DNA of 64,000 nucleotides from Candidatus Zambryskibacteria bacterium RIFCSPLOWO2_01_FULL_35_19 (GTDB taxonomy: Bacteria > Patescibacteriota > Minisyncoccia > Phycocordibacterales > WO2-35-19): positions 35,341 through 99,340 of the forward strand of contig MHWA01000004.1 in assembly GCA_001825335.1 (NCBI GenBank), written 5' to 3'. The position numbers and the translations under genes are program-made. Positions 1-64,000 of the stretch are shown piece by piece (the stretch's first letter is position 1; the number at the start of each line of letters is the position of its first letter). The notes under the pieces are model-generated. The model saw nothing but the letters and a program-made list of their open reading frames with translations. It was not told the DNA's origin and searched no databases.

Positions 1-324
1 GTCTATGGCGATTGGAGTATCTGTTGCTTTACCAGTACCGACACCAACCTTCCCTTTTTTGTCACCTATAACCATAGAAACACTAAAACTAAATCTACGG
101 CCACCGGAAACCACTCTAGTTACTCTTCTGATACTTATTATTTTATTATCAAATTCTTGCTTCACTCTTTCTGGTCTTCTAGACGGTCTGCGTTCATTTT
201 TTCTTTTATCTCTACTAGTAAAACCACTGTCGCTAGGCGCTACTTTTATAGTTACAGTATTAATTTCACTATCTTCATTTATTACTTCGTTTATTATTTC
301 TTTTTTTTCTTCTTTGTCTATCAT
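1..324 (-). CDS. rpsE: 30S ribosomal protein S5 (partial; C-terminal end lies beyond window start)
   Basis: Reverse-strand translation from the ATG at 322-324 reads [11 protein letters not shown]...[42 protein letters not shown], an S5 signature; it follows L18 in the usual operon order. It is absent from the ORF track because it runs off the window edge. Confidence 0.8.
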
Positions 325-333
325 ATTTTTTTA

Positions 334-681
334 TTAAAATTTTAGTCCAGCTTCTCTAGCTCCTAGAGCCACAGCGGCGACAGCTCCTGTATATATATAA
401 CCACCTCTATCAAAAACCACTTTACTTATTTTTTTGGCTAAAGCTTGTTCCGCAATCTTTATCCCAACTGTTTTAGCTTTGACCAAAACTCCTTTACCGA
501 CCACATCTTTACTGCTAGCAGCTGCCAAAGTGGTCCCTGTAAAATCATCAATAAGTTGAGCTGAAATATATTTGTTTGATTTAAATACAGATAATCTTGG
601 TTTATCTTTAACGCCAAAAACCTTCGCTTTGATTCGTTTTCTTCTTCTATCTCTTTGTATTTTTTTAATTTTTGTATTCAT
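334..681 (-). CDS. rplR: 50S ribosomal protein L18
   Basis: 115 aa; DKPRLSVFKSNKYISAQLIDD...FDRGGYIYTGAVAAVALGAREAGLKF is typical L18; sits between L6 and S5. Confidence 0.9.
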   Translation of the reverse strand: MNTKIKKIQRDRRRKRIKAKVFGVKDKPRLSVFKSNKYISAQLIDDFTGTTLAAASSKDVVGKGVLVKAKTVGIKIAEQALAKKISKVVFDRGGYIYTGAVAAVALGAREAGLKF

Positions 682-708
682 AATTTTCTAGATACTAACT
701 ACTGACTT

Positions 709-1242
709 TTATACACTTTTCTTGCCCTGCTTTCTTCTTACAATTTCATCGTGATAATGAAAACCTTTACCTTTATAAGGTTCTGGTTTCTTTAAATCTC
801 TCACTTTAGCAGCAAAACTTCCTACCAATTCTTTATCAACTCCCGCTATTGTTATGTTATTTTTTTCTGATTTAACTTCAAGTCCTGTTGGGATTTCTAT
901 TTCAACAGGATGAGAAAATCCTAAAGCCAAAACAAGCTTATTACCATTTACTTGAGATTTAAATCCAACACCTTCCAAAATAAGTTTTTTCTCAAAACCT
1001 TCAGTTACTCCTTGGATCATATTTTTTATATGAGAAGCGTAAGTGCCCCATAGAGCTTTGGTTAAACCATTTTCTTTAACGACAGCCAAAGTTATTTCTT
1101 TGTCTAAAATAGTAATAGATATTTCAGGAAGAAAATTCCTTTCTAAAGAACCTTTAGGGCCTTTAACTTTAAAAAGACCGCCAGTTATGACTGCTTCTGT
1201 TTTTTCTGGTATTTGTATTCCTTTTTTACCTATTCTTGACAT
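709..1242 (-). CDS. rplF: 50S ribosomal protein L6
   Basis: 177 aa; MSRIGKKGIQIP...two-domain L6 pattern; operon position after S8. Confidence 0.9.
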   Translation of the reverse strand: MSRIGKKGIQIPEKTEAVITGGLFKVKGPKGSLERNFLPEISITILDKEITLAVVKENGLTKALWGTYASHIKNMIQGVTEGFEKKLILEGVGFKSQVNGNKLVLALGFSHPVEIEIPTGLEVKSEKNNITIAGVDKELVGSFAAKVRDLKKPEPYKGKGFHYHDEIVRRKQGKKSV

Positions 1243-1273
1243 ATTATTGTTATTTATAGTGAGCGTAGTTGAA

Positions 1274-1666
1274 TTACCATATATTAAATAAAAATTCTCC
1301 TCCTAAATTACTTTTTTTAGCATCTGTATCAGCCATAATGCCTTTAGGAGTAGAAAAAATTGACAATCCAAACCCTTTTCTAAATTTTTTGATATTTTTA
1401 GCGCCTTCGTATATACGTCTTGAAGGTTTTGACATCCTTTTCACCCCTCTCACTTTTGGACTTCCGTCTTCCATATAAAGTAGTTCTATATTTAAATATC
1501 TAGCGTTTCCTTTGTTCTTTTTAGTAACAACACCAAGATAACCTTTAGCCGAAAGAAGTTCGGCTATAGCCAATTTTACTTTTGAAAAAGGCACCGTAAA
1601 GCTAGCCTTACGCACGCTTCCAGCATTTTTTATTCTTATTATAAAGTCTCCTATTGGGTCATTCAT
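1274..1666 (-). CDS. rpsH: 30S ribosomal protein S8
   Basis: 130 aa; MNDPIGDFIIRIKNAG... S8 N-terminal signature. Confidence 0.9.
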   Translation of the reverse strand: MNDPIGDFIIRIKNAGSVRKASFTVPFSKVKLAIAELLSAKGYLGVVTKKNKGNARYLNIELLYMEDGSPKVRGVKRMSKPSRRIYEGAKNIKKFRKGFGLSIFSTPKGIMADTDAKKSNLGGEFLFNIW

Positions 1667-1744
1667 TCTGTTAAAGGTAGGAAATTATACAATTTAATAT
1701 ATTTTTCCTATCTGGTTAATCTGCTAATTTAATTTCTCATAATT

Positions 1745-1930
1745 TTACCAAGATGATTTCTTTACTCCTGGAATTTTACCTTCATTGGCAAGTTCTCTAA
1801 AACAAATCCTGCAAAGAGCAAAATCCCCCATATAAGCTCTAGCTCTACCGCATTTAAAACAACGGTTAACAGACCGAGAACTAAATTTCGGTTTCTTTAG
1901 AGCCCTTGCTTTTACTGAAGCTTTTGCCAT
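1745..1930 (-). CDS. rpsZ: 30S ribosomal protein S14 type Z (zinc-ribbon form)
   Basis: Listed ORF 1745..1999 trimmed to the internal ATG (rc of 1928-1930): [61 protein letters not shown], 61 aa with the CxxC..CxxC motif of S14 type Z. Confidence 0.85.
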
Positions 1931-2040
1931 ATATATTCTTTCTAATAAAAAACCCTCTCGGGCTTCTTTAAAGCTAACAAATATAGTTAAAATAGTCAAA
2001 TCTATTAAATCTTTGATAAAAGACCTGTTTCGTGCAAGAA

Positions 2041-2188
2041 TATTTAAGTTGGAGAGTTGGCTGAGTGGATGAAAAGCAAACTGCTTTGCTTTTCATCCGG
2101 TCTGCGAACAAAGTGAGCAGAATTGTCGTTGTGAGCAAATGCGAACAGACAATAGGTGGACGAAAGAAACTTTCGACCACCACCAATC
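2041..2188 (+). other. tRNA-Ser-like 5' fragment (truncated duplicate or pseudo-tRNA)
   Basis: Its first 18 nt (GGAGAGTTGGCTGAGTGG) match the 5' end of the adjacent tRNA-Ser exactly, followed by a 14-bp hairpin (GGATGAAAAGCAAA CTGC TTTGCTTTTCATCC). There is no T-arm and no 3' acceptor strand before position 2189. Confidence 0.3.
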
Positions 2189-2275
2189 GGAGAGTTGGCT
2201 GAGTGGTCGAAAGCGCCTCACTGCTAACGAGGTGTCCCCTTACCGGGACCGTGGGTTCGAATCCCACACTCTCCG
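2189..2275 (+). tRNA. tRNA-Ser (anticodon GCU), class II with long variable arm
   Basis: GGAGAGT acceptor pairs with ACTCTCC + discriminator G; anticodon loop CTGCTAA; variable arm GTCCCCTTACCGGGAC; T-arm TGGGTTCGAATCCCA; no encoded CCA. Confidence 0.85.
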
Positions 2276-2416
2276 CATTGACAATTTAGTATCGGCGTGT
2301 TCCTATTACTTGAGGCAAGTTAGCGGCCCGAGAGCTTCTGCAATCCACTAAAAAATATGCTAAAATACGTCTATGGTGATTGGATCTCAAAGCTTAAATC
2401 ACCCAAACATCATCAT

Positions 2417-2779
2417 ATGAACAATAGAATTTTTATTATAATATTTGTAATCGTAGTCTTTATTCTTGGAGGCCTGCTTTATATTTATAATCCAAATCCA
2501 GTAAAATACGAAAATCCAAATGAAAAAGATCCTATAGTCTGCACAACAGATGCCAAACTTTGCCCTGACGGAAGTTATGTTGGTCGAACCGGACCAAATT
2601 GTGAATTTGTTTGCCCAGAAACCCCAAACAATAACATTCCACCTGGTGCAATATTTGAAGATGGCACCATAATAGAAGAAGATGAACCAATATTTTGCAC
2701 AGCAGATGCCAAGCTTTGCCCTGATGGAAGTTATGTTGGTAGAGTAGGTCCTAATTGTGAATTTGCACAATGTCCTTAA
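2417..2779 (+). CDS. hypothetical membrane-anchored protein with tandem Cys-rich repeat
   Basis: ORF 2357..2779; likely start at MNNRIF (2417). One TM helix, then two copies of C(T/A)(T/A)DAKLCPDGSYVGR(T/V)GPNCEF. The stop overlaps the recG start. Confidence 0.5.
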   Translation: MNNRIFIIIFVIVVFILGGLLYIYNPNPVKYENPNEKDPIVCTTDAKLCPDGSYVGRTGPNCEFVCPETPNNNIPPGAIFEDGTIIEEDEPIFCTADAKLCPDGSYVGRVGPNCEFAQCP

Positions 2780-5058
2780 ATATAATCAAAGCAGACACCA
2801 TCATTGAACAGATACAAAGACTTTCGCCTTTCCAAAAAAAAGCGTTAGTGAAAATGCGTCTTACCAAAGTTTCTGATATTTTAAGACATTTTCCTGTCAG
2901 ATACGGAGAGTCGGGTTTAGTTAAAGCCATCGAATTTTTGAATGAAGGCGATAATGCTGTGGTTTTTGGCAAGATATCCAAATTAAAAACAACTAAAACT
3001 TTTAAATCTAAAATAGCAATTTCAACAGCCGAAGTAGAGGACTCTACCGGAAAAGTAAAAATTGTATGGTTTAGTCAACCTTACATCGCTAAAATGTTTT
3101 TTGAAGGAAGTTTGGTGAGGATTGAAGGTCGAGTTTCTGCCAAAAAAAATAAACTAACAAAAACGAAGACGATAAGCGATAGCGAGGCGCGAGTTTCAGA
3201 AGAACTCAATTTTACAAACCCTAAAATAGAAAAGGTTACTCAAATACCCGAAGGCACTAGTGGCTCACTCTTTGCGGGATCCGAAGGAGACAGTCACAAC
3301 CTCTTCCCTGTTTATCCAGAAAGCAGAGGTATTTCTTCAAATTGGATTTATCATACTATCCAAAAAATTATATCAAGGAACGTCCTTGACACTTTAAAAG
3401 ATCCAATCCCTCAAGAAATTTTAAAAAAATATAATTTACCTTCTTTAAAAACAGCTTTGATCTGGATTCATGCTCCGCGTAAAAAAGAAAATGCTGAAAT
3501 AGCCAGAAAAAGATTTGCTTTTGAAGAAATATTTTTTATTCAAATTGATAGGCAAAAAGAAAAATTTATTGCCCAGAGAGAAAATTCTTTCACTATAGAA
3601 AAAGAAGCTGAAGTCAAAGATTTTGTAAAAAGTTTTCCTTTTCCATTAACTTCAGCTCAAGATAAATCTATCAAAGCCATCCTCAACGATTTTAAAACTG
3701 GCCATCCTATGTCTCGCTTGCTTGAAGGAGATGTCGGCTCTGGAAAGACCGCAGTAGCCACAGCAGCCAGCTTCGCGGCTGTCTCAACACTTCCTCCAGA
3801 TAGAAAATTTGGTAATTTGCAAGTTGCTTATATGGCTCCCACAGAAATTTTGGCAGAACAGCACTTTGAATCTTTTATTGAATATTTTTCTAAATACAAA
3901 ATACCAATAGGTCTTATTACTGGAAGCGGAGCCAAAAAATTCCCCTCCAAAACAAGCCAAGGACAGTCCTTAAAATGCCCCGACCCCAAAGGACTGTCCT
4001 TGGCTTGGACTAAAATATCTAAACCCCAACTCCTCAAATGGGTAGCAAATGGTGAAATACCTATCCTTATCGGCACTCACTCTCTCATCCAGAAAACAGT
4101 AAAGTTTAAAAACCTCGCTTTTATTATCATAGATGAACAACACCGCTTCGGAGTTAAACAAAGGATGAGTCTCCGCCGTAAACACGACATTGCTCCACAC
4201 CTCCTTTCAATGACTGCCACCCCCATCCCTCGCACTTTAGCTTTAACAATATTTGGAGACTTAGATTTATCTTTACTTGACGAATTACCTCCCGGACGAC
4301 AAATTCCCGAGACAAAAATAATTTTGCCCCACCAAAGAGAAGAGGTTTATAAACAAGTGAGAGAAGAATTAAAATCCGGTCGACAAGCTTTTGTTATTTG
4401 CGCCCGAGTAAACGACCCAGACCCAGACAAAGAAAATACTCTAAACGCCAAATCGGTCAAATCAGAAACCAAAAGGTTGCAAGAGAAAATATTTCCCGAG
4501 TTTAATGTTGGCTCCATCACCGGCAAGATGAAGCCGTCAGAAAAAGCAGATGTAATGAGAAGATTTTCCGCCAGAGGCGGATCCGCCTCTGGCGGAAAAG
4601 ATAAAAAGATTGATATTTTAGTGGCGACATCAGTTATAGAAGTAGGTATCAATGTTCCAAACGCCACCATCATTATTATTGAAAATGCCGAGCGTTTTGG
4701 TTTAGCTCAACTGCACCAACTCCGTGGAAGAGTCTTGCGAAGCTCTTTCAAACCACATTGTTTTGTTTTTGCTGATTCCAAAAACCAAAAAACAATATCT
4801 AGATTAAAATCATTTACTATCGCCAAAAACGGCTTTGAATTAGCCGAGGCAGACTTACAACAAAGAGGTGCGGGAGATTTAGCTGGTGCCAAACAGTGGG
4901 GTGTCTCTGACCTCGCTATGGAAGCTCTTAAAAATATAAAAATGGTAGAAGCGGCTAGAGAAGAAGCCAAAAATTTGATTGAAAAAGATTTTGAATTAAA
5001 AAAGTATCCTATTTTAGCCAAATATTTAGCAGAAAAAAATATAGTGCATATGGAGTAA
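2770..5058 (+). CDS. recG: ATP-dependent DNA helicase RecG
   Basis: 762 aa; Walker A GDVGSGKTAVA, DEQHRFG, TATPIPRTL, and a C-terminal helicase domain. It carries an in-frame insertion (see repeat at 3957-4003). Confidence 0.9.
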   Translation: MSLNIIKADTIIEQIQRLSPFQKKALVKMRLTKVSDILRHFPVRYGESGLVKAIEFLNEGDNAVVFGKISKLKTTKTFKSKIAISTAEVEDSTGKVKIVWFSQPYIAKMFFEGSLVRIEGRVSAKKNKLTKTKTISDSEARVSEELNFTNPKIEKVTQIPEGTSGSLFAGSEGDSHNLFPVYPESRGISSNWIYHTIQKIISRNVLDTLKDPIPQEILKKYNLPSLKTALIWIHAPRKKENAEIARKRFAFEEIFFIQIDRQKEKFIAQRENSFTIEKEAEVKDFVKSFPFPLTSAQDKSIKAILNDFKTGHPMSRLLEGDVGSGKTAVATAASFAAVSTLPPDRKFGNLQVAYMAPTEILAEQHFESFIEYFSKYKIPIGLITGSGAKKFPSKTSQGQSLKCPDPKGLSLAWTKISKPQLLKWVANGEIPILIGTHSLIQKTVKFKNLAFIIIDEQHRFGVKQRMSLRRKHDIAPHLLSMTATPIPRTLALTIFGDLDLSLLDELPPGRQIPETKIILPHQREEVYKQVREELKSGRQAFVICARVNDPDPDKENTLNAKSVKSETKRLQEKIFPEFNVGSITGKMKPSEKADVMRRFSARGGSASGGKDKKIDILVATSVIEVGINVPNATIIIIENAERFGLAQLHQLRGRVLRSSFKPHCFVFADSKNQKTISRLKSFTIAKNGFELAEADLQQRGAGDLAGAKQWGVSDLAMEALKNIKMVEAAREEAKNLIEKDFELKKYPILAKYLAEKNIVHME
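3957..4003. repeat. GC-rich palindromic element inserted in frame inside recG
   Basis: CCAAGGACAGTCCTT...(17 nt)...AAGGACTGTCCTTGG, a perfect 15-bp inverted repeat; it encodes SQGQSLKCPDPKGLSLAW, which looks like extra loop sequence relative to RecG as I recall it. Confidence 0.55.
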
Positions 5059-5071
5059 TTTATTTTAAAAA

Positions 5072-5098
5072 ATACAAGGAGAGTCCTTGTATTTTTTA
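5072..5098 (+). terminator. intrinsic terminator after recG
   Basis: ATACAAGGA GAG TCCTTGTAT, a 9-bp stem followed by TTTTTT. The stem shares the CAAGGA..TCCTTG motif with the in-frame recG element. Confidence 0.6.
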
Positions 5099-5238
5099 GG
5101 TGTGGTATAATCATAAAATACTGTTGGTTTTTATCTTTTTAAAATTGTATAATTTAAAGAGTATTTATATTAATAATCTAATGAGAAAAAAGTCGTGTTT
5201 TAACAAACATAACGCACGACACAATTTCACAAAAACAA

Positions 5239-6444
5239 ATGAAAAAAATTAAATTCATAATAACTTCAAGCATTGCCCTTTCAATGTTTTTAGTTGGAGC
5301 GACTGTCTATGGAGCAAGCTCTGCTGATAGTATAGCCCAAAAATATGGCTATCCTACAGTAACCAGTCTTTTAGCAGTAGAAGCAATGCAGTTTACTCCA
5401 CAATGGGAACAAAATGTTAAAGGTTATAATTCCAACGATGGTACTTATACTACTTATAATTCCACTTATTTTGCCACTCCATCTACTGCCAGCAAATTGG
5501 CTGGTTGGTTTGGAGGAACAGTTATTCCTCAAAGTTCTTATAATACTGGAGGTCCATTTACCATTCCTACTGGTGCCGCTATAAAGATTGGTGACACTTA
5601 TTTAAATGCCGGCTCGGTAGCTGAAAAATTAAGAAGACTTCAAATTACTTATACTGAAGCAGTTAAAAACTATGAAAGAAATTTATTAGAAAATGAAAAC
5701 ATAGTAAGTTCTGGCAATTTATCCATACCTACAGATCCATTAGTAAGTTTAAAAGCATCTTATGGTATAAGTGGTGGCTCTAGTGGTAGTAGCAATACAG
5801 GTACCAATCGCACAATAGGTGATTGCGTAGGAAGAGGTTGTCCTTCTGGTGGAACAACTACTAGCGGTTCTACTGGTGGTACTACTGGTACCAATGTGGT
5901 AAATAGCTCAACTTTTCAATCAAACACAGCTACGGCAAATTATGTTAGAGCTTTAACTCAATTAGTAAACAAATTAATCGTTGAAGCTAAAGCTAAATTA
6001 GAACTCTCTACTTCTGGCGTTTCTACTTCTGAACAATACAATCCAAACAACATCACTGACGCTCCTTCAAAAAATACCACGACATCTAATGCCACCACTG
6101 GTTCTACTCCAGCCCAAAACAACATTAACACCACTACCGCAGCTACTTTAGCCAATCAAAAATGCACAGGAGATATTTATAGAGATTTGGAAGCAGCCAA
6201 AACTTGTGCCGCTCTAGCCCAAAGTCAAGGTGCTGCATTAGGCTACAACATAAGTTGTGGCGCTTCAAAAGTAACTTTACCTGGCAGTACCCCAGGAGCT
6301 GATTACTATATTTCATCAATTTGCACCGTAAACGGGAGCGCTGGACATGGCGCTTATATGTTGGCAGGTTTTGACCCCGGAACTAGCGGTTATGTCGGAG
6401 TTAATTCTGGATGGAAAATCCTTGAAACCGAGCTCGGCAATTAA
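5239..6444 (+). CDS. secreted Ser/Thr/Gly-rich protein with Cys-containing C-terminal domain (hypothetical)
   Basis: 401 aa; N-terminal signal peptide MKKIKFIITSSIALSMFLVGATVYGA; low-complexity S/T/G/N tracts; no motif I recognise. Confidence 0.55.
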   Translation: MKKIKFIITSSIALSMFLVGATVYGASSADSIAQKYGYPTVTSLLAVEAMQFTPQWEQNVKGYNSNDGTYTTYNSTYFATPSTASKLAGWFGGTVIPQSSYNTGGPFTIPTGAAIKIGDTYLNAGSVAEKLRRLQITYTEAVKNYERNLLENENIVSSGNLSIPTDPLVSLKASYGISGGSSGSSNTGTNRTIGDCVGRGCPSGGTTTSGSTGGTTGTNVVNSSTFQSNTATANYVRALTQLVNKLIVEAKAKLELSTSGVSTSEQYNPNNITDAPSKNTTTSNATTGSTPAQNNINTTTAATLANQKCTGDIYRDLEAAKTCAALAQSQGAALGYNISCGASKVTLPGSTPGADYYISSICTVNGSAGHGAYMLAGFDPGTSGYVGVNSGWKILETELGN

Positions 6445-8366
6445 ACCAAATGCTCTTCCCTTTTGGGTTGAATACCGTTAGCGACTAGTATTGATTCAAA
6501 CTCATCGCGTTCTATAGTCTCTGTCTCTATCAGTCTTTTAGCAATAATATCAAGTAGAGGTCTGCGTTCAATGATTATTTGTTCTGCTTTTTGATGCGCC
6601 TCTTTCATTATTTTAGAAACTTCTTTGTCAATCATAGCCCCCACTTCTTCTGAATATTCTTTTTCATTAACCCCCCTACCAAAAAGAGTCTTCCCTTCTG
6701 CTCCTTCAAGAGCGATCGGCCCTAGATTATCTGACATACCATATTTGGTGACCATATCTCGAGCCAAAGCAGTAGAAACTTGCAAATCGTTTGATGGTCC
6801 AGTAGTCAAATCTCCAAAAACAATTTTTTCTGCCACATAACCACCAAGAGACATCGCAATATCGTCTAAAAATTCTTTTTTGGACTGAAGTTTTTTGTCT
6901 TCTACGGGAAGTTTTAGAGTATAACCAGCCGCGCGTCCGCGACTAATGATAGAAATTTTGTGAATAGGGTCGGCATTTGGTAAAGCGCTAGCCACCAAAG
7001 CGTGCCCAGCTTCATGATAAGCAGTAACCTCTTTACCTTTCTTTGAAAGAATATGACTTTTGCGTTCAGGTCCAAGCATCACCTTTTCAATTGAACGTAT
7101 CAAATCAAATTGAGAAATTTTATTTCTATTTTCTCTAGCAGCTAAAATCGCCCCTTCATTCATCAATGAATACAAATCAGCTCCAGAAAAACCGGGAGTG
7201 CGTTCAGCAACAACCTTTAAATTAACATCTTCACCAAAAGGTTTAGTTTTTGAATGAATTTCAAGTATAGCTTCCCTGTCCCCCCTGTCGGGCAAATCAA
7301 TAGTCACTCGGCGATCAAAACGTCCCGGCCTAAGTAAAGCGGGGTCCAGCACATCTGGCCTGTTGGTAGCAGCCATCACTACCACTTTTTCATTTGGTTC
7401 AAAGCCATCCATCTCCACTAAAATTTGGTTTAAAGTTTGCTCTCTTTCGTCATTGCCACCACCCATACCACCACCACGCACCCTGCCAACAGCGTCTATC
7501 TCATCCATAAAAATAATAGCCGGAGCCATCTTCTTGGCCATTTGAAAAAGATCTCTCACACGACTTGCGCCGACACCAACAAACATCTCTACAAATTCCG
7601 AACCAGAAATAGAAAAGAAGGCTACACTCGCTTCTCCAGCTACCGCTCTAGCCAAAAGAGTCTTGCCGGTACCGGGCGCGCCCATAAGAAGTATTCCTTT
7701 AGGAATCCTAGCTCCAATTTCTAAAAACTTTTTAGGATTTTTAAGGAAATCAACTATCTCTCCGAGTTCTTCCTTAGCTTCTTTACAGCCAGCCACATCT
7801 TTGAAGGTCACTCTTTGTTTTTGGTCATCAGGTTCGGTCAGTCTAGCTCGTGATTGTCCAAAAGAAAAAGCTTGCATTCCAGACCCTTTCATCTGACGAG
7901 TCATAAGCCAAATAAAAACAGCAATAAACAAAACAGGGAATAAAATAGGAGAAAGATTTAAAAGCCAATAGAAAAAACCACTATCTTGAGTAACGCTAAT
8001 TTTTATATTAGCCAACTCTGATGAAGTTATTCCATAAGCAGCTAAAGTTTCAGTGATATTTGAACTTTCTTCTTTTTTTGAGGTCTTAATAACATCGTTT
8101 TGAAAAATGGCCTCAATATCTCCACTCTTAACTGAAATTTCTTTCACTTCACCAAATTTTACAGCCATAGCTAATTCAGAAATACTTATATCTTCTTTAG
8201 CTTTATTTTCATTGATTAAAGAGTAGGCAGAAACAACAAAAAATATAATCAAAACACTAATTATAAAATTGCCAGAAAAAGAGTTTTTTGGTCCCCCTTT
8301 TTGGATTTTATTAAAAAAATTATTTTTATTATTGTCTTTTTTTATTTTTTTATTTTTTTTTGTCAT
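6441..8366 (-). CDS. ftsH: ATP-dependent zinc metalloprotease FtsH
   Basis: 641 aa; N-terminal TM, AAA Walker [19 protein letters not shown], second region of homology, zinc motif HEAGHAL. Confidence 0.9.
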
Positions 8367-8471
8367 AATATTTTAATAAAGCAATAATAACACAAAAATA
8401 GTAAATAATCTCGTCAGTTCGCGCAAAACGTACCTACAATATATTTCTCATTTTTATAGTATTATAAAGAT

Positions 8472-8915
8472 ATGACCTTAATTCAAAACAAAAAAGCATA
8501 CTTCAATTATGAAATCCTTGAAAAAACCGAGGCCGGTATTGAATTGCTAGGTTTTGAAGTCAAATCTTTAAAAAAGGGACAGGGTTCTCTGGAAGGTTCA
8601 CATATTACAATCAGAGGCAATGAAGCTTTCATTATAAATATGCAAATTCCACCTTACCAGCCGGCTAACACACCTAAAGATTACGACCCACTACGTAATC
8701 GTCGCCTCCTTTTGACTAAAAAAGAAATTTCTAGTCTATTAGAAGAAGAAAAACAAAAAGGATTGACAATTATACCCCTTTCGGTGTATAATAAGGGTAG
8801 AAAGCTGAAATTAGAGATAGCCGTAGTGCGTGGTAAGAAAAAATACGACAAACGCGAGACTATTAAAAAACGTGATACTGACCGCGAGATAAGGCGAACC
8901 TTGAAAAATGAATAA
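8472..8915 (+). CDS. smpB: SsrA-binding protein SmpB
   Basis: 147 aa; NKKAYFNYEILEK...GFEVKSLK... a typical SmpB core with a basic C-terminal tail. Confidence 0.9.
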   Translation: MTLIQNKKAYFNYEILEKTEAGIELLGFEVKSLKKGQGSLEGSHITIRGNEAFIINMQIPPYQPANTPKDYDPLRNRRLLLTKKEISSLLEEEKQKGLTIIPLSVYNKGRKLKLEIAVVRGKKKYDKRETIKKRDTDREIRRTLKNE

Positions 8916-8956
8916 TTGTCAGTCCAAAAATTCCCGAAAAACGGTTGTGAGTGAAT

Positions 8957-9028
8957 CAAAACAAATTTTTCAAAAGTCTGGCTGAAGCGAAGCCAGGATC
9001 CGAAGACTTTTGCAAAAATTTTGTTTTG
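8957..9028. repeat. 72-bp near-perfect palindrome between smpB and tmRNA
   Basis: CAAAACAAATTTTTCAAAAGTCT...GGCTGAAGCGAAGCC...AGACTTTTGCAAAAATTTTGTTTTG; ~23-bp arms with an inner hairpin. Confidence 0.5.
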
Positions 9029-9045
9029 ATGAACGACCTTTTTTC

Positions 9046-9460
9046 GGGGATGATCGGCCTAGACAATAAGATACATTTGTAAAATGCGAGAGAGAGCTAC
9101 AGTACACTCTTAAAACTGCTATAAAAGATAACTGCAAACAAAGTTGTCGCAAAAGCAAAAACCGTTGTTTCTCCATATTTTGGAGTGGGTGATTTTGCTT
9201 TCGCTTACGTTAGGGCTTAATTTTAAGTCTCGCTAAGCGACGTCAGATTCTTTGATGTCTCATAAAAGAAATCTGGTGTAATAAATTTGAGACTTTGAAA
9301 AATAGTTGCTTCGCTATTTTTTCTAAATGTTGAAGCTCGATATTTTAAGATCTTGTTTGTTCCATACTTAAAATATTTAAACAAACTGCAACAAACTAAC
9401 TCTTGTAGAAATTTTCCAAATCTCTTATTGCATGGCGGTTCGATTCCGCCCATCTCCACA
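9046..9460 (+). ncRNA. ssrA: tmRNA (SsrA) candidate
   Basis: Immediately downstream of smpB. 5' GGGGATG pairs with 3' CATCTCC including a G3:U70 wobble (the alanine identity element); T-arm GGCGGTTCGATTCCGCC; ends ...CATCTCCACA. The tag-peptide frame is not resolved. Listed ORFs 8970..9176 and 9223..9459 overlap it and are treated as spurious. Confidence 0.6.
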
Positions 9461-9477
9461 AAAATAAGGAACGTAGT

Positions 9478-9555
9478 GACTATATTTTTGTAGGACTCCG
9501 CGAAGCTTTAGCGAAGCGGAGTAACACAAAATGTTATTAGACTATATTTTTGTAG
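9478..9555 (+). repeat. pair of 16-bp direct repeats (GACTATATTTTTGTAG) flanking a hairpin, just 3' of tmRNA
   Basis: Copies at 9478-9493 and 9540-9555; between them GACTCCGCGAAGC TTTA GCGAAGCGGAGT. Confidence 0.5.
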
Positions 9556-9655
9556 CCCTTCCTTCGTCAGGATCTTCGAGACCCTAAGTTTGACTAAGGG
9601 TTATTTTGTTTTATATAAAAACCACTTTATTAAATAAAATTTTTTCATTTTTATT

Positions 9656-10630
9656 TTACAAAAACCCAATGATAGCCACTATAAATAAAAAGTATAAACC
9701 CAAAAGCATAAATGCTTCTTTTTTGCTTATAGTGCTATGAGTCCTTACAAATATCAAAAAGAATAGAGTGGCAGCTATCATAAACAAACGACTAATTAAA
9801 AGAAAGGAGGCGTTACTAATTACAACAGGGTGAATTAAAGCCACCACTCCCAACACTACAGTAGCTGGAATAACAATAGAGCCCAAAAGATTGCCGAGAA
9901 TCATAAAGGTCTCTCCCTTTCTAGCTGAAGCGATAGAAAAGTATACTTCCGGCAAAGCATTACCAAAGCCGACAATCAAAAGACCAACCAAACTAATGGA
10001 TATTTTAAAACTTGAAGCAAAAAAAGAAGCTGACCCCACAACGCCTTGAGTGGCGATAAACAATAAAATAATTCCGAGCAAAACTTTTCCAATATTTTTA
10101 AGAGATTCATTCAAAATTTTCTTCCAATTTTTAGGTTCCTCCTCCCTGTATTTTTTGGTAAACCGCTCTTTCTTGGAAAAAAGCCATCCTAAATAGATTA
10201 TAAAAAGAAACAACAAAATAAACCCGTCAGCTCTTGATAAAACACCATCTATCAAAAGAATGATAGGTAAAATAGCCACGCAAATAGTGAAAATCAAAGA
10301 ACTTTTTACAGTTTGGCTTTCTATTTGTATTTCTTTTTTTGGAGAAAAGAGGACAGCCACAGCCACCGCCAAAGTTAAAGCGGTAAAATTATTACCAAAG
10401 ACATCACCCAAAGATAGTTGGGGTATGCCCTCCATTGCTGAAGTAATACCAACAAAAAAATTAGGCAAAGAAGAGGCAAAAGCCATTACAAAAAAGGCAA
10501 CCACAAACTCTTTCAATCCTAAAAAGTGAGAAAGTTTTACCAAACTAGTAACAACAAGTTCACCTGAAATATATAAAATTCCACAAGAAGCTAAAAATAT
10601 AGCAATGTTTACAAACCAATCCATTATCAA
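9656..10630 (-). CDS. Ca2+/cation antiporter, CaCA family (YrbG-like)
   Basis: 324 aa, about 10 TM segments; two alpha-repeat motifs (AFASSLPNFFVG and GFGNALPEVYFS) characteristic of Na+/Ca2+ exchanger family proteins. Confidence 0.7.
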   Translation of the reverse strand: MIMDWFVNIAIFLASCGILYISGELVVTSLVKLSHFLGLKEFVVAFFVMAFASSLPNFFVGITSAMEGIPQLSLGDVFGNNFTALTLAVAVAVLFSPKKEIQIESQTVKSSLIFTICVAILPIILLIDGVLSRADGFILLFLFIIYLGWLFSKKERFTKKYREEEPKNWKKILNESLKNIGKVLLGIILLFIATQGVVGSASFFASSFKISISLVGLLIVGFGNALPEVYFSIASARKGETFMILGNLLGSIVIPATVVLGVVALIHPVVISNASFLLISRLFMIAATLFFLIFVRTHSTISKKEAFMLLGLYFLFIVAIIGFL

Positions 10631-10952
10631 TTATTATACACAATTTTAACAGCAACTAACTTTATTGATTAAATACAAACAAAAAATCCCCACAAAGCCA
10701 CAGACAAACGAAATCTAAATGATACGAACGAGAAAATAGTGTTTAGAGGAGAGATATTTGTACTTCTTTTCACTTGCGCAAATAGAAGCAATATTACTCA
10801 CACCGTTTCCTTGCTCGCCCGCCATAGCTTTTTAAGCGAAGGAGAGTCGATTAGATTCCATAGTCTGCAGCTCTGTGGGGATTTTTCAAAATTTTATCTG
10901 CACCACGCCAATTTCTTCACAAACCTGCCCCATTAGATATTTCATCTAATGA

Positions 10953-11134
10953 GGTCTTCCAAACACACGACAGTGTCAAGGTTCAACCTTGACACTCTGA
11001 TTCGCGAACTTGGAAAATGAGGTGATGATCGGGGTCACCTCGTATAAACAACCGAAAGAACAATTCCTCGCCGATCGCGAGGATAAAACCGTGGGAGCTT
11101 TTATTAGGTCTGGGTAAAAGCTCCACAAAAACCC
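10953..11134 (+). ncRNA. GC-rich structured repeat unit A (candidate ncRNA, one of three paralogous copies)
   Basis: GGTCTTCCAAACACACGACAG...GGGAGCTTTTATTAGGTCTGGGTAAAAGCTCC..AAAAACCC; four hairpins conserved with copies B and C. Confidence 0.45.
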
Positions 11135-11154
11135 TTAAATCGGGGATAATGGGG

Positions 11155-11373
11155 TCAAAGTGTTCGATTCTCAAACGCAGACTTAACCGCGTTCATAGCG
11201 TCCGCGAGAGAATCAAACACACCTTCAGCCCCCCACGCTCCAGAGAGACGGTATCTATTATCAAACGACCGCTGTGCTGTCGCCATGATACCTCCGTCTA
11301 AAATGCAACGGTAATGGGTGGTGCTTTCTACCACCCACAACAATATACCGTCGGACCAATGTTCCTTTTTCAT
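11155..11373 (-). CDS. hypothetical small protein (72 aa) with conserved GC-rich leader
   Basis: MKKEHWSDGILLWVVESTTHYRCILDGG...; strong SD-like AGGAG/GGGAG upstream; GC-rich codons in an AT-rich genome. Confidence 0.35.
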   Translation of the reverse strand: MKKEHWSDGILLWVVESTTHYRCILDGGIMATAQRSFDNRYRLSGAWGAEGVFDSLADAMNAVKSAFENRTL

Positions 11374-11504
11374 CTCAAATCTCCCTCTAACTCCTCACTT
11401 GGCACATGCCGGCGCATTGGTTTGCGTGATCCGGTCAGGGCTGTGAGAAGTTTGGCAAGGCCATTCGCTTCACCAGCGGGAACCTTGCAGAAACCTAAAC
11501 CGTC
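11374..11504 (-). promoter_or_regulatory. conserved GC-rich 5' leader element, copy 1 (candidate cis-regulatory RNA)
   Basis: About 95 nt are nearly identical to 12588-12690, just upstream of an unrelated ORF: ...CACAGCCCTGACCGGATCACGCAAACCAATGCGCCGGCATGTGCCAAGTGAGGAG... ending in the RBS. Confidence 0.4.
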
Positions 11505-11533
11505 CGTTTTTTCAAAATTTTTTCAAAACAGGC

Positions 11534-11736
11534 GGTCTTCCAAACACACGACAGTGTCAAGGTTCAACCTTGACACTCTGATTCGCGAACTTGGAAAATG
11601 AGGTGATGATCGGGGTCACCTCGTATAAACCAAATGAACAACCCTTCAATTTCTCTCAGGGCAAGCCTCGCCGATCGCGAGGATAAAACCGTGGGAGCTT
11701 TTATTAGGTCTGGGTAAAAGCTCTGGGGAAAAACCC
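11534..11736 (+). ncRNA. GC-rich structured repeat unit B (candidate ncRNA)
   Basis: Same architecture as unit A, with a 19-nt indel (not a multiple of 3) in the central region; directly followed by two intrinsic terminators. Confidence 0.5.
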
Positions 11737-11746
11737 ATGAAGCGAT

Positions 11747-11770
11747 AAGACTCTATTAGAGTCTTTTTTT
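11747..11770 (+). terminator. intrinsic terminator 1 after repeat unit B
   Basis: AAGACTCTA T TAGAGTCTT + TTTTTTT. Confidence 0.55.
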
Positions 11771-11938
11771 CAACTCCCCCAAAAACTGGGGGAGTGTTTT
11801 TTTGGTGGGCGGAAGAAGAAGATTATCCTTCCACCCGTAGCCATTGGCTCTAAATCCGAGCCAAATAGCTACCCCCATAGCCCCGAAGACGACCGCAAGG
11901 GTCGTCAATACAAAAAAAATGGACTCTACTATTCCCAT
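11756..11938 (-). CDS. hypothetical small membrane peptide (60 aa)
   Basis: MGIVESIFFVLTTLAVVFGAMGVAIWLGFRANGYGWKDNLLLPPTKKTLPQFLGELKKRL; a single TM helix; RBS GAAGGAG upstream. The listed ORF 11756..12142 is trimmed because its N-terminal part is a translation of repeat unit C. The peptide's 3' end overlaps the plus-strand terminators convergently. Confidence 0.3.
   Translation of the reverse strand: MGIVESIFFVLTTLAVVFGAMGVAIWLGFRANGYGWKDNLLLPPTKKTLPQFLGELKKRL
11774..11803 (+). terminator. intrinsic terminator 2 after repeat unit B
   Basis: CTCCCCCAAAAACTGGGGGAG + TGTTTTTTT. Confidence 0.55.
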
Positions 11939-12034
11939 TTTTATTTTTCTCCTTCTCTCTCCCCCGCTTTTCCCCGAGGGTGGGAAAATTCTAAACCAAA
12001 CGATTTCTAAAATTAAAAAAATCAGAAATCGCGT

Positions 12035-12235
12035 GGTCTTCCAAACACACGACAGTGTCAAAGACGGTCTTTGACATCCTGATTCACGAACTTGGAAAAT
12101 GAGGTGATGATCGGTATCACCTCGTATAAACTGAATGAACAACCCTTCAATTTCTCTCAGGGCAAGCCTCGCCGATCACGAGGATGAAACCATGGGAGCT
12201 TTTTAGGTCTGGGTAAAAGCTCCGGAAAAAAACCC
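12035..12235 (+). ncRNA. GC-rich structured repeat unit C (candidate ncRNA)
   Basis: A diverged copy; the hairpins are kept by compensatory changes (GTGTCAAGGTTCAACCTTGACAC becomes GTGTCAAAGACGGTCTTTGACAT; GGTGATGATCGGGGTCACC becomes GGTGATGATCGGTATCACC). Confidence 0.45.
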
Positions 12236-12242
12236 AGAAGAT

Positions 12243-12587
12243 CTAGCTCTTCGCTAACTTGCGGATACCAATGCGTCCACGCCCTTCTTCTGCATTTTCT
12301 AGGCCGTTGGAGCGCATTATTTCCGGCCATTGGGCCAGGCCGGACCTGAAAAGCTTACCGGTGTTGTTTCCGGTTATCCAGTACCCCGGGAAGGGCGTCT
12401 TCGCGTTTACTCTTTTTACCAATTCCTCGTATTTGAGGAATTCCCCTTCTTCCATCGACCGGGAAACAACCATCCCGATCCACATCTTAATCTGATTAAT
12501 ACTGAAAGCCGGCTCTATACCGGCCTCCTCTCTTTTTGGATTCCTGTTATATTTGTGTGTCACAGGGAACGGACTTACGTTCGTCAT
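12243..12587 (-). CDS. hypothetical protein (114 aa) with conserved GC-rich leader
   Basis: MTNVSPFPVTHKYNRNPKREEAGIEPAF...; protein-like composition; preceded by leader copy 2. Confidence 0.35.
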   Translation of the reverse strand: MTNVSPFPVTHKYNRNPKREEAGIEPAFSINQIKMWIGMVVSRSMEEGEFLKYEELVKRVNAKTPFPGYWITGNNTGKLFRSGLAQWPEIMRSNGLENAEEGRGRIGIRKLAKS

Positions 12588-12735
12588 TTCAAATCTCCTC
12601 CCAACTCCTCACTTGGCACATGCCGGCGCATTGGTTTGCGTGATCCGGTCAGGGCTGTGAGAAGTTTAGCAAGGTCATTCGCTTCGATTCGACCACTCTT
12701 GCAAGTGGAAGCAGCGGACCTTGCAGAAATTTAGG
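12588..12735 (-). promoter_or_regulatory. conserved GC-rich 5' leader element, copy 2
   Basis: Nearly identical to 11374-11475, plus a 31-nt insertion near its 5' end. Confidence 0.4.
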
Positions 12736-12932
12736 AATTGTCTTCCACCTCATCGGTGGATAAATTCACAACCCCTCTTGCCACACCAAATTTAGATTAC
12801 ATCCGCACTGCCTAAGCAGATTGGGACCATCATTTAGTTTGGCGAAGAGGAACTACGATAGTGTTCTGGCAAAACCAGAATTTTTCACATTTCATTCCCA
12901 ATCGCTATGATATTGTCAATGACCTTCAAAGA

Positions 12933-12973
12933 AAAAGACGACTAACTCTCCTAGAAGAATCAGTCGTCTTTTT
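12933..12973 (+). terminator. intrinsic terminator closing the GC-rich locus
   Basis: AAAGACGACT (18-nt loop) AGTCGTCTTT + TTT. Confidence 0.5.
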
Positions 12974-13206
12974 CCAAAGCTTTCTGCTTTGTAGAGCTTA
13001 CGCATAATTCATGATTTTTGATTCATGATTATGCTCCGCTCGTGACTCTCTCCTCTAAAAGATTGCCTTTCTTAACTGTCTAAAGTATAGCATAGTTCAC
13101 TTTTTTTGTCAAGGAAAATTTCTTTTTTCTTACCGAGATTGTCAAAATATGGCTTAAAATAAGGCGATTATCAAAATACTTTTCAGCATCTAACTACCCG
13201 TCAAAC

Positions 13207-13235
13207 CCGCCAATCGATTGGCAGGTTTGTTTTTA
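13207..13235. terminator. palindromic (bidirectional) terminator after the capA-like gene
   Basis: CCGCCAATCGATTGGCAGG followed by TTTGTTTTTAT. Confidence 0.45.
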
Positions 13236-14033
13236 TAAATCTACAAGGCAAGTTCTACCATCTCTGTTTAAAGAAACTTTGTGTTCAATGATATTAATTT
13301 CTCCCCTTTTAATCACCACTTCCAAAACCAAACCAGTAGAAACATTTTTGTTCCAATATTGGTCAAAGATAAAGTTGCCGAGAGAATAATAAATTATCGT
13401 CTCTCCTATTTTTTCAGAAGGGAGGATAACGTGCGGGTGTGAACCAATGACAAGGTCAGCTCCAGCTTGAGCAAACATTTTTGCATAATTTTTTACTCTC
13501 ACTGGAGGCAAGATATATTCATCACCCCAGTGAGTATAGACAAAGACCATTTGTCCTTTTGATTTTTCGTCATCTATTTTTTGAACCACTTTTGAAGCAG
13601 AGTCGCCATCAAACTCGTTATAAGATATGAAAGATACTTTTATCCCCGCTATTTTAGCCCTATAAACAGATTCATCTCCAGCCGCTCCTCCAAAATAATC
13701 CACTCCTGCCTCGTCTAAATATTTTTTAGTTGAAGATATACCTTCTTTGCCAAAATTATTTATATGATTGTTTCCTAAATTTACCATCTTTATATTGTTT
13801 TTGGCTAAAAGTTTGGCAACATTGGTAGGAAAAGTAAATACATAATTGTTATCACTACCGGATGTAGTAAACAAACTAACTGATGCATTTTCAGTAATTG
13901 GTCCTTCTAAATTACCTACTATTAAATCAGCTTCTTTTAAAAAACCAGAAATACAAGAAAATACATAATCTTCTCCATTCTCATACATCATCTTTCTTAT
14001 TTGCCTATCAAAAAAAATATCACCCACAAACAA
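13233..14033 (-). CDS. CapA/PGA-capsule family metallophosphoesterase
   Basis: 266 aa; motifs GNLEGP, NLGNNH, HWGDEY, GSHPHV. The start is uncertain: the listed start is TTG, and an upstream ATG (14114-14116) opens a signal/TM segment in another frame. Confidence 0.6.
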   Translation of the reverse strand: MFVGDIFFDRQIRKMMYENGEDYVFSCISGFLKEADLIVGNLEGPITENASVSLFTTSGSDNNYVFTFPTNVAKLLAKNNIKMVNLGNNHINNFGKEGISSTKKYLDEAGVDYFGGAAGDESVYRAKIAGIKVSFISYNEFDGDSASKVVQKIDDEKSKGQMVFVYTHWGDEYILPPVRVKNYAKMFAQAGADLVIGSHPHVILPSEKIGETIIYYSLGNFIFDQYWNKNVSTGLVLEVVIKRGEINIIEHKVSLNRDGRTCLVDL

Positions 14034-14215
14034 AACTTTGGTTTCTTCTTTTTCATATAAAAAAAGCTGACAAACAAAATAATTAAAACAAAAATAATAA
14101 TATAAAGTTTTTTCATAAAATCTAATTATAATATAACCTCAATTGTAAACCACTCTTTTTAGGATTTGATTTTATAGTGCTAAACATATAATCTAAGGAC
14201 CAGAGAGAACTCAAT

Positions 14216-14428
14216 ATGAAACTAATAGAAAAATCACGTACGAAAGCAATCGGTTTAATTGTAAAAGAAGGGACTGCGACAAAACCCCATCTCTGCAAAG
14301 AATGCCGCTCTGTGATTAATGTGGGGGGTGAGTACAGAAGTATTAAGGGTCCCGGTCAAAATGGTCAGACCTTTTGGTATCATCTTCTAGGGTGTCCACC
14401 ACACAAAAAAAGGAATAGAAAGAGTTGA
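14216..14428 (+). CDS. hypothetical small Cys-containing protein (70 aa)
   Basis: CKECRSV...GCPPHKK, a possible zinc ribbon; followed by a clean intrinsic terminator. Confidence 0.4.
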   Translation: MKLIEKSRTKAIGLIVKEGTATKPHLCKECRSVINVGGEYRSIKGPGQNGQTFWYHLLGCPPHKKRNRKS

Positions 14429-14450
14429 CCAAACCGAACACTATTCCAAG

Positions 14451-14482
14451 AGGGGTTCTCATTGAGAACCCCTATATTTTTT
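14451..14482 (+). terminator. intrinsic terminator
   Basis: AGGGGTTCTCA TTGAGAACCCCT + ATATTTTTT. Confidence 0.6.
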
Positions 14483-14501
14483 ATAAAACAAAAAAGCAAT
14501 T

Positions 14502-15121
14502 TTAATACTGGCTCTGTTTTGGGCGATAGGAGATGGCTTCAAGGATGTGGGAGGGAGTGATTTCAAAAGATGAATCTAGGTCAGCGATGGTGCGGGCCAA
14601 TTTTATTATCTTATGATAAGAGCGAGCAGAAAGATCTAGAGTTTTGGCTGATTTATTCAAAATTTCCTTAACCTCATCTGATATTTTTAAAATAAGAGTG
14701 ATATCTCTAGCGCTCATTTCGGAATTAGTAGCTATTTTTCTATTAGCATCTTTAAATCTTTTTTCTTGAATGTTTCTAGCTTTGACTATCCTATCTCTCA
14801 TCGGGATACTTTCGCTTCTTTCTGCTTTTTCGGTCAGTTTTTCATGGTCTACTTTTGAAACTTCTGTCCATATATCTATACGATCTATTATAGGTCCAGA
14901 AATTTTCCTTTTGTATCTTTCAATTTGCAAAGGCGCACAGGTGCAAGGTTTGCCTTTGATACCGTAGTTGCCACAAGGGCACGGATTCATAGCCGCTATT
15001 AATATAAAATGAGCTGGAAATTTAACGGTACCTTTAGCTCTAGATATAGAGACCACTTTTTCTTCCAATGGCTCTCTTAAAGATTCAATGGCTTTGTTTT
15101 CAAATTCAGGAAATTCATCAA
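14502..15121 (-). pseudogene. comM: 3' fragment (C-terminal half) of a comM/yifB-family gene split by the integrative element
   Basis: Encodes ...LDEFPEFENKAIESLREPLEEKVVSISRAKGTVKFPAHFILIAAMNPCPCG...ISYRPKQSQY, about 90% identical to the C-terminal half of the intact copy at 31416..32951. Homology stops at 15121; the listed ORF (14502..15167) gains a fortuitous Met from element DNA. Confidence 0.7.
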
Positions 15122-15432
15122 GGATGTTCGGTTTGCAAATGGACTTTTTTATGAAGCTGCGCAACACTTTTTTATTTTAAAGAGCCAACTCTTACTCCAC
15201 TTCTATAAGTTTAACAAGTTCTGCAAATTTTGCATAAGTTTTCTACGAACAAGAAATCTTCTACTCTTAAGGAAGCAGTTTTTATTCTGTCATTATGTAT
15301 GCTCGTGCGCGTGAATTAACGTTCAACGTTGCACAGCAGTCATAAAATCCTAACTGTAAACAAGCTGTTAAAACCTAAAAAAGCTTTATTTTAAGGTCTA
15401 TAATATGAATCTAGTGTAAAATAGCGTAAATA

Positions 15433-16938
15433 CTAGAACAAGGTAGACTGCTCTTTGTGTGGATTTGTGGATAACTTTTCTTCCTTTGCAGATAAATTTT
15501 TATGGGGTATATAACTATTGTTTGGATCATTTTTTGATGAAGATGACGACTGCAAAATTCCCCAAGAAATAAGCTCATTTAATTTTCTTAGTGCGTAGGG
15601 TTTAGATTTACCCAATATTTCCTGACATTTTGTTGAGTTTATTTCTTTTTCTTTCTCAACCACTTTTAAAATCTTTTTGTGTTCTGTGTCTAATTTAATA
15701 TTTTTTAAAATTGAATCTGGTATGATAATTTTTTCTCCCCCGTCAACTATAGATTTATCGCCCCCATTAAAGATGACCTGGAACCTGTCTGGAAATTCGC
15801 CAAATTCCGGCTCTTTAAGACCAGCTTCTCCGCAAAGATGTATCATTCTTTTTAATCCCGTTCCCCTTTTATCCATATATCCAAGTTGAACTAACAGGTC
15901 AGCAATAATAGGATTTCTAGTTTTTGGTATAAAATCTCCGGACAAAATAGTTTCTACAGTAAGAGGAGCTATCAGACCTCCAGGATTTTGGATCATAACT
16001 TTTTTACCATGAATCTTCAGCTGAATTTCTGATCCGCTATCACTATAATCTCTATGCGTGATCGCATTGATTACGGCTTCCCTGATTGCCTCAATAGGTA
16101 TATCCGGTATTTCTGTCCTTTCGAAACCTACAACTTTTGCCGAAACTTTTATATTTCTTCTAACAAAACTTTCAAAATCTTTTATTTGTTCGAATATATT
16201 TCCGCTAAATTCAGCTATATCATCCCAATCAGTTGAATCCGGATCAGATTTTGCTTCTGCTCTTATTCTTGAGTTCGGCAAAAAATCCTGAGGTGTTTTT
16301 CCAAATAACAACAATCCGGCTATCGTCGGCTTAGATTCTCCGTTGGTGTTTGTCAAAATTTTCATTCTGCAAAGAAGTTTTATCAAATCATCCCCTATTA
16401 TTTGAGAGCGCTCCCTCTTTTCCAGAGTTACTTTAATGAATTCCAAATCAAGATCTTCAATTGTAGAATTTGTGACTGGTCTATTATCGCACACCTGACT
16501 ATTTCTTCTATATAATTCGGCGATTTCTTCTTCGTTCGCTTCAACATTATTTGAACCTCTGCGTATATAAACTTTCCCGTTTGCCTTATAGGGCGGACTA
16601 TCTCCTCGTTCACAATGAACGATCACGATATGGTGTCCACCATCTTTGAAAAATTCAATCTTTGGAAATGGGTTTGGTTCCGGATTGCATCTGCCTCTTA
16701 TTTTATTAACCAGATTAGATTCTAACGTCTGGGGCAACATTTCACCAAGACCTACAACTTTTCTCTCGTGACCATCCTCTTGTACCCCAAAAATAATTTT
16801 TCCGCCTCTGGTATTATAAAAGGCAACTATAGTTTTTATATCTCTGTCTTTGTCTTCATTCATTCCTAAAGCTGCCCTGAATTCCAGATCATCGTTTTCA
16901 AAATCGTCTAGCAAACTATTAAATTCATCCAAATTCAT
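15433..16938 (-). CDS. COG2865-type ATP-dependent DNA-binding regulator (Schlafen AlbA_2-like N-domain, HATPase_c_4-like C-domain)
   Basis: 501 aa; IVAFYNTRGGKIIFGV...; C-terminal AITHRDYSDSGSEIQLKIHGKKVMIQNPGG. Confidence 0.5.
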   Translation of the reverse strand: MNLDEFNSLLDDFENDDLEFRAALGMNEDKDRDIKTIVAFYNTRGGKIIFGVQEDGHERKVVGLGEMLPQTLESNLVNKIRGRCNPEPNPFPKIEFFKDGGHHIVIVHCERGDSPPYKANGKVYIRRGSNNVEANEEEIAELYRRNSQVCDNRPVTNSTIEDLDLEFIKVTLEKRERSQIIGDDLIKLLCRMKILTNTNGESKPTIAGLLLFGKTPQDFLPNSRIRAEAKSDPDSTDWDDIAEFSGNIFEQIKDFESFVRRNIKVSAKVVGFERTEIPDIPIEAIREAVINAITHRDYSDSGSEIQLKIHGKKVMIQNPGGLIAPLTVETILSGDFIPKTRNPIIADLLVQLGYMDKRGTGLKRMIHLCGEAGLKEPEFGEFPDRFQVIFNGGDKSIVDGGEKIIIPDSILKNIKLDTEHKKILKVVEKEKEINSTKCQEILGKSKPYALRKLNELISWGILQSSSSSKNDPNNSYIPHKNLSAKEEKLSTNPHKEQSTLF

Positions 16939-16992
16939 TAATCAGAGAATACTACTTTTCAGATTCTATTACAATAATTTATGCCATCTGAA

Positions 16993-17295
16993 TCAACAGA
17001 GTTTATTATTTTCAAACATCCAGACGAATTCTTTCAGATTCTTACCCAAAATATAGTATCTAACGCCAGATTTTGTACCCATTCGTATTGGTTTTAGAAT
17101 ATGGCCATAGTAGTTTATGTATTTTATTGTAGTCTTGTAGCTCTTTCTCCAGTAAAAAATTTCTTTTTCGCATATCTGCCTTGCTGAATAGTATTCCGTA
17201 TCTACAGGATCAAACCTGTGCATTGGCTTGTAGGCCTCGCGCGTGCTCCCACGATCCTCGCTGGACTCATTATTTGTGTTTGTAATGGTATTCAT
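16993..17295 (-). CDS. hypothetical protein (100 aa)
   Basis: ORF immediately downstream of the recombinase; no recognisable motif. Confidence 0.3.
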   Translation of the reverse strand: MNTITNTNNESSEDRGSTREAYKPMHRFDPVDTEYYSARQICEKEIFYWRKSYKTTIKYINYYGHILKPIRMGTKSGVRYYILGKNLKEFVWMFENNKLC

Positions 17296-17300
17296 TATCT

Positions 17301-19061
17301 TTAAACTAAAGTTCTGGGGAAATACATTAGGGGGTTGGCTCGGAGTATTTCCGCCTGCCTTGCGGCTAAAGTCATCGTTTTGATGTTTAAGACAAGCGGG
17401 AAACCTTCTTTTTCTTCCGAAACTTTGGAACCAAGCTTAATTGTTGCCGTCTCGGTTGAACTCGGGAAGCGAAAAACAACCGAAGCGTAATCCTCTTTTG
17501 CATAAAGAGTGATCCTTTCAACAAAAAGTCTGACTATTTCCATTTTTTCTTCGTAAGATACATCGTCCAGTCTCACTTTTACTTTTTCGTAAGCTTTTCC
17601 GATAGCCACTTCCCTTTCTGCTTTCTCTTTTTTAGTGAGCAGAGATTGCCTCAATCTGTTCGCTTCGTCATTAAGCTTCTTTTCTTCGGCCCCATTTGAA
17701 TTACTATGCTCACTGTATTTTTCTTTGTCTATTTGACCGTTGATGTAGAGGTCGTCTACTCGGCTTTGTCTAATCTGAACAGACGATAGCTCTACAGCTA
17801 TTTGCTCGAGCCTCTCTTTGACATTCTCCGGGCTTTCTTCCCTATAGATGTATTTCTCCAAAGGGTCAAACATATTCTTTGGATTCTTAAGGATTTCTTT
17901 GAGACATTCCCAGATTGGTTCTAGTCTGGATTCGGCATAAACCGGACACCACTTACAACGCTTTGAAGTACCGATCGGTTTGTCATTGTGATAAGTACCA
18001 TGGTAGTACCTGCCTCCGGCCATAGGCCACTTTTTTGTTGGCGGTTGGTAGCCAGAAAACATTTTGTATCCACACACTCCGCAATATATGAGTTTTGCAT
18101 ACATGTAATCTCTCTTTTGATTTCGCCTTGCAAGTTCTCTGTTTTTTAGAAGTTGTGTTTTTGCCGCTTCAAACATTTCTCTGGTGATTATGGGTTGTGT
18201 CTCCATTGGTATCCAATCCTCTTTCGGTCTAAGCATTCTTTTATCGGTAATGCTTGTGAGATTATTGAATGGTCTTTTGTATTTTCTGTAGAAAAAATTT
18301 CCAGTGTAGGTTTCGTTGGTCAAAATGCGACCGATAGTTCGTTTGTGCCAGTAGTCTAAGGTCTTTCGTTTTTTATACTTAGCAACATACGGAGCTGAAA
18401 CTTTAAGTTGATTCATTCTCTTTTCAATTTCTCGTAAGGGAAGTTTTTCGTCGACTGCCCAATGAAAAAGTTTTTTGACGATTTTGGCTTGTTCCGGTTC
18501 AATAACGAGTCTCTTTGTGGTTTTATCTACTCGGTAGCCGTAAGTCGCAACACCAGTCACAAAGTTTCCTTGTTTAGCGGCCTGAAGTTTGCCACCCAGA
18601 GTTCTCTCGCGAATCATTCCCCTTTCAAACTGAGCAAACATGGCTAGTATTTGCATGACCATTTGTCCAACGGGAGTTGAAGTGTCAATCGGCTCTGTCA
18701 CGGATCGGAAAATAACTTTCAGCGCTTCAAAATGTTCAATGATTCCCAAGAACACTTTTAAGTTTCTGGCCAGACGGTCAATTTTATAAACTAAAACCAC
18801 ATCAAACTCTTTTTGCTCAGCGTCTTTAAGAAGCTGTGTCAGTCCAGTTCTTTTTTCGGGATGGGTGCTACCGGATATAGTGTCTTTGTAGATGTGAGAT
18901 TCTTCAAGTTCAAATCCTTGTGATTTACAGTAGTTTTGTCCTCTTTCAAGTTGTACTTCTGGACCAAAATGTTCTTCATCATCTTGGCCTGTTGTCGAAA
19001 CGCGAATATACAAAGCCGCTTTTAATTTTTTATCCTCTTCTTTTTTAGTTGTCTCTATCAT
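17301..19061 (-). CDS. large serine recombinase (resolvase N-domain, recombinase domain, zinc ribbon, coiled coil)
   Basis: 586 aa; catalytic region ALYIRVSTTGQ; DRLARN; zinc ribbon CGVCGYKM...CKWC; long C-terminal coiled coil. Confidence 0.9.
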   Translation of the reverse strand: MIETTKKEEDKKLKAALYIRVSTTGQDDEEHFGPEVQLERGQNYCKSQGFELEESHIYKDTISGSTHPEKRTGLTQLLKDAEQKEFDVVLVYKIDRLARNLKVFLGIIEHFEALKVIFRSVTEPIDTSTPVGQMVMQILAMFAQFERGMIRERTLGGKLQAAKQGNFVTGVATYGYRVDKTTKRLVIEPEQAKIVKKLFHWAVDEKLPLREIEKRMNQLKVSAPYVAKYKKRKTLDYWHKRTIGRILTNETYTGNFFYRKYKRPFNNLTSITDKRMLRPKEDWIPMETQPIITREMFEAAKTQLLKNRELARRNQKRDYMYAKLIYCGVCGYKMFSGYQPPTKKWPMAGGRYYHGTYHNDKPIGTSKRCKWCPVYAESRLEPIWECLKEILKNPKNMFDPLEKYIYREESPENVKERLEQIAVELSSVQIRQSRVDDLYINGQIDKEKYSEHSNSNGAEEKKLNDEANRLRQSLLTKKEKAEREVAIGKAYEKVKVRLDDVSYEEKMEIVRLFVERITLYAKEDYASVVFRFPSSTETATIKLGSKVSEEKEGFPLVLNIKTMTLAARQAEILRANPLMYFPRTLV

Positions 19062-19650
19062 GATTTTTTTGCTGACAAATTTTCAGTATCTTTTCTGGAG
19101 TTGCAAACTCAATTTCTTTTGATTTTATTTTTATTAACTGCCTTATGAGATCTTCTTTGTTTAGAGATTCAATCTCTTTGATTAAATCCGCTAGTAAATA
19201 ATCTCGTAAATCTTCAATACTATTCATAGTTTCAGGAAGCCCTTATTTGTTATTTCTAAAATATGCTTTTAAATAAAGGTTTCCTAAATACTATTGTTAT
19301 AGGTGTGTATATATAAGTACATATACTTACACATTTCTTTTGTTAACAACTGATGCGGGCATTGGTGCGCTTTACAGAATCTAAGGCCTTTTTGAGTCGA
19401 AAAGAAAAAGCCCACTATATTTTGAATTTTCTTTGATTACGACGCTTCAGAGAGTCTTTTTCCATCTCAGCAAATACCCCTAACATTAGCAGAATATCCC
19501 TTCCAAAAAGTTTCTCTCGTTCAGCAGTGTCACTGTTTCTATCATTTAACACACGTGGATACATTGCCACGTTTTTGATATTTTTTGATTTCATAAATTT
19601 AGATTTTTTAAGTTTGTAAATTTTCAAAGTTTAATTTCACTGATTTTCTC

Positions 19651-20403
19651 CTATGATTCTGAATTCTTACTCCATTCGTAAGGCCCCAAAGCCAAAAATT
19701 GGGCAACTCGCTCCTCACTGGAGAAAAACCAAGCGACAGTTTGAGTTTCAGCAATTCCCTTCCAGTACTCGTTTTCCCTCACATTTTTGAGAGCACAGAC
19801 AAGCTCCTCTGGCCAATACTCGTTAAATCTTGCTTTGATATTTTCTTTAGCTTCTCTGGTCAATCTTTGTCCAGAACGGATTATGTTTGAATAAAGTGTA
19901 TACATTTTTTCTATTTTCTTTTCTATTGCTTTACTATCTATTGTGCTTGCATTTTGTTCATTACTTAACGCTTGCACTTCGTTCAAGGGGGTGGAGCCAC
20001 TTTTTTCTCCACCCGCCTGAACTTGTTGCAAGACTAGAGTATATTCGCTTGTCCACCCCTTGCGTTTCCTAATCGTGATGAACCCCTTATCTTCTAACTT
20101 ATGAAGTGACGTAACGACTTGTCTGTAGCTGAGACCTGTTCCAGTCCCGATCTTGCCACCGCCATTTGCTATTTGTTCTATGCTCATTGTGTCCGAGTTT
20201 TTCTGGAAGCCCCAGGTTCTGCGTAAGATAAACAAAAGCACTCGTGTTTCAGAGCCATTAAGCAGGTGCATGTATGAATCCAGGAGACGAGGAAACATCC
20301 AGAAATTTTTCTTCATTTCTGGAGGAAAGCCAGGAAATTGTTTGGGGTTGTCTTGCATATTTATTAATCTTCGTCCTTCCCATCCTCTTCTTCTGCGAGC
20401 CAA
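19651..20403 (-). CDS. winged-helix DNA-binding protein, phage replisome-organiser/initiator-like
   Basis: 250 aa; RVLLFILRRTWGF...MSIEQIANGGGKIGTGTGLSYRQVVTSLHKLEDKGFITIRK, which resembles the N-terminal domain of phage replication initiation proteins. Confidence 0.4.
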   Translation of the reverse strand: MARRRRGWEGRRLINMQDNPKQFPGFPPEMKKNFWMFPRLLDSYMHLLNGSETRVLLFILRRTWGFQKNSDTMSIEQIANGGGKIGTGTGLSYRQVVTSLHKLEDKGFITIRKRKGWTSEYTLVLQQVQAGGEKSGSTPLNEVQALSNEQNASTIDSKAIEKKIEKMYTLYSNIIRSGQRLTREAKENIKARFNEYWPEELVCALKNVRENEYWKGIAETQTVAWFFSSEERVAQFLALGPYEWSKNSES

Positions 20404-20693
20404 TCTCCAATTGTCATTATCTCTTCGTAGGAGTATGTGAATTTTAGATCAATCTCTCTGCCCTGAATGCGAAATACAATATTTGGACTACCCATATTTG
20501 TTAGAGAATCGTCCAAAAAAGATGGATAGAACGAAATATCAAGCCTTATGGGTTCAGTCATATGTTTGTCGTTGGTGGTATCCCATAGAATTTTGTTAAC
20601 AGCTACTACTACTTTTTCAGCAATTTCTTTAAACGAACTTTTATTAAATTCTTGTGACATTTTTTTGCCACCTTTCTTATTTGTTGTTGACAT
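20364..20693 (-). CDS. hypothetical protein (109 aa)
   Basis: Acidic C-terminus; overlaps the next gene's start by 40 nt, consistent with an operon. Confidence 0.3.
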   Translation of the reverse strand: MSTTNKKGGKKMSQEFNKSSFKEIAEKVVVAVNKILWDTTNDKHMTEPIRLDISFYPSFLDDSLTNMGSPNIVFRIQGREIDLKFTYSYEEIMTIGDWLAEEEDGKDED

Positions 20694-20763
20694 AATTTTA
20701 AATAATTCTTAAGAAGGAGTGTGGGAGCGGACTGACTATTGACCACCCCCAGTTCCTTTACGA

Positions 20764-21195
20764 TTACACTTTTCTATCTCTTGGGGGAACAGGAATGTTT
20801 TGAACTGATTTGTATGTGTTCTTGGTTTTCTTTTTTATCTGCTTTTTTGTCAAATAGCTTGTGTCATCTCTCATTGCCCAATATTCGTCTGGGTCATTGA
20901 AGTACATACTCGGTGTTCCCGCCTCAAACGCACCACTGGAATATTCCAAAGTGTATTTTGGATCATACGCCTTGCCGAAGCTGATTTGTCTGTTAAGCAC
21001 AAGTGGAAGTTTTTTCTTGGAAGGCAACAGTCTTATCCTCAGGATGATATCCCTGGGTATAATCTTGTCTCCTCCACTGAAAAACCCTCTTTTCTCCAAT
21101 TCTGTCGTAATCAACCATTCGGCATCATCTAACAAGTACCAGAGATATTTTTGGTCTTCTGGAAACTCTTTAATTTTTTTAATTTTGTAATTCAT
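20764..21195 (-). CDS. hypothetical protein (143 aa)
   Basis: ORF with plausible composition; no motif. Confidence 0.3.
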   Translation of the reverse strand: MNYKIKKIKEFPEDQKYLWYLLDDAEWLITTELEKRGFFSGGDKIIPRDIILRIRLLPSKKKLPLVLNRQISFGKAYDPKYTLEYSSGAFEAGTPSMYFNDPDEYWAMRDDTSYLTKKQIKKKTKNTYKSVQNIPVPPRDRKV

Positions 21196-21274
21196 AGATT
21201 TTATGCGGTCGGAACGCGGAGCACTTCTACAAAGTACTCCGCTCCTGCCACCGCAATTTATTTACTAACTCAAA

Positions 21275-21589
21275 CTACTCCAGTGGAATCTGGAACTGCG
21301 CCGTCTTTGTATGCTTGCGATAGTATCTAGAGGCCAACTCCATGATAGGAGTCTTGCCTCTAAGGTCCAGTTTGATCTGAGCTTCTTTGAGCTTCGCTGG
21401 TATTTTGCCGAATGCTTTCACTAGACTTGTGGCTATCTGGTTTGCTCCGTCTTCCAGTATGGCCGGCACTATTCCGTAACCTCTGGGCGGCATTGAGTTT
21501 TTGAATTGATATTTCATAACAATTCTTGTTTCTTGTTGGATTATTTTGTTCGCTTTGGAGAAGTATGCTAAACAAACGAGTAAAAGCAC
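21275..21589 (-). CDS. hypothetical protein (possible frameshift with overlapping ORF 21360..21653)
   Basis: Two overlapping reverse-strand ORFs in different frames; the downstream frame has the more protein-like sequence. Confidence 0.25.
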   Translation of the reverse strand: MLLLVCLAYFSKANKIIQQETRIVMKYQFKNSMPPRGYGIVPAILEDGANQIATSLVKAFGKIPAKLKEAQIKLDLRGKTPIMELASRYYRKHTKTAQFQIPLE

Positions 21590-22092
21590 CCGACAAAGAG
21601 TTGCCGGAACCGACCTCTTGCTTTTTTTGTTTGTTGCTCATTTTGACGAACAAAAAATCCGCTTATAATTTGCGGATGCAAGTGGTCAGCATTACGAGAT
21701 TCTGAAGCTGATGCAAACGCATCCTGTCTGAATCCCGTTGGGGCTGAGTCCTTAGTTGTAAGTTTACACTACCATAACCTCTAATTTTTACTTTATGGAA
21801 CCTGTGGATAACGATAAAATACAACACGAAACTTTTAATCTGCAAGACACCCAGATTGCCCGTTAAAAATAAAGCCATATAAAACCATTACTTATACCCC
21901 AAAATTCAGCAGCCGTGAACGCGCAGCCCGACGAAATGATGCTAGCCACCTACTCCTAGTCAGTGCCCAGAAAGGATGTGGCAGAGCAAAGCAGTGCCCA
22001 TTTTCTTAACTTTTCACTTTGAAAGTTGTAAACGAGTGAGGTTCGCACGGAAGCCATAATAAATGAGATTGATTGTCTCTCGCATCTTTTAT

Positions 22093-22614
22093 CTACTCAA
22101 ATTTATCAACAATTTTGTCCAGTTTGTCTGACGCTTCCAGTATCATATTCATAGACTGGTCATAGAGTTTAGAGTCATGTTTGTCTATTGCTCTTCTGTA
22201 AATCGGCATGGAATCTCTAAATAATTCAAAAGCTTGTAAAACTTCTTGATGTATAAGAATCAAGTCTTCAGGCGGAACAATGGCTTTAACTCTTTCGTAA
22301 GATTTTTCTATGATTAGTGTGTGTTTTGCCAACTCCGTCACATCCTTATTTGTCCAGTATTGTTGATACGATTGTAAAAGATTTCGTGCCTCCATTGAAT
22401 TAGTCACATCTTCATAAACACCAATCACTTGGTTGAAGTAAACGGAGGTGCTGTATTTGTTTGCTACATATTTATTATCAGATGGTAGAGACGAAGAAGG
22501 ATTTGATCCACCAGAAAAAGCTACATAAGCCCACAACATTAGAAGCACAAAAAATAAAATAGTCAAAAATCTTTGTGTCTTCTTTGTTTTCACCTCACCA
22601 TTTGTAGAATCCAT
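22093..22614 (-). CDS. hypothetical membrane-anchored protein (173 aa)
   Basis: N-terminal TM LTILFFVLLMLWAYVAF, then a soluble domain. Confidence 0.35.
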   Translation of the reverse strand: MDSTNGEVKTKKTQRFLTILFFVLLMLWAYVAFSGGSNPSSSLPSDNKYVANKYSTSVYFNQVIGVYEDVTNSMEARNLLQSYQQYWTNKDVTELAKHTLIIEKSYERVKAIVPPEDLILIHQEVLQAFELFRDSMPIYRRAIDKHDSKLYDQSMNMILEASDKLDKIVDKFE

Positions 22615-22968
22615 AAAATTTGAATTAAAAAAAACCTGCTACTAATGCAGGCGGCAAGACTCCGACAAAAAGCCCGCCACCAGGAAGGTCCGAAGACCTC
22701 TATAAGAGTTTCCCCTTATAACGTTGAGAACGCCCTGAATGACGGGTTGTTTGTTCTCAACGATTTTCGACCATGCCAGAGTTTGAAGCTACTGGTTTAG
22801 GTCTTTCGGACTATTTAGTTGTATTTATATAGTAATACTTGCCTCTCGTTAAGTAAACAAGTAATTTGAAAAGGCCTTATTATAAATTTATACAAAAAGG
22901 TATAATGACCTTACAAATCCATAGCCTAAACCGTTTTAGCGGCATGGCAAAAACCAACCACGAAATCC

Positions 22969-23994
22969 TCATTGAGGCCTAATTTGCGGTTGGGCGGTCG
23001 ATGAGGATTTTATATTATTCGCTTTTCCTTTAGTCCATTTTTTCGGCACTCTCCGATTCAGTTTTTGCAAGAGTTTAATCTTCAGATTTCTGGATCGGCA
23101 ATGAGAAAGGATTCCGTTATAAGAAGAAAAATTCTTATCTGTCGCTTTCCTTAGTATTCTCTTTTTGGTTTTGGTTCTCAAAATTCTGTAGCTAGGAAAA
23201 CAAACATAGCCAAGGTAATCAATGCCGCTTGAATAAGTTTTCAAGACTATCTTATCTGGATGGATTCTTAATTTTAAATTTTGCTCAGTGAAGTTTTGAA
23301 TTTTGGAAAGGCACAATTCCAAAAAACTTTTGTCTGTGTGCATAAGGATAAAATCATCAGCATATCTGATATATCCCTTGACTTTCAGTTCATGTTTCAC
23401 AAATTGATCAAGTTTATCCATGTAAATATTGGCAAAAATTTGAGAAGTGAGGTTACCAAGCGGTATGCCGGAACCAAAACTTTCCGTTATATCTTCAAAA
23501 AGTTTGATCAGTCTGCAATCAAAAGTCTCTTTTCTTAATATTTTAAGAAGTATTTCGTGGTCAACGGAATCAAAAAATTTCCTGATATCCAGCTTCAATA
23601 CCCACAATGTCCTGCTGTTATTACGAGAAAGCTTAAGTCCCATTTTATAAAGACGCTTAATGGCCCAGTGAGTGCCTTTGTATTTTCTGGAAGACCAAGA
23701 GTCAAAGATAAACTTCTTATCCCACATCTGCTCTATAACTCTGATTATTGCATGATGCAAAAGCCTGTCCCTGACGCTTGCCTTGTGAATATGCCTCTTT
23801 TTTGGATCATTAATGAAAAAGGAAAAATAACCGCCATGTTTATATACCCCATTTACCAAATCTTCATGCAATTTAAAAATATTGTCTTCAAGGTTAAGCT
23901 CAAATTCGGCGACATCCTTCTTTCTCCTTTTGTCCCTGCGAAACTCGGTCCATGCGTCGAACAAATTTTTTAGTGAAATAATTTTTTCAAACAT
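22969..23994 (-). CDS. DGR reverse transcriptase
   Basis: 341 aa; the N-terminus matches the DGR RT pattern (ELNLEDNIFKLHEDLVNGVYKHGGYFSFFINDPKKRHIHKASVRDRLLHHAI); IPLGNLTSQIFANIYM; catalytic IRYADDFILMH. Confidence 0.85.
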   Translation of the reverse strand: MFEKIISLKNLFDAWTEFRRDKRRKKDVAEFELNLEDNIFKLHEDLVNGVYKHGGYFSFFINDPKKRHIHKASVRDRLLHHAIIRVIEQMWDKKFIFDSWSSRKYKGTHWAIKRLYKMGLKLSRNNSRTLWVLKLDIRKFFDSVDHEILLKILRKETFDCRLIKLFEDITESFGSGIPLGNLTSQIFANIYMDKLDQFVKHELKVKGYIRYADDFILMHTDKSFLELCLSKIQNFTEQNLKLRIHPDKIVLKTYSSGIDYLGYVCFPSYRILRTKTKKRILRKATDKNFSSYNGILSHCRSRNLKIKLLQKLNRRVPKKWTKGKANNIKSSSTAQPQIRPQ

Positions 23995-23995
23995 A

Positions 23996-24376
23996 ATGAA
24001 TACAAAAAATGATATTAAAACCGCCGAACAAACTCCTCTGTTCCAAGCAGTCTATAAGCTGTATCTATCATGGTATGTCAGATGCAGCCAAATTCCAAAG
24101 AAAGATAGATTCACTATAGGCCAAAAGACAGAAAATCTGCTTTTGGAAATTCTAATTTTGGTAGTTACCGCCTACCATACGAACAATCCGGAATATAAAA
24201 GGCAATCTCTATCTAAAGCAAATACTCTGCTTGAATGCGTCAAAGTCACTATCCGGTTGGCCAAAGATGTTAAAGCTTTGGAACAGCGCTGGTATATTGA
24301 TTACCAAACCAGAATCCAGGAAATGGGTAAAATGCTCGGCGGGTGGATCTCTAGTACATGCAAAACGAACGGATAA
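23996..24376 (+). CDS. avd: Avd-like accessory variability determinant (four-helix-bundle family)
   Basis: 127 aa from the internal ATG of ORF 23882..24376. YLSWYVRCSQIPKKDRFTIGQKTENLL...EMGKMLGGWISS parallels phage BPP-1 Avd as I recall it (YLYPIAQSIPRKHGV...EVGRILGSWIAR). It is oriented divergently from the RT; its stop overlaps a hairpin plus T-run. Confidence 0.6.
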   Translation: MNTKNDIKTAEQTPLFQAVYKLYLSWYVRCSQIPKKDRFTIGQKTENLLLEILILVVTAYHTNNPEYKRQSLSKANTLLECVKVTIRLAKDVKALEQRWYIDYQTRIQEMGKMLGGWISSTCKTNG

Positions 24377-24410
24377 ATGTCCGTCCGTTTTTTCTTTACG
24401 AGAGTGACTT

Positions 24411-24528
24411 CGGAGGGAAACAACACCCAAATTGTCGTTGCGTTGCCCTGGGTTATTGTTGTTGACGTTGACGCCGTTGCGGTCAGCGTTGCCGAGATTC
24501 ACAAGCTTGCCGTTAGAGGAAAGGGTTG
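24411..24528 (-). repeat. DGR template repeat (TR)
   Basis: ~118 nt matching both VRs. All ~13-14 mismatches to each VR fall where the TR has T on the plus strand, which is A on the transcribed minus strand. It translates as ...NLGNADRNGVNVNNNNPGQRNDNLGVVSL, rich in AAC codons. A hairpin follows its 3' end at 24362-24391. Confidence 0.8.
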
Positions 24529-24825
24529 TTTTTGCGTCTCTCCATCCAGATCAGAGGCCTTAACCGGGCAGGCGCATCTTATAGGATGTAAGTAGCGCCT
24601 GTTGTGTAAAAATGTGGTGGCTGATTTAATCCGTCACCTAAGTGAATTTACATAAATCACCACTCCAGAGCGACGCAAGCAGTTCTTCTCTCATAATTCA
24701 ATGTTGGCGAGAATCATGACATGCACGATCCTTCATTAGCCATAAACATTATAGCACCTCAAAAAAATTGCGGCGAAGAAACCAAAGATTCAAAGAATAA
24801 ATATCAAAGTATCAAGAGAGAAAAA

Positions 24826-25809
24826 TCAGCGGAGGGAAACAACACCCAAATTGCCGTCGCGATGCCCTGGGTCATCGTCGTTGACGTCGACGCCGCTGCG
24901 GCCAGCGTCGCCGAGATCCACAAGCCTGCCGTCAGAGGAAAGGGTGTTAGACCAGTCATAGTTTGCTTCCAAAATGCCCCTTTCTTTCCTATTTCTAAAC
25001 TGCAAAACCCAGTCATACAATATTTCCGCCGGAATACGCCTATGGTTTTTATTTATCAAAAGTTCCGAAAGTTTCCTTGCCACTTCTTTCCAATTTTTAT
25101 CATAATCTTCGTCAAGCATTTTTTGGAGTCCTTCAAGAAGTTCGTCGGTACATTCTTCTTGTTCTTCCTTTGAAACGGAATCCAAACCCATAAGATAATC
25201 GCGTAACACCTTGGTTTGTTCTATATAATTTTTACTGGTGGAATCGGGCACAAAATTTTTGCCAACCAGTTTCCATTCGGTCCTTAAAGAAGCGTTTTTG
25301 AAAAAATCTTCAGTTTGATACCAGCCTATGTCGTAAAGCAATTTTTCCTGTTCTTCTTCGCTATCTTCCTCTAAAATTGCTTGCATGAGTCCATTCATTC
25401 TCTCCATAGTCATAGGAGATCCTTCTCCATCGCTTTCTACCCGTAGCACAAGCATTTCTCCGTTCCCCTTAGCTTTTTCAAGTATTTCAGGACTATATGG
25501 AATGGCTGGCACTTTTTCTTGAGGGAATTCAAATCTAAAAGTACTCTTTATTTCTTCAACTCCATAAAAACTATCGCTCATGATCTCTTGGGCTTGTTCA
25601 TAAGAAGTTTCAATTCCTTCACTTGTTTTTTTATTACCAACACCAAGTTCTTGTTTAAGTTTTATATATTTTTCTTTTATAGCCTTGAGTTCCTGGACGC
25701 TTAAAGAGTTAAGCTCTCGGCCTTTTTGGATGACAGTTATTTCTTCAACAATTTTAGAGCCGAGCTCGCTCTCTTTTTCGGGATTTGTGGTTTTAGGTGC
25801 ACCTTCCAT
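24826..25809 (-). CDS. DGR target protein 1 (short paralog, C-terminal variable module)
   Basis: 327 aa; the C-terminal ~150 aa are paralogous to target 2; ends ...DLGDAGRSGVDVNDDDPGHRDGNLGVVSLR. Confidence 0.7.
   Translation of the reverse strand: MEGAPKTTNPEKESELGSKIVEEITVIQKGRELNSLSVQELKAIKEKYIKLKQELGVGNKKTSEGIETSYEQAQEIMSDSFYGVEEIKSTFRFEFPQEKVPAIPYSPEILEKAKGNGEMLVLRVESDGEGSPMTMERMNGLMQAILEEDSEEEQEKLLYDIGWYQTEDFFKNASLRTEWKLVGKNFVPDSTSKNYIEQTKVLRDYLMGLDSVSKEEQEECTDELLEGLQKMLDEDYDKNWKEVARKLSELLINKNHRRIPAEILYDWVLQFRNRKERGILEANYDWSNTLSSDGRLVDLGDAGRSGVDVNDDDPGHRDGNLGVVSLR
24829..24946 (-). repeat. DGR variable repeat VR1
   Basis: Begins immediately 5' of the stop codon; differs from the TR only at TR adenines (Asn AAC becomes Asp, Ser or Gly). 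Confidence 0.8.
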
Positions 25810-25905
25810 ATTTTTGCTTATTTAAAGCCAGTATATCATAAAAATTTTCGCGGAAAAACCAAAGGAACAAAGGGAAAAGATCAAAGGTTCAATATGAGAA
25901 AAGAA

Positions 25906-28290
25906 CTAGCGGAGGGAAACAACACCCAAATAGTCGTAGCGTAGCCCTGGGTAATCGTTGTTGACGTCGACGCCGTCGCGGTCAGCGAGGCCGAGATCCA
26001 CAAGCTCGCCGTAAGAGGAAAGGGCTGCTGTCCAATCATAGGTCTTCTCCAAAATTCGCTCATTATTGCCCTTTATGGAGAGCAAGATGTCATAAAGGAC
26101 TTCTGGCGGCAGTCTCCTGTGATTTTTGTTCACGGTAAGCTCAGAGAGTCTTCTAGCCGCCTCCTGCCAGTCTGATTTCATAATTTCGTTAATTTCTTCA
26201 AGAACTTTATCGGAACATTCTTTGGCCTCATCTTCAGTCAGAGATCCCAGTGATATTAAATATTCGCGCAATATTTTTGTTTGCTCTATATAATTTGTGG
26301 ATCCTTCAGCTTTACCGCCATAAGAAGTAGTCACCGACTCAGGAAGAGGAGCTTTGGTTGTAAGCCTCCATTTCAAGCGAGGATGAGTATTTGGAATTGG
26401 CGTGCCATCTTTATTGATTCCGGTGTAAAACGGCTCATCTTTATACCAACAACTACTTTCTAACTTTGCTGCACCAGATTTATCTTGTCCATACAAAACC
26501 TTAATTTTTTCTCCAGTAGCAGGATCGATCAATTCAGGAATCATTTCAAGCATATGAGATATGGTAAGGAACTTACCTTCTGAGTCTTTATCAACTCCGA
26601 GTACAAGCATTTCTCCATTCTCCTTGGCCTTTTCAAGATCATCCGGCGAATATGGCATATCTGGAATATCTTCAAGAGCCACTTTGATACCAAAAGTCTT
26701 TTCAATTTTTTCAGGTCCCATATAGTCTTTGCCCAACATTTCTTTTGCTAATTCCATTTTTTTAAGCAAAGTATCAGGTGAAGTTCTTCTCTCCGGCTTT
26801 GATAGTTTACCACTGGCCTCAACTTCTGCTTTCAGTTTTTCAATATCTTTAATGAGCCCAGCCTTTTCTGGAGATATACCGGCAGTTTCTAAGCTTTTTC
26901 TTTTTGATTCTCCCGGCTTAGGTTTGTATTCCACTAATCTTATAAGCTCCCCGAGCTTTTTTCTGTCAGCGTCACTCTCCAATTTATTGGCGTAATAATA
27001 ACGGAGAGCTTGTTGCATGGTTTCGTTAATATCTCCATTATAAAATCTCAAAATAAAATCTCTGACTCTACGAGGTTCCATACGATCATCGTAAGTGAAA
27101 GGTTGAGGCTGATCTTCAGCAATTTTTCTATTTTTCAAAAGCTCTTTGGCCGCTTTATGAAATTCTTTAAATTTTTCCAAAACTTCAGGCAGTCCTTGAA
27201 TATCTTGGAGTTGCTCTGTTGTTAAACCTTCACCTCTGGCTCTGAGGAACATGTCAGGAGTTATATTTTGCGTTCCAGCTCCTATTCCAAAAAGGGCGTC
27301 TGTTGAAAATGAGAACGTGCCTTCTGGAAGTTCGGTTGGCAGTTTTTTGTAAACCCATCTTCGGAGTTGGGCAGGATCTAGTGGTTCACGACCAAAATAT
27401 CCTTTGCCTGGAGGGTTCATCAGGGCAATAATTTTGGTCTTCTCTTTATTCACAGCTACAGCTTCTGAAGCATCTTCAGACAATACGACATCTCCACCCC
27501 TTTCAAGAGAATCTAAAACTTCATGGAGACGAATGAGAATGTTTGGGGCTGAAGCGTTGAATTCGTCCAATATAATTATTTTTGTCTTGCCTTCTTCTTG
27601 CCTCAAACCGCTTGTTACTTTGCCGTCTGCAAAAATATATTCAGGATCTTCAGGTTTATTTTTGTGAGGATTGGGAATGTATCTCCCCATCAAATCTTCA
27701 ACATCAGTTGCCCCGTTGAGGTTCGCATAATGAATCTCCCAACCAAGTTCAGCTGCCATCTTTTTAACCGTTGTGGTTTTGCCTAGAGATGTTCCACCAT
27801 CAACAAGCAGAGGCTCACCGCTTACAAACGCCACAGCGATATCTCTTTGCAAAGGCAAAGCCACTTCTTTGTCATTTATAAAATCTTGGTATTGCTCTCT
27901 TCTTGGTATAAATTGACCATTACCATTTTTTGCTTTCTCCAAACCAACTCCAAGATAAGAAACGCTGCTTTCAGTTTCTTCAATAGAATTTTCAGTTATG
28001 GGAATAATCTCTACAAATAATTTACCGCTCATGGGATCCTCCGGATTGGTGTCTTCCACAACTCTAACCTTATACGGATATCCAGGCTCCGGTACTGGAG
28101 AAGATTTTGCCAAAATAATAATTTTCCTGCTTGGAGAACTGCTTTTATATTCCTTTTCGCCACTCTTTTTTTGCTGTTCTTCAAATATGACATCATCAAT
28201 AAAATTGCCCCCTTCTTGTGTCCCCACATTTTCTATTTTAGCCTTATTTTTAGGGTCAAAATTGATATTTTCCATTTCAGTGCTTGACAT
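25906..28290 (-). CDS. DGR target protein 2: MoxR/AAA_5-family ATPase fused to a DGR-diversified C-terminal module
   Basis: 794 aa; Walker A GGTSLGKTT; Walker B KIIILDEFNASAPNILIRLHEVLD (the DEFN matches MoxR DEINRA); sensor region IIALMNPPGKG...DPAQLRRW; the C-terminus ...DLGLADRDGVDVNNDYPGLRYDYLGVVSLR carries VR2. Confidence 0.75.
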   Translation of the reverse strand: MSSTEMENINFDPKNKAKIENVGTQEGGNFIDDVIFEEQQKKSGEKEYKSSSPSRKIIILAKSSPVPEPGYPYKVRVVEDTNPEDPMSGKLFVEIIPITENSIEETESSVSYLGVGLEKAKNGNGQFIPRREQYQDFINDKEVALPLQRDIAVAFVSGEPLLVDGGTSLGKTTTVKKMAAELGWEIHYANLNGATDVEDLMGRYIPNPHKNKPEDPEYIFADGKVTSGLRQEEGKTKIIILDEFNASAPNILIRLHEVLDSLERGGDVVLSEDASEAVAVNKEKTKIIALMNPPGKGYFGREPLDPAQLRRWVYKKLPTELPEGTFSFSTDALFGIGAGTQNITPDMFLRARGEGLTTEQLQDIQGLPEVLEKFKEFHKAAKELLKNRKIAEDQPQPFTYDDRMEPRRVRDFILRFYNGDINETMQQALRYYYANKLESDADRKKLGELIRLVEYKPKPGESKRKSLETAGISPEKAGLIKDIEKLKAEVEASGKLSKPERRTSPDTLLKKMELAKEMLGKDYMGPEKIEKTFGIKVALEDIPDMPYSPDDLEKAKENGEMLVLGVDKDSEGKFLTISHMLEMIPELIDPATGEKIKVLYGQDKSGAAKLESSCWYKDEPFYTGINKDGTPIPNTHPRLKWRLTTKAPLPESVTTSYGGKAEGSTNYIEQTKILREYLISLGSLTEDEAKECSDKVLEEINEIMKSDWQEAARRLSELTVNKNHRRLPPEVLYDILLSIKGNNERILEKTYDWTAALSSYGELVDLGLADRDGVDVNNDYPGLRYDYLGVVSLR
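25909..26026 (-). repeat. DGR variable repeat VR2
   Basis: Same structure as VR1; about 14 adenine-specific differences from the TR. Confidence 0.8.
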
Positions 28291-28494
28291 TATAACTCAT
28301 ATTTGCTATAATATACCCAGAATAGTTCTTTAAATTGTCTGGAAGGTTTTGAAAGAAGTACGACGGGACGCTGGCTAGCCATGCCAAACTCCCCCAAACA
28401 AAACGCGCCAGACCTAGCCACGGTCCGGGACGCACCCCAGCCTCTTTAAAAAGAAGGGGCTTTTTTTTATTTAAAAATGAAAATTTTTGAGTAT

Positions 28495-28902
28495 TCATGA
28501 TTGATATGCCGGACCGCAATTGGCTAATATATTCCAGCCTTTGTCTTGAAGTTTATTCAAATCTTCTTTCAAAACAAGAAAAATCACACAGCCATTGGTA
28601 TAGTCTGGAGAAAACGTTTTTGATTCCATCACGTTATTATCAAAAATTTCCACTTGGCCTGTAGGATACTGAATCAGGAAATCATAAAAATCTTTGCTCA
28701 TATTTTCGCCTGCAACAAGATATGTTTTGGCAGAATTAAATAGATCTGAAATATTATCTGATCGTTTGAATCCTTCGCTCTCCATTGCTCCCGAAAAATC
28801 GCTCAATTGATCTCTGTCTTGGGCTATAATTAGCCCCACTTCTTTTTGGCCAAAAGTTGCCTTAAGAAAATCGGTAAATTCTTTGTTTTCAGTTTCTTTC
28901 AT
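28495..28902 (-). CDS. hypothetical protein (135 aa) between the VWA and MoxR genes
   Basis: Plausible composition; no motif. Confidence 0.3.
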   Translation of the reverse strand: MKETENKEFTDFLKATFGQKEVGLIIAQDRDQLSDFSGAMESEGFKRSDNISDLFNSAKTYLVAGENMSKDFYDFLIQYPTGQVEIFDNNVMESKTFSPDYTNGCVIFLVLKEDLNKLQDKGWNILANCGPAYQS

Positions 28903-28916
28903 ACAGCTTATTTATA

Positions 28917-31202
28917 CTAAAAATTCTGATAATTGGCAATCACTTCTTTTATAAGGTCAGCCAACTTCTCAGCCATTTCTTCCACTTTAACATTTGCAAT
29001 GCTATTTGGATAATATCTGCCAACATGATCGGTCCCCCCACCTATACCCAAACCTATCAAACGAATATCGCTTTCTTCAAGCACTTGTTTGATCATTTTC
29101 CCAAGTTCATATTTTGTCCTCGGATGCATTGAGGATTCCTCAGGTGTGCCATCAGACATGACAATCAAAAATTTCTGATCGGCTTTTTGTTTCTCTAATC
29201 TTTTTGAGGCTTGCTCCAATGCCCAGCCGTCATCATTCCATCTGGCCTTCCCTGTATCGCTAGTATCGTTTACCTCTTGAAGCATGCCTCCCATATGCTC
29301 TCTTATAATTTTGGACATCTGCTCTCCAAAATCTTGATACTCATACATGCGATCATTAAATCCAAGTATTTCAAGATTTATAGATAAGCGGTTTAAAACT
29401 TCCGACAAAACAATAACGGCTTTGAAAGTTTCTTCTATTTTATTTCCGTTGGACATAGAACCGGAAAGATCAACCAATATGGAAATAGCGTAATCTTTTT
29501 CTTTTGGAAGTTCTCTTTTTTGCCAAGCTTTGCTCTCCATAGCCGGAACAGATTTGGCTTTCTCTTGAATCCTTCTTTTAATATCAATCCGCTTGCCGGT
29601 AGTGAAGCCGCTTTTCCAGCCTCTGGCTCTACGCTCGACGAATATCTCTCTCAAATCATTTTCAAGTTTGTCTATGAGCGGAAGGACTTCTTTTCTCATT
29701 CGTTCATAAACATTTTCGTCCTTTTTTAATTCTTTAGCTACTCTGTCTTTGTATTTTTTTAATTCTTCCTCATCAACTTCTTGTGTTTCTCTTCCGGTTT
29801 TTGTTTCTTGCTCAACTTCTTGTTTTGGCTTAACTTCGGCATCTCGTTCCGCCTTCTTTTCCGGATTATCAGAAAGTTTGCCTTGCAACTCTTCATTAAG
29901 AGCCTCCTCAAATTCTTTCATGGCTTTTTCAGCCTTATCTTTTATTTCTTTTTGCTCTCCTTCCGGGAGAGACTGGATATACTCTTTTATCTTTTGTTTT
30001 AAATCTTCAGAAAGAGAGTCTAAATCTATAGGTTTGGTTCCCGGGGATTGTTGTCCTTCCGTATCCTGTGGTTCACCTTCTCCAGCTGATTCGGAAGACT
30101 CTTCAGATTTTTCTCCTTTCTCTCCTTCAGCTTGTTGCTTTTCTTTCTCTGCTTTTTCTTTAGCCTCCTGTTGCTCCTTTTTGGCCTGTTCAATGGCTTT
30201 CTTTATGGCCTCCTCTAAAGCTTGCTGCTCTTCCGGAGTTAATTTATCTTTCAGTTCTTGTGGCATTCCTTTTTCTCCTTTTTCTTCGCCTCCGTCTTTT
30301 TCTTTCTGCATATCCTTTAACAATTCTTCCATTTTTTGATCTTCCATATCAGCTTCAACCAATTTTTTAAACTCTGGCCATATTTGATCTCGATTTATTT
30401 GATACGAAAGCTCGGCATATTTTCTGATCAACCCTTCGCTTTTGTCAGCCTCTTGTCTAGAAGGATATCTGAGCCAGGAATCTTGGGCCGATAACAGAGT
30501 CGCTTCAACTGCAGTTTTAACTTCCTCCGGCAAATCTGGAGACAATTCAAAATCTTGCTCTTTAGTTTCTCTAAACCATTGTTTAATATATTCAAATCCG
30601 GCCTGCATAAAGCGGGGCTTATATCCAAGTTTTTGCTCGGCTTTTTCTTTGGCCTTGGCTTCAAAATCCAAATCTTGTTCATAGGCCAAACCCATTTGTT
30701 CTCCAAATTTAGGATAACTTTCAGCCACAAAGTTATTGTCTCTTGGGTCTTCTATAGAATTCATCATGAAAGAAAACCCCGGTTGCTTCCATTCTTCCAA
30801 AGGAATAAAATCAGTCCGGCTGATTCTTCTGTGGCCGCCTTCATGAGAAATGACAAATCTTAAATAATCCATCGGTTTTTCCAAAAGATCTTTAGGATCA
30901 ATTCGTATTATGTTATTTTTAAAATCCCAATACCAACCGCCACCAGATTCATTAAGCTCAATTGGAATACGAAAATCTTTGCCTATGAAATACGCAAGAG
31001 AAGAGAGGGTCTGTTGTTTTTGTTTTATTTCTTCCTGCTGTTCAGGAGTAAACTCCGCAAGAATTTGTTTTTCTCTTTCTGGTTTCAGAGCTTTATATAT
31101 CTGCTCCGGCATTTCCGCAGTTTCGTTTTCAGGTATTTTGCCGTCTAATTTAATGCCCTCCATAAAATTGATTATAACTATATTGTGTCGCAAATTGGAC
31201 AA
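28917..31202 (-). CDS. DUF2201-like protein: N-terminal HExxH metallopeptidase-like domain, long K/E-rich coiled region, C-terminal VWA domain with MIDAS motif
   Basis: 761 aa; VISHEGGHRRISR (HExxH); VWA ISILVDLSGSM (DxSxS) ... LIVMSDGTPEE; this is the classic partner type of MoxR ATPases. Confidence 0.65.
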   Translation of the reverse strand: MSNLRHNIVIINFMEGIKLDGKIPENETAEMPEQIYKALKPEREKQILAEFTPEQQEEIKQKQQTLSSLAYFIGKDFRIPIELNESGGGWYWDFKNNIIRIDPKDLLEKPMDYLRFVISHEGGHRRISRTDFIPLEEWKQPGFSFMMNSIEDPRDNNFVAESYPKFGEQMGLAYEQDLDFEAKAKEKAEQKLGYKPRFMQAGFEYIKQWFRETKEQDFELSPDLPEEVKTAVEATLLSAQDSWLRYPSRQEADKSEGLIRKYAELSYQINRDQIWPEFKKLVEADMEDQKMEELLKDMQKEKDGGEEKGEKGMPQELKDKLTPEEQQALEEAIKKAIEQAKKEQQEAKEKAEKEKQQAEGEKGEKSEESSESAGEGEPQDTEGQQSPGTKPIDLDSLSEDLKQKIKEYIQSLPEGEQKEIKDKAEKAMKEFEEALNEELQGKLSDNPEKKAERDAEVKPKQEVEQETKTGRETQEVDEEELKKYKDRVAKELKKDENVYERMRKEVLPLIDKLENDLREIFVERRARGWKSGFTTGKRIDIKRRIQEKAKSVPAMESKAWQKRELPKEKDYAISILVDLSGSMSNGNKIEETFKAVIVLSEVLNRLSINLEILGFNDRMYEYQDFGEQMSKIIREHMGGMLQEVNDTSDTGKARWNDDGWALEQASKRLEKQKADQKFLIVMSDGTPEESSMHPRTKYELGKMIKQVLEESDIRLIGLGIGGGTDHVGRYYPNSIANVKVEEMAEKLADLIKEVIANYQNF

Positions 31203-31415
31203 TAAGACAAATATGGACTGATGCGGATTTAAGCGGTATTATTTATAGATAATTGAATAAGCCTAAACTTGCCAAGCCAAATTAGCAAGCATGGCGCAAA
31301 CCCAACCACGGCAGAGAACTCCTCGTTCAGGAGCACCGTGGTTGGTCCCATCCGGAAACGGGTGGTGGGTGGCGTAAGCCATCGCCTGGCGGGGAGTTTT
31401 CTGCCATCCCAAAAC

Positions 31416-32951
31416 TTAATATTGTTGTTTTGGTCTGTAAGAAATAGCTTCTAAAATATGGGAAGAAGAAATCTCAATGGAAGATTCTAGATCCGCAATG
31501 GTACGAGCCAACTTAATGATTTTGTGATAACTCCTAGCAGAAAGATCTAAAGTTTTTGCCGATCTGTTTAAAATCTCTTTTACTTCGTCTGATATTTTTA
31601 AAATGAGAGTAATATCTCTAGCATTCATTTCAGAGTTAGTAGATATTTTTCTACCAGCATTTTTGAATCTTTTTTCTTGAATATCTCTCGCCTTCATTAT
31701 TCTTTCCCTTGCTGGGATACTCTCACTCTTTTCGGCTTTCTCTGTTAATTTTTCATGATCTACCTTTGAAACTTCTGTCCATATATCTATACGATCTATT
31801 ATGGGTCCAGATATTTTTCTCTTGTATCTTTCAATTTGAAGCGGTGCGCAAGTACACGGTTTACCTTTTATTCCAAAATTTCCACACGGACAAGGATTCA
31901 TAGCGGCTACGAGTATGAAGTGCGCAGGAAACTTTACGGTGCCTTTGGCTCTTGAAACCGAAACAACCCTTTCTTCTAACGGCTCTCTCAAAGCTTCGAT
32001 TGCTTTATTTTCAAATTCTGGAAATTCGTCAACAAATAATATTCCCTTGTGGGCTAAAGTGACTTCCCCCGGCCTCGGATTAGTACCACCACCAATCAAA
32101 GCAACATAAGAGGCTGTGTGGTGAGGAGATCTAAAAGGTCTCTCTGCTACTAAACTATCATTCAAGGCGCCAGTCATAGAATGTATTTCTGTCACCTCTA
32201 AAGCTTCTTCAAATGAAAGTGGTGGTAGAATACCAGGCAGAGCTTTGGCGAGCATAGTTTTTCCTGTTCCAGGAGGTCCATAAAGAGCGATGTTGTGTCC
32301 GCCAGCCGCGGCTATCTCCAAAGCCCGTTTAGCTGATTCTTGACCTTTAATATCGGCAAGATCAAGAGAAATGTTATGCAAATTTTTTATCTCTTTTTTC
32401 TTTTCTTGTTTTAGCTTTTGGTTTATATCAGTATCATGGGCAACATGATTTATAATTTCCACCAAAGTTTCTGCTCCAAAAACAGCAATGCCGTCAACAA
32501 GAGCTGCTTCTGGAGCGTTTTCCACTGGTAGATATATTTCTCTGAAACCTTTTTCTTTTGCCTTACGAGCAAATGCTAAAGCTCCTTTTACGGATCGCAA
32601 ACCTCCGTCAAGTGAGAGCTCTCCAAGAAAAATTTTGTCTTTAGAATCAAACAGAATATCTCCGCTTGCTAACAAATATGACAAAGCAATAGCAACGTCT
32701 AAACCAGATCCTTCTTTTCTGACTTCAGCTGGTGCTAAAGATATAACAACTTTATGATTTTTTGACTTTGGGGATTCAAAACCAGAATTCTTAACAGCAG
32801 CGCTTATTCTATCTTTAGCTTCTTCAACGGCCTTATCACCTAGTCCAACTATTGAGAAAGAATTCAATCCTCTGGAAAGATCAGCCTCCACATCAACAAT
32901 ATATGGTTTGAGAAGTGAAGCTTGAGCACTGTGAACTTTAGCATATGACAT
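31416..32951 (-). CDS. comM: Mg-chelatase-like AAA+ ATPase ComM/YifB (intact copy, inside the element)
   Basis: 511 aa; N-terminal Lon-like domain; Walker A YGPPGTGKTMLAKAL; ILFVDEFPEF; Cys cluster MNPCPCGNFGIKGKPCTCA. Confidence 0.85.
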   Translation of the reverse strand: MSYAKVHSAQASLLKPYIVDVEADLSRGLNSFSIVGLGDKAVEEAKDRISAAVKNSGFESPKSKNHKVVISLAPAEVRKEGSGLDVAIALSYLLASGDILFDSKDKIFLGELSLDGGLRSVKGALAFARKAKEKGFREIYLPVENAPEAALVDGIAVFGAETLVEIINHVAHDTDINQKLKQEKKKEIKNLHNISLDLADIKGQESAKRALEIAAAGGHNIALYGPPGTGKTMLAKALPGILPPLSFEEALEVTEIHSMTGALNDSLVAERPFRSPHHTASYVALIGGGTNPRPGEVTLAHKGILFVDEFPEFENKAIEALREPLEERVVSVSRAKGTVKFPAHFILVAAMNPCPCGNFGIKGKPCTCAPLQIERYKRKISGPIIDRIDIWTEVSKVDHEKLTEKAEKSESIPARERIMKARDIQEKRFKNAGRKISTNSEMNARDITLILKISDEVKEILNRSAKTLDLSARSYHKIIKLARTIADLESSIEISSSHILEAISYRPKQQY

Positions 32952-33127
32952 ATTGTACTTTTATAATAACAAATTTTCTGAACACTTTTTCGCGAAGAAG
33001 CGGAGGCCTTCCTATACAGGCCATATACTGCCTCTTTTTTTTATTGCTTTTACAAACCGACCATCAATTTGTTCGTACCGCTAAACAGCATATACCCCTC
33101 TTTCCAAGCCGACTATTAGAAAGAGCA

Positions 33128-34037
33128 CTCCTTTGTGAGCTAAAGTAACTTCGCCCGGCTTTATATTGCTCCCCCCTCCGATGATAGCTACATGAGAAGC
33201 AGTGTGATGCGGAGAACGAAAAGGTCTCTCAAAAACCAATATGTCATTTAAAAATCCAGACATAGAATGAATCTCTGTCACTTCTAAAATTTCATCAAAT
33301 GAAAGCGGAGGCAAAATACCAGAAAGAGCTTTGGCCAACATTGTTTTACCTGTCCCCGGTGGTCCATAAAGAGCGATATTGTGTCCACCAGCAGCTGCTA
33401 TTTCCAAAGCTCGTTTAGCTGATTCTTGACCTTTAATATCTGCCAAATCAAGCGAAATATTTCTCAAATTTTTAATCTCTCTTTTCTTTTCTTGTTTTAT
33501 TTTTTGATTTATATCAGTATCGTGAGCAATATGATTTATTATTTCCTGTAAAGTTTCTGCCCCGAAAACAGCAATACCCTCTACCAAAACGGCTTCTGGA
33601 GCATTTTCAATTGGCAAATATATTTCCCTGAAGCCCTTTTCTTTAGCTTTACGAGCAAAAGCCAAAGCTCCCTTGACTCTCCGCAATCTACCATCAAGTG
33701 AAAGTTCTCCCAAAAAAATCTTGTCTTTAGAATCAAAAATAATATCACCACTGGCTAATAGATATGAAAGAGCAATAGCCACATCCAGACCAGAGCCCTC
33801 CTTTTTAACCTCGGCAGGAGCAAGGGAGATCACCACTTTGTGATTTTTTGATTTTGGAGATTCAAAACCGGAGTTTTTAACGGCTGCACTAATCCTATCT
33901 TTGGCTTCATCTACCGCCTTGTCTCATAAGCCAACAATAGAAAAAGAATTCAGACCGCGAGAGAGATCTGCTTCTACGTCAACAATATAAGGTTTTAAAA
34001 GTGATGCTTGAGCGCTGTGAACTTTGGCGTAAGACAT
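33128..34037 (-). pseudogene. comM: 5' fragment (N-terminal portion) of the disrupted comM, decayed
   Basis: MSYAKVHSAQ...IVGL*DKAV... has an in-frame TGA at 33924-33926; ~88% aa identity to the intact copy up to LAHKGVLF, then diverges into element-border sequence. Confidence 0.7.
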
Positions 34038-34054
34038 AATTTTCAATCTTTCAA

Positions 34055-34423
34055 TCAACTCTCCATATGAGCTTTGCAAGTGCGAGCAGCGGGGTTAGCG
34101 ATAAGACGCTCTTCTTCTATTTCTTCGCCCGAGACTTCACACATACCATATTCATTTTTTTCAATCTTAGTTAAAGCATCTTTGACATCATTGTATCTGA
34201 TTTCTAGTTCTTTTAAGACCGCAGTATTACTTTCAAATTCTTCAATATTGTCAGCCACTTCATTTGAGTCGGCGCTATCAACATTCATATCAGAGGGTTC
34301 AGCTTCCCAATCTTTTTTGTTAGATGGATTTTTTCGTCCAATAGAATTCAACTCATTCTCAACTAAGATGAGTTCTTCTTCTAATTTGGTCTTAAAATAT
34401 TCTATGTCTATATCATTTCTCAT
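34055..34423 (-). CDS. DksA/TraR-family zinc-finger protein (YteA-like)
   Basis: 122 aa; coiled-coil N-terminus; C-terminal YGMCEVSGEEIEEERLIANPAARTCKAH. Confidence 0.55.
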   Translation of the reverse strand: MRNDIDIEYFKTKLEEELILVENELNSIGRKNPSNKKDWEAEPSDMNVDSADSNEVADNIEEFESNTAVLKELEIRYNDVKDALTKIEKNEYGMCEVSGEEIEEERLIANPAARTCKAHMES

Positions 34424-34447
34424 AATGCATATTATATCACAAATTAT

Positions 34448-35455
34448 TTATCTAACAATTGAACGAGAAGCGTAAACAGAGGATACTTCTCCTATAGCTG
34501 TCAAATCTCCAGTAATCAAAATAGTATTTTTATCAAGAAAAGTGTAAGCCATCTTGGCTTGATTTTTAGAATTAATCAATCCTCTAGTGTCCTTGTTTTT
34601 AATAATAATATCTTTCCAAGCAAAAATTTCTGGCTTTAAAGGTATCGTAGTTTCTGTGGTGCTAGCCGTCTGTTTTAAATCTATTGGAGAATCAACACTT
34701 TGCGTTTTTGGATTCAAAAAAGCCAAATCTTCTATCATATTATTTTCCCATTCAAGCATACCCGAAAAAGCTCTTCCAAAATCGTTCACCGTCAATATAA
34801 TAAAGGGGAAAGTTTTTTCGTTTTGAGAAATAGCGCCAACTAGATATTCATCTTTAAGAGTTCTCTCTAAAATAGACGGCAAAGAAACTCCCAAAAAATC
34901 AAACAAGTCCTCTGGCTTTTTAAACAGTTCTCCATCAGTCCCTGATATTTGAAAAGCACTAACTCCATTTTCCAAATGTAATCCCGAAAGTTCAGACCCA
35001 AAATTTGTTTTGGTAACATTGGCGAGAGTAACCAGATTATTGTAAGGAAGGATATCTTGCTCAAGTGTCACTTCAACTACTGGTGATATTTTTAATGTCT
35101 TGATGATATAAAAAATAACAGTGCCTGCACTAATAATTAAAAACAAACTCAAGATTATTATTGTAAAATTTATTTGAAGACCACTATATTTTGATTTTTC
35201 TTTTGACTTTGGAAACATTACTGGATTTTCTACTTCTTTTTTTTCTTTTATCTGTTCTGTTTGTCTTTTTTCTTTCTCTCTTTCTTCTTTTTCTTTTTCT
35301 TTCACCACAATAGAGACGATTGATTCGTCTTTATTTTTTATAAATTCAGCCATATCTCCTTGATAGGTGCGCAATGAGGGTAGTTTGGTTTTATTGTGCA
35401 AAAGATCAATCACTTTACCAAACTTATTAACTTCTTCCTTTTTTTCAGGATCCAT
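34448..35455 (-). CDS. hypothetical membrane protein (335 aa, single TM, K/E-rich N-terminus)
   Basis: TM INFTIIILSLFLIISAGTVIFYII; no motif. Confidence 0.4.
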   Translation of the reverse strand: MDPEKKEEVNKFGKVIDLLHNKTKLPSLRTYQGDMAEFIKNKDESIVSIVVKEKEKEEREKEKRQTEQIKEKKEVENPVMFPKSKEKSKYSGLQINFTIIILSLFLIISAGTVIFYIIKTLKISPVVEVTLEQDILPYNNLVTLANVTKTNFGSELSGLHLENGVSAFQISGTDGELFKKPEDLFDFLGVSLPSILERTLKDEYLVGAISQNEKTFPFIILTVNDFGRAFSGMLEWENNMIEDLAFLNPKTQSVDSPIDLKQTASTTETTIPLKPEIFAWKDIIIKNKDTRGLINSKNQAKMAYTFLDKNTILITGDLTAIGEVSSVYASRSIVR

Positions 35456-35510
35456 AATTATAATATTAGCACAAATAAAATAGGATTTTTAAATTCCCCA
35501 AATTTTAGCC

Positions 35511-35915
35511 CTAGTGCTTCTCTCTATTTTTTATTTCAATTTCTTCTTTTAATAAATCAAATTTGACTATAAAATTCTCAAAAAAACCTTTCTGACCAAC
35601 CAAACCATAGGGCATTGCTTTTCCAGCCACGCTTGGCATAAAACCAGCGTTTATTTCAAAAGGCCAGCCTCCCACTTCTATAATTATTGGATGTATATAA
35701 AAAACTGAACACTTACCGCCAACTCCAAAAACCTCTCTGGGTTTTCCCTTTCTTACATCAATTCCAAGATAACTTCCAATTTCTTCATCAAAAATACAGA
35801 GATCGGCTCCAGAATCTACAAGAACTTCATAACGAACCGATTTACCTTGATTTTTAAGTATTATCTCTATAACAGGTCTTAATATTGATCCATATTGTTT
35901 ATATTTGAATTTCAT
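35511..35915 (-). CDS. retropepsin-like (clan AA) aspartic protease
   Basis: 134 aa; LVDSGADLCIF (D-S-G-A). Confidence 0.5.
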   Translation of the reverse strand: MKFKYKQYGSILRPVIEIILKNQGKSVRYEVLVDSGADLCIFDEEIGSYLGIDVRKGKPREVFGVGGKCSVFYIHPIIIEVGGWPFEINAGFMPSVAGKAMPYGLVGQKGFFENFIVKFDLLKEEIEIKNREKH

Positions 35916-36100
35916 AGAGAACCAACATATGTGGTTATATTTTCAGGCACTCGCATAACAATAGGATTGTTATTGTTTTTCTTTTTAGCAACAGAAATAG
36001 CCTCTTTTAAAGTTTTACCAAACCCAAGCACAGTAGTCTCGTCATCTGCCAACGCTACCCAAAGTCCTTTATATTTTTTGTATATTTTGGTCCAATCCAT
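35912..36100 (-). CDS. hypothetical small protein (62 aa) whose stop overlaps the protease start
   Basis: ATGA start/stop overlap at 35912-35915. Confidence 0.3.
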   Translation of the reverse strand: MDWTKIYKKYKGLWVALADDETTVLGFGKTLKEAISVAKKKNNNNPIVMRVPENITTYVGSL

Positions 36101-36129
36101 AATAAGAATATATTATCATAAAAAGTTTT

Positions 36130-38226
36130 TTATTTCTTTTGAATGAAATTTGGATCTACATCTTTGATAGAAAGTTTCATCCTTCCTTTATCATCTATCC
36201 CTTTAACGATAACCGGCACTTTCATACCAACTTTCATATAATCTTCTACTCTTTCAATTCGGAAAGAAGCAATTTCAGATACATGAACTAATCCATCATT
36301 TCTAGAATCAAGTTTTACTATTACTCCAAAATCAGCCACCCTAACTACTTCTCCCATAAGCTTATCTCCTGTTTTGTATTCTTTGACAATTTCTTCGATT
36401 AGAATCTTGGCTTTTTCAACTCCAGCCATTTCTCCTGTTATATAAATTATACCATCTTCTTCTATATCAATCTCTACCCCAGTCTTATCTTTGATTTCAT
36501 TTATAACTTTACCGCCTCCACCAATAACCATACCAATCTGATCTGGACGAATCTTGATAGAAATAATCCTAGGAACTCTGACGGACAACTCTTTTCTAGG
36601 GGTTTTTATTTCCGCCTCTATCACATCCAAAATTTGGAGTCTCGCCATTTTGGCTTTTTCAAAAGCTTCTTTCAAAATAGGAAGAGAGATACCAGAAACC
36701 TTGACATCCATTTGCACTGCCGTTACCCCATCTCTTGTGCCAGCCACTTTAAAATCCATATCTCCGTGTTCATCTTCCGGGCCTTGGATATCCGTAAGCA
36801 ATTTATATTTGTCACCAATCATCATAAGTCCCGAAGCAATACCCGCTACCGGTTTTTTGATTGGCACACCTGCGTCCATCAGAGCCAAAGTAGAACCGCA
36901 AACCGAACCCATTGAACTTGAGCCGTTGGAAGCCAAGACTTCAGAAACAATCCGAATAGTGTAAGGAAATTCTTCTTTAGAAGGCAAAATCGGCATCAAA
37001 GCTTTTTCAGCTAAAGCTCCGTGACCTATCATCCTTCTATTGGTGCCACCCACTCGACCAATTTCTCCAACAGAAAAAGGAGGAAAATTGTAATGGTGCA
37101 TAAACCTTTTATCAGCTTGAGTTTCCATACCACCCATTATTTGCGAATCACTAGGAGAACCCAAGGTTATAGCTGAAAAGATATGAGTCCCTCCGCGATA
37201 GAAAATGCCAGTTCCATGAAGCACCGGAGAGATGCCTCCAGCTTTAGCATATAAATTTCTCAACTCATCAAAGTCCCTATTGTCTATACGTTTACCATCT
37301 TCAATGGCAAGTTTGTGAATAAAATCATCAATAGCTTGGTGGAAAAGTTTTTTAGCAATCCGCTGGTCAGCTTCTGGCATATTTTCTTTTAAATATGCAA
37401 ACCATTCATCTTCTAAGAAATATATTTTTTCTTTACCCGGCTCTCCTATCAAATCTTTTATTTTAGTGAGAACTTCTATCTCAAAAGCTTTCTGCAAATC
37501 TGCCGGTATTGCTGTTTTTTTGATTTCTATTTTCTGATGACCAATTTCTTCAATTATTTTTTCTTGAAATTTTTGGATTTTATTAAGCTCTTCTTTAGCT
37601 TTTTCTAATGCTTGTATCAACACTTCTTCAGAAGTCTCGTTTGACCCAACCTCTATCATATTTATTTCTTCGTCCCGACCACAAGCTATCAAATCAAGTT
37701 CATAATCTGCGTTATCTCTTATTTCATAAGAAGGATTAACCAAAAATTCTTCTTTATTTTTTAATTTACCGACTCTTACCGCTCCAACCGGCCCATCCCA
37801 AGGAATAGAGGAAGTAGCCAAAGCAAGAGAAGTAGCTATCACTCCCAAAACATCAGGGTCATAGTTGCCCAATGAGAGGACAGTCACTATCACTTGGATT
37901 TCGTTTCTTAAATCATTATCAAAAAGTGGCCTAATAGTCCGGTCTATGATTCTTCCAGAAAGTATCGCCTCATCACTTGGTCTACCCTCTCTTCTCACAA
38001 ACCTTGAGCCCAAAATCTGTCCCGAAGCATAAAATCTTTCTTCGTATTCAACAGAAAGAGGAAAATACTCTATATCTTTTTCTCCTTTAGATATAACAGC
38101 TGTGGCCAAAACTGTTGTCTCTCCCAAACTCAAAAGGACCGAACCATGAGCATTTTCTGCTAAATCAGTAAATTCAGCAGTCAATTTCTCCCCCCCAATT
38201 TCCATCTCGTATTTTTTTGATTTCAT
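36130..38226 (-). CDS. pnp: polyribonucleotide nucleotidyltransferase (PNPase)
   Basis: 698 aa; two RNase PH domains, then KH and S1 domains at the C-terminus. Confidence 0.9.
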   Translation of the reverse strand: MKSKKYEMEIGGEKLTAEFTDLAENAHGSVLLSLGETTVLATAVISKGEKDIEYFPLSVEYEERFYASGQILGSRFVRREGRPSDEAILSGRIIDRTIRPLFDNDLRNEIQVIVTVLSLGNYDPDVLGVIATSLALATSSIPWDGPVGAVRVGKLKNKEEFLVNPSYEIRDNADYELDLIACGRDEEINMIEVGSNETSEEVLIQALEKAKEELNKIQKFQEKIIEEIGHQKIEIKKTAIPADLQKAFEIEVLTKIKDLIGEPGKEKIYFLEDEWFAYLKENMPEADQRIAKKLFHQAIDDFIHKLAIEDGKRIDNRDFDELRNLYAKAGGISPVLHGTGIFYRGGTHIFSAITLGSPSDSQIMGGMETQADKRFMHHYNFPPFSVGEIGRVGGTNRRMIGHGALAEKALMPILPSKEEFPYTIRIVSEVLASNGSSSMGSVCGSTLALMDAGVPIKKPVAGIASGLMMIGDKYKLLTDIQGPEDEHGDMDFKVAGTRDGVTAVQMDVKVSGISLPILKEAFEKAKMARLQILDVIEAEIKTPRKELSVRVPRIISIKIRPDQIGMVIGGGGKVINEIKDKTGVEIDIEEDGIIYITGEMAGVEKAKILIEEIVKEYKTGDKLMGEVVRVADFGVIVKLDSRNDGLVHVSEIASFRIERVEDYMKVGMKVPVIVKGIDDKGRMKLSIKDVDPNFIQKK

Positions 38227-38422
38227 CTATTTATAGCGAGATCATTCTTGAATGTTTTTACTCCCAAATTTTGGGCCCAAAAATATTCAAAAATAAAAGT
38301 CCCGCATTATTTTTAATATTTTCAATATATCACAAGTATTACATTAAATAAAACTCCCTCAAAATAAAAGTTGTTACGTCAAACACAACGGTTTTCAGCT
38401 AAATTTTTTATTTTTTTATAAT

Positions 38423-40018
38423 TTATTGACGGGTCACACCAAAATTACTTTTAGGAATCTCGTATTTTTTGATTATTTCAGCGTTTTGAGTGTTACGTTT
38501 CAAAAAAATTATATTATACTCATCGGCAAAGACTGGTGCCCAAGCAAAGTCAGACACTTCTTGGATAAGGAAATTCTGACCCCAAGGAGTAAGGTCCAGA
38601 TGAGAGAAAAATATGCTGTTAAAATTGTATTTTTGGTCAAGCTTTAGCCATTCTTCTCTTTTTTCTTGAGCCGGCACATAAATTTTTTGGAAAAAATCAA
38701 CACTATATGCCTCCGGCCTATTATCTACAAAAACTTTTTCTTCGGGAAACAGGTGAAAGATAAGATAACCACCAATGTCATAATTATTAAATATCGGCCC
38801 TTTTATGTTTTGATATTTATAAAATTCCACTGCCGCATTTACTTTAGGCATTAGACCGATGCCAAAGGAGCTTTCTTTTTCTTTTATTCGGGAAAAAGAA
38901 GTGAGAGAAAACCAAACCAGAGTGATAACTAAAAAAGTAATGGATAGATTTTTGCCGATATTGTTTTCATTTTTAGAAAAAAAGAAGCCGATGTTGTATG
39001 CGACAATGGGCAAAAAAAGCAAAGAGAAAATCGGGAAATCGCGCACAGCAAAATACGACCAAACGGAAGTGGCCACAAAAATGATAAGATTTTGGATGGG
39101 AAATTTTCTTAAATCTTTTTTGACAAACAAAGGCAGGGCAAAGCTTAAAAGAGCAAGCGTGTATAAAAATTTTATAAGCCCAAAATGCAAACCGTTAGTG
39201 ATGTTTAAATTTTCCAAAAAACTGATTGACTGATTTTCCAATACTAAATAGCCATAATTTTCAAATATCCTAAAAGGATAGAAAAGTCCCTTTATAAAAA
39301 ACGGGTTTATGAGAGATAGTATGGCCGAGAACAAAGAAATGAGAGTGAGCCATTTGATTCTTTTTATCTTTTTAGTCTTGCAAAAATTTACAAACTCCGA
39401 TATCCAAAAAGAACCAAGCAAAAGAAAACCGAATATGAATCCGACATGCAAGTTTATCCAAAGGAGCATTAAAATCGGTAAAAGGAAAAGATATTTTTTA
39501 TCTCTCAATTTACTTTCTTCTGTAATTTCTTCTTTTGTCCATTTCCAAAGAATATAAAAGAAGCTTGCCAAAAAAAGATATGTAAATACTTCCGGTCTTA
39601 TTTCCGCTCTTTGGGTAATAATGGGCAAAACAAGTATGGACAAAATAGAAGCAACCTCAAGCCCAGCTTCATTTTTTGCAATCCTAAACAAAATATAGAA
39701 AGAGAGACAGCTCAAAAAAATATAAAAAAAAGAGAGACCTTTAAAACCGCCTAAAATAAAGATGAAATAAAATACTACCCCCGAAAGCCAGTGATGATTT
39801 ACAAACGGAAAATTATTTTCTGTAAAAGAATAAAAATTGGTGTTCAAAACCTCCATTTTTTCAGACCAAGAAGTATCAACCATTATTTCTCCATTTTTTA
39901 TATGCCGACCAATGTCAGCTCTAGACAAATTCACCTTCTGCACCAAAAGCAGAGCGCACCATAGCACCAAAATACCTGTCACCACCACTCCAAAAGTTTT
40001 ATAGCTTTTACTTTCCAA
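38423..40018 (-). CDS. polytopic membrane protein, possibly ArnT/PMT-like glycosyltransferase
   Basis: 531 aa, more than 10 TM helices; assignment by architecture only. Confidence 0.35.
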   Translation of the reverse strand: MESKSYKTFGVVVTGILVLWCALLLVQKVNLSRADIGRHIKNGEIMVDTSWSEKMEVLNTNFYSFTENNFPFVNHHWLSGVVFYFIFILGGFKGLSFFYIFLSCLSFYILFRIAKNEAGLEVASILSILVLPIITQRAEIRPEVFTYLFLASFFYILWKWTKEEITEESKLRDKKYLFLLPILMLLWINLHVGFIFGFLLLGSFWISEFVNFCKTKKIKRIKWLTLISLFSAILSLINPFFIKGLFYPFRIFENYGYLVLENQSISFLENLNITNGLHFGLIKFLYTLALLSFALPLFVKKDLRKFPIQNLIIFVATSVWSYFAVRDFPIFSLLFLPIVAYNIGFFFSKNENNIGKNLSITFLVITLVWFSLTSFSRIKEKESSFGIGLMPKVNAAVEFYKYQNIKGPIFNNYDIGGYLIFHLFPEEKVFVDNRPEAYSVDFFQKIYVPAQEKREEWLKLDQKYNFNSIFFSHLDLTPWGQNFLIQEVSDFAWAPVFADEYNIIFLKRNTQNAEIIKKYEIPKSNFGVTRQ

Positions 40019-40104
40019 GTTATAAAAAATTGTAACATAAGTGATTCAATAATGAATTACTTAATTTCCTTTTTAAGGTAAAAAGGGTTAGAAGATTAGA
40101 AAAA

Positions 40105-42258
40105 TTATTTTCGTGCTTCAACAATAGCCAAAGCAACATTGGCAGGCACAATAGCATAATGATCAAATTCTATGTTGGCAGAACCACGGCCTTCGGTCAT
40201 TGAACGGAGGGTAGTAACATAACCAAAAAGTTCTGATAGAGGCACTTTGGCTCGCACCACTTTTAATCCTGCCCTATCGTCCATACCTTCAATCAGACCG
40301 CGTTTAGAAGAAAGATTGCCAGTGATATCACCCATAAACTGCTCCGGCACCACCACTTCCAATTTCATAATTGGCTCAAGGATAACGGGTCTAGCTTTTT
40401 TAGCGGCTTCTTGAAAAGCTTGAGAAGCGGCTATTTTATAAGCGATTTCAGATGAATCAACATCATGATAAGAGCCAAAAGTAAGTTCACAAGAAATATC
40501 GGTCAATCTATAACCAGCCACAATACCTCTCTCCATCGCCTCTTTCACTCCTTTTTCAACTGCAGGGATAAATTCAGAAGGAATAACACCACCTTTGATA
40601 GAATCAATAAATTCAAACCCTTCACTACGATGAACATTTTTTTGTTTCTTTTTACTTTCATCTTCTGGCTCTAATGGTTTGATATTTAGTTTGACATGAC
40701 CATATTGACCCTTACCTCCAGTTTGTTTTATATATTTTGTTTCAGCTTCAGCTGTGCCGGTAATAGTCTCTTTATAAGAAACTTGCGGAGCTCCTACATT
40801 GGCCTCAACATTAAACTCTCTTTTCATTCGGTCAACAATAATATCTAGATGCAATTCACCCATACCAGAAATCACGGTTTCTCCAGTATCAATATCAGAT
40901 TTGATTCTAAAAGTCGGGTCTTCATCTGAAAGTCTTTTCAAAGCCATACCCATTTTTTCTTGGTCAGCTTTTGTTTTTGGTTCTATACGAAGAGAAATAA
41001 CTGGTTCAGGAAAAACAATTTCTTCTAAGATTATAGGATTGTTTTCATCACAAAAAGTATGGGAAGTTTTTGCATTTTTAAGTCCCACCGCTGCAGCAAT
41101 TTCTCCTGTAAAGACTTTTTTGACTTCTTCTCTTTGGTCGGCTTGCAAACGGACGATACGTCCAAGTCTTTCTTTTTCTCCAGTAGTAGCATTATAAATG
41201 TAAGAGCCAGATTCAATAGTCCCAGAATAAACTCTAAAAAATGTAAGTTGTCCCACAAATGGATCTACTTGAAGTTTAAAAGCAAGAGCCGCAAAAGGTT
41301 CATCGTCACTAGGATGGCGCTCTATTTCTTCTTCAGTTTTTGGGTCAATCCCCTTGATGGCTGGCATATCCAAAGGAGAGGGCAAAAAATCAACTACCGC
41401 ATCTAAAATTAACTGCACTCCTTTGTTTTTCAAAGCAGAACCGCAGAAAACCGGGAAAATTTTGTTAGCTATGACCGCCTCACGAAGGATTTTGATTAAA
41501 TCTTCTGGAGCAATTTCTTCTCCAGCAAGATATTTATTCATCATTTCCTCATCATTTTCTACAATTTTTTCTATCAGTTCACCTCTATATTTTTCCGCCT
41601 CTGCCTTTAAATGCTCTGGAATGTCTATTTCAATAACATCACTACCGAGTTGGCCTTCATATTTATATGCTTTCATTTTAAGCAAATCAATTTGTCCTTC
41701 GTGTTTATCTTCTTCCCCTATTGGAATTTGCATCCTAACAGCTTTTTTAGAAAGTCTATCTAAAATTGATTTAAATGATTTTTCAAAATTGGCTCCGGTT
41801 CTGTCTAATTTATTTATAAAACAAAGACGAGGCACAAGAGCTTCTTCGGCATATCGCCAATTAGTCTCTGATTGAGGTTCTACTCCAGCCACCCCATCAA
41901 ATACACAGACAGCCCCATCAAGAACGCGCATAGACCTTTTTACTTCCACTGTAAAATCAATGTGCCCCGGAGTATCTATAATATTGAAACGATATTTTTT
42001 ATCTTTATTTTTCTTATCTTCATTTGAAAAATATGTTGGAGCCCAAAAACAAGTAACCGCAGCCGCGGTGATGGTAATACCTCTCTCTCTTTCTTGTTCC
42101 ATCCAGTCAGTAGTGGTCTCTCCCTCGTGCACTTCACCTATTTTGTGCTGACTACCAGTGTAAAACAAAATACGCTCGGAGACAGTAGTCTTGCCGGCAT
42201 CAATGTGGGCTATGATTCCAAAGTTTCTTACTTTATCTAATGGATAGTCTCTTTGCAT
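40105..42258 (-). CDS. fusA: elongation factor G
   Basis: 717 aa; NFGIIAHIDAGKTT, DTPGHIDF, and the EF-G domain IV/V pattern. Confidence 0.9.
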   Translation of the reverse strand: MQRDYPLDKVRNFGIIAHIDAGKTTVSERILFYTGSQHKIGEVHEGETTTDWMEQERERGITITAAAVTCFWAPTYFSNEDKKNKDKKYRFNIIDTPGHIDFTVEVKRSMRVLDGAVCVFDGVAGVEPQSETNWRYAEEALVPRLCFINKLDRTGANFEKSFKSILDRLSKKAVRMQIPIGEEDKHEGQIDLLKMKAYKYEGQLGSDVIEIDIPEHLKAEAEKYRGELIEKIVENDEEMMNKYLAGEEIAPEDLIKILREAVIANKIFPVFCGSALKNKGVQLILDAVVDFLPSPLDMPAIKGIDPKTEEEIERHPSDDEPFAALAFKLQVDPFVGQLTFFRVYSGTIESGSYIYNATTGEKERLGRIVRLQADQREEVKKVFTGEIAAAVGLKNAKTSHTFCDENNPIILEEIVFPEPVISLRIEPKTKADQEKMGMALKRLSDEDPTFRIKSDIDTGETVISGMGELHLDIIVDRMKREFNVEANVGAPQVSYKETITGTAEAETKYIKQTGGKGQYGHVKLNIKPLEPEDESKKKQKNVHRSEGFEFIDSIKGGVIPSEFIPAVEKGVKEAMERGIVAGYRLTDISCELTFGSYHDVDSSEIAYKIAASQAFQEAAKKARPVILEPIMKLEVVVPEQFMGDITGNLSSKRGLIEGMDDRAGLKVVRAKVPLSELFGYVTTLRSMTEGRGSANIEFDHYAIVPANVALAIVEARK

Positions 42259-42342
42259 AAAAAAAATTAATCAAATAAAAATTCCGTCAGGAACAGTAAA
42301 AATATACACTAGAAGCTATAAAATTGCAAAACTAAATAAAGC

Positions 42343-42373
42343 TTGACAAAAAATGAGGAATAAGTAGTATAAA
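42343..42373 (+). promoter_or_regulatory. sigma70-like promoter (TTGACA, then 17-19 nt, then TAGTAT/TATAAA) for the candidate sRNA
   Basis: GCTTGACAAAAAATGAGGAATAAGTAGTATAAAAATG. Confidence 0.35.
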
Positions 42374-42379
42374 AATGTT

Positions 42380-42562
42380 CCTTGAGGGAAATTGGTAGGA
42401 TGTGTCTTCCGGGATAACGACACGCAAAATCATGAGCTAAGAGTTTCCCCTATAAGGGAGAAGAAAATCCTGACTCATCTCATGACAAGACCGAGACCTC
42501 GTCGATAGGAACACCCGCCGTAGTCTACTCCAAACGAGGGGCTACGGCGGTTTATTTTTTTT
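42380..42562 (+). ncRNA. candidate ~180-nt sRNA with its own promoter and intrinsic terminator, antisense to flanking genes
   Basis: No ORF longer than 8 codons; internal hairpins (TCCCCTATAAGGGAGA; CATGAG...CTCATG); terminator CCGCCGTAG (18-nt loop) CTACGGCGG + TTTATTTTTTTT at 42515-42562. Confidence 0.4.
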
Positions 42563-42617
42563 CGATCTCTCAAATACACAAAATATATACGATCATGAAT
42601 ATATTGTGTATCTAATA

Positions 42618-43181
42618 TTATTTTTTATTAAGCCCAAAATATTTTTTAACTTCTTCATCATTTTCGAGTGCCTCTACAATCATATATAAAAGGTTTCCCT
42701 CTACTTCAGTTTCAGCTTTTAAAAGAGCTATTATTTTTTCACAATCATAGGGATAAACCCAGACACTATCTTGTAATCTCATAAATCCAATCGAAATAAG
42801 GGCTCGTCGGATATTATCCCTATCAAATCTTCTATTCTCTGGTATATCAAATATCAAAGCCCGCCATTTACCATCCCATTTTTTATTTTTGTTTAATTCT
42901 TTATTGTCCCCCAAAGATAAGCACTTAAACAAATATCTTTTTCCTTCTTGTGTTATTTTTAATTGATCATTTTTATTCTCAAGTAATCCTTTCTTAATTA
43001 AATTGTCTCTAGACCTTTTGATTGACTCGATTTGTCTAGGATGTGTAATAAAACCCATTCTCTTCATCGTTTGTAAAACGTTTGGAGCAAAGGTAGCAAC
43101 TCCAATAAGGCCTGCTAATTTGACAGATTCCAAAATAATTTTCTGAATATTTGCTTTTTTAACTTTTCTCTCCAGACTCAT
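42618..43181 (-). CDS. PaaX-family-like regulator (C-terminal-domain-like), inserted between rpsG and fusA
   Basis: 187 aa; WDGKWRALIFDIPENRRFDRDNIRRALISIGFMRLQDSVWVYPYD. Confidence 0.4.
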   Translation of the reverse strand: MSLERKVKKANIQKIILESVKLAGLIGVATFAPNVLQTMKRMGFITHPRQIESIKRSRDNLIKKGLLENKNDQLKITQEGKRYLFKCLSLGDNKELNKNKKWDGKWRALIFDIPENRRFDRDNIRRALISIGFMRLQDSVWVYPYDCEKIIALLKAETEVEGNLLYMIVEALENDEEVKKYFGLNKK

Positions 43182-43297
43182 TGTCTATATTATAATACAC
43201 ACATTACTCACGGTCGTATATAATCTGTGTATTACTCAGAAATAAAAAACTACTTTTAAAGTAGGTTTTTATTTAAATTTTGGTATCTTATGTAAAA

Positions 43298-43768
43298 CTA
43301 CCAAGCAAAGTGAGCAAAGGCTTTGTTGGCTTCGGCCATCTTGTGGACGTTTTCACGTTTTTTGACAGCATCACCTTCATTTTTGGAAGCGAGAATAATT
43401 TCCTCTGAAAGTTTTTCAGCCATTGGTTTACCTTTTTTAGCTTTAGCTGAACCAATAATCCACTTCATAGAAAGATAAATCCTTCTATCTGGCCTAACTT
43501 CTACTGGCACCTGATAGTTGGCACCACCAACTCTACGAGAACGAACCTCCATAGTTGGGCCGGTGTTTTTAAGAGCTGTATCAAATATTTCCATTGGACT
43601 CTCTACTTTGGCTTTTTCTTTTATCAAATCAAAAGCAGTATAAACTATTTTTCTAGCCGTATTTTTTTTGCCTTCATTCATCACATAATTAATAAACTTC
43701 TCTACTTTTTGAGAATTAAAGATTATGTCTGGTTTAGGTATATTTCTATTTTTAACACTGCCTCTCAT
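43298..43768 (-). CDS. rpsG: 30S ribosomal protein S7
   Basis: 156 aa; typical S7. Confidence 0.9.
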
Positions 43769-43776
43769 AATATATT

Positions 43777-44193
43777 TTATTTATTATTTTTAGGTTTTTT
43801 AACACCATAACTTGATCTAGAAGACATTCTTTTTTCTACTCCGCTAGCATCAAGTCTTCCTCTGACTATGGTATAACGTACCCCAATATCTTTTACTCTA
43901 CCACCACGAATCATAACTACAGAGTGCTCTTGCAAATTGTGTCCCATACCTGGGATATAAGCTGTCTCTTCTTTACCGTTGGTTAGACGAACTCTAGCAA
44001 TCTTTCTAATAGCAGAGTTTGGTTTTCTTGGGGTTTTAGTTGTCACTTTGACACAAACACCTCGCTTAAAAGGAGATGGGTAATAAACTGGCTTGTTTTT
44101 AATAGTATTAAAACCACGTGCCAAAGCCACCGTCTTGGATTTTCGGTGAACCACTTTCCTTTTTTTCTTTATTAACTGATTGATAGTGGACAT
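43777..44193 (-). CDS. rpsL: 30S ribosomal protein S12
   Basis: 138 aa; PKKPNSALRK motif. Confidence 0.9.
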
Positions 44194-44247
44194 TTTCGTA
44201 ATTAAAAACCGCTAAAGCGGACGTATACTAATCTAATATAAAACAGA

Positions 44248-44859
44248 TTAAAAAGCAATGCCTGTAAGAAGAGTAAATATGAAGCCGATAATATGACTCA
44301 TAATCTGCCAAATAAATAAGATAAAGATAAAAACTAAAATAAGTCCGAATCTCTCAAAAGACTGACGCAGAGTTTGCCATTTATAAGGTAAAAAGGCAAA
44401 AAGTATTTTAGAGCCATCAAGAGGTGGTATAGGGATAAGATTAAATATAGCTAAAATAATATTAATAAGCACTACAGAACTAGCAAGATTCAAAAAAGAT
44501 TGACTGATATTTATATATTCAGGCAAAAATCTTATAGTCAAACCAAATAAAATAGCTAAAGCAATATTTGAAATGGGTCCAGCTACCGCAACCAAAGCTT
44601 CTCCCCATCTTTGATTACGCAGATTGTAAGGATTAAAAGGAACCGGTTTAGCCCAACCAACAATAAAACCTCCTGCAAAATAACCAATCAAAGGCACAAA
44701 AAAAGAACCAATCGGATCAAGGTGAGATATCGGATTTAGAGTCAACCTTCCTTGATATTTAGCAGTAGGGTCTCCTAGAGCCAAAGCAGCATACCCGTGA
44801 GAAACCTCGTGTATCACGACCGACATTATTAAAATGATAATTATAAATATAAAATCCAT
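44248..44859 (-). CDS. M50-family (site-2 protease-like) membrane zinc metalloprotease
   Basis: 203 aa; HEVSHGYAA (HExxH) inside a TM; polytopic. Confidence 0.7.
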   Translation of the reverse strand: MDFIFIIIILIMSVVIHEVSHGYAALALGDPTAKYQGRLTLNPISHLDPIGSFFVPLIGYFAGGFIVGWAKPVPFNPYNLRNQRWGEALVAVAGPISNIALAILFGLTIRFLPEYINISQSFLNLASSVVLINIILAIFNLIPIPPLDGSKILFAFLPYKWQTLRQSFERFGLILVFIFILFIWQIMSHIIGFIFTLLTGIAF

Positions 44860-44937
44860 TTCACTATTTTAACATATTTATGATGGATACATAAGACTAT
44901 TTGCTTAATAATTTTAATATGATAACATTTAAAACCT

Positions 44938-45180
44938 ATGGCAAAAGAATGCGCAATAACAGGAAAATCATCACAAATGGGCGGTTCCTATTCAAACAGG
45001 ACTCGTGCTACTCAATTCAACCCTTGTGGCAATACAAGGAAATTTGCCAATTTACAGAAAAAGAAGATTTTTGTGCCAGAATTAGACAAAACTTTCACCC
45101 TTACTCTTTCCACTAAAGCTATCAAAACCATCCAAAAAAACGGCGCCTACGCCACTTTAAAAAAAGCCGGTTTGATTTAA
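44938..45180 (+). CDS. rpmB: 50S ribosomal protein L28
   Basis: 80 aa; MAKECAITGKSSQMGGSYSNRTRATQFNPCGNTRKFANLQKKK. Chosen over the overlapping ORF 44901..45116. Confidence 0.8.
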   Translation: MAKECAITGKSSQMGGSYSNRTRATQFNPCGNTRKFANLQKKKIFVPELDKTFTLTLSTKAIKTIQKNGAYATLKKAGLI

Positions 45181-45236
45181 AAAACCTAAAATAGTTCTTG
45201 AGTGAGATTCCGAAACAATCTATTTTAGGTTTTTTA
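45181..45236 (+). terminator. intrinsic terminator after rpmB
   Basis: AAAACCTAAAATAG (26-nt loop) CTATTTTAGGTTTT + TTATT. It shares CCTAAAATAGTTCTTGAG with the terminator after the HIT gene at about 51721. Confidence 0.5.
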
Positions 45237-46121
45237 TTATTTAATTTTCAAACTTTCCCCATCACTCTCAAACACAATTCTTCCATCTTTATCAGTCCTC
45301 AATATTTCAGCTCCAAAATTGTTTAAAATATCCAAAACTTCTTGGCTTGGATGGCCATAGCGATTATCTTTACCCGCTGAAATAACTACATATTCAGGAG
45401 AAACTGCCGTGACAAAATCCGGACTGGTGGAAGTTTTGGAACCATGGTGCCCAGCTTTTAAGACATCACTTTCTAATCCACCCAAAGAAATAAGATAATT
45501 TTCGATTGATTTTGGTGAATCACCAGTAAATAAAAATTCATTTTCCCCATAAACTAACCTCGCTATAATAGAAGAGGTATTAGTTTCCATTCCTGCTGGA
45601 TCTCGGTCTGGAAAAAGAATTTGCAAAACAACCCCATCGCCTAAATCAACTACCATTCCTCTCCTAACCAATATTTTTTTCAAGGGTTCCCCTTTAAAAT
45701 TTCCTAAGGGGACCCCTTGGGATTTTTCTTCAACAATTTTTTCAAGTTCCTTATAAGAAGATGACTCACCAGAAACTCCTGTCTCCATAAAAATATCTAC
45801 TTTATATTTTTGCAAAACATCAGGTATTCCGCCGATATGATCTTGGTCAGCGTGAGTTGCTAAAACCACATCAATAGAACGGTCATAAAAAGGCATTACT
45901 TTACTAAGTTCTCTAAGAACTGATTTGTTTGGGCCACCATCTATAAGTATTTGGCTACCAGAGGGGGCTTCAATAAAAATAGCGTCGCCTTGACCGATAT
46001 TTAAAAAAGCGACAGTCAAAATACCTCTCCTTTCTTCTTTAAAAGCAACATAAATAGAGAAAATGGTTATAAAAAATAAAGTCAGAAAAATAATAAGTTT
46101 AAAAATTGATTTTCTTTCCAT
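45237..46121 (-). CDS. MBL-fold hydrolase, ComEC C-terminal-domain-like (stand-alone)
   Basis: 294 aa; N-terminal TM; GQGDAIFIE...HADQDHIGG. Confidence 0.7.
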   Translation of the reverse strand: MERKSIFKLIIFLTLFFITIFSIYVAFKEERRGILTVAFLNIGQGDAIFIEAPSGSQILIDGGPNKSVLRELSKVMPFYDRSIDVVLATHADQDHIGGIPDVLQKYKVDIFMETGVSGESSSYKELEKIVEEKSQGVPLGNFKGEPLKKILVRRGMVVDLGDGVVLQILFPDRDPAGMETNTSSIIARLVYGENEFLFTGDSPKSIENYLISLGGLESDVLKAGHHGSKTSTSPDFVTAVSPEYVVISAGKDNRYGHPSQEVLDILNNFGAEILRTDKDGRIVFESDGESLKIK

Positions 46122-46198
46122 CCTTTAATGCTAACATTTTTAAAAAAGAGAAGCCCCGCCTCGGCTTAACCGGGCGGGGAGTGAATCGGGTTTTTACT

Positions 46199-46396
46199 TT
46201 AGGAAGACAGAGTCTTTTCAATTTCAACATCCCGCCTAAGAATATGAGCGACATCTTCCAGTAGGGCCGCAATCCTCAGTCTGGTTGTGTTGTGTTCTCC
46301 AGTAAAAAGCTTCAACACTATTTTTCTGGCTTCTTCTGCCTTCTTGTTTTCTTCGCTAAAAGCCTCTTCCGTCAATCTGTAAGGCGATACACACAT
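46199..46396 (-). CDS. hypothetical small protein (65 aa)
   Basis: Followed on the minus strand by a GC-rich hairpin (46152-46185) plus T-run. Confidence 0.3.
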   Translation of the reverse strand: MCVSPYRLTEEAFSEENKKAEEARKIVLKLFTGEHNTTRLRIAALLEDVAHILRRDVEIEKTLSS

Positions 46397-46410
46397 AAAG
46401 ATCTCCTTCT

Positions 46411-47046
46411 ATGCTAAAATTATCTTTATTATCTAATAAAGTCAATATGCAAAAATTTGAAATAAAAGAGTTTAATATTCCAAAATTAAAGGGTATCTCC
46501 GATAAAAACATTGAAGAGCATTTGAAGCTTTATCAAGGTTACGCAAAAAACGCAAATTTAATCTTAGAACACATAGAAGAATTTGCTAAAGATACAGAAA
46601 AATATGCCTATGAGCTCGGCGAAATCCAGAGAAGATTTTCTTTTGAGTTTAATGGTATGAGAAATCATGAGTATTATTTTGCAAGTTTTGAAGATGGCCC
46701 AAAAAATTTAGAGGAAGGAAGTAAATTCAAAAAAGCTATTACAGAAGAGTTTGGTGATTTTGATAAATGGCTTCAAAGATTTAAAGCTATCGCTCTGACT
46801 CGCGGTATTGGCTGGGCAATGCTTTATTGGGATCCAATAACAAAAACTTTGCTAACTCAATGGGTAGACGAACAACATTTGGGACAACTCAATGGTTGCC
46901 AAACTATTTTATCCTTAGATATGTGGGAACATGCTTTCGTCGCAGACTATGAACCCTCCGGTAAAAAACAATACATTGAAGACTTTTTTGAAAATCTAAA
47001 TTGGAAAAAAATTGAGAACAATTTTTTGGTAGCTAGTAGTCAGTAG
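46411..47046 (+). CDS. sodA: Fe/Mn superoxide dismutase
   Basis: Motifs HLKLY, NHEYYF, DMWEHAF; the true start is probably the ATG at 46447 (MQKFEIKEF). Confidence 0.85.
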   Translation: MLKLSLLSNKVNMQKFEIKEFNIPKLKGISDKNIEEHLKLYQGYAKNANLILEHIEEFAKDTEKYAYELGEIQRRFSFEFNGMRNHEYYFASFEDGPKNLEEGSKFKKAITEEFGDFDKWLQRFKAIALTRGIGWAMLYWDPITKTLLTQWVDEQHLGQLNGCQTILSLDMWEHAFVADYEPSGKKQYIEDFFENLNWKKIENNFLVASSQ

Positions 47047-47083
47047 CCAGCATCTAGGAAAAATTAAAAATATCAAATCAAAA

Positions 47084-47103
47084 TGTAGCGATGCATCGCT
47101 ACA
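47084..47103. terminator. perfect 20-nt palindrome between convergent sodA and comEC (bidirectional terminator)
   Basis: TGTAGCGATGCATCGCTACA. Confidence 0.5.
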
Positions 47104-47115
47104 AATATAAAATTA

Positions 47116-48735
47116 TTATGAAAATTTCCTCTCTTTTAATTTTCTATACAAAACTCCATAACCCAAATACCAAACAAGAATAAACCAAAATGAAATAGAA
47201 CCAGTTTGTAAAATAGCAAAAGGAAGATTTGCTCCAAACTCGGTGACACCGATTATTATTTGAGAAATAAAATAAGAAAGCACTCCAACCGGCCAAGAAA
47301 CAATTTGTCCAACGAAAGGCAAGATGCCCAAAGCACCAGTGAGAGCACCAAATGCCATCGCCCAAGGAACTAAAGGTAAGACCAACGGATTGGCTATAAA
47401 AGAAACTATAGAAACAAAGCCAGACATCCTAATAAGTAGTGGTAATACAAAAAACTGGACAGCAATAGTAGCAGAGACTATCTCTCGCAAACCAAATTTT
47501 TCGGGAACAAAATTTAATTTTGAAAAAACAAAAGGTGAAAATAAAATAAGACCAAAAGTTGCCATAAAAGAAAGCTGAAAAGACGGATCATAAAAAAGTA
47601 AAAGAGGATTCCAAAGTAACATCAAAAACCCAGCAATAAAAAGAAATCGTAAAGCATCACTTGGCCGACCTAAAAATCTAGCGAGGATAGCAATGAGAGC
47701 CATAATACTTGCTCTTATAACTGTAGCTCCCAAACCAACCATAATAGAAAACAAAATAATAAAAATGGCGCTTAATATAAAACTAAGATTTCTCTTACCT
47801 AAAAAAGAGGTCAGATAAAAAATACCAATAGCGATGATGGTAATATTGTATCCAGACAAAACAACAATGTGAATGAGCCCCACTTTTCTAAAATCATCTA
47901 AAAGCTCTGCACCTAAAGATTGCTTCACTCCAAAAATAAGTCCACCTAAAAGCGACGAGTTTGGTTCAGGTACTACAGCGCTAATTTTTTCTATAAAAAT
48001 TTTTTTTAGCAAGTAGAGTGTCGCGACTATTTTTCTTGCCCCGCGAAGTTCTGTGGAACTGGACGAAGTGGGGTATAATTCTGGCCGATAAATAATAAAA
48101 TGTATTTTGTCTTTTGATAAATATGAAATGTAATCAAATTCTGTTCCACTCTCACTTAAAAAATTTTTAGGCAACTCTAATTTTCCAGAAACGCTTATCT
48201 TATCTCCATACTCAAGCTCGGGGAAGCGATCCGCGACCAACAAAATGAGTGAATTTGAATTCTTATTCGGGAGATCCTCTGTAATGCACGGATAAAATTC
48301 TGCTGAATTTTTCCTCGTGCTCGCTCCGTCGAGCCTCGCAAGGCATTCCAGAGAATCTCCACTCAACGAATTCAAATTAACTGAAACGATGTAACGGGTA
48401 GAGGCATCTCGAATATCAGCTTCTTCAGATACGACAGCTTCAAAAGAAATTTTTTGTCCAACATGCTCGAGCAGATTAGAGTCTGGAGAAATATCTACCA
48501 CCGCCATTCTCAAAGTTCCCAAACAAAAAGCCAGACCGATTATTAAAAATAATCTTGAGATATTTAAGGGCAACCCTTCCGAAACAATCCTCAAGGGTTG
48601 CCCTTGAGAACGAAAAGAAAAAACAAACAAAACCAAAGAAACTACAAAAACCAAAACTCCCGCGCTCCAACCCAAACCAAAAATTTCTTCAAAGGCGATC
48701 CCTAATGCAAATGAAACGACTGATGGATATATCAT
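47116..48735 (-). CDS. comEC: ComEC/Rec2 competence-channel membrane domain protein (no MBL domain)
   Basis: 539 aa; Competence-domain motif GLIHIVVLSGYNITIIAIG; polytopic. Confidence 0.75.
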   Translation of the reverse strand: MIYPSVVSFALGIAFEEIFGLGWSAGVLVFVVSLVLFVFSFRSQGQPLRIVSEGLPLNISRLFLIIGLAFCLGTLRMAVVDISPDSNLLEHVGQKISFEAVVSEEADIRDASTRYIVSVNLNSLSGDSLECLARLDGASTRKNSAEFYPCITEDLPNKNSNSLILLVADRFPELEYGDKISVSGKLELPKNFLSESGTEFDYISYLSKDKIHFIIYRPELYPTSSSSTELRGARKIVATLYLLKKIFIEKISAVVPEPNSSLLGGLIFGVKQSLGAELLDDFRKVGLIHIVVLSGYNITIIAIGIFYLTSFLGKRNLSFILSAIFIILFSIMVGLGATVIRASIMALIAILARFLGRPSDALRFLFIAGFLMLLWNPLLLFYDPSFQLSFMATFGLILFSPFVFSKLNFVPEKFGLREIVSATIAVQFFVLPLLIRMSGFVSIVSFIANPLVLPLVPWAMAFGALTGALGILPFVGQIVSWPVGVLSYFISQIIIGVTEFGANLPFAILQTGSISFWFILVWYLGYGVLYRKLKERKFS

Positions 48736-48746
48736 AAATAAAAAAG

Positions 48747-48806
48747 AAATAATATTGTTTTGGAGAGCATTGACCCTTATGACCTAACGAGAAAACAGTA
48801 TTATTT
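48747..48806 (+). repeat. hairpin element with conserved loop (family copy 1)
   Basis: Stem AAATAATATTGTTTT/AAAACAGTATTATTT; loop GGAGAGCATTGACCCTTATGACCTAACGAG. Confidence 0.55.
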
Positions 48807-48811
48807 CTTTT

Positions 48812-49297
48812 TTATTCTTGGTGAAACGCTTTATAATCTAACAGATTTCCTTCAAACAGTTTCATCTGCTTTCCGTTAGCAAGACTTTGAGCTATCTCAT
48901 CACATCTCTCATTTAAAGTATGACCAGAATGTCCCAAGACTTTTTTCCATTCTACTTTTCTTTTTTCTGTTTCTCGCCAAAGCTCTTGCCACAAATCTTT
49001 ATTCAAAACTTCTTTTTTATCTTTAGTGCGCCAATTATTTTTCTGCCAACCTAAAATCCAAATAGTAATACCCTTCATCAAATATTCTGAATCAGTGTGT
49101 AATTTTGCTTCTGCTCCTTCCGGCAAAATTTTTAGAGCTTCAATAGCAGCTCTCATTTCCATCCGATTGTTGGTAGTATTTTCTTCATTACCTCCAATCT
49201 CTAAAACTTTTTCTTCATCAAAAATAATCGCGCCCCACCCTCCCTGTCCCGGATTTCCTTTTGATGACCCATCTGTATAAATTTCTACAAAACTCAT
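48812..49297 (-). CDS. rnhA: ribonuclease HI
   Basis: 161 aa; IYTDGSSKGNPG...HTDSEY. Confidence 0.85.
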   Translation of the reverse strand: MSFVEIYTDGSSKGNPGQGGWGAIIFDEEKVLEIGGNEENTTNNRMEMRAAIEALKILPEGAEAKLHTDSEYLMKGITIWILGWQKNNWRTKDKKEVLNKDLWQELWRETEKRKVEWKKVLGHSGHTLNERCDEIAQSLANGKQMKLFEGNLLDYKAFHQE

Positions 49298-49331
49298 AAA
49301 ATAATTTTAGCATAAATAATTCATCTTAAAT

Positions 49332-49403
49332 AAAAACAAAAATTACTATTCCAAGAGCATTATCCTTGCTGGCCTAACGCAGGAATAGTAATTTTTTGTT
49401 TTT
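49332..49403 (+). repeat. hairpin element with conserved loop (family copy 2)
   Basis: 21-bp stem AAAAACAAAAATTACTATTCC/GGAATAGTAATTTTTTGTTTTT; loop AAGAGCATTATCCTTGCTGGCCTAACGCA. Confidence 0.6.
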
Positions 49404-49407
49404 ATTT

Positions 49408-51135
49408 CTAAAAAAAATCCACAATCCTTAAACGGATTTCGGAGGAGCCATTGAAGAAAGATTTTTCAATATTGGCTACCAAGTTTGTTTTGATACCTTC
49501 TTTCAAAAAATCTCCAAACTGATCAGGTGAAGCAAAAAAAGAAATGCCTCTGACTTTGTTTGTGCCATCTACAAAATTAATAGAGAGGTGTTCCTTCGCT
49601 TTGCCAAACCTATTTATTTTCTCTGGTATGATATCTTTAAAAATAAAAATTGGTTTTTCATTACCTATCCCAAAAGGCGCCAAACCATTTATCTCTGCCA
49701 CAGATTTTTCTGAAATATCTTTTAAATTTAATTCTGCGTCAACTTCTATTTCTTCTTCTTTTTTTATCACATAAGTACAAGCTTCAACTAAAGCATCTTC
49801 AAGGGTGTGGATTTTTTCAAAATCAACTTCAAAACCACCAGACATTTTGTGCCCTCCAAATGAAGTAAAGGCACCGTCTACTCTTTCCATCAATGCCACC
49901 AAATCTGTCACCCCTTCCGAACGGCAAGAACCTTTTATCACTCCCTCCCCTTCTCTACCCCACAAAAAAACTGGTAAATTATATTCTTTCACTATTGAAT
50001 TGGCCACCAAGCCCAAAAGAGCCGGTCGCCAATCTGGATCACCCAAGACAATAACAGATTTTGCCCCCAAGTTTTCAAATTTTTCTTTTACTTTTTTCTT
50101 AGCCTCTTTGACAATGTTAGTCACTGCCACTTTTCTATCTTTATTTATGTTGTCTAAATGTTTAGCATAAATCCCCGCTTCTTCTTCATTATTGGCGGTC
50201 AAAAGTTTAAAAGCATCAAGAGGCAAGCCCATCCGACTAGCCGCATTGATACGAGGAGTAATCATAAAAGTAACATCATCTTCAGTCAGATTATTTTTAT
50301 TTATTCGCAAAATAGAAAGAAGTTTAGAAAAACCCGGACGCTTCCCTTTTCGTAAAACAGAAAGTCCAAAATGAGCCAAAGCCCTATTTTCTCCAGTAAG
50401 TGGCACCATATCAGAAAGAGTAGCCAATCCCACAAGATCTAGAAGCCATTTCTCCTGACCCTCTTTCAATAAATCTCTTTTTGTTTGAAGGATACCTTCA
50501 ATTATTTTCCAAACAACTCCAGTACCGCAAAGTATTTGCTCTGGATATTTATTATCTTTTCTTTTTGGATTTACAATAGCAAAAGCTTTTGGTAACTCAT
50601 CAGATGGTTCATGATGGTCGGTTATAACAACTTCCATTCCAAGTTTATTCGCTTCTTCAACATACTGATTGTCTCTGATACCACAATCAATAGTAATCAA
50701 AAGTTTAGTTTTTTTGTCGGCAATCTCTTTGATACCTTCCAAATTCAAACCATATCCTTCTATTCGCCTATTTGGAATATAATTTTCAAAATTGTTAAAA
50801 CCAATTAGTTTAAAGAAATCATGAAGGAGAGCTCCGCCAGGAATACCGTCAGCATCATAGTCGCTCCAGATGGTTATCTTTTCATCATTTTCAATAGCTT
50901 TTAAAATCCTCTCTACCACTTTTTTCATATCAGGTAAAAGGAAGGGGTCGTGCAAATGTTTTTCAAAATCTGGTTTCAAAAACCTCTCTGCTTCCTTTTT
51001 TGTTTTAATATCTCTGTTATATAAAAGTTGAGTAATTAGAGGACTAAAATCTTTAAGTTCTTCCTCCGCCTCTTTGCTCACTTTTCCCTTCAGATTGTAT
51101 TTAGTAGACATACCAGACATCATAACACACCTCAC
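49408..51135 (-). CDS. recJ: single-stranded-DNA-specific exonuclease RecJ
   Basis: 575 aa; DHH motifs (ITIWSDYDADGI, ITDHHEP), DHHA1 domain. Confidence 0.85.
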   Translation of the reverse strand: MRCVMMSGMSTKYNLKGKVSKEAEEELKDFSPLITQLLYNRDIKTKKEAERFLKPDFEKHLHDPFLLPDMKKVVERILKAIENDEKITIWSDYDADGIPGGALLHDFFKLIGFNNFENYIPNRRIEGYGLNLEGIKEIADKKTKLLITIDCGIRDNQYVEEANKLGMEVVITDHHEPSDELPKAFAIVNPKRKDNKYPEQILCGTGVVWKIIEGILQTKRDLLKEGQEKWLLDLVGLATLSDMVPLTGENRALAHFGLSVLRKGKRPGFSKLLSILRINKNNLTEDDVTFMITPRINAASRMGLPLDAFKLLTANNEEEAGIYAKHLDNINKDRKVAVTNIVKEAKKKVKEKFENLGAKSVIVLGDPDWRPALLGLVANSIVKEYNLPVFLWGREGEGVIKGSCRSEGVTDLVALMERVDGAFTSFGGHKMSGGFEVDFEKIHTLEDALVEACTYVIKKEEEIEVDAELNLKDISEKSVAEINGLAPFGIGNEKPIFIFKDIIPEKINRFGKAKEHLSINFVDGTNKVRGISFFASPDQFGDFLKEGIKTNLVANIEKSFFNGSSEIRLRIVDFF

Positions 51136-51177
51136 CCCTCACTTTGTGTAGCCCTCTCCTTACTAAGGAGAGGGAAG

Positions 51178-51250
51178 AAAAAATAAAAACTACTGTTCCA
51201 AGAGCCTTACCCTTATGACTTAACGCAGGAACAGTATGTTTTTGTTTTTT
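51178..51250 (+). repeat. hairpin element with conserved loop (family copy 3)
   Basis: Stem ...ACTACTGTTCC/GGAACAGTA...; loop AAGAGCCTTACCCTTATGACTTAACGCA. An 11-bp GC hairpin (51153-51175) precedes it. Confidence 0.55.
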
Positions 51251-51273
51251 CTTTTAGCGGTTATAATAAGATT

Positions 51274-51720
51274 ATGCATAACTGTATTTTTTGTAAAATA
51301 GTAAAAAAAGAAATACCGGCTCATATTGTTTATGAGGATGATGATTTTATGGCTTTCCTCGATATAAACCCCCTTTCTCCCGGACATTGTATGATTATTC
51401 CCAAAAAACACTACCGATGGGTTTGGGATGTGCCGTCCCGCTTCCGAAATTGTCCTAATGTTGAAAGCAATCTCCAAAACACTGGTCCCAATATTTCAGA
51501 CTATTTTGAAGTTGCTAGAAAAGTGGCCAAGGCCCAAATGAAAGCCTTTGATACAGATTGGATACTTTCAAAAATAGTAGGTGAGGATGTCCCTCACGCT
51601 CACATTTGGATTTACCCCAACAATAAAACAAAAGGTGACCCCCCTTCGCAAGGCTTCGGCGGGGCAAGCAAAAAGGATTTTGAAGGAAATACAGAGAAAA
51701 TAAAAACAAACCTAAAATAG
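51274..51720 (+). CDS. HIT-family (histidine triad) hydrolase
   Basis: 148 aa; CIFCKI...HAHIWIYP. Confidence 0.8.
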   Translation: MHNCIFCKIVKKEIPAHIVYEDDDFMAFLDINPLSPGHCMIIPKKHYRWVWDVPSRFRNCPNVESNLQNTGPNISDYFEVARKVAKAQMKAFDTDWILSKIVGEDVPHAHIWIYPNNKTKGDPPSQGFGGASKKDFEGNTEKIKTNLK

Positions 51721-51818
51721 TTCTTGAGCGTGCCTTGCGCAGGCTGACGAGTCGAGCAGAGCAATTTTCTAACAAGAAAATTGTGTGCTAAGCGAAAGAA
51801 GCTATTTTAGTTTTGTTT

Positions 51819-52844
51819 TTATGAATTTAACACTTCAATTCCCGGCAAAGTACCATTAGCTAGAAAATCGAGCATAGCTCCACCAGCAGTAGAAATAAAA
51901 CCATGTGTGATAATTTCATTTTTAACATCTCTATTGACAGTAGCTAAGGTGTCTCCCCCGCCAACTATCACTTTAGCTTTTGATTCGGACAATACCCTAG
52001 CCAAAGCAGTCGTGCCAGCGATAAAACCTTTTTCATAATTACCTAAAGGTCCATTCCATAAAATAAATCTGGCATCCACTATTTTTTCTTTCAAAACTTC
52101 TAAAGTTTCTGGATTAGCATCTAACGCATTTATGTCCCCTTCCGGTAAAATAATTTTAGGATTTTCTGATGCTAAAGATGTGGCATAAGGAGCCATAGCC
52201 CCACCAATAAAAATATGGTCGGCAATATTCAAAAACTTTTCTACCAAAGGAAGTTTGGTTTCAAATTTGGCTCCACCTAATATAACCAAAAATGGATGTT
52301 CCGGATCAAAAGATTCTGATAAATTTTGATATTCTTCTAAAAATCTAAATCCAGCAAAAGAAGGTATTAGTTTTGGCACTCCAACAATAGAAGTGTGTTT
52401 GCGGTGTGAAGCCGAAAAAGCTTCATTAACATAAATATCAGCAAAATTTGCAAGTTGTCTTGCGAAAGTCGGGTCATTTTCTTTTTCCATCCAAAATCTC
52501 AAGTTTTCTAAAACAGCTATTTCACCACTTCTCAAATCTTCCAAAGCGGTCTTACCATCCACCGCCGATTTGTTCCAAGGATCTTTAACAAACCTCATCC
52601 TCCTATTTGGGAAAAACTTTTCTGCCTGCTTAAACACTTTTTCAAGAGAATTAGTCCCATCACCCAAATGGCTCATTATTATTACCTTAGCTCCTTTCTC
52701 TAAACAAAAATTAATTGTCTTAACACTAGCTTCAATCCGAGAAGTGTCCAAAACCTCCCCTTCTTTATCTAAAGGCAAATTCCAATCTGTCCTTATTAAG
52801 ACTATCGTTCCTTCTATTATTTCTGCCTGTTCTATTGATTTCAT
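51819..52844 (-). CDS. pgk: phosphoglycerate kinase (short form)
   Basis: 341 aa; RTDWNLPLD N-domain and the GGGDTLA C-domain pattern. Confidence 0.8.
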   Translation of the reverse strand: MKSIEQAEIIEGTIVLIRTDWNLPLDKEGEVLDTSRIEASVKTINFCLEKGAKVIIMSHLGDGTNSLEKVFKQAEKFFPNRRMRFVKDPWNKSAVDGKTALEDLRSGEIAVLENLRFWMEKENDPTFARQLANFADIYVNEAFSASHRKHTSIVGVPKLIPSFAGFRFLEEYQNLSESFDPEHPFLVILGGAKFETKLPLVEKFLNIADHIFIGGAMAPYATSLASENPKIILPEGDINALDANPETLEVLKEKIVDARFILWNGPLGNYEKGFIAGTTALARVLSESKAKVIVGGGDTLATVNRDVKNEIITHGFISTAGGAMLDFLANGTLPGIEVLNS

Positions 52845-52847
52845 ATT

Positions 52848-53618
52848 TTATTTTTTCACATCCGCTGTTTGTAGAATCTCTTTAAATTCTTCAGGTTTGA
52901 GAGAGGCATGACCAACAAGAAAACCTTCAACATTGCCTATTTCTAATATTTCTAAAGCATTTTGAGATTCTACCGAACCACCGTAAAGAATTTTAGCAGA
53001 ATTAGCGATATCTCTTCCACATATTTCAGCCAATACTTTCCTTATATATAAAACAATAACGTGAATATCGGTCGGACTCATTGCTTCTTTGTATGATTTA
53101 CCGATCGCCCAAATTGGCTCGTAAGCAATAATGATGCCGACTAAATATTTTTTGTGTAAATCAGCCAAACATTCTTTTATTTGATTTTTTATAAAAGCAA
53201 GATGAGTGCCCTCTTTATCTCTTTCTTTTTCTCCTATACATAAAATTGGCGTAAGACCAGTATTAAATGTGATTTGAAGCTTTTTTCTTACTATTTCATT
53301 ACTCTCGCCCATCGCTCTTCTTTCTGAATGACCAACGATAACAAACTTAGCACTCAAATTTTTTATCATTTCCACACTAATTTCACCCGTAAAAGCTCCT
53401 TTAATTTCAGTGGAAGCATTTTGAGCTCCCAAAAACATATTTTTAGGATAAATCACTTTTGAAAGAGGAAAAATAAAGGAAAAAGGTGGGCAAACGACGA
53501 CATCAGTATTTTTAAGACCTTTGGCTGCTAATCTGGCTCCATTAAAGACTTTTTTAGCTTCCTCCAATGTCTCTGGATTCATTTTCCAGTTTGCTACTAC
53601 TATGTTACGTTTTTTCAT
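52848..53618 (-). CDS. tpiA: triosephosphate isomerase
   Basis: 256 aa; VVANWKMN, IILAYEPIWAIG. Confidence 0.85.
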   Translation of the reverse strand: MKKRNIVVANWKMNPETLEEAKKVFNGARLAAKGLKNTDVVVCPPFSFIFPLSKVIYPKNMFLGAQNASTEIKGAFTGEISVEMIKNLSAKFVIVGHSERRAMGESNEIVRKKLQITFNTGLTPILCIGEKERDKEGTHLAFIKNQIKECLADLHKKYLVGIIIAYEPIWAIGKSYKEAMSPTDIHVIVLYIRKVLAEICGRDIANSAKILYGGSVESQNALEILEIGNVEGFLVGHASLKPEEFKEILQTADVKK

Positions 53619-53632
53619 ATTTAAATTATAGC

Positions 53633-53710
53633 AAAAAATTACTGAAACATCATTTCAAGAGCATTATCCTTTTGACCTAACACAGAAATGATGTTTCAGT
53701 AATTTTTATT
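53633..53710 (+). repeat. hairpin element with conserved loop (family copy 4)
   Basis: Stem AAAAAATTACTGAAACATCATTTC/GAAATGATGTTTCAGTAATTTTT; loop AAGAGCATTATCCTTTTGACCTAACACA. Confidence 0.55.
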
Positions 53711-54948
53711 TATATTTCCCTCCAACCAACAATATCAAAACCTCCCCCCGGACCACTGATGAAATTAACATTAACTAAACCAATATCATAATCAATAGTA
53801 GCCCCATTATCCAATTCTACACTCTTAGCTGATACTGATTTAGCCCCAGCATTATTTGAAAATTTTACTTTACCTTTTTGAGCATTCAAAATGACTGCCC
53901 CAGCATTATTATCAATTTCTATAGCATTACCAGTATAAGTTGATACAAGCATCACATAACTACCAGCCGTCCCTGATCCTTGAAAAACAGAATTATTTGA
54001 TACTTTTATCTCATTATCTGAAATAAGTATTCCGCTACCACTACCATAAGAACTAGAAAGTTTAATCAGAGAACCGTTAGAGGTATCTATTTTCCCAGTG
54101 ACCCACACCGTTCCATTTATGGTAAGTCGGTAATTATTAGTCATTGTTAAATTACCTACTATTTTAACAGGACCAAGAGAAGAGCTTGAACTACTCAAAG
54201 AAACATTGCCGTTTATCACTCCTCCAGCTTCGGCTATCGCCTTCCAATTATCTATATCTTCATCTGAAACTGGAAAATCTTGAACAGGAGGATCGGGCAA
54301 AGAAGTATCACACGATTTGTTGTTACCACTACCAGTCTGGCAATATAAATTACCTGTAATATTACTGTTTGTAACTCTATTTGCATAAGCATCTCCTCCA
54401 GAAGTGCCTATATCTACATTATCTATAAAACCAAAATTAGAAACATAAGCAGAGCCGGTTATTCTAGATCCATTTGAACCTTCAATTTTATTATTTGAAT
54501 AAACATTTCCATTAACCCTAGAATTATTAGACATCTCTATGCCCCCAGTACCAACCTGAAGACCATAATGAAAGGAAACTCCTTCACCCAAAATAACAGT
54601 AGTTTTGATTTTCCTAAAATAATCATTGGCTTCTCCAATAGAAGTGATGGTTTTACCTCCAGACTCATCTACAACGGTCGTGGTCACACTATGGTTTCCA
54701 ACATTTAAAATTTGAGAAGTGGCTACTGGTAAACCCGCTTTCAAACGATAAACAACATCTTCAATTCCAGCTTCAGCCGCATAAAAACTTTCCTTTGAAA
54801 CAGCGATAGACGTGGCCATAGAAATATGACTGATTATCGGATTAGTTAATCCTAATATGATAATAGTGGTAATAGAAATAAAAAATATAACCATAGTGAC
54901 CATCACTTGGCCTTTTTCTTTTATTTGTTTATTTAAAAATAAAAACAT
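53710..54948 (-). CDS. hypothetical pilus-associated protein (412 aa, N-terminal TM)
   Basis: First gene of the pilin cluster; a Gly/Ser/Asn-rich beta-like repeat region. Confidence 0.35.
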   Translation of the reverse strand: MFLFLNKQIKEKGQVMVTMVIFFISITTIIILGLTNPIISHISMATSIAVSKESFYAAEAGIEDVVYRLKAGLPVATSQILNVGNHSVTTTVVDESGGKTITSIGEANDYFRKIKTTVILGEGVSFHYGLQVGTGGIEMSNNSRVNGNVYSNNKIEGSNGSRITGSAYVSNFGFIDNVDIGTSGGDAYANRVTNSNITGNLYCQTGSGNNKSCDTSLPDPPVQDFPVSDEDIDNWKAIAEAGGVINGNVSLSSSSSSLGPVKIVGNLTMTNNYRLTINGTVWVTGKIDTSNGSLIKLSSSYGSGSGILISDNEIKVSNNSVFQGSGTAGSYVMLVSTYTGNAIEIDNNAGAVILNAQKGKVKFSNNAGAKSVSAKSVELDNGATIDYDIGLVNVNFISGPGGGFDIVGWREI

Positions 54949-54958
54949 AAATTATTTT

Positions 54959-55492
54959 TTAATATGACCCACGAAGCACAGCAAATCCATAAAAATGTTT
55001 ACTTTTTGAAACAGCTCCAATAGTGCCAGAAACTTCTAATTCAATCCGCACCCCTTCAGAATTAGCATTTGAAACATACGTAAAAATTAAATTACTAACC
55101 TCCACAGAAGAAGTAAGAGCTGTCGGAGTAGCACTATTTTTAGAAATTAAAATACTACCAGAAGTTCCGTCATAAATAACATCATAAACATTAAGGAATT
55201 CATCAATACCGGACAATTTTAAAACACCAGGACTCGTCCCCAAAACACTGCTACCGACAACCACACTTTTTGCATTGCGAATATCTCTAAGCATACTCTC
55301 CATTGCAATAGCTCCAGAACTTTCAAGCTCACGAGTCAGTTTAATATTTTTATAAACTCCACCCATAGAAACAAGAGTCTGAACAACCACCCCCATTATT
55401 AATATGAGTAATGTTATATATAAAACAGTCTCTATCAAAGAGATACCACGATTATTTATATGCTTTTTAATTGTCAAAAATATTGCTAACAT
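54959..55492 (-). CDS. type IV pilin / pseudopilin
   Basis: The prepilin leader ends NRG|ISLIETVLYITLLIL. Confidence 0.55.
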   Translation of the reverse strand: MLAIFLTIKKHINNRGISLIETVLYITLLILIMGVVVQTLVSMGGVYKNIKLTRELESSGAIAMESMLRDIRNAKSVVVGSSVLGTSPGVLKLSGIDEFLNVYDVIYDGTSGSILISKNSATPTALTSSVEVSNLIFTYVSNANSEGVRIELEVSGTIGAVSKSKHFYGFAVLRGSY

Positions 55493-56012
55493 ATGTTGTT
55501 ATTTCACGAGTAGTAGTGCCAGTATCTTTCCGCCACGACACTGTAATAGTAACTTTCTTGGTATTTAAATCAGGTGAACCAGATATTGCTATATCTCCAG
55601 CTCCGTCTCTATTTACATCCTCAAAAACGACACGTCTATCAAACTGATTATCTATAAGGGTTAAAGTGGTAGTCGCTTCCCAAGCCACATTATCAAAAGC
55701 CAATATATAAGAAGCACCAGAAGAAAGAGGGGCGATGTTGGAAGTCCAGCTATCATCTCTCATAAATTTAACCGCTTCAATACCTTCTTCGGCCAAAAAA
55801 GAGGCCTGAAAAAGTGAAGGATTTGATACAGAAACTTTGATAAAAGCAGTATAAATTTTCCATATAATCAATATAGAAAAAGTAGCGACAGAAATCATTA
55901 TCACCATTTCAACCAAACTAAACCCACATTTTGTATCTCGCTTTGCTCGAACTTCACAGGGCAAGCTTTTTTTATTGAGATATTTTTGGTAAAAATAAAA
56001 TGAACTTTCCAT
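55467..56012 (-). CDS. type IV pilin-like protein
   Basis: KCG|FSLVEMVIMISV. Confidence 0.55.
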   Translation of the reverse strand: MESSFYFYQKYLNKKSLPCEVRAKRDTKCGFSLVEMVIMISVATFSILIIWKIYTAFIKVSVSNPSLFQASFLAEEGIEAVKFMRDDSWTSNIAPLSSGASYILAFDNVAWEATTTLTLIDNQFDRRVVFEDVNRDGAGDIAISGSPDLNTKKVTITVSWRKDTGTTTREITTYVSNIFDN

Positions 56013-56017
56013 ATAAA

Positions 56018-56491
56018 TTATTGTATCACTCCAGTCCCCAATATAGTAATGGTAGTTGAAGCACTATCATCTTTTAAAGAAAAAGTGACAGTGCCATAAT
56101 TTGAAGTATGACCAATTAATCTAGAAAAAACAACATCTGGACTACCAAGATTTAATAAATAGTTAGACATATAAACATCTTTAGAAAGTGTAACGATTTT
56201 TTCATTATCATTTCCAGCTACGTAAGCGCTACCTTCAAACAAAACAACTTTATTATTTTCAAAATGAATTCCAAAAGGTGAAGTGTTTTTTGAAGCGACA
56301 GAAAGAACTCTGGCATTACGAATAAGAGCCACCACGGAAGAGACATCTTTTTCAAGAACTTCTTTTTTATTTAATTTTGGAAAAAAATAAAAAGTTATAG
56401 ACAAAACCACTACCAAAATACTTATAACCACCACCACTTCCATCAAAGAAAACCCTTTATTAATTTTCATATTATTCAAATTTTGAATCAA
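56018..56491 (-). CDS. type IV pilin-like protein
   Basis: MIQNLNNMKINKG|FSLMEVVVVISILVV. Confidence 0.55.
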   Translation of the reverse strand: MIQNLNNMKINKGFSLMEVVVVISILVVVLSITFYFFPKLNKKEVLEKDVSSVVALIRNARVLSVASKNTSPFGIHFENNKVVLFEGSAYVAGNDNEKIVTLSKDVYMSNYLLNLGSPDVVFSRLIGHTSNYGTVTFSLKDDSASTTITILGTGVIQ

Positions 56492-56494
56492 AAC

Positions 56495-57709
56495 TTATTG
56501 TATCGCATCAACCAAAGAGTAAGTTGGCAACATCATAGCGATAGCAAAGATACCAACAGCAATACCGATAAAGACCATAAGAACGGGTTCTATAATAGTA
56601 GATAAATCTTTTGTCTTTTGATCTACTTCATTTTCATAATAAGTAGCGACATTATCCATCATATCGGTCATCTTGCCAGTCTCTTCACCTACAGCAAGCA
56701 TTTCAGCCACAAAAATTGGAAAAAGATCCCCTTTTGAATTAGAAAGTGACGAGGATAAGAGCTCTCCTACTTCCACTTGTTTGGCGGCATCATCTAATAA
56801 ATTTTTAAAATAATGATTTTGAATAACAGTGCTAGTGATACCAATAGCGGCCACAATATCAACTCCAGAAGAAATAAGAGAAGAGAGAGTTCTCGTTGTT
56901 CTAGCGGCATTGACCTCTTTAACCATAGTTTTAATCATAGGAAAATGAAGAATAAAAAAATCTAACACATCTTTACCTTTCTTTGTTTTGAGTCCAGAAA
57001 GAAATCCAAAAATAGCCCCAGCTGTTATTATCATTACCAAAATAATATTAGCTCTCAAAAAATCACTGATAGCAATAATAATCCTAGTTGGCAAAGGAAG
57101 CTCTATCTCAAGACCTTTAAAGGTTTCTGTTAACGTCGGCACCATATAAACCATAAGGACTACTCCGATGACCGCCATCACCGATACAATCACAGCGGGA
57201 TAAATCATGGCTCCTTTTATTTTTTTTGAAAGATTGTAAGCTTTTTCAAGTTGATCAGCCACAATTTTTAAAGAATTTGATAACTTCCCCGATTCTTCAC
57301 CCGCTTTAACCATAGCTACAAACAAATCAGAAAAAGTCTTTGGATGCTTTGCTAAAGAATTTGACAAAGTTTCGCCTCCATTAACCGAAACACCAACACT
57401 TTTAAGAATCTCTATAAATTTTTTATTTTTTAATTGCTTTTCTAATATGTTTAAAGCTCTAGAAACAGAAAGCCCTGCATCCACCATAACCGAGAGATTT
57501 TTGGCAAACATTATAACTTCTTGAGTCTTTACTTTTTTTGTAAAGGAAAACAATTTAATGTTCACTTTTTTGCCCCCTATCTCTTCAACAGAAAGAATAG
57601 AGCCCTCATTTAATCGAACGGCACTATAAAGACTAGCTTTGTCAGCAAATTCTTTTGTCTCTTCTTTTTCTTCTCCCTCTTTTACGTATTTGTATTTATA
57701 AAATGGCAT
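56495..57709 (-). CDS. pilC: type IV pilus / T2SS platform protein PilC/GspF
   Basis: 404 aa; two GspF repeats and three TM helices. Confidence 0.8.
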   Translation of the reverse strand: MPFYKYKYVKEGEEKEETKEFADKASLYSAVRLNEGSILSVEEIGGKKVNIKLFSFTKKVKTQEVIMFAKNLSVMVDAGLSVSRALNILEKQLKNKKFIEILKSVGVSVNGGETLSNSLAKHPKTFSDLFVAMVKAGEESGKLSNSLKIVADQLEKAYNLSKKIKGAMIYPAVIVSVMAVIGVVLMVYMVPTLTETFKGLEIELPLPTRIIIAISDFLRANIILVMIITAGAIFGFLSGLKTKKGKDVLDFFILHFPMIKTMVKEVNAARTTRTLSSLISSGVDIVAAIGITSTVIQNHYFKNLLDDAAKQVEVGELLSSSLSNSKGDLFPIFVAEMLAVGEETGKMTDMMDNVATYYENEVDQKTKDLSTIIEPVLMVFIGIAVGIFAIAMMLPTYSLVDAIQ

Positions 57710-57727
57710 TATATTTAAATTTTATTT

Positions 57728-59557
57728 TTATTCCGACACTACCCGCAAAACTTCTTCAATAGTAGTCAAACCTTGAGCCGCTTTAAAGATACCGTCTTCA
57801 AGCATAGTGAGCATTCCCTCTTTTTTGGCCTGCAATTCAATATCTTCGGTAGTAGATCCTTTTATGATTAAGTCTTTAATGGCAGTAGAAACATTAAGCA
57901 CTTCATAAATACCAATACGACTTTTAAATCCTCCATCTTTTGCTCCTTTTTTAGGTTTGTAAAAATGTATTTTATCCCAATTATCTCCTTTGCCCACGAT
58001 CTTTTCTTCTCTTAAAGCCTTCAAAACAATATCTAGATTAACCACTTTAGAAATAGACTCAATCTCTAATTTAGAGAGAGTATATTTTTCTTTTTCATCA
58101 GAAAGTTTTCTGACCAATCTTTGAGCGATAATAGCGTCAATAGTAGAGATGATAAGAAAAGGTTCAACTTTCATATCAATCAATCTAGGAACTGACCCAG
58201 CAGCCGAGTTGGTGTGAAGAGTTGAAAGAACCAAATGTCCAGTAAGCGAAGCATTGATGGCTAAAGAAGCTGTTTCGTTATCGCGAATTTCTCCGACCAT
58301 TATAATATCTGGATCTTGACGCACCAAAGTCCTCAATCCAGAAGCAAAAGTAAGGCCTATTTCAGATTTTACTTGAGTTTGATTAATTCTTGGCATCTGA
58401 TATTCAACTGGATCTTCAATAGTAGAAATATTGACATTGGGAGTATTTAAAATATCTAACATAGTATAAAGAGTGGTTGATTTACCGCTTCCAGTCGGTC
58501 CGGTAGTCAAAATCATACCAGTTGTGTGTTGTAGAGATTTATGTAACAGCTCTAAAGCTTCTCCATGAAAACCTAAAGACTCCAAAGTAAAACCAGAGAC
58601 ATTTTCTCTCAAAAGACGCATCACTGTTTTTTCACCATAATAAACTGGCAAAGTGGAAACACGAAAAGAAACTTTTTCACCATTCATATCAATTTTAAAT
58701 CTACCATCTTGAGGCAATCTTTTTTCGTCAAGTTTCAAACTAGAAAGCACTTTTATACGAGCCACCAAAGAGTTTCCTATATGTTTTGGTAAAATCATCG
58801 CGTCATGCAAGATACCATCAATACGATATCTGACTAAAACCTGATCCTCCAAAGGTTCTATATGAATATCAGAAGCGTTTTGGATGATGGCATGTTTGAG
58901 CAAAGTATCAACAATCCGCACTACTGGCAATTCTTCAGCTAATTTTTTTAAATCCCCTTCTGAAGCATCATCTACTGGTAATTTTTCAGAGATAGTTTTT
59001 ATCTCATCTGCATCAGCTTTTATAATATCTCCAAATTCATCTTTAAGATTTTTTTGATATTGAACCAAAGCACTACGCATAGATTCAGAATCAGTCAGAC
59101 GAGACAATATCTTCAAGCCCACTTTTTTCTTAATTGAATTTAAGGCCTGCAGATCGTCAGTATCAAGCATAGCCACTTCAAGAGCGTCTTCTTTTTTTTC
59201 AAAAGCTACTATATTGTGCTTTCTGGCAATAGGTTCAGGAATAAGATTTAAAATATCCCTATTTAAAACTTGACCTTTTAAATTTATAAAAGGGATACCT
59301 AAAATATAGGCCTGTATTCGTCTTAAATCATCATCAGAAAACTTACCTCTAGATATTAAGACATCATTTAAAGGTTTTTTCTTGGACTTGACTTCTTTTT
59401 CAATTTCTTCAATTTCAGATTTAGAAACAAGTCCAGCATCAATAATAAAATCTTTTATTTGTGAATCTTTTACATGCATACGATTTAGCGAAATCGTGTC
59501 GTGCGATACGTCCTTTGGAGCACGACCCTTTTCTATTAAGGGCTGACTAGAGCACAA
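57728..59557 (-). CDS. pilB: type IV pilus assembly ATPase PilB/GspE
   Basis: 609 aa; Walker A GPTGSGKSTT, the Asp box, and the His box. Confidence 0.85.
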   Translation of the reverse strand: MCSSQPLIEKGRAPKDVSHDTISLNRMHVKDSQIKDFIIDAGLVSKSEIEEIEKEVKSKKKPLNDVLISRGKFSDDDLRRIQAYILGIPFINLKGQVLNRDILNLIPEPIARKHNIVAFEKKEDALEVAMLDTDDLQALNSIKKKVGLKILSRLTDSESMRSALVQYQKNLKDEFGDIIKADADEIKTISEKLPVDDASEGDLKKLAEELPVVRIVDTLLKHAIIQNASDIHIEPLEDQVLVRYRIDGILHDAMILPKHIGNSLVARIKVLSSLKLDEKRLPQDGRFKIDMNGEKVSFRVSTLPVYYGEKTVMRLLRENVSGFTLESLGFHGEALELLHKSLQHTTGMILTTGPTGSGKSTTLYTMLDILNTPNVNISTIEDPVEYQMPRINQTQVKSEIGLTFASGLRTLVRQDPDIIMVGEIRDNETASLAINASLTGHLVLSTLHTNSAAGSVPRLIDMKVEPFLIISTIDAIIAQRLVRKLSDEKEKYTLSKLEIESISKVVNLDIVLKALREEKIVGKGDNWDKIHFYKPKKGAKDGGFKSRIGIYEVLNVSTAIKDLIIKGSTTEDIELQAKKEGMLTMLEDGIFKAAQGLTTIEEVLRVVSE

Positions 59558-59617
59558 CTTTATTTCTTTTTTATTATATCAGAAATAATTATATTTTAGA
59601 AAAGAAATATGTATATA

Positions 59618-60145
59618 TTAACTTCTAACTTTGTTTCTCATTTTAGAAATCAAATATTTTCTTGGATTTTTATCTAAGTCAATAAAATCATCAGCCACTT
59701 CTATGAGCCGAGCCGAACTAGATTTTCCAAAAGAAGCCACTTCAACCTGACAACCAACATTTTTTAGAAATTCTACTAGTGGAACAAAATCGCCATCACC
59801 AGTTATTAAGACAACGGCGTCTAATTTAGGAGCCAACTTAATAGCATCTACTGCCAAACCAACATCCCAATCCCCTTTTTTAGCGCCACCAGCAAAGACT
59901 TGCAAGTTTTTTGTTTTAGTTTCAATACCCATCTTTTCCAATGCCTCAAAAAAGTTTTTCTCTTCACCTGACTCGGTAGTAATAACATAAGCCACAGCTC
60001 TAGTAAGAAATCTGCCAGCCAAACTTTCTTTGACCACTTGGTCAAAGTTTACTTTTGCTCCATAAATGTTTTTGGCGCTATGATATAAATTTTGAGTATC
60101 TATAAAAATTCCCACCCGCTGATTTTTGTGTTTTATAACAGACAT
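59618..60145 (-). CDS. NYN-domain (LabA-like) protein
   Basis: 175 aa; VGIFIDTQNL...VLITGDGDFVPLV. Confidence 0.7.
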   Translation of the reverse strand: MSVIKHKNQRVGIFIDTQNLYHSAKNIYGAKVNFDQVVKESLAGRFLTRAVAYVITTESGEEKNFFEALEKMGIETKTKNLQVFAGGAKKGDWDVGLAVDAIKLAPKLDAVVLITGDGDFVPLVEFLKNVGCQVEVASFGKSSSARLIEVADDFIDLDKNPRKYLISKMRNKVRS

Positions 60146-60275
60146 ATTATTAAAATTAATCTAATTAGTAATTAACCTAATTATCCTAAACAATGACTAA
60201 TATTACAAACCCCAATTGGTTATTAGATAATTGGGATTTATTTAGAAAATTAGAATAATTAGGGCAATTAGAAAT

Positions 60276-60548
60276 TTATGCAGATTTTTTCAAACCAAGT
60301 TTTTTAACTAAAGAATTGTATCTTTTTGTATCTTTTTTCTCCAAATATTTCATATGAGATTTGCGATCTGCTACCAGACCCAAAAGACCTCTACGAGAAT
60401 GTTTATCTTTTTTGTTCTTTTTGAGATGTGTTGCCAAGTCATCTATCCTACGTGAAAGAATGGCGATCTGTGCTTCCGGACTACCGGTGTCAGTTTCGTG
60501 CATTTTTACCTCCTTTATAACTCGTTGTTTTTTATTTTTTGTTAACAT
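60276..60548 (-). CDS. rpsO: 30S ribosomal protein S15
   Basis: 90 aa; TGSPEAQIAILSRRI...LATHLK..KKD.HSRRGL; its terminator is CCCAATT...AATTGGG at about 60210-60240. Confidence 0.85.
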   Translation of the reverse strand: MLTKNKKQRVIKEVKMHETDTGSPEAQIAILSRRIDDLATHLKKNKKDKHSRRGLLGLVADRKSHMKYLEKKDTKRYNSLVKKLGLKKSA

Positions 60549-60661
60549 ATATATGAAAATTGTCTAAAAACGACCTTTTAAGAGTAGCATAAAACCAATT
60601 TTTATGCAACTTTTTAGTTTTTAAATATTGTGCGACGTTAAAAGGTGATAGAATAATATAT

Positions 60662-61615
60662 ATGGCACAAGACTTAGAACAATTAAAAAGGCAATTTTTA
60701 GAATACGTTGAAATAGAAAAGGGGCGGGCTTTAAATACGGTTGAAAATTACAACCATTACCTTTCAGTTTTTCTGAAACAAACCAAAGCTCAAAAACCAT
60801 CTGATATAAACGACACTATGATGCGGGAATTTAGATTGTGGCTCAACAGACAAGTTACCGGAAAAAATGTAAAAACCGGAGACACTATGTCAAAAAAGAC
60901 CCAAAATTATTACTTGATTGCCATAAGAGCTTTTTTAAAATATCTAGCAAGACAAGAAATCAAATCTATGCCATCTGAAAGAATAGAACTGGCCAAAACT
61001 TCAGAACGCTCTCTTGATTTAATTACAAACGCTGAATTACACAGATTACTTGAAGCTCCAAAATCTTTCGACTCTACTCAAGATAAAGATAATCATCTTA
61101 AGTATTTACGCGATAAAGCCATTTTAGAGCTCCTTTTTTCAACAGGACTTCGTGTATCCGAGCTCTGTTCCCTTACTCGTGATATTGACCTTACCACCGA
61201 CGAACTTTCAATAAGAGGAAAAGGAAGCAAGGTGAGAGTAGTCTTTATATCTGATTATGCCAAAAAGATTTTAAAAGAATATTTATCAAAAAGAAAAGAT
61301 ATGGATGATGCCCTTTTTGTTCAACTTTCACAAAACGGCAAAGTAACTAAAGAGAGGAAAGGAAGTCTGGCACTGACAAAAAGATCAGTAGAGAGGATAG
61401 TAAAACAGTGCGCAGTCAAAGCTGGTATTTCCAAAAAAGTCACTCCTCACACTATGCGTCACCTTTTTGCCACCGACCTACTTTCAAATGGCGCTGACTT
61501 GCGCTCTGTCCAAGCCCTCTTGGGCCACGCCAACATCGGCACTACCCAAATCTACACCCATGTCACCGACCGCCACCTCCGCGACATCCATAAAAAATTT
61601 CATAACAGAAAATAA
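60662..61615 (+). CDS. tyrosine recombinase, XerC/XerD family
   Basis: 317 aa; R...HTMRHLFATDLLSNGADLRSVQALLGHANIGTTQIYTHV (the catalytic Y). Confidence 0.8.
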   Translation: MAQDLEQLKRQFLEYVEIEKGRALNTVENYNHYLSVFLKQTKAQKPSDINDTMMREFRLWLNRQVTGKNVKTGDTMSKKTQNYYLIAIRAFLKYLARQEIKSMPSERIELAKTSERSLDLITNAELHRLLEAPKSFDSTQDKDNHLKYLRDKAILELLFSTGLRVSELCSLTRDIDLTTDELSIRGKGSKVRVVFISDYAKKILKEYLSKRKDMDDALFVQLSQNGKVTKERKGSLALTKRSVERIVKQCAVKAGISKKVTPHTMRHLFATDLLSNGADLRSVQALLGHANIGTTQIYTHVTDRHLRDIHKKFHNRK

Positions 61616-61686
61616 CAAAACTACTTTTCCAAGAGCCTTATCCTATTGACCTAACGCAGGAAAAGTATGTTTTGTTATTTTCTGTT
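61604..61686 (+). repeat. hairpin element with conserved loop (family copy 5)
   Basis: 27-bp stem AACAGAAAATAACAAAACTACTTTTCC/GGAAAAGTATGTTTTGTTATTTTCTGTT; loop AAGAGCCTTATCCTATTGACCTAACGCA. It spans the Xer stop and the xth start region. Confidence 0.6.
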
Positions 61687-62526
61687 AAAATGAAATTTAT
61701 GAAAATCACATCTTGGAACATAAATGGCATACGGGCGGTGCATAAAAAAGGACTGTTTTTACCTTTTGTAGATAAATACAAGCCGGATATTATTTGTTTG
61801 CAAGAAACTAAAGCCAAGCAGGATCAAAGTGAGATAGACTTGCCAGAATATGAGGAGTATTGGAACAGTGCAGAAAAAGCTGGTTATAGCGGAGTGACTA
61901 TTTTTTCTAAAATAAAACCACTTAGTGTGCAGACTGGCTTTCCGAAAGAGATAGTTAAAAAATATAAATTAGAACAAGACAGCTATGGCGACCCAAACAA
62001 AGAAGGGAGAGTTTTAACGGCCGAATTTAAAGATTTTTTTGTGGTTAATGTCTATACTCCCAATTCTAAAGGTGATTTAAGTAGGCTGGATTTAAGATTT
62101 AAGAGTTGGGACCCAGCGTTTTTAGAGTATGTTACAGAATTAAGGAGAAAGCCCGCCCAAGGCGGGTCCGCCTTGGGCGGAAAAAATGTAATATTCTGCG
62201 GTGATTTGAATGTGGCCCACACAGAAAATGACTTGGCTAATCCCAAACAAAATGAAGGCGAGCATGGTTTTACAAAAGAAGAACGCAAAGGAATTAACAA
62301 CATTATTGCCGCCGGATTTGTAGATACCTTTCGCCATTTTACTCCAGAAGGAAAAGGTTACTACACTTGGTGGAGTCATTTCGCTAATGCTAGAACCAGA
62401 AATGTTGGCTGGCGCATAGACTATTTTTTTGCCAACAAAGAATTAATATCAAATATAAAAAGTTCAAAAATCATTCCAGATGTATTTGGTTCTGACCACT
62501 GCCCTATTATGTTAGAAACAAAATAA
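61672..62526 (+). CDS. xth: exodeoxyribonuclease III (AP endonuclease)
   Basis: ITSWNINGIRA, LQETK, CGDLNVAH, SDHCP; the start is more likely the ATG at 61690 (MKFMKITSW). It contains an in-frame GC-rich palindrome. Confidence 0.8.
   Translation: MLFSVKMKFMKITSWNINGIRAVHKKGLFLPFVDKYKPDIICLQETKAKQDQSEIDLPEYEEYWNSAEKAGYSGVTIFSKIKPLSVQTGFPKEIVKKYKLEQDSYGDPNKEGRVLTAEFKDFFVVNVYTPNSKGDLSRLDLRFKSWDPAFLEYVTELRRKPAQGGSALGGKNVIFCGDLNVAHTENDLANPKQNEGEHGFTKEERKGINNIIAAGFVDTFRHFTPEGKGYYTWWSHFANARTRNVGWRIDYFFANKELISNIKSSKIIPDVFGSDHCPIMLETK
62151..62180. repeat. GC-rich nested palindrome inserted in frame inside xth
   Basis: GCCCGCCCAAGGCGGGTCCGCCTTGGGCGG encodes KPAQGGSALGG between ELRRK and NVIFCGDLNVAH. 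It shares the CCAAGG/CCTTGG core with the recG element. Confidence 0.5.
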
Positions 62527-62951
62527 ATATTTTTTATATACAACAAAACGCCTAGATGCGGTGGAGGATTTTCGCACGACAAGGCGTTTTTGATTAACCT
62601 TTCATAAATGAAAGTATAAAGAACATTTACTCAGCCCTGATTTTGTTTCTGATTTCTTTAGATATATTAATATCAGACTCAAAATCAGAGCTGAGGCAAA
62701 AGATAAATTTCGTCAAGAAGCGCATTCACAAAAAACCTTATGATATCTCATTTTAAAAATTATATGAGTGAAGATATATATAAATTGTTTTTTGAGCTTA
62801 ACCAAACTTTCTTTCAACTTCATGGCCATGAAGTTATAAAGAACTAATGCTGACTACTATAGATATACTCGTCTTTTAAAAAATGTCAGTTATGTCTGAT
62901 ATAAAGTTTATGTCTTTTATAAATAATGTAAAGGACATTATGTGGATAACT

Positions 62952-64000
62952 TTACTCTACATAATGTTTGCCTCTTATTTTTTTTATTTCCATTTGGTCA
63001 TCTTCTTCTTTTTTTACCTTACCTTTATCCCCCATCATTCTCAATTCTTTATCGGACATTTTTGACAACTCTAATATCTTTTTATTTAAATATTCTTCAG
63101 TATTCAAAGTTGGATCCTCCAATACTTCTTCTAGTAAAGCGTTTAGCATTTGACCTATTTTTGGTCCGGGAGGAATTTTTAGAATTTCCATAATCTTCTG
63201 ACCATCAATTTTAAGCATTTTCACTGATATAGGGTCTCTCATCACCTCTTCTATCATTGATTTATATTTTCTTAATCTATAAGGATTTTCTTTAGGTCTG
63301 CCAGTGCCAATCCTATCACAACCTCTCATATTGATAAGATCCCATATATTTTCCTTACCAACATTAGCTACCAATCTTCTGACAGCTGAATGAGTTATTT
63401 TTTCAGTATCAGAGAAAAACATATGCCAACGAACCAAATTAACAACCTTATCTATTGTTTCACGTGAAAATCTTAAATCCTCCATTATTTTCTTAGTTAC
63501 ACGTGAACCCACTACTTCGTGACCATAAAAAGTCCATATTTTAGATTTATTGTCCCACCTTCTAGCTCTAGGTTTAGCCACATCATGCAAAAGAGCCGAA
63601 AGTCTCACATGTAACGGATATTGTTTATCAGCTGAATGTTGAGCTGTTTTTAATAGATGAGTCCAAACATCATAAGAGTGCGCCTTATTTTGCTCTACAC
63701 CAATACTTTCTTCCAATTCTGGTATTATATAAGTCAATAAACCAAGTTTCTTAAGTAACAAAAGTCCATCCATAGGAGAAGGGGACATTATTATCTTAAC
63801 AAATTCATCTCTAATTCTTTCTTTAGAAACCTCTTTTAAAATATGATTATTTTCAAATATTGATTTTTCAGTTTCTTGGTCTAGAGGAAAACCTAGTTCC
63901 ACGTGGAACCTGACCGCCCTTAAGATTCTCAAACCATCTTCAAAAAATCTCTCTTTAGCTTCACCGACTGTTTTTATGATTCCTTTAGATAAATCAGCCA
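62952..64000 (-). CDS. cca: CCA-adding tRNA nucleotidyltransferase (partial; N-terminus beyond window end)
   Basis: HD domain LLHDVAKP, HEVVGS; the upstream in-frame sequence to 64000 reads ...GEAKERFFEDGLRILRAVRF (the head-domain signature). The listed ORF start is internal. Confidence 0.7.
   Translation of the reverse strand, partial: ADLSKGIIKTVGEAKERFFEDGLRILRAVRFHVELGFPLDQETEKSIFENNHILKEVSKERIRDEFVKIIMSPSPMDGLLLLKKLGLLTYIIPELEESIGVEQNKAHSYDVWTHLLKTAQHSADKQYPLHVRLSALLHDVAKPRARRWDNKSKIWTFYGHEVVGSRVTKKIMEDLRFSRETIDKVVNLVRWHMFFSDTEKITHSAVRRLVANVGKENIWDLINMRGCDRIGTGRPKENPYRLRKYKSMIEEVMRDPISVKMLKIDGQKIMEILKIPPGPKIGQMLNALLEEVLEDPTLNTEEYLNKKILELSKMSDKELRMMGDKGKVKKEEDDQMEIKKIRGKHYVE

What the first reader, a model, noticed from the sequence alone, without database searches (positions are those of the whole stretch)
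31416..32951. The element carries its own intact comM adjacent to the decayed host 5' fragment
A full-length comM (511 aa, all motifs intact) lies on the element immediately next to the decayed 5' fragment of the disrupted gene, in the same orientation. It is about 170 nt from the right junction.

The element therefore replaces the function of the gene it destroys. This resembles phages that carry replacement tRNA 3' ends, but here for a whole protein gene. It could also bring comM and competence under element-side regulation. The ~12% protein divergence between the element copy and the host fragments suggests the element copy came from a different lineage.
Basis: inference. Interest (0 to 1): 0.6.

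Follow-up and report, generated by a model that had tools for sequence, protein, structure and literature searches.

The report
Mobile element carries spare comM gene
An 18-kb mobile element has split this groundwater bacterium's comM gene (a DNA-recombination helicase) but carries its own complete, conserved comM just inside the junction, so it most likely repairs the damage it causes. That is unusual, because insertions in comM are usually read as a way to switch the gene off.

Summary
comM at 31416-32951 (-) is full length (511 aa, three ComM domains, E=1e-113 to solved ComM). It lies 166 nt inside the right junction of a ~18.0-kb insertion (15121-33117).

The insertion splits the host comM at Walker-B codon 306. 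Joining the two host pieces at a shared CT gives an in-frame 512-codon gene with one nonsense codon. Relatives have the empty site, dksA-like - comM - PGA_cap, so tandem paralogs are refuted.

The element encodes a large serine recombinase. Relatives of this recombinase (41-70% identity) also sit next to comM 3' fragments starting at residues 303-307.

Three other loci carry the same module of att arm, conserved spacer and intact comM. Two show a host 5' fragment beside it. In one of them the host fragment is only 65% identical to the carried copy.

The four carried copies form one clade (97% bootstrap on DNA) and evolve at dN/dS about 0.03 with dS above 1. This indicates one capture followed by long purifying selection.

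Functional replacement is inferred, not shown. Expression probably comes by read-through from the host dksA-like promoter rather than from element-side control. At least one related element lacks the copy. "Decayed" is overstated, and protein divergence is about 9%.

The parts
31416..32951 (-). Intact element-borne comM (511 aa). It is the first gene inside the right (P') end of the element and has the same orientation as the disrupted host gene.
   Evidence: ORF. Pfam ChlI + Mg_chelatase + Mg_chelatase_C. Full-length match to ComM 8rxd. It groups with the other element-borne copies.
32952..33117 (-). Element-side spacer between the junction and comM. On the minus strand it holds: the P'-like arm AATAGTCGGCTTGGAAAG at the crossover (33117-33100); a 52-nt stretch from the crossover to the second arm (called the '57-nt piece' in my working notes); the second arm GATGGTCGGTTTGTAAAAG (33065-33047); then an A8 run, a GGCC hairpin and the leader to the ATG.
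   Evidence: Sequence. Comparison with the L019, L022 and L191 junctions. No promoter-like or minus-strand terminator-like site is called here.
33118..34037 (-). Host comM 5' fragment (codons 1-306 up to the CT core). It has one nonsense codon (codon 38, 33926-33924).
   Evidence: tblastn, translation, reconstruction.
14502..15122 (-). Host comM 3' fragment (CT core, codons 306-512 and the stop). The frame is open.
   Evidence: tblastn. Pfam Mg_chelatase + Mg_chelatase_C. Joined with the 5' fragment it gives 1539 nt in frame.
15121..33117 (-). The whole inserted element, about 18.0 kb, with all long genes on the minus strand. Order: comM, LOOT RNA, VWA/CobT-like, 135-aa ORF, AAA_5 ATPase, diversity-generating retroelement (DGR), LOOT RNA, small ORFs, RepO-like initiator, large serine recombinase, Schlafen/AlbA_2 protein.
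   Evidence: Pfam, PHROGs, Rfam, empty sites in relatives.
15123..15141 (-). P arm of the attachment site at the left junction (CATTTGCAAACCGAACATC, followed by the CT core). It is the inverted partner of the P' arms.
   Evidence: Sequence. The same arm lies next to comM 3' fragments in L108 and L111.
17301..19061 (-). Large serine recombinase (586 aa), the presumed integrase.
   Evidence: Pfam Resolvase + Recombinase. 333 relatives, those carrying names being candidate-phyla-radiation (CPR) bacteria. Relatives at 41-70% identity lie next to comM 3' fragments.
34055..34458 (-). Host dksA/traR-type zinc-finger gene (34055-34423) with the best promoter-like site of the region just upstream (34458-34431, TTGTTA-16-TATAAT with TG). 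This is the likely native promoter of the comM operon.
   Evidence: Pfam, promoter scan. The dksA-like gene and comM are 1-52 nt apart in empty-site relatives.
31260..31383 (+). LOOT RNA (RF03000), convergent with comM and ending 33 nt from its stop codon.
   Evidence: Rfam 76.9 bits against a gathering score of 46.4. L191 has the same arrangement.

Best explanation
An ~18-kb integrative element of a candidate-phyla-radiation bacterium (Parcubacteria/Zambryskibacteria-like MAG GCA_000990165.1) inserted by large-serine-recombinase site-specific recombination into the Walker-B codon (306) of the host comM.

The element carries, as the first gene inside its P' end and in the same orientation as the broken gene, a complete comM. 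This copy was captured once from a closely related chromosome and has since travelled with the element lineage under strong purifying selection.

After integration this copy sits 166 nt behind the truncated host 5' fragment, with no detectable terminator in between. It is therefore most likely transcribed from the host's own dksA-comM promoter and supplies ComM in place of the split gene.

Shown: the insertion, its precise junctions, the empty site, recurrence of the module in other hosts, common descent of the carried copies and their sequence constraint.

Inferred: that the copy is expressed, that it complements, that expression is by read-through, and that the recombinase at 17301-19061 made the insertion.
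For: 1. **Clean insertion.** The fragments cover residues 1-307 and 306-511. Joined at a shared CT they give a 1539-nt in-frame gene of 512 codons, the usual length in this group.
2. **Empty site in relatives.** Relatives keep pnp - o335 - dksA-like - comM - PGA_cap - smpB, the same flanks as the window's fragments.
3. **Recombinase and att arms.** The recombinase has Resolvase + Recombinase domains. The P and P' arms form an imperfect inverted repeat around CT. Recombinase relatives in L108, L111, L113, L116, L117, L120, L121 and L188 are followed by comM 3' fragments starting at residues 303-307.
4. **Recurrence.** L019 and L191 show a dksA-like gene, a comM 5' fragment ending at the same codon, the same conserved spacer, then an intact comM. 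L022 starts exactly at the P' arm and continues into comM. Cargo differs between them: copper resistance in L019, no DGR in L022.
5. **Foreign copy.** In L191 the carried copy is 92% identical to the window's carried copy but 65% identical to its own host fragment.
6. **Common descent.** The four carried copies are monophyletic on DNA (97% of 300 bootstraps). They sit among chromosomal comM of one genus-level group.
7. **Constraint.** dN/dS is 0.027-0.040 among the carried copies, with dS 1.07-2.07. All domains and motifs are intact.
8. **Expression context.** In empty-site relatives the dksA-like gene and comM are 1-52 nt apart. In the window no promoter-like site and no minus-strand terminator-like site is called in the spacer, and the best promoter-like site is upstream of the dksA-like gene.
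9. **Not an assembly error.** All ten places shown (other similar places were collapsed) from the 23 contigs read, from NCBI, ENA and JGI assemblies, have the same arrangement.
Against: - No expression or functional data exist. Complementation is inferred from sequence constraint and gene position only.
- The protein tree does not resolve the carried copies as a clade; chr_L189 falls among them. The DNA tree rests on partly saturated synonymous sites and a simple model (NJ, Jukes-Cantor).
- The copy is not a universal feature of the element family. L113 holds both junctions and no intact comM. For L108, L188 and L196 the far end was out of reach.
- For L019 only one junction was seen, and no recombinase or LOOT RNA lies within 10 kb.
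- No excised circle (attP) was found.
- ComM's role in these bacteria is unknown. Restoring ComM would in theory re-expose the element to removal by transformation.
Confidence: 0.8

Rival explanations
1. The carried comM serves the element itself rather than compensating the host. It might act as a helicase for the element's replication, integration or spread by transformation, or as bait or homology for recombination.
For: - The element has its own replication initiator and recombinase.
- comM-like genes occur on two contigs of the viral collection at 40-48% identity.
- The copy is conserved in elements whose cargo differs.
Against: - The copy is 90-93% identical to ordinary chromosomal comM of the same genus-level group. 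It has the same length and all motifs, and its dN/dS is the same as between chromosomal copies (0.03-0.05). There is no sign of a change of function.
- Its position and orientation directly behind the truncated gene fit complementation.
- A related element does without it (L113).
Confidence: 0.12
2. The host ancestrally had tandem comM paralogs, one of which was hit by an unrelated insertion.
For: Two comM-like sequences lie head to tail.
Against: - Every related chromosome examined has a single comM downstream of the dksA-like gene, followed by PGA_cap wherever the contig extends that far (L023, L189, L192, L027 and L071; L194 and L195 end before or lack PGA_cap).
- None of 80 species-representative loci has a fragment plus an intact copy.
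- The intact copy lies between the two halves of one precisely reconstructable gene.
- The same module occurs in a host whose own comM is only 65% identical.
Confidence: 0.02
3. The arrangement is a metagenome assembly artefact, with strain variants of comM joined wrongly.
For: The source is a metagenome-assembled genome. Contigs L022 and L095 break at or near the insertion site.
Against: - The same arrangement appears in all ten places shown from the 23 contigs read, from independent assemblies and samples.
- The copies differ by 21% in DNA, too much for assemblers to confuse them.
- The junctions have recombinase-type arms that recur in other hosts.
Confidence: 0.01
4. The carried comM is a recent passenger picked up by chance and not maintained.
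For: Cargo in this element family is highly variable.
Against: Four elements in different hosts share the module. Synonymous divergence is above 1 while dN/dS is about 0.03, and the flanking spacer is conserved.
Confidence: 0.03

Closest known systems
Integrating elements that rebuild their target gene: phage 21 and e14 in icd, islands in tRNA and tmRNA 3' ends, SXT in prfC, dusA-associated islands (from my own knowledge; not checked in papers here)
   Same: The element inserts inside a conserved gene and brings sequence that keeps the gene's function available after integration.
   Different: Those elements carry only the displaced gene end, placed next to the att site so that a hybrid gene forms across the junction. 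Here the crossover lies mid-gene. No hybrid is formed, and a separate complete gene with its own start codon is supplied 166 nt inside the junction.
Mobile elements inserted in comM (AbaR islands of Acinetobacter; elements in Aggregatibacter, Mannheimia, Francisella, Pseudomonas, Vibrio)
   Same: The target gene is the same. It is hit recurrently by different element families (PMC4774983, PMC12378983, PMC11441513).
   Different: Those insertions inactivate comM and are read as a strategy to block transformation-mediated removal of the element. Here an intact comM comes with the element, so ComM is most likely kept. The recombinase type also differs. I did not check the recombinase types in those papers; from my own knowledge AbaR islands are Tn7-like transposons.
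Phage WO sr1WO of Wolbachia
   Same: A large serine recombinase integrates into the host's Mg-chelatase-family gene, leaving gene halves on both flanks (PMC9203015).
   Different: WO is a tailed prophage, and the passages I read describe no replacement copy. The element here has no structural phage genes among the ORFs scanned. I did not compare the crossover position in the Wolbachia gene.

Membership tests
ComM / YifB Mg-chelatase-like AAA+ helicase (the intact copy) | N-terminal ChlI/Lon-like domain, AAA+ Mg_chelatase domain and Mg_chelatase_C domain in one roughly 500-aa protein | tested here: met
   PF13541 6.7e-36, PF01078 2.5e-92, PF13335 1e-25. Residues 7-507 align to ComM 8rxd residues 9-497.
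ComM / YifB Mg-chelatase-like AAA+ helicase (the intact copy) | Walker A, Walker B and cysteine-rich zinc motif intact | tested here: met
   GPPGTGKT, LFVDEF and CPCGN..GKPCTC align with the solved protein. Val replaces the usual Leu before DEF, as also seen in some chromosomal copies.
ComM / YifB Mg-chelatase-like AAA+ helicase (the intact copy) | Branch-migration helicase activity and a role in natural transformation | not testable with these tools
   This needs biochemistry or genetics. The function is known from Vibrio, Acinetobacter and Legionella (PMC6158740, PMC11612176).
Large-serine-recombinase integrative element | Recombinase with N-terminal resolvase catalytic domain plus recombinase domain, over 500 aa | tested here: met
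   PF00239 3.6e-38 and PF07508 4.3e-18 in a 586-aa protein. Conserved R20/S22 and cysteines across 45 relatives.
Large-serine-recombinase integrative element | Precise insertion at a short shared core, no target duplication, imperfect inverted-repeat arms on the element side | tested here: met
   Joining the fragments at the shared CT restores the reading frame. P arm CATTTGCAAACCGAACATC against the reverse complements of the two P' arms: 15 of 17 and 12 of 17 bases by my own hand count on the sequences.
Large-serine-recombinase integrative element | Unoccupied target site in relatives | tested here: met
   L023, L189, L192, L194, L195, L027, L071.
Large-serine-recombinase integrative element | Excised circular form (attP) and recombination activity | tested here: inconclusive
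   No attP join was found in the fetched loci or in the viral collection. The metagenome collection could not be scanned again. Activity is not testable here.
Target-restoring integrative elements (icd / tRNA / prfC type) | The element carries the displaced gene end next to att, so that a hybrid functional gene forms across the junction | tested here: not met
   The frame across the junction ends after 11 foreign codons. The carried gene is complete and separate.
comM-inactivating mobile elements | Insertion leaves the cell without an intact comM | tested here: not met
   An intact copy under constraint lies inside the element. Met for the related element in L113 as far as that contig shows.
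Tailed prophage (for example phage WO) | Capsid, terminase and tail genes | tested here: not met
   Pfam and PHROGs scans of the long ORFs found none; only replication, DGR and ATPase/VWA functions appeared. Small ORFs were not all scanned.

The most novel reading that the evidence does not exclude
A lineage of candidate-phyla-radiation integrative elements has domesticated a chromosomal comM as a permanent antidote to its own insertion. This would imply that ComM is too valuable to lose in these reduced-genome bacteria, and that comM is targeted as a conserved landing site rather than to block transformation.

In addition, the carried copy may have altered the crossover codon (Leu CTN/TTG to Val GTT or Ala GCT, changing the central dinucleotide). 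Its own recombinase then could not cut it. The Val alleles seen in some chromosomal comM would be host escape alleles, which would amount to an arms race at a Walker-B codon.
Probability: 0.15. Interest if true: 0.75.

Novelty: new variant of a known kind. Interest (0 to 1): 0.55.

Why it matters
Insertions of mobile elements in comM are currently read as a weapon. By breaking a transformation gene, the element protects itself from being removed by recombination (PMC4774983, PMC11441513, PMC12378983).

Here a family of elements uses the same gene as its landing site. One lineage, however, has carried a full working-looking comM for a long time (synonymous divergence above 1, dN/dS about 0.03). 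This argues that comM can be chosen simply because its Walker-B sequence is conserved. It also argues that in these small-genome groundwater bacteria, losing ComM costs enough for the element to pay for its replacement.

It is also a clear case of whole-gene compensation, as opposed to the usual gene-end compensation, by an integrating element. The attB, attP, attL and attR sequences defined here make the system directly testable.

Tried and rejected
1. **Crossover-codon marker.** I predicted that a non-Leu residue at crossover codon 306 (Val or Ala) marks element-borne copies. Three Val-bearing homologs (P0049, P0030, P0025) turned out to be ordinary chromosomal genes between the dksA-like gene and PGA_cap or smpB. 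The residue is therefore not a discriminator. Self-immunity remains only a weak possibility.
2. **Gene conversion.** A sliding-window comparison of the host and carried copies in the window shows 69-91% DNA identity and no near-identical tract.
3. **Viral collection.** The recombinase found nothing. ComM found two distant hits only. An attP pattern found nothing.
4. **Far end of the L019 element.** A search with the host 3' fragment did not return a piece on that contig, so the second junction of L019 is unseen.
5. **More distant recombinase relatives.** L188 and L196 were fetched to see whether they carry comM. Their elements extend beyond the 10-kb flank, so they are uninformative.
The terminator scan does not call it, and its fold energy is unremarkable (z = -1.7 on the plus strand, -0.6 on the minus strand).
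7. **LOOT RNA literature.** The source paper's main text holds no description of the motif.

Full report
**What is there.**
The window is the reverse strand of contig LBPL01000003.1 of GCA_000990165.1, a Parcubacteria-group groundwater MAG. The ORF 31416..32951 (-) encodes a 511-aa protein with the three ComM/YifB domains. It aligns over its whole length with solved ComM 8rxd (E=1.1e-113), including Walker A, Walker B and the cysteine motif.

tblastn with this protein finds two more pieces on the same strand. Residues 1-307 lie at 34037..33117 (90.9% aa, 79% nt). Residues 306-511 lie at 15125..14505 (89.4% aa, 78.6% nt). The 5' piece has no indels and one in-frame stop (codon 38). The 3' piece is open.

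Joining the pieces at a shared CT (33119-33118 and 15122-15121) gives 1539 nt in frame. That is 512 codons, the usual length in this group, and the product is 90.8% identical to the intact copy. 'Decayed' is too strong, and the divergence is about 9% rather than about 12%.

**It is an insertion, not a tandem paralog.**
Relatives keep pnp - 335-aa gene - dksA-like - comM - PGA_cap - smpB - ftsH, with a single comM. These are the genes that flank the window's two fragments (L023, L189, L192, L194, L195, L027, L071). None of 80 species-representative loci has a fragment plus an intact copy. All ten places shown (other similar places were collapsed) from the 23 contigs read, from independent assemblies, have the window's arrangement. 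Misassembly is therefore excluded.

**The element.**
The segment 15121-33117 (~18.0 kb) has all its long genes on the minus strand. In order it carries:
- comM, then a LOOT RNA;
- a VWA/CobT-like protein, a 135-aa ORF and an AAA_5 ATPase;
- a diversity-generating retroelement (DGR), then a second LOOT RNA;
- small ORFs and a RepO-like initiator;
- a 586-aa large serine recombinase and a Schlafen/AlbA_2 protein.

No phage structural or conjugation genes were found among the ORFs scanned.

The ends look like serine-recombinase att arms. The arm CATTTGCAAACCGAACATC-CT lies at the left junction. At the right junction lies CT-AATAGTCGGCTTGGAAAG, with a second and better-matching arm GATGGTCGGTTTGTAAAAG beginning 52 nt further in.

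The recombinase belongs to a large family whose named members are candidate-phyla-radiation bacteria (333 hits). Relatives at 41-70% identity are followed by a comM 3' fragment starting at residues 303-307 in L108, L111, L113, L116, L117, L120, L121 and L188. L108 and L111 carry the same P arm. The family as a whole therefore targets the Walker-B codon of comM.

**The carried comM is a conserved module of one element lineage.**
- L019 (Hainich groundwater) has dksA-like - comM 5' fragment ending at the same codon - the same A-run/hairpin spacer - intact comM (97.5% aa to the window's copy). Entirely different cargo follows, namely copper resistance.
- L191 has rpsJ - dksA-like - 5' fragment - the same spacer including the extra inner piece - intact comM - antisense LOOT RNA - VWA gene.
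- L022 starts exactly at the inner P' arm. It continues through comM to a recombinase that is 89% identical, without a DGR.
- In L191 the host fragment is only 65% identical to the neighbouring intact copy, whereas that copy is 92% identical to the window's. The gene has therefore moved with the element into a distant host.

On DNA the four carried copies are 79-85% identical to each other and at most 81% identical to any chromosomal copy. They form one clade in 97% of bootstraps, nested among chromosomal comM of one genus-level group, with chr_L189 as a weakly supported sister. The protein tree is less resolved.

Among the carried copies dN/dS is 0.027-0.040 with dS 1.07-2.07. This is the same constraint as between chromosomal copies. 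The simplest history is one capture followed by long maintenance.

**How it most likely works.**
In empty-site genomes comM starts 1-52 nt after the dksA-like gene, which implies one operon. In the window the best promoter-like site of the region is just upstream of the dksA-like gene. No promoter-like site and no minus-strand terminator-like site is called in the 166-nt spacer.

I therefore infer that the carried comM is read from the host promoter through the truncated fragment. The truncated frame stops 11 codons past the junction. The carried copy would thereby replace the split gene.

A whole gene rather than a gene end makes sense here because the crossover is mid-gene. A fused repair would force the att arm to encode part of the AAA+ core. 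This rationale is inference.

**Limits.**
- The copy is not universal in the element family. L113 contains both junctions and no intact comM.
- The far ends of L108, L188 and L196 were out of reach.
- L019's second junction was not seen.
- No excised form was found.

**A test that failed.**
The residue before DEF is Leu in 113 of 122 homologs. It is Val or Ala in three of the four carried copies, which changes the presumed central dinucleotide. I predicted that Val or Ala marks element-borne copies. Three Val-bearing homologs proved chromosomal. Self-immunity of the carried copy remains a weak, testable idea only.

**Comparison with what is known.**
- Mobile elements in comM are well documented and are read as blocking transformation-mediated curing (PMC4774983, PMC12378983, PMC11441513).
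- A large serine recombinase targeting the Mg-chelatase-family gene is known from phage WO (PMC9203015).
- Elements that rebuild a target carry a gene end that fuses across the junction (icd, tRNA, prfC, dusA; from my own knowledge).
- I found no description of an element that inserts in comM and brings a full replacement. My literature searches were limited.

I rate this a new variant of known kinds. It is of moderate interest because it runs against the usual reading of comM insertions and suggests ComM is valuable in these bacteria.

Noticed in passing
window 22969-26030: A complete diversity-generating retroelement (DGR) lies inside the element. It has a reverse transcriptase (22969-23994, -) and bAvd (23996-24376, +). 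The template repeat is at 24397-24526. There are two variable repeats, at the C-terminal ends of the 327-aa ORF (24816-24945) and of the 794-aa AAA_5 ATPase (25896 to about 26025). All mismatches in the repeat core fall at template adenines.
   Followed up: partly
window 22685-22803 (-) and 31260-31383 (+); L022 7189-7307; L191 11569-11687; L113 6925-7046; L188 5519-5638: LOOT RNA (RF03000), whose function is not described in the paper I checked, is present in five of the six recombinase-element loci scanned (twice in the window); it was absent from L108 and from the 10 kb of L019. It is absent from the two empty-site loci scanned. It may be a hallmark RNA of this element family. In the window and in L191 it is convergent with comM, ending about 33 nt from the stop codon.
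   Followed up: partly
window 33117-33047; L191 about 9836-9906: The right end holds two P'-like arms, starting 52 nt apart. The outer arm is the crossover in the window and in L191. The inner arm is the crossover in L019 and the start of contig L022. The bases just before the inner arm (GGTACGAACAAATT) weakly resemble a P arm, so the inner site looks like a whole attP. It may be a relic of an earlier fusion or stacking of elements. This is unexplained.
   Followed up: partly
window 15433-16938 (-); L188 12424-13959: The slot between the recombinase gene and the left junction holds different defence-like genes in different elements. In the window it is a Schlafen/AlbA_2 + HATPase_c_4 protein, which matches PADLOC models of pAgo-associated proteins. 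In L188 it is a CD-NTase plus Cap15 (CBASS).
   Followed up: no
L126, L127 (11481-12470), L136 (11574-12668): Distantly related serine recombinases (28-29% identical) lie next to a comM piece covering residues about 3/19-357 on the opposite strand. This may be a second recombinase family that cuts comM at another position.
   Followed up: no
L192, L194, L195 (chromosomal comM): Some chromosomal comM genes carry Val (GTA, GTT or GTC) instead of the near-invariant Leu at the recombinase crossover codon. They could be alleles that escape integration. This was not tested.
   Followed up: partly
window 11001-13000: This stretch has clearly higher G+C (0.46-0.48 against about 0.35 around it). Its ORFs (11756-12142, 12330-12734) have no Pfam match, and Rfam finds nothing at gathering threshold.
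   Followed up: no
L095 (contig CAYXQM010000069.1): This contig ends at residue 300 of a comM that is 91% identical to the carried copy, with a dksA-like gene upstream. The break may be an assembly break at another occupied or polymorphic insertion site.
   Followed up: no

What the first reader, a model, noticed from the sequence alone, without database searches (positions are those of the whole stretch)
48747..61686. Family of five long hairpins with a conserved 28-nt loop and co-varying stems, all in the same absolute orientation
Copies lie at 48747-48806, 49332-49403, 51178-51250, 53633-53710 and 61604-61686. Each has a 15-27-bp AT-rich perfect or near-perfect stem whose sequence differs between copies but stays complementary, for example ACTATTCC/GGAATAGT, ACTGTTCC/GGAACAGT and ACTTTTCC/GGAAAAGT.

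The stems enclose a near-identical loop, AAGAGC(A/C)TTA(T/C)CCTT(N)TGAC(C/T)TAAC(G/A)CAGG. All five copies have the same polarity on the plus strand although the flanking genes run both ways. Four lie at 3' ends of minus-strand genes and one lies between plus-strand genes. This points to a DNA-level element rather than a transcript motif.

The arrangement is the inverse of a MITE, because the centre is conserved and the ends vary. One explanation is insertion of a short element into pre-existing terminator hairpins. Another is a protein-binding site presented on terminator loops.
Basis: seen in the sequence. Interest (0 to 1): 0.6.

Follow-up and report, generated by a model that had tools for sequence, protein, structure and literature searches.

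The report
Conserved-loop hairpin family in Parcubacteria
Five intergenic hairpins in this small groundwater bacterium belong to an apparently undescribed family of about 80 bases with an almost invariant 28-base loop on a stem that changes sequence but stays paired, and they are kept by selection for an unknown purpose.

Summary
Five copies lie on the + strand at 48737-48816, 49328-49407, 51178-51250, 53624-53717 and 61603-61687. The window is from a Candidatus Zambryskibacteria genome (Parcubacteria/CPR). The loop pattern found 35 sites in 185,579 species genomes, all Patescibacteria. It also found 96 metagenome stretches and nothing in viral contigs. No Rfam family matches.

Across about 112 distinct copies:
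- The roughly 25-bp A/U-rich stem covaries: 98% of cells paired, and 17 of 17 pairs show compensatory changes.
- A 1-nt bulge sits 9 bp below the loop on the 3' arm in 63 copies and never on the 5' arm.
- Mismatches are G.T or G.A on the AGAGC strand far more often than their complements.

Orthologous copies are 98.7% identical where third codon positions are 80-88% identical. Relatives lack whole hairpins, not just loops. Placement ignores gene arrangement, and orientation is only biased, 3:1 antisense to co-directional genes.

It is a selected, strand-specific structured element. It is not a plain terminator and not a loop insertion. My best guess, at 0.35, is an RNA hairpin whose loop docks a conserved factor. 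A REP-like single-stranded DNA element is the main rival.

The parts
48737..48816 (+). Copy 1: hairpin with a 25-bp stem and loop 48762-48791 (GGAGAGCATTGACCCTTATGACCTAACGAG; 'G-type' variant). It lies between the RNase H stop (48812) and the ComEC start (48735).
   Evidence: CM score 63.7 bits. The ortholog in L046 is 79/80 identical.
49328..49407 (+). Copy 2: hairpin with loop 49353-49381. It lies between the RecJ stop (49408) and the RNase H promoter-like TGCTAAAAT (49304-49312, minus strand) and start codon (49297).
   Evidence: CM score 85 bits. The ortholog in L046 is 78/79 identical plus one indel.
51178..51250 (+). Copy 3: hairpin with loop 51200-51227. It lies in the divergent region between the RecJ start/leader (51135-51177) and the HIT -10 box (TATAAT, 51262-51267) and start codon (51274).
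   Evidence: CM score 92.2 bits. Orthologous copies sit at the same site in L014 and L047, with a compensatory G-C to A-U change.
53624..53717 (+). Copy 4: hairpin with 33-nt arms and loop 53657-53684. It lies between the stop of the 412-aa ORF (53710) and the TIM start (53618). The outer 5' arm overlaps TIM's extended -10 (TGCTATAAT, 53625-53633, minus strand).
   Evidence: CM score 80.8 bits.
61603..61687 (+). Copy 5: hairpin with loop 61631-61658. It overlaps the stop of the Xer-like integrase gene (61615). It ends 3 nt before the likely ATG (61690) of the exo/endonuclease/phosphatase gene. It is the only copy in sense with its flanking genes.
   Evidence: CM score 91.1 bits. The site is empty in L018 and L028.

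Best explanation
These are members of a lineage-specific family of structured intergenic elements, 75-95 nt long, found in Zambryskibacteria/Nomurabacteria-type Parcubacteria.

Anatomy of one unit:
- An A-rich 5' arm and a U/T-rich 3' arm form a helix of about 25 bp.
- A single bulged base sits on the 3' arm, 9 bp below the apex.
- The apical loop of 27-30 nt is almost invariant: A-AGAGC(C/A)UUAUCCUUAUGACCUAACGCA.

Shown here:
- The AGAGC strand is the strand that folds.
- The fold and the loop are held by purifying selection at individual sites.
- Units are gained, lost and replaced as whole hairpins. They tend to sit near each other in the same orientation.

Inferred:
- The element acts as RNA, transcribed by read-through or pervasive (often antisense) transcription in a very AT-rich genome without Shine-Dalgarno sequences.
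- The long helix stops or caps such transcripts, so it works as an insulator or 3'-end cap between closely packed, individually promoted genes.
- The invariant loop, the two invariant U-A pairs and the bulge together form the docking surface for one conserved trans-acting factor, a protein or an RNA.
- That factor is the reason the loop cannot change.
For: Distribution and novelty:
- All 35 hits in species genomes are Patescibacteria.
- The metagenome scan gave 96 stretches and the viral scan none.
- No Rfam family matches, even at E up to 10.

Stem:
- In the genome-derived alignment 92.4% of cells pair and 14 of 17 pairs show changes on both sides.
- In 75 distinct metagenome copies 98.2% pair and 17 of 17 pairs show such changes. 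No shuffle of 500 reaches this, and slid controls give 41-54% paired.

Strand-specific fold:
- The bulge lies after exactly 9 bp on the 3' arm in 63 of 112 copies and never there on the 5' arm.
- G.T outnumbers A.C 53 to 15, and G.A outnumbers C.T 34 to 6 (p-values).

Selection at individual sites:
- Copies 1 and 2 are 98.7-98.8% identical to their orthologs in L046.
- Third codon positions of the flanking genes are only 80-88% identical.
- P(3 or fewer differences in 160 nt) is below 3e-6.

Context:
- Stop codons abut the hairpin base (median 0-6 nt), while start codons lie 20-32 nt away.
- The genome uses -10 boxes close to start codons (20 of 49 genes) and almost no Shine-Dalgarno motifs (1 of 49).
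- The arms have the A-tract/stem/T-tract layout of the ordinary bidirectional terminators in this window, for example 5066-5098.
- One copy, L010 4586-4692, tolerates a 34-nt hairpin inserted inside the loop. That fits a folded nucleic acid better than a contiguous double-stranded binding site.
Against: - There are no expression data, so transcription of the AGAGC strand is assumed. In the commonest context (39 of 89) that strand is antisense to both flanking genes.
- The G.T over A.C asymmetry is strongest exactly in that context, 19 to 2.
- No -10-like hexamer peaks at a fixed distance upstream of the hairpin on either strand.
- A 28-nt loop and an AT-rich stem are poor features for intrinsic termination, and the terminator scan does not flag the hairpins.
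- Occupancy is the same in co-directional (12%), divergent (16%) and convergent (12%) intergenic regions, chi-square p = 0.6. A gene terminator would be expected to avoid divergent regions.
- No partner factor was identified.
Confidence: 0.35

Rival explanations
1. A REP-like element that works as single-stranded DNA. The AGAGC strand extrudes as a DNA hairpin. Its loop and bulge are recognised by a strand-specific DNA enzyme such as an HUH/Y1 nuclease, a RAYT-like protein or a tyrosine recombinase. That enzyme copies or moves the unit to nearby intergenic sites. The host tolerates or exploits the copies.
For: - The polarity of the fold follows the element, not the flanking genes.
- Placement is indifferent to gene arrangement.
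- Whole units are present or absent at orthologous sites. The same slot is filled in opposite orientations (L025 against L031) or by a second family (L048).
- Copies cluster: 5 in 13 kb of this 64-kb window, and 5 in 21 kb of a 112-kb contig.
- Neighbouring copies share orientation in 15 of 17 cases.
- The folding strand lies mostly on the C-rich strand, 30 of 42.
- From my own knowledge, a conserved loop on variable complementary stems is also the layout of HUH Rep origin hairpins.
Against: - No Y1 transposase, RAYT, Rep or any transposase was found in the window.
- None appears among 200 neighbouring genes or in 1.1 Mb of surrounding sequence.
- Orthologous copies are far better conserved than synonymous sites. 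This is not expected for decaying selfish copies.
- Copy number is low, at most 8 strict matches per genome.
- No GTAG/CGTC tag and no conserved terminal repeats were seen by eye in the aligned copies.
- Target-site duplications were not tested.
Confidence: 0.25
2. A family of sibling small RNAs acting in trans. Each hairpin is released from a 3' UTR or from divergent transcription. It then uses the exposed 28-nt loop to pair with a conserved RNA target or to titrate a protein.
For: - The loop is invariant across genomes whose proteins are only 50-70% identical.
- Strand-specific G.U and G.A tolerance is seen.
- Location is independent of gene arrangement.
- The U-rich 3' arm could end the transcript.
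Against: - No promoter-like element lies at a fixed distance upstream.
- No convincing complementary target was found in 1.1 Mb of sequence. The 10-11-nt matches, including one to tRNA-Lys, are at chance level by my own estimate.
- The intergenic space is almost entirely filled by the hairpin.
Confidence: 0.15
3. A double-stranded DNA site. The 28-bp asymmetric sequence would bind a DNA-binding protein such as a roadblock, a nucleoid protein or a regulator. The flanking inverted repeat would be an ordinary bidirectional terminator or a cruciform.
For: - The sequence is asymmetric, invariant and 28 bp long, with direct repeats CCTTAT-CCTTAT-GACCTAAC.
- It occurs in any intergenic context, including upstream of promoters such as dnaK, HIT and RecJ.
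- Orientation is biased relative to gene or replication direction.
Against: - A duplex site does not explain the covarying arms. It also does not explain the excess of G.T and G.A over their complements, or the bulge fixed on one arm.
- The L010 variant splits the site with a 34-nt insertion.
- By my own comparison from memory, which is not a test, there is no match to the DnaA, IHF, dif or CtrA consensus.
Confidence: 0.1
4. One reading: a mobile 28-nt module inserted into the loops of pre-existing, unrelated terminator hairpins.
For: - The arms look like this genome's ordinary A-tract/stem/T-tract terminators.
- The plain hairpin at 43240-43274 shares a 12-nt stem stretch (AAAACTACTTTT) with copy 5.
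Against: - Empty orthologous sites lack the whole hairpin.
- The inner 9-10 bp, two invariant U-A pairs and the bulge position are conserved together with the loop and keep its polarity.
- Stem types recur across genomes.
- A search for family-type stems carrying short loops found none that was convincing.
Confidence: 0.05
5. Stem-loop guide RNAs of a TIGR-Tas system. These are palindromic stems enclosing box C/D motifs and two spacers, and they are known from CPR bacteria.
For: TIGR stem-loop arrays occur in Patescibacteria and have variable palindromic stems around a loop (PMC12045711; bioRxiv 10.64898/2026.09.09.750476).
Against: - The loop is invariant, so it holds no spacers.
- The copies are dispersed one per intergenic region, not in tandem arrays.
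- No Nop-domain (Tas) gene is present in the window.
Confidence: 0.02

Closest known systems
REP/BIME elements of Enterobacteria and Pseudomonas, especially BIME-1/RIP units (two inverted REPs around a central IHF-binding segment)
   Same: - Both are short extragenic palindromic units in multiple copies per genome.
- Both have a strand-specific imperfect hairpin with mismatches or a bulge.
- Both are dynamic in presence and absence between relatives.
- BIME-1 also has a conserved central segment between inverted arms.
   Different: - In REPs the stem sequence is conserved and the loop is free. Here the loop is invariant and the stem only keeps its pairing.
- There is no GTAG/CGTC tag.
- No RAYT was found.
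- Copy number is tens, not hundreds.
- These elements are as frequent between divergent genes as elsewhere.
Correia (CREE/NEMIS) elements of Neisseria and other bacterial MITEs
   Same: - Both are small non-coding intergenic repeats whose ends pair into a long hairpin in transcripts.
- Both have a conserved core that carries a protein-binding site.
- Both insert next to genes in either orientation.
   Different: - Correia ends are conserved terminal inverted repeats with a TA target duplication. Here the ends differ between copies, and no target duplication was examined.
- No transposase candidate was found.
- Individual copies are under purifying selection.
Bidirectional intrinsic terminators (A-tract, hairpin, U-tract)
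   Same: - Both have an A-rich 5' arm and a U-rich 3' arm.
- Both sit directly after stop codons.
- The layout is symmetric and usable in both directions.
   Different: - The loop is 27-30 nt and invariant instead of 3-8 nt and free.
- The stem is AT-rich.
- These elements are found equally in divergent promoter regions.
- The fold is constrained on one strand regardless of gene direction.
Origin hairpins of HUH Rep proteins (geminivirus/circovirus nonanucleotide loop, rolling-circle plasmid double-strand origins)
   Same: Both have a conserved loop sequence displayed on a stem whose sequence varies but stays complementary. Both are used as an extruded single strand with polarity.
   Different: - Origin hairpins occur once per replicon next to a rep gene. 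Here there are many chromosomal copies and no rep gene.
- The loop here is three times longer.
- No iterons were looked for.
Integron attC sites
   Same: - Both are recognised, or recognisable, by structure rather than stem sequence.
- Both have extrahelical bases that give strand polarity.
- In both, the folding strand tends to lie on the leading-strand template.
   Different: - attC sites have conserved R''/R' boxes at the base and a variable apex. Here the apex is conserved and the base variable.
- There is no cassette array and no integron integrase. Only an ordinary Xer-like gene lies beside copy 5.

Membership tests
Any Rfam 15 family | Match to a curated covariance model | tested here: not met
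   No hit at the hairpins at gathering score. With E up to 10 only generic AT-hairpin chance matches appear (Plastid-psbA-4, mir-200, mir-320), all far below their cut-offs.
Intrinsic (Rho-independent) terminator | Short G+C-rich stem with a loop of 3-8 nt | tested here: not met
   Stems are AT-rich (whole-hairpin GC 0.22-0.44). Loops are 27-30 nt. None is reported by the terminator scan.
Intrinsic (Rho-independent) terminator | U-rich tract directly after the stem | tested here: met
   The 3' arm is T-rich (1362 T of 2766 stem positions). The consensus is ...UUUuuuuuuUuuuuu. The same holds on the other strand.
Intrinsic (Rho-independent) terminator | Located at gene 3' ends and absent from divergent promoter regions | tested here: not met
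   Occupancy is 12.1% in co-directional, 15.7% in divergent and 12.2% in convergent regions, chi-square p = 0.60. Window copy 3 and the dnaK/PaaX-like copies are in divergent regions.
REP / BIME | Conserved stem sequence with a 5' GTAG or CGTC tag, loop free to vary | tested here: not met
   The stem sequence differs between copies and 17 of 17 pairs show compensatory changes. The loop is nearly invariant. No GTAG/CGTC tag was seen by eye at the 5' side in the aligned copies; no dedicated search for the tag was run.
REP / BIME | Associated RAYT (Y1/HUH TnpA_REP) gene in the genome | tested here: inconclusive
   None was found in the window by Pfam. None was found by phmmer in 3,618 ORFs from 1.1 Mb of loci.
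REP / BIME | High copy number (hundreds per genome) | tested here: not met
   There are 5 copies in 64 kb here. At most 8 strict-pattern matches occur in one species genome, Ike-100m-2.
MITE | Conserved terminal inverted repeats and target-site duplication | tested here: inconclusive
   Outer arms are not conserved between copies, which fails the first half of the feature. Target-site duplications were not tested because the stem ends are fuzzy in AT-rich flanks.
Integron attC | R'' (RYYYAAC) and R' (GTTRRRY) boxes paired at the base, variable apex, cassette array beside an intI gene | tested here: not met
   ACCTAAC occurs only once, inside the loop, with no GTTRRRY partner. The base of the stem is variable. 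Copies are dispersed between housekeeping genes.
TIGR-Tas stem-loop array | Tandem array next to a Nop-domain tas gene; two variable 8-12-nt spacers flanked by box C/D in each loop | tested here: not met
   Copies are dispersed. The loop is invariant. No Nop-domain protein is present in the window. Feature definitions are taken from PMC12045711.
HUH Rep origin hairpin | Conserved loop on a variable complementary stem, adjacent rep gene | tested here: inconclusive
   The first feature is met. No rep or HUH gene was found nearby. Nicking cannot be tested here.

The most novel reading that the evidence does not exclude
A recognition system specific to Parcubacteria. An invariant 28-nt sequence is displayed at the tip of a strand-specific hairpin wherever there is intergenic space. 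It is read by an as yet unknown conserved factor on antisense RNA or single-stranded DNA. The element would then be neither a gene terminator nor a REP/RAYT transposon. It could, for example, be a punctuation or insulation device of genomes that lack Shine-Dalgarno pairing and transcribe most genes singly as leaderless mRNAs.
Probability: 0.25. Interest if true: 0.8.

Novelty: new variant of a known kind. Interest (0 to 1): 0.62.

Why it matters
CPR/Patescibacteria make up a large share of bacterial diversity, yet almost nothing is known about their non-coding elements or how their transcription units are delimited.

This family combines several strong signals:
- Covariation as clear as in well-established structured-RNA families.
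- A loop that stays invariant across genomes whose proteins share only 50-70% identity.
- Clear purifying selection at individual sites.
- A polarity that does not follow the genes.

This combination calls for a dedicated partner factor. Finding that factor would give a handle on gene expression or genome maintenance in organisms that are mostly uncultivated. The family is also a ready candidate for Rfam and for metatranscriptome re-analysis.

Its inverse conservation pattern, with a fixed loop and a free but paired stem, is a useful counter-example for repeat finders that look for conserved arms.

Tried and rejected
- Rfam at gathering and permissive thresholds gave nothing relevant.
- The viral contig scan with the loop pattern gave 0 hits, so there is no sign of phage origin.
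- TIGR-Tas stem-loop guides were read up in two papers and rejected on an invariant loop, no array and no tas gene.
- The Weinberg 2017 paper on 224 RNA motifs has no mention of a comparable motif in its main text. Three further full-text searches for such elements in CPR found nothing.
- Strain-level comparison failed. Ten contigs carrying the identical RNase H all have identical hairpins, so they are uninformative about turnover.
- A dedicated promoter was not found. No positional peak of TAnn[AT]T or TGnTAnnnT hexamers lies upstream of the hairpin on either strand.
- A search for a trans target complementary to the loop gave only chance-level 10-11-mers. These include tRNA-Lys(CUU) and a small hairpin between tRNA genes in L118.
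- Y1 transposase/RAYT homologues were not found.
- A search for loop-less hairpins with family-type stems gave no convincing examples. The hairpin at 43240-43274 shares only a 12-mer with copy 5.
- Replichore control of orientation was rejected. GC skew is negative across the whole window, but only 30 of 42 copies lie on the C-rich strand. One contig, Ike c23, contradicts the idea.
- Several ideas were considered from memory and dropped:
  - An anti-SD/SD mimic in the loop. This genome has essentially no SD motifs.
  - The mini-ORF ATG-ACC-TAA in the loop.
  - DnaA-box, IHF, dif and pC194-type nick-site resemblances. None was tested, and all matches were partial.
- No covariation was found inside the loop because there is too little variation. 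The only linked change seen is A...C to G...A at the loop-closing positions.


Full report
**1. The observation**

A relaxed loop pattern matches five times, all on the + strand, against 0.01 matches expected by chance. The inverted-repeat finder gives arms of 22-33 nt at 82-100% complementarity, separated by 28-30 nt.

Each hairpin folds far better than its shuffles, with z-scores of -5.6 to -9.6.

Gene context comes from the ORF list and Pfam:
- Copy 1 lies between the RNase H stop and the ComEC start.
- Copy 2 lies between the RecJ stop and the RNase H start.
- Copy 4 lies between the stop of a 412-aa ORF and the triose-phosphate isomerase start.
- Copy 5 lies between a Xer-like integrase gene and an exonuclease/phosphatase gene on the + strand.
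- Copy 3 lies between the starts of RecJ (-) and HIT (+).

**2. Source and distribution**

RecJ of the window is 100% identical to a protein of a Candidatus Zambryskibacteria MAG. NCBI places this group in the Parcubacteria group of Patescibacteria.

The loop pattern was scanned against three collections:
- One genome per species for 185,579 species gave 35 sites. All are in Patescibacteria MAGs named Nomurabacteria, Zambryskibacteria, Paceibacteria or 'Saccharibacteria', with up to 8 per genome.
- Metagenome contigs gave 96 stretches.
- Viral contigs gave none.

Every hit has its own long inverted repeat around the loop. Rfam 15 has no matching family, even at E up to 10. Full-text searches found no description of such an element.

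**3. Anatomy**

An alignment of 40 genome-derived copies (A1) shows the following:
- The loop A-AGAGC(C/A)TTATCCTT(N)ATGACCTAACGCA is nearly invariant.
- U-A pairs at stem positions 3 and 4 are invariant or nearly so.
- The rest of the stem varies.

On a 17-bp structure, 92.4% of cells pair and 14 pairs change on both sides.

A covariance model built from A1 (R1) recovered all copies and a few that the pattern had missed. In the independent set of 75 distinct metagenome copies, 98.2% of cells pair and all 17 pairs show compensatory changes. Slid controls give 41-54% paired.

Measured without the model on 112 distinct copies:
- The median stem is 25 bp (range 18-34).
- A single-base bulge (G in 39, T in 15, C in 9) lies on the 3' arm after exactly nine pairs in 63 copies. 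It never lies at that depth on the 5' arm.

One copy, L010 4586-4692, carries a perfect 11-bp hairpin inserted between AGAGCC and CCTCATGACCTAACGCA. The loop can therefore be split at UUAU.

**4. Which strand folds**

Stem mismatches are strongly asymmetric on the AGAGC strand:
- G.T outnumbers A.C by 53 to 15, or 39 to 15 counted as distinct events.
- G.A outnumbers C.T by 34 to 6. This includes a conserved tandem G.A/A.G in the outer stem of the subfamily TTGCGAG...CTCGAGCAA.
- The p-values run from 1.5e-3 to 4e-6 if copies are treated as independent, which they are only partly.

On the other strand these positions would be A.C and C.U mismatches. The AGAGC strand is therefore the one selected to fold as a single strand.

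The asymmetry is strongest where both flanking genes run the other way, with G.T 19 against A.C 2. It therefore does not follow the mRNA. Ordinary replication- or transcription-linked deamination bias would predict the opposite asymmetry. That last point is my inference from established mutation-bias knowledge.

**5. Selection at individual sites**

L046 is a relative whose RecJ is 89% identical in protein sequence. It has orthologous copies 1 and 2.
- The copies are 79/80 and 78/79 identical.
- The flanking genes are 89-94% identical in nucleotides and 80-88% identical at third codon positions.
- Three or fewer differences in 160 nt has probability below 3e-6 at 12% divergence.

The orthologous copy 3 in L047 (RecJ 83% identical) differs by a compensatory G-C to A-U change. 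The hairpins, stems included, are therefore under purifying selection where they sit.

**6. Turnover**

Synteny with L014, L031, L025, L018, L028, L047 and L048 shows that slots are filled and emptied as whole units:
- The RecJ/RNase H and RNase H/ComEC gaps are 0-31 nt with no hairpin in L031, L014 and L047.
- The RecJ/HIT slot is filled in the window, L014 and L047, and empty in L031 and L025.
- The PGK/HIT slot is filled in L031 and L025, in opposite orientations.
- The site of copy 5 is empty in L018 and L028.
- In L048 the RecJ/RNase H slot holds a hairpin of a second family, with loop GCTGCAGARCGAGTCTCGCTT. That family also occurs in both orientations.

Copies cluster: 5 in 13 kb of 64 kb here, and 5 in 21 kb of a 112-kb contig. 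Neighbouring copies share orientation in 15 of 17 cases. Neighbouring genes are ordinary housekeeping genes such as RecJ, DnaK, a PaaX-like protein, HIT, IF-2, RNase H and ribosomal proteins. No transposase is among them.

**7. Relation to genes**

Among 89 copies with both neighbours called:
- 39 are antisense to two co-directional genes.
- 13 are in sense with two co-directional genes (39 against 13, p = 4e-4).
- 20 lie between convergent genes.
- 17 lie between divergent genes.

GC skew is negative on the motif strand in 30 of 42 copies. It is negative along the whole window. Orientation is therefore a bias rather than a rule, and five of five in one direction is not remarkable.

Against the background of 697 intergenic regions in the same loci, occupancy is 12% in co-directional, 16% in divergent and 12% in convergent regions (p = 0.6). 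Where a gene ends at a hairpin, the stop codon abuts or overlaps the stem base (median 0-6 nt). Start codons lie 20-32 nt away.

This genome has almost no Shine-Dalgarno motifs (1 of 49 genes). It often has a -10-like hexamer 5-11 nt before the start codon (20 of 49), frequently as TGnTAnAAT. This agrees with the reported lack of the anti-SD motif in part of the Parcubacteria (PMC9297842). No -10-like hexamer sits at a fixed distance from the hairpin on either strand.

**8. Interpretation**

Firmly shown:
- The family is real and lineage-specific.
- It has a strand-specific fold.
- Sequence is constrained in the loop, in two stem pairs and in the bulge position.
- Individual copies are under purifying selection.
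- Whole units are gained and lost.

Excluded or unlikely:
- A simple gene terminator, given the loop size, the AT-rich stem, equal use of divergent regions and the fold polarity.
- Insertion of a 28-nt module into older hairpins.
- TIGR guide RNAs.
- attC sites.
- Classical REP/RAYT or MITE membership.

The remaining question is whether the folded strand acts as RNA or as single-stranded DNA.

I favour RNA, at 0.35. I picture an insulating or end-capping hairpin for read-through and antisense transcripts in an AT-rich, tightly packed genome that promotes genes singly. A conserved factor would dock on the loop, the U-A pairs and the bulge. My reasons are:
- The in-place conservation argues for a host function.
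- The arms copy the local terminator layout.
- The loop tolerates a hairpin insertion.

A REP-like single-stranded DNA element, at 0.25, explains the gene-independent polarity, the clustering and the turnover better. However, it lacks an enzyme and fits the in-place conservation poorly. The sibling-sRNA model (0.15) and the duplex-site model (0.10) remain possible.

**9. Novelty and score**

The closest known kinds are the small extragenic palindromic repeats (REP/BIME, Correia elements) and bidirectional terminators. The conservation pattern here is the inverse of theirs. The defining features of each were tested and mostly not met (see the membership table).

I rate this a new variant of a known kind, with interest 0.62. 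It is a well-supported, apparently undescribed structured element from a poorly understood part of the bacterial tree, and its function is still open.

Noticed in passing
window 14502-33836: A comM-like Mg-chelatase gene appears split into a C-terminal part (14502-15167) and an N-terminal part (33081-33836), both on the minus strand. Between them lies an insert of about 18 kb. The insert carries a serine recombinase (17301-19061), a phage RepO-like gene, a Schlafen/AlbA_2 gene, AAA_5 and VWA genes, and an intact second comM-like gene (31416-32951). It looks like an integrated mobile element.
   Followed up: partly
window 22685-22803 (-) and 31260-31383 (+): Two LOOT RNA matches (Rfam RF03000, 73-77 bits) lie inside that insert. 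One lies about 165 nt beyond the stop codon of a reverse-transcriptase gene (22969-23994). The other lies next to the intact comM-like gene.
   Followed up: no
window, all genes (for example 49304-49312, 53625-53633, 51262-51267): Only 1 of 49 genes has a Shine-Dalgarno-like motif. In 20 of 49 genes a -10-like hexamer, often TGnTAnAAT, ends 5-11 nt before the start codon. This suggests mostly leaderless, singly promoted genes. It fits the reported loss of the anti-SD motif in part of the Parcubacteria (PMC9297842).
   Followed up: partly
window 51136-51177 (minus-strand sense); also L047, L077, L139, L004/L120: A G+C-rich hairpin (CCCTCTCCTTAGTAAGGAGAGGG) followed by GGGGTGAGG sits directly upstream of RecJ. 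It is conserved in several relatives and may be a leader or regulatory element of recJ.
   Followed up: no
L048 3674-3751 and 6306-6385; L084 about 2170-2260; L031 6041-6106; L003 1126-1190; window 45178-45236: A second family of long A/U hairpins has its own conserved loop (GCTGCAGARCGAGTCTCGCTT; a related loop is TTGCAAGACGAGCCTCA). It occurs in both orientations and sometimes in slots that hold the first family in other genomes. The window hairpin at 45178-45236 is the positional counterpart of the L031 copy but has a different loop.
   Followed up: partly
L010 4586-4692 (+): A family member has a perfect 11-bp hairpin with a UCCC loop inserted inside the conserved loop, between AGAGCC and CCTCATGACC. 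It lies 1 kb from a normal copy and in the opposite orientation.
   Followed up: partly
alignment A2; window copy 1 (48762-48791), L004, L066, L073, L108, L120, L125: The base just before AGAGC and the C of AACGCA change together. Most copies have A...C, and a 'G-type' subgroup has G...A. This could be a non-canonical closing pair or simply shared descent.
   Followed up: no
L118 about 715-745: A short hairpin between two tRNA genes has the stem GCGTTAGG/CCTAACGC and shares 11 nt with the conserved loop. It may be chance.
   Followed up: no
L035, L098, L109, L084 (upstream of genes starting MNENKDEIEVLV or MKEDILEEFQVY): Long conserved 5' leaders of about 100-130 nt begin with GTTAAA(T/G)T(A)GCTCT and lie between a family copy and the gene. 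They may be an unrelated cis-regulatory RNA.
   Followed up: no
window 8958-9025: A long hairpin with a structured 24-nt loop lies between smpB (8472-8915) and the tmRNA gene (9046-9461). It has the same A-tract/stem/T-tract layout as the family but an unrelated loop.
   Followed up: no

What the first reader, a model, noticed from the sequence alone, without database searches (positions are those of the whole stretch)
62151..62180. Second in-frame GC-rich palindrome inside xth sharing the CCAAGG/CCTTGG core
GCCCGCCCAAGGCGGGTCCGCCTTGGGCGG forms two nested hairpins and is 83% GC in a ~35% GC gene. It encodes an extra KPAQGGSALGG just before the conserved NVIFCGDLNVAH active-site region. Its core, CCGCCCAAGG/CCTTGGGCGG, echoes the recG element. 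This suggests a small family of palindromes that tolerate insertion into coding sequence.
Basis: seen in the sequence. Interest (0 to 1): 0.5.

Follow-up and report, generated by a model that had tools for sequence, protein, structure and literature searches.

The report
Tiny double-hairpin insert inside xth
The GC-rich palindrome in the xth gene is a real, exactly 30-base (10-codon) insertion made of two small hairpins, and it belongs to a large repeat family, not found in the literature searched, that sits in frame inside essential genes of many uncultured bacterial phyla.

Summary
Observation confirmed. Window 62152-62181 (CCCGCC-CAA-GGCGGG + TCCGCC-TTG-GGCGGA) is an exact 10-codon insertion in exodeoxyribonuclease III. 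It is absent from an 85%-identical ortholog, from about three quarters of 120 homologs and from solved structures, and it lies in a low-confidence surface loop. recG (4567-4596) carries a sister copy that 119 of 120 homologs lack.

It found 4 of 2.9 million viral contigs and no plasmid or cultured phage.

About 60% of copies lie in long reading frames, and 82% of those use the one frame that reads (S/P)AxGG(S/P)AxGG. That peptide is never encoded with other codons.

When one unit is left unconstrained, its stem shows 35 compensatory against 8 one-sided changes. The two short hairpins covary; the long "nested" hairpin does not.

There is no target-site duplication, and flanks prefer TTT|AAA.

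Best reading: a REP-, RPE- or GC-cluster-like selfish or mobile palindrome that survives in coding DNA as a flexible Gly/Ser/Ala loop. What mobilises it is unknown. No description was found in the literature searched.

The parts
62152..62181 (.). 30-nt double-hairpin insertion element in xth (CCCGCCCAAGGCGGGTCCGCCTTGGGCGGA), translated as PAQGGSALGG
   Evidence: Exact 30-nt difference from the 85%-identical ortholog P0005. Exact 10-aa gap against PDB 5cfe, 8igi and 5j8n. AF2 places it in a loop between helix 130-149 and strand 163-169, with pLDDT below 50 at residues 157-159.
62152..62166 (.). Unit 1: hairpin CCCGCC-CAA-GGCGGG (the 'C...G' variant, purine-type loop)
   Evidence: Perfect 6-bp stem with a 3-nt loop; -6.4 kcal/mol as DNA. 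The GT-centred variant makes up 32 of 127 copies elsewhere and always has C at the position before CCGCC.
62167..62181 (.). Unit 2: hairpin TCCGCC-TTG-GGCGGA (pyrimidine-type loop)
   Evidence: Perfect 6-bp stem with a 3-nt loop; -5.9 kcal/mol. This is the canonical unit of the family.
61699..62526 (+). Host gene xth (exodeoxyribonuclease III)
   Evidence: Pfam PF03372. NCBIfam TIGR00633 above its cut-off. PDB ExoA at 1.1e-72. The protein is identical to OHA86133.1/OHB02378.1 of Candidatus Zambryskibacteria.
4567..4596 (.). Sister element in recG (TCCGCCAGAGGCGGATCCGCCTCTGGCGGA), translated as SARGGSASGG. With the host TTT/AAA flanks (4564-4599) it is a perfect 36-nt palindrome.
   Evidence: Exact 10-aa gap against T. 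maritima and E. coli RecG. Absent from 119 of 120 homologs. The empty site in the 82%-identical P0121 is TTC|AGA. Folding gives -21.1 kcal/mol, z = -8.1.
2770..5058 (+). Host gene recG
   Evidence: Pfam RecG_wedge, DEAD, Helicase_C and RecG_dom3_C; PDB 1gm5 at 2.8e-118.

Best explanation
The xth palindrome is one copy of a widespread family of ultra-short, non-autonomous selfish or mobile DNA elements.

**Anatomy.**
- Each element is 30 nt, made of two tandem 15-nt hairpin units: a 6-bp GC-rich stem T/C-CCGCC...GGCGG-A/G around a 3-nt loop.
- The units are arranged as a unit plus its reverse complement, so the element looks the same on both strands.

**Shown.**
- It enters DNA as an exact 30-nt block with no target-site duplication.
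- The flanks are usually a T-rich/A-rich junction (TTT|AAA).
- Its length is a multiple of three, and none of the three reading frames through the invariant stem arms contains a stop; only the variable loop triplets can create one.
- Copies sit in coding and non-coding DNA. Coding copies are overwhelmingly in the one frame that reads (S/P)-A-x-G-G-(S/P)-A-x-G-G.
- In Xth the insert lies in a surface loop just before the catalytic GDLNVAH strand.

**Inferred.**
- The frame bias is survivorship. Only the flexible Gly/Ser/Ala reading is tolerated in loops of essential proteins.
- The hairpins are what the unknown mobilising or maintaining machinery recognises, probably in single-stranded or extruded form, as in REP/RAYT and IS200/IS605 systems.
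- The element spreads between lineages horizontally.

**Not identified.** The enzyme that moves it. I put the general claim (selfish, mobile insertion element) at about 0.6 and any specific enzyme class at 0.2 or less.
For: **Insertion status.**
- Exact 30-nt and 10-aa indels in xth, recG and a Saccharibacteria folD.
- recG copy present only in this genome. xth copy patchy on the gene tree.

**Family.**
- Arrays are always exactly two units: 129 dimers, none with three or more.
- Hosts are unrelated housekeeping genes: DnaG, DnaE, UvrA/B/C, Mfd, RecG, PheT, CysRS, PurA, FolD, MraY, DnaJ and others.

**DNA-level, not protein-level.**
- The peptide is never encoded with other codons in about 960 kb.
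- The codons used are minor ones in this genome: TCC 8%, CCC 13%, GGC 16%, GCC 19%.
- About 40% of copies are outside long ORFs.

**Frame bias.** 64:9:5, chi-square p = 7e-19; 22:5:2 in an independent set.

**Structure is maintained.**
- With one unit fixed by the search and the partner left free, 52 of 133 partners are perfect hairpins, 24 of them with fully compensated non-canonical stems.
- 35 compensatory against 8 one-sided changes.
- Tandem-hairpin model beaten by 0 of 500 shuffles; long-hairpin model by 149 of 500.

**Other.**
- Flanks: T at -2 and A at +2 in 81% of copies. The recG empty site is a conserved F|K, TTC|AGA.
- Not an artefact: the identical protein appears in independent assemblies, and hits include long-read MAG contigs and a SAG.
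- REP-like ecology: an IS110-family IS sits inside one copy.
Against: - No transposase or other partner gene was identified. The only IS200-type TnpA found in about 1.7 Mb of loci has unrelated hairpins.
- Transposition was not observed. No filled/empty polymorphism within one population was found.
- The window holds only 2 copies in 64 kb.
- The xth insert is 30/30 identical between genes of 78% amino-acid identity, and synonymous sites in it are more conserved than elsewhere (10/10 against 52%, p = 0.0014). That could mean functional constraint rather than selfishness.
- All xth copies share the rare left loop CAA. This needs either one old insertion with several precise losses or site-specific re-insertion, and neither is demonstrated.
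- 30 nt is smaller than any element known to me with a demonstrated transposition mechanism (my own knowledge, not a tool result).
Confidence: 0.6

Rival explanations
1. The double hairpin is a functional nucleic-acid signal kept by selection. It could be a binding site for a dimeric DNA- or RNA-binding protein, a DNA-uptake-type signal, or an mRNA-level structure that modulates translation or stability. Its presence in genes would then be selected rather than parasitic.
For: - Synonymous sites inside the xth insert are conserved well beyond the gene average.
- The stems covary strongly.
- Loops are restricted to RRA on the left and TYY on the right on both strands.
- Hosts look enriched for genome-maintenance genes. 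SF2 repair helicases are 5 of 31 hosts and are not among the top families of 115 neighbouring ORFs; the window adds xth and recG. A bias of this kind is known for Neisseria DNA uptake sequences (my own knowledge).
Against: - Density is low, 2 per 64 kb, against about 1 per kb for uptake sequences.
- The same sequence occurs across unrelated phyla, whereas uptake signals are lineage-specific.
- Presence is patchy even among close orthologs.
- There is no fixed position relative to genes, and copies lie in all frames and in intergenic DNA.
- It is not a terminator: the T-run is upstream and the A-run downstream on both strands.
- The host enrichment is post hoc and confounded by gene length.
Confidence: 0.17
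2. The palindromes are not mobile. They arise again and again in place through replication errors such as hairpin-templated strand switching or slippage at T-run/A-run junctions. Related sequences then result from a shared mutational mechanism.
For: - The element is built from one 6-mer and its complement used four times, which template switching could generate.
- All four arms sometimes change together (L111 TCAGCC/GGCTGA + CCAGCC/GGCTGG; L086 CCACCC/GGGTGG twice).
- Flanks are homopolymer-like TTT|AAA.
- There is no target-site duplication.
Against: - A local error has no reason to produce the same CCGCC/GGCGG stem in genomes from 27% to 70% GC across many phyla.
- Nothing in the empty sites (CAG|AAA, TTC|AGA) could template a GC-rich 30-mer.
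- Heterodimers of two different unit types exist, which argues for modules that pre-exist and recombine.
Confidence: 0.1
3. The insert is a protein-level adaptation: a flexible Gly/Ser/Ala linker selected in Xth and RecG. On this view the DNA palindromy is incidental.
For: - The peptide (P/S)AxGGSAxGG resembles engineered flexible linkers.
- It lies in a loop.
- The frame bias is strong.
Against: - The peptide is encoded only by the palindromic codons, never by the genome's preferred GGT/GGA, GCT or TCT.
- Identical DNA occurs in non-coding regions and in the other two frames.
- Stem covariation follows base pairing, not codons. For example, TCAGCC...GGCTGA would put a TGA stop in the usual frame, and this type was seen only in short ORFs or in the other frames in the sample examined.
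- Most orthologs work without it.
Confidence: 0.05
4. The insert is an assembly, amplification or sequencing artefact.
For: All carriers found are MAGs or a SAG. Palindromes can arise in amplification chimeras.
Against: - The same Xth protein with the insert is recorded on 18 + 3 contigs from independent projects, GW2011 and RIFCSP.
- Carriers come from different assemblers, from long-read contigs of 0.7-1.6 Mb and from a SAG.
- An artefact would not be exactly 30 nt, frame-biased 64:9:5, or decayed by point mutation in orthologs.
Confidence: 0.02

Closest known systems
Rickettsia palindromic elements (RPE)
   Same: Palindromic repeats that insert in frame into unrelated housekeeping genes of a reduced-genome bacterium. 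They are translated as extra peptide segments in positions compatible with protein folding (PMC10969869).
   Different: RPEs are about 100-150 bp, fall into about ten families and are confined to Rickettsia. This element is 30 nt, is built from two 15-nt hairpins, has no sequence similarity to RPEs and spans many phyla.
REP / REPIN elements (mobilised by RAYT transposases)
   Same: Short GC-rich hairpins that occur as inverted doublets, carry compensatory stem changes, cluster with other repeat modules and serve as targets of IS110-family insertion sequences (PMC12288879, PMC3116915).
   Different: REPs are extragenic, carry a GTAG or CGTC tag (PMC3733652), and REPINs have a spacer. Here most copies are intragenic, the flanks are TTT/AAA, the two units abut directly, and no RAYT was found.
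Mitochondrial GC clusters of yeasts, including the in-frame var1 clusters and the 'byp' elements of Magnusiomyces
   Same: Short GC-rich palindromes that invade AT-rich genomes. They occur in intergenic and coding DNA, are polymorphic as in-frame insertions, have fast-changing loops and merge or shuffle their modules (PMC8811140).
   Different: GC clusters are organellar, have AG/TAG terminal repeats read as target duplications, and byps are skipped by the ribosome. Here there is no target duplication. The strict multiple-of-three length and the frame bias argue that the insert is translated, not bypassed.
MITEs and IS200/IS605-derived palindrome-associated elements
   Same: Non-autonomous, structured, multi-copy elements. 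IS200/IS605 derivatives also insert and excise seamlessly, without target duplication, using hairpins in single-stranded DNA.
   Different: MITEs are 50-500 bp with terminal inverted repeats and duplications. IS200/IS605 ends need guide and cleavage sequences that would not fit in 30 nt. The one TnpA found nearby has unrelated hairpins.
PARCELs (palindromic amphipathic repeat coding elements)
   Same: Palindromic at the DNA level, coding on both strands, located inside ORFs and spread horizontally among distant microbes (PMC2996958).
   Different: According to that paper's abstract and my recollection, PARCELs are much longer intragenic repeat units that occur in tandem and encode amphipathic repeats in surface proteins. 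They are not 30-nt inserts in housekeeping enzymes.

Membership tests
REP/REPIN-RAYT | Short (20-40 bp) GC-rich imperfect palindrome present in many copies | tested here: met
   15-nt hairpin units in 30-nt doublets.
REP/REPIN-RAYT | Extragenic location | tested here: not met
   78 of 127 copies lie in stop-free frames of 150 codons or more. Both window copies are inside genes.
REP/REPIN-RAYT | Conserved GTAG or CGTC tetranucleotide tag at one end | tested here: not met
   The flank consensus is TTT...AAA and no tag is present.
REP/REPIN-RAYT | A cognate RAYT (Y1/HUH transposase) gene in the genome | tested here: inconclusive
Whole genomes could not be searched.
Rickettsia palindromic elements | In-frame insertion into unrelated protein-coding genes, translated with the host protein | tested here: met
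   Translation is inferred from frame bias, not shown.
Rickettsia palindromic elements | Length of about 100-150 bp and membership in an RPE sequence family | tested here: not met
   The length is 30 nt. Similarity to RPE sequences was not tested directly.
MITE | Target-site duplication flanking the element | tested here: not met
   Filled versus empty sites: AAG[30]AAA against CAG|AAA, and TTT[30]AAA against TTC|AGA. Nothing is duplicated.
MITE | Terminal inverted repeats derived from a parent IS that encodes a transposase | not testable with these tools
   The whole element is a palindrome. No parent element flanked by single units was found in the loci held.
Yeast mitochondrial GC clusters / byps | Short GC-rich palindrome that invades an AT-rich genome, including in-frame coding insertions | tested here: met
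   83% GC in a 36.6% GC window. However, carriers range from 27% to 70% GC.
Yeast mitochondrial GC clusters / byps | Terminal AG/TAG repeats (target duplication); translational bypass of coding copies | tested here: not met
   There is no duplication. The 30-nt length and the 64:9:5 frame bias argue for read-through translation. Bypass itself cannot be tested here.
DNA uptake sequences (DUS/USS) | Very high density (about 1 per kb) in one lineage and lineage specificity | tested here: not met
   2 copies in 64 kb. The same sequence occurs in many phyla.
DNA uptake sequences (DUS/USS) | Bias towards genome-maintenance genes | tested here: inconclusive
   SF2 repair helicases are 5 of 31 hosts and are not among the top families of 115 neighbouring ORFs. 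The comparison is post hoc and confounded by gene length.
Intrinsic terminator | GC-rich hairpin followed by a T-run on the transcribed strand | tested here: not met
   The T-run is 5' and the A-run 3' on both strands. The element lies inside ORFs.
Known Rfam RNA families | Match to a curated covariance model | tested here: not met
   No Rfam hit over the element at E <= 1.

The most novel reading that the evidence does not exclude
These 30-nt double hairpins are a new class of minimal mobile element, the smallest so far. They are inserted and excised seamlessly at TTT|AAA-type sites by a dedicated, still unknown hairpin-recognising enzyme. They move between phyla of ultra-small and uncultured bacteria, preferentially persist in (or home to) specific loops of essential genes including DNA-repair genes, and so continually remodel conserved proteins.
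Probability: 0.3. Interest if true: 0.85.

Novelty: new variant of a known kind. Interest (0 to 1): 0.66.

Why it matters
**If it is mobile.** This would be the shortest element that behaves like a transposable unit. It shows how selfish DNA can live inside essential genes of very small, gene-dense genomes: a built-in multiple-of-three length, arms without stop codons in any frame, and one frame that reads as a flexible loop.

**Practical value.**
- It gives a testable handle on an unknown DNA-insertion chemistry: seamless, no duplication, hairpin-dependent.
- It marks horizontal contact between Patescibacteria, Omnitrophota, PVC and other uncultured lineages.
- It warns annotators that the 'GGSASGG'-type loops seen in these proteins are repeat-derived.
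- It explains length variation at conserved sites in alignments of Xth, RecG, FolD and other proteins.

Tried and rejected
**Literature.** Searches by sequence string, by peptide string and by topic (CPR, in-frame, palindromic, REP, REPIN, RPE, GC-rich palindromes) found no description of this element.

**Databases.**
- Rfam scan of 61000-64000: only chance miRNA-like hits on a neighbouring AT-rich inverted repeat, nothing on the element.
- PLSDB plasmids and GenBank phages: no match.
- IMG/VR: only 4 contigs. A phage or plasmid vector is therefore not supported.

**Search for a partner or parent element.**
- I looked for an autonomous parent, meaning single units flanking an ORF. The candidates turned out to be repeat clusters or an IS110 inserted into an element, not a parent element.
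- An IS200/IS605 TnpA near a copy in L091 has different end hairpins.
- The reverse transcriptase in the window belongs to a diversity-generating retroelement and has no visible link to the palindromes.

**Structure and loops.**
- The long "nested" hairpin as the conserved structure is rejected by covariation.
- Loop complementarity is no higher than chance: 20 observed against 16.1 +/- 3.5.

**Uninformative.**
- UvrB and PurA alignments to PDB entries said nothing about the indel size.
- Cluster look-up found no near-identical Xth or RecG variant lacking the insert, so within-population polymorphism is not shown.
Full report
**1. The observation**

- It is 83% GC in a window of 36.6% GC.
- It holds a perfect palindrome with 13-bp arms and a GT centre, the longest GC-rich hairpin in the 64 kb.
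- The motif CCGCCNNNGGCGG with at most one mismatch occurs five times in the window against 0.13 expected. Four of the five are the two halves of this element and of the recG element.
- Shuffles never produce a perfect inverted repeat with arms of 12 or more.
- As single-stranded DNA it folds at -17.1 kcal/mol, z = -5.9.
- It lies in frame in ORF 61699-62526(+), which is exodeoxyribonuclease III.
- This protein is identical to database entries from Candidatus Zambryskibacteria (Parcubacteria, CPR). It is recorded on contigs from independent assemblies.

**2. It is an insertion of exactly 30 nt**

*In xth:*
- Solved homologs show one clean 10-residue gap: ELRRK[PAQGGSALGG]KNVIFCGDLNVAH against B. 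subtilis ExoA ELDQK----------KPVILCGDLNVAH.
- Of the 120 closest homologs, all Patescibacteria-like at 69-100% identity, about three quarters have the short form L-K-K-x-KNVIFCGD.
- At the DNA level an 85%-identical ortholog reads CAG|AAA AAT. The window reads AAG[CCC GCC CAA GGC GGG TCC GCC TTG GGC GGA]AAA AAT. The difference is exactly 30 nt and nothing is duplicated.
- The biologically defined element is therefore 62152-62181. The lysine before it belongs to the host.
- An AlphaFold model (mean pLDDT 83.6) puts residues 152-161 in a loop between helix 130-149 and the strand carrying the catalytic GDLNVAH. Confidence falls below 50 at residues 157-159.

*In recG:*
- recG (2770-5058) carries TCCGCCAGAGGCGGATCCGCCTCTGGCGGA at 4567-4596, encoding SARGGSASGG.
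- It also corresponds to an exact 10-residue gap against T. maritima and E. coli RecG.
- 119 of 120 homologs lack it, and their empty site is a conserved F|K. The DNA of an 82%-identical relative reads TTC|AGA.

**3. Anatomy**

- The two window copies share the template CC GCC NNN GGC GGR TCC GCC NNN GGC GGA, in the same reading frame, and differ in the NNN triplets.
- The element is best described as two tandem 15-nt units. Each is a 6-bp stem (T/C-CCGCC ... GGCGG-A/G) around a 3-nt loop.
- On either strand the 5' unit usually has a purine-rich loop ending in A (AGA, GGA, AAA, GAA, CGA, CAA). The 3' unit has a loop starting with T (TTT, TTC, TCT, TCC, TTG).
- The element is therefore a unit followed by a reverse-complement unit.
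- The two loops are not more complementary than chance: 20 of 127 against 16.1 +/- 3.5.
- Arrays are always dimers: 129 dimers, none with three or more units, plus some monomers.

**4. A large, cross-phylum family**

- By record title the loci are 53 Patescibacteria of many classes, 18 Omnitrophota, 13 PVC (Kiritimatiellae, Verrucomicrobia, Lentisphaerae, Planctomycetes), 11 'uncultured Gammaproteobacteria' TPA bins, 11 unclassified and 14 others.
- All are MAGs or one SAG. They come from several assemblers and include long-read contigs of 0.7-1.6 Mb.
- Carrier loci range from 27% to 70% GC.
- Viral contigs gave only 4 hits in 2.9 million. Plasmids and cultured phages gave none.

**5. Relation to coding sequence**

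- 78 of 127 copies lie in stop-free frames of at least 150 codons. Of these, 64 are in the frame reading (F)(S/P)AxGG(S/P)AxGG(K), 9 in the RQRRIRLWRK frame and 5 in the PPEADPPLAE frame. The chi-square p is 7e-19.
- An independent metagenome sample gives 22:5:2.
- Hosts are unrelated housekeeping proteins: DnaG, DnaE, UvrA, UvrB, UvrC, Mfd, RecG, HsdR, PheT (two copies), Ile/Leu/Val-, Cys- and Asp/Lys-type tRNA synthetases, PurA, FolD, MraY, DnaJ, transketolase, GH57, S41 peptidase (two copies) and others.
- A Saccharibacteria FolD again shows an exact 10-residue gap against a solved structure.
- In about 960 kb of carrier DNA the peptide [SPTA]AxGG[SPTA]AxGG is never encoded by any other codons.
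- In this genome the codons used are minor ones: TCC 8%, CCC 13%, GGC 16%, GCC 19%.
- The unit of inheritance is therefore the DNA (or RNA), not the peptide. The length of 30 nt is intrinsic, because non-coding copies have it too.

**6. Which structure is conserved**

- I scanned metagenomes for only one unit plus its A-flank (TCCGCCNNNGGCGGAAAA), which leaves the partner unit unconstrained.
- Of 133 anchors, the 15 nt upstream form a perfect 6-bp/3-nt-loop hairpin in 52 cases.
  - 28 of these are canonical.
  - 24 have fully compensated different stems: TCAGCC/GGCTGA, CCAGCC/GGCTGG, TCTGCC/GGCAGA, TGCGCC/GGCGCA, TTCGCC/GGCGAA, TCTGTC/GACAGA, TCCCCC/GGGGGA and TCCACC/GGTGGA.
  - Only 11 anchors have 4-5 pairs, and 70 look like background.
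- In a leave-one-pair-out count there are 35 double (compensatory) changes against 8 one-sided changes.
- On an alignment of 60 such elements, the tandem-hairpin model has 98.9% paired cells and 40 double-change cells, against 7.8 in shuffles (0 of 500). The rows had been pre-selected for at least 4 of 6 pairs in the free helix.
- The single long hairpin is no better than shuffles: 84.5% against 84.2%, 149 of 500.
- Heterodimers keep two short hairpins and break the long one.
It is not what the family conserves.

**7. Insertion sites and history**

- Across 124 copies, T at -2 and A at +2 are each present in 81%. The flank consensus is TTT[30-mer]AAA, even in GC-rich hosts.
- In recG these flanks are host codons (F, K) that exist in empty orthologs. 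They therefore reflect a target preference, or microhomology, rather than part of the element.
- In xth the history is unresolved:
  - Copies in genes of 78% and 69% amino-acid identity keep 10/10 and 8/8 identical codons. Elsewhere in the genes only 47-52% of same-residue codons are identical (p = 0.0014 and 0.0022).
  - Decayed copies exist (P0116, P0008, P0006). All share the otherwise rare left loop CAA.
  - Apparent single-unit relics (SASGG, STLGG) occur at the same site.
  - The distribution on a rough neighbour-joining tree is patchy.
- This requires either one old insertion with constraint and several precise losses, or repeated site-specific insertion. I could not decide between them.
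- The same xth site carries, in other Patescibacteria, inserts of a second GC-rich repeat family (peptides RSGQ / STSSGQ; DNA CCTTCGRCTTCGCTCAGGRCARG). That family also occurs next to the double hairpin in a repeated intergenic module of a Kiritimatiellae MAG, and in the same FolD as above. This loop is therefore a permissive site or a hot spot.

**8. Mechanism**

*Shown:*
- Exact 30-nt insertion without duplication.
- Many copies in many lineages and in unrelated genes.
- Information carried by the DNA rather than the peptide.
- Hairpin covariation, frame bias and loop location.

*Inferred:*
- The element multiplies and moves as selfish DNA.
- Coding copies survive only where, and in the frame in which, they read as a flexible Gly/Ser/Ala loop.
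- The hairpins are the recognition feature for whatever moves or maintains it, by analogy with REP/RAYT and IS200/IS605 systems that act on folded single strands and leave no duplication.

*No enzyme was identified:*
- The only IS200-type TnpA in about 1.7 Mb of carrier loci has unrelated hairpins.
- No parent element flanked by single units was found.

*A REP-like trait:* in L207 an IS110-family insertion sequence (Pfam Transposase_20 + DEDD_Tnp_IS110) sits inside a canonical element, TTTTCCGCCACAG[1.57 kb]GCGGATCCGCCTTCGGCGGA. IS110 members likewise target REPs in Pseudomonas (PMC12288879).

**9. Rivals**

- *Selected nucleic-acid signal.* This is kept alive by the synonymous-site conservation and by a possible excess of genome-maintenance hosts. 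SF2 repair helicases are 5 of 31 hosts and are not among the top families of 115 neighbouring ORFs. Low density, cross-phylum identity and patchy presence speak against an uptake-type or regulatory signal.
- *De novo origin by template switching.* This cannot explain the same stem in unrelated genomes, or heterodimers of different unit types.
- *Protein-level linker.* Contradicted by codon usage and by non-coding copies.
- *Artefact.* Excluded by independent assemblies, long-read contigs, a SAG, the frame bias and mutational decay in orthologs.
- *Translational bypass, as in mitochondrial byps.* Unnecessary, given the multiple-of-three length and the frame bias.

**10. Comparison and novelty**

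- The element works like Rickettsia palindromic elements (in-frame palindromes in housekeeping genes; PMC10969869).
- It also resembles yeast mitochondrial GC clusters (short GC-rich palindromes, in-frame var1 insertions, fast loops, module shuffling; PMC8811140).
- It resembles REP/REPIN doublets too (PMC3116915, PMC3733652).
- It fails defining features of each:
  - It is not extragenic and has no GTAG/CGTC tag, so it is not a REP.
  - It is 30 nt rather than 100-150 bp, so it is not an RPE.
  - It has no target duplication, so it is not a MITE or a GC cluster.
- Eight literature searches by sequence, peptide and topic found no description. The library lacks most subscription journals, so prior description cannot be excluded.
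- I rate it a new variant of a known kind (intragenic palindromic repeat elements). It is unusual for its minimal size, its seamless insertion and its spread across phyla.

Noticed in passing
window 22969-26055: A diversity-generating retroelement. It comprises a reverse transcriptase ORF at 22969-23994(-), a template repeat at about 24397-24556, and two variable repeats at the C-terminal ends of ORFs 24826-25809(-) and 25906-28290(-, AAA_5). All template/variable differences fall on template adenines. The GC-rich windows at 24883-24916 and 25968-25995 are these variable repeats.
   Followed up: partly
window ~15400-31200: Probable integrated element. It includes a Schlafen/AlbA_2 protein (15433-16938), a large serine recombinase (17301-19061), a Phage_rep_O-like protein (19651-20403), the retroelement above and a VWA/CobT_C protein (28917-31202).
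   Followed up: no
window 61594-61699: A long AT-rich inverted repeat, GAAAATAACAAAACTACTTTTCC...GGAAAAGTATGTTTTGTTATTTTC, lies between the xerD-like gene and xth. It gives only chance miRNA-like Rfam hits.
   Followed up: no
window 46153-46179: An intergenic GC-rich hairpin, GCCCCGCCTCGGCTTAACCGGGCGGGG, of a different type (indel in the stem, 5-nt loop). It is not a member of the double-hairpin family.
   Followed up: no
L124:1430-1470; L008:4660-4700; L043 folD; xth homologs P0007, P0010, P0012, P0022, P0084, P0096: A second cross-phylum GC-rich repeat, CCTTCGRCTTCGCTCAGGRCARG (read as RSGQ / STSSGQ). It occupies the very same xth loop in other Patescibacteria, gives a 5-residue insert in a Saccharibacteria FolD, and lies 95 nt from the double hairpin in a repeated intergenic module of about 185 nt in Kiritimatiellae.
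   Followed up: partly
L207:1134-2700: An IS110-family insertion sequence (ORF 1235-2365) is inserted inside a canonical double-hairpin element, between the loop and the 3' arm of the left unit. A cluster of three hairpin units of mixed type lies 150 nt upstream.
   Followed up: partly
hosts in L013, L026, L045, L049, L074, L088 and others; window recG and xth: Host genes look enriched for genome-maintenance functions (RecG, UvrA/B/C, Mfd, HsdR, DnaG, DnaE, Xth, an alkylation repair enzyme). SF2 helicases are 5 of 31 hosts and are not among the top Pfam families of 115 neighbouring ORFs. The comparison is post hoc and not controlled for gene length.
   Followed up: partly
L111:2306-2335; L086:755-784: Variant double hairpins in which all four arms have changed together: TCAGCC-GAA-GGCTGA + CCAGCC-TTT-GGCTGG, and CCACCC-TAC-GGGTGG + CCACCC-GTA-GGGTGG. 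This suggests sub-families or concerted correction between arms.
   Followed up: no
L091:3360-3975: An IS200-type element (TnpA ORF at about 3476-3900) with its own end hairpins (CCACTGG...CCAGTGG and CCACCAGC...GCTGGTGG). It lies directly downstream of a CysRS gene that carries a double-hairpin insert. The hairpins are unrelated to the element.
   Followed up: partly
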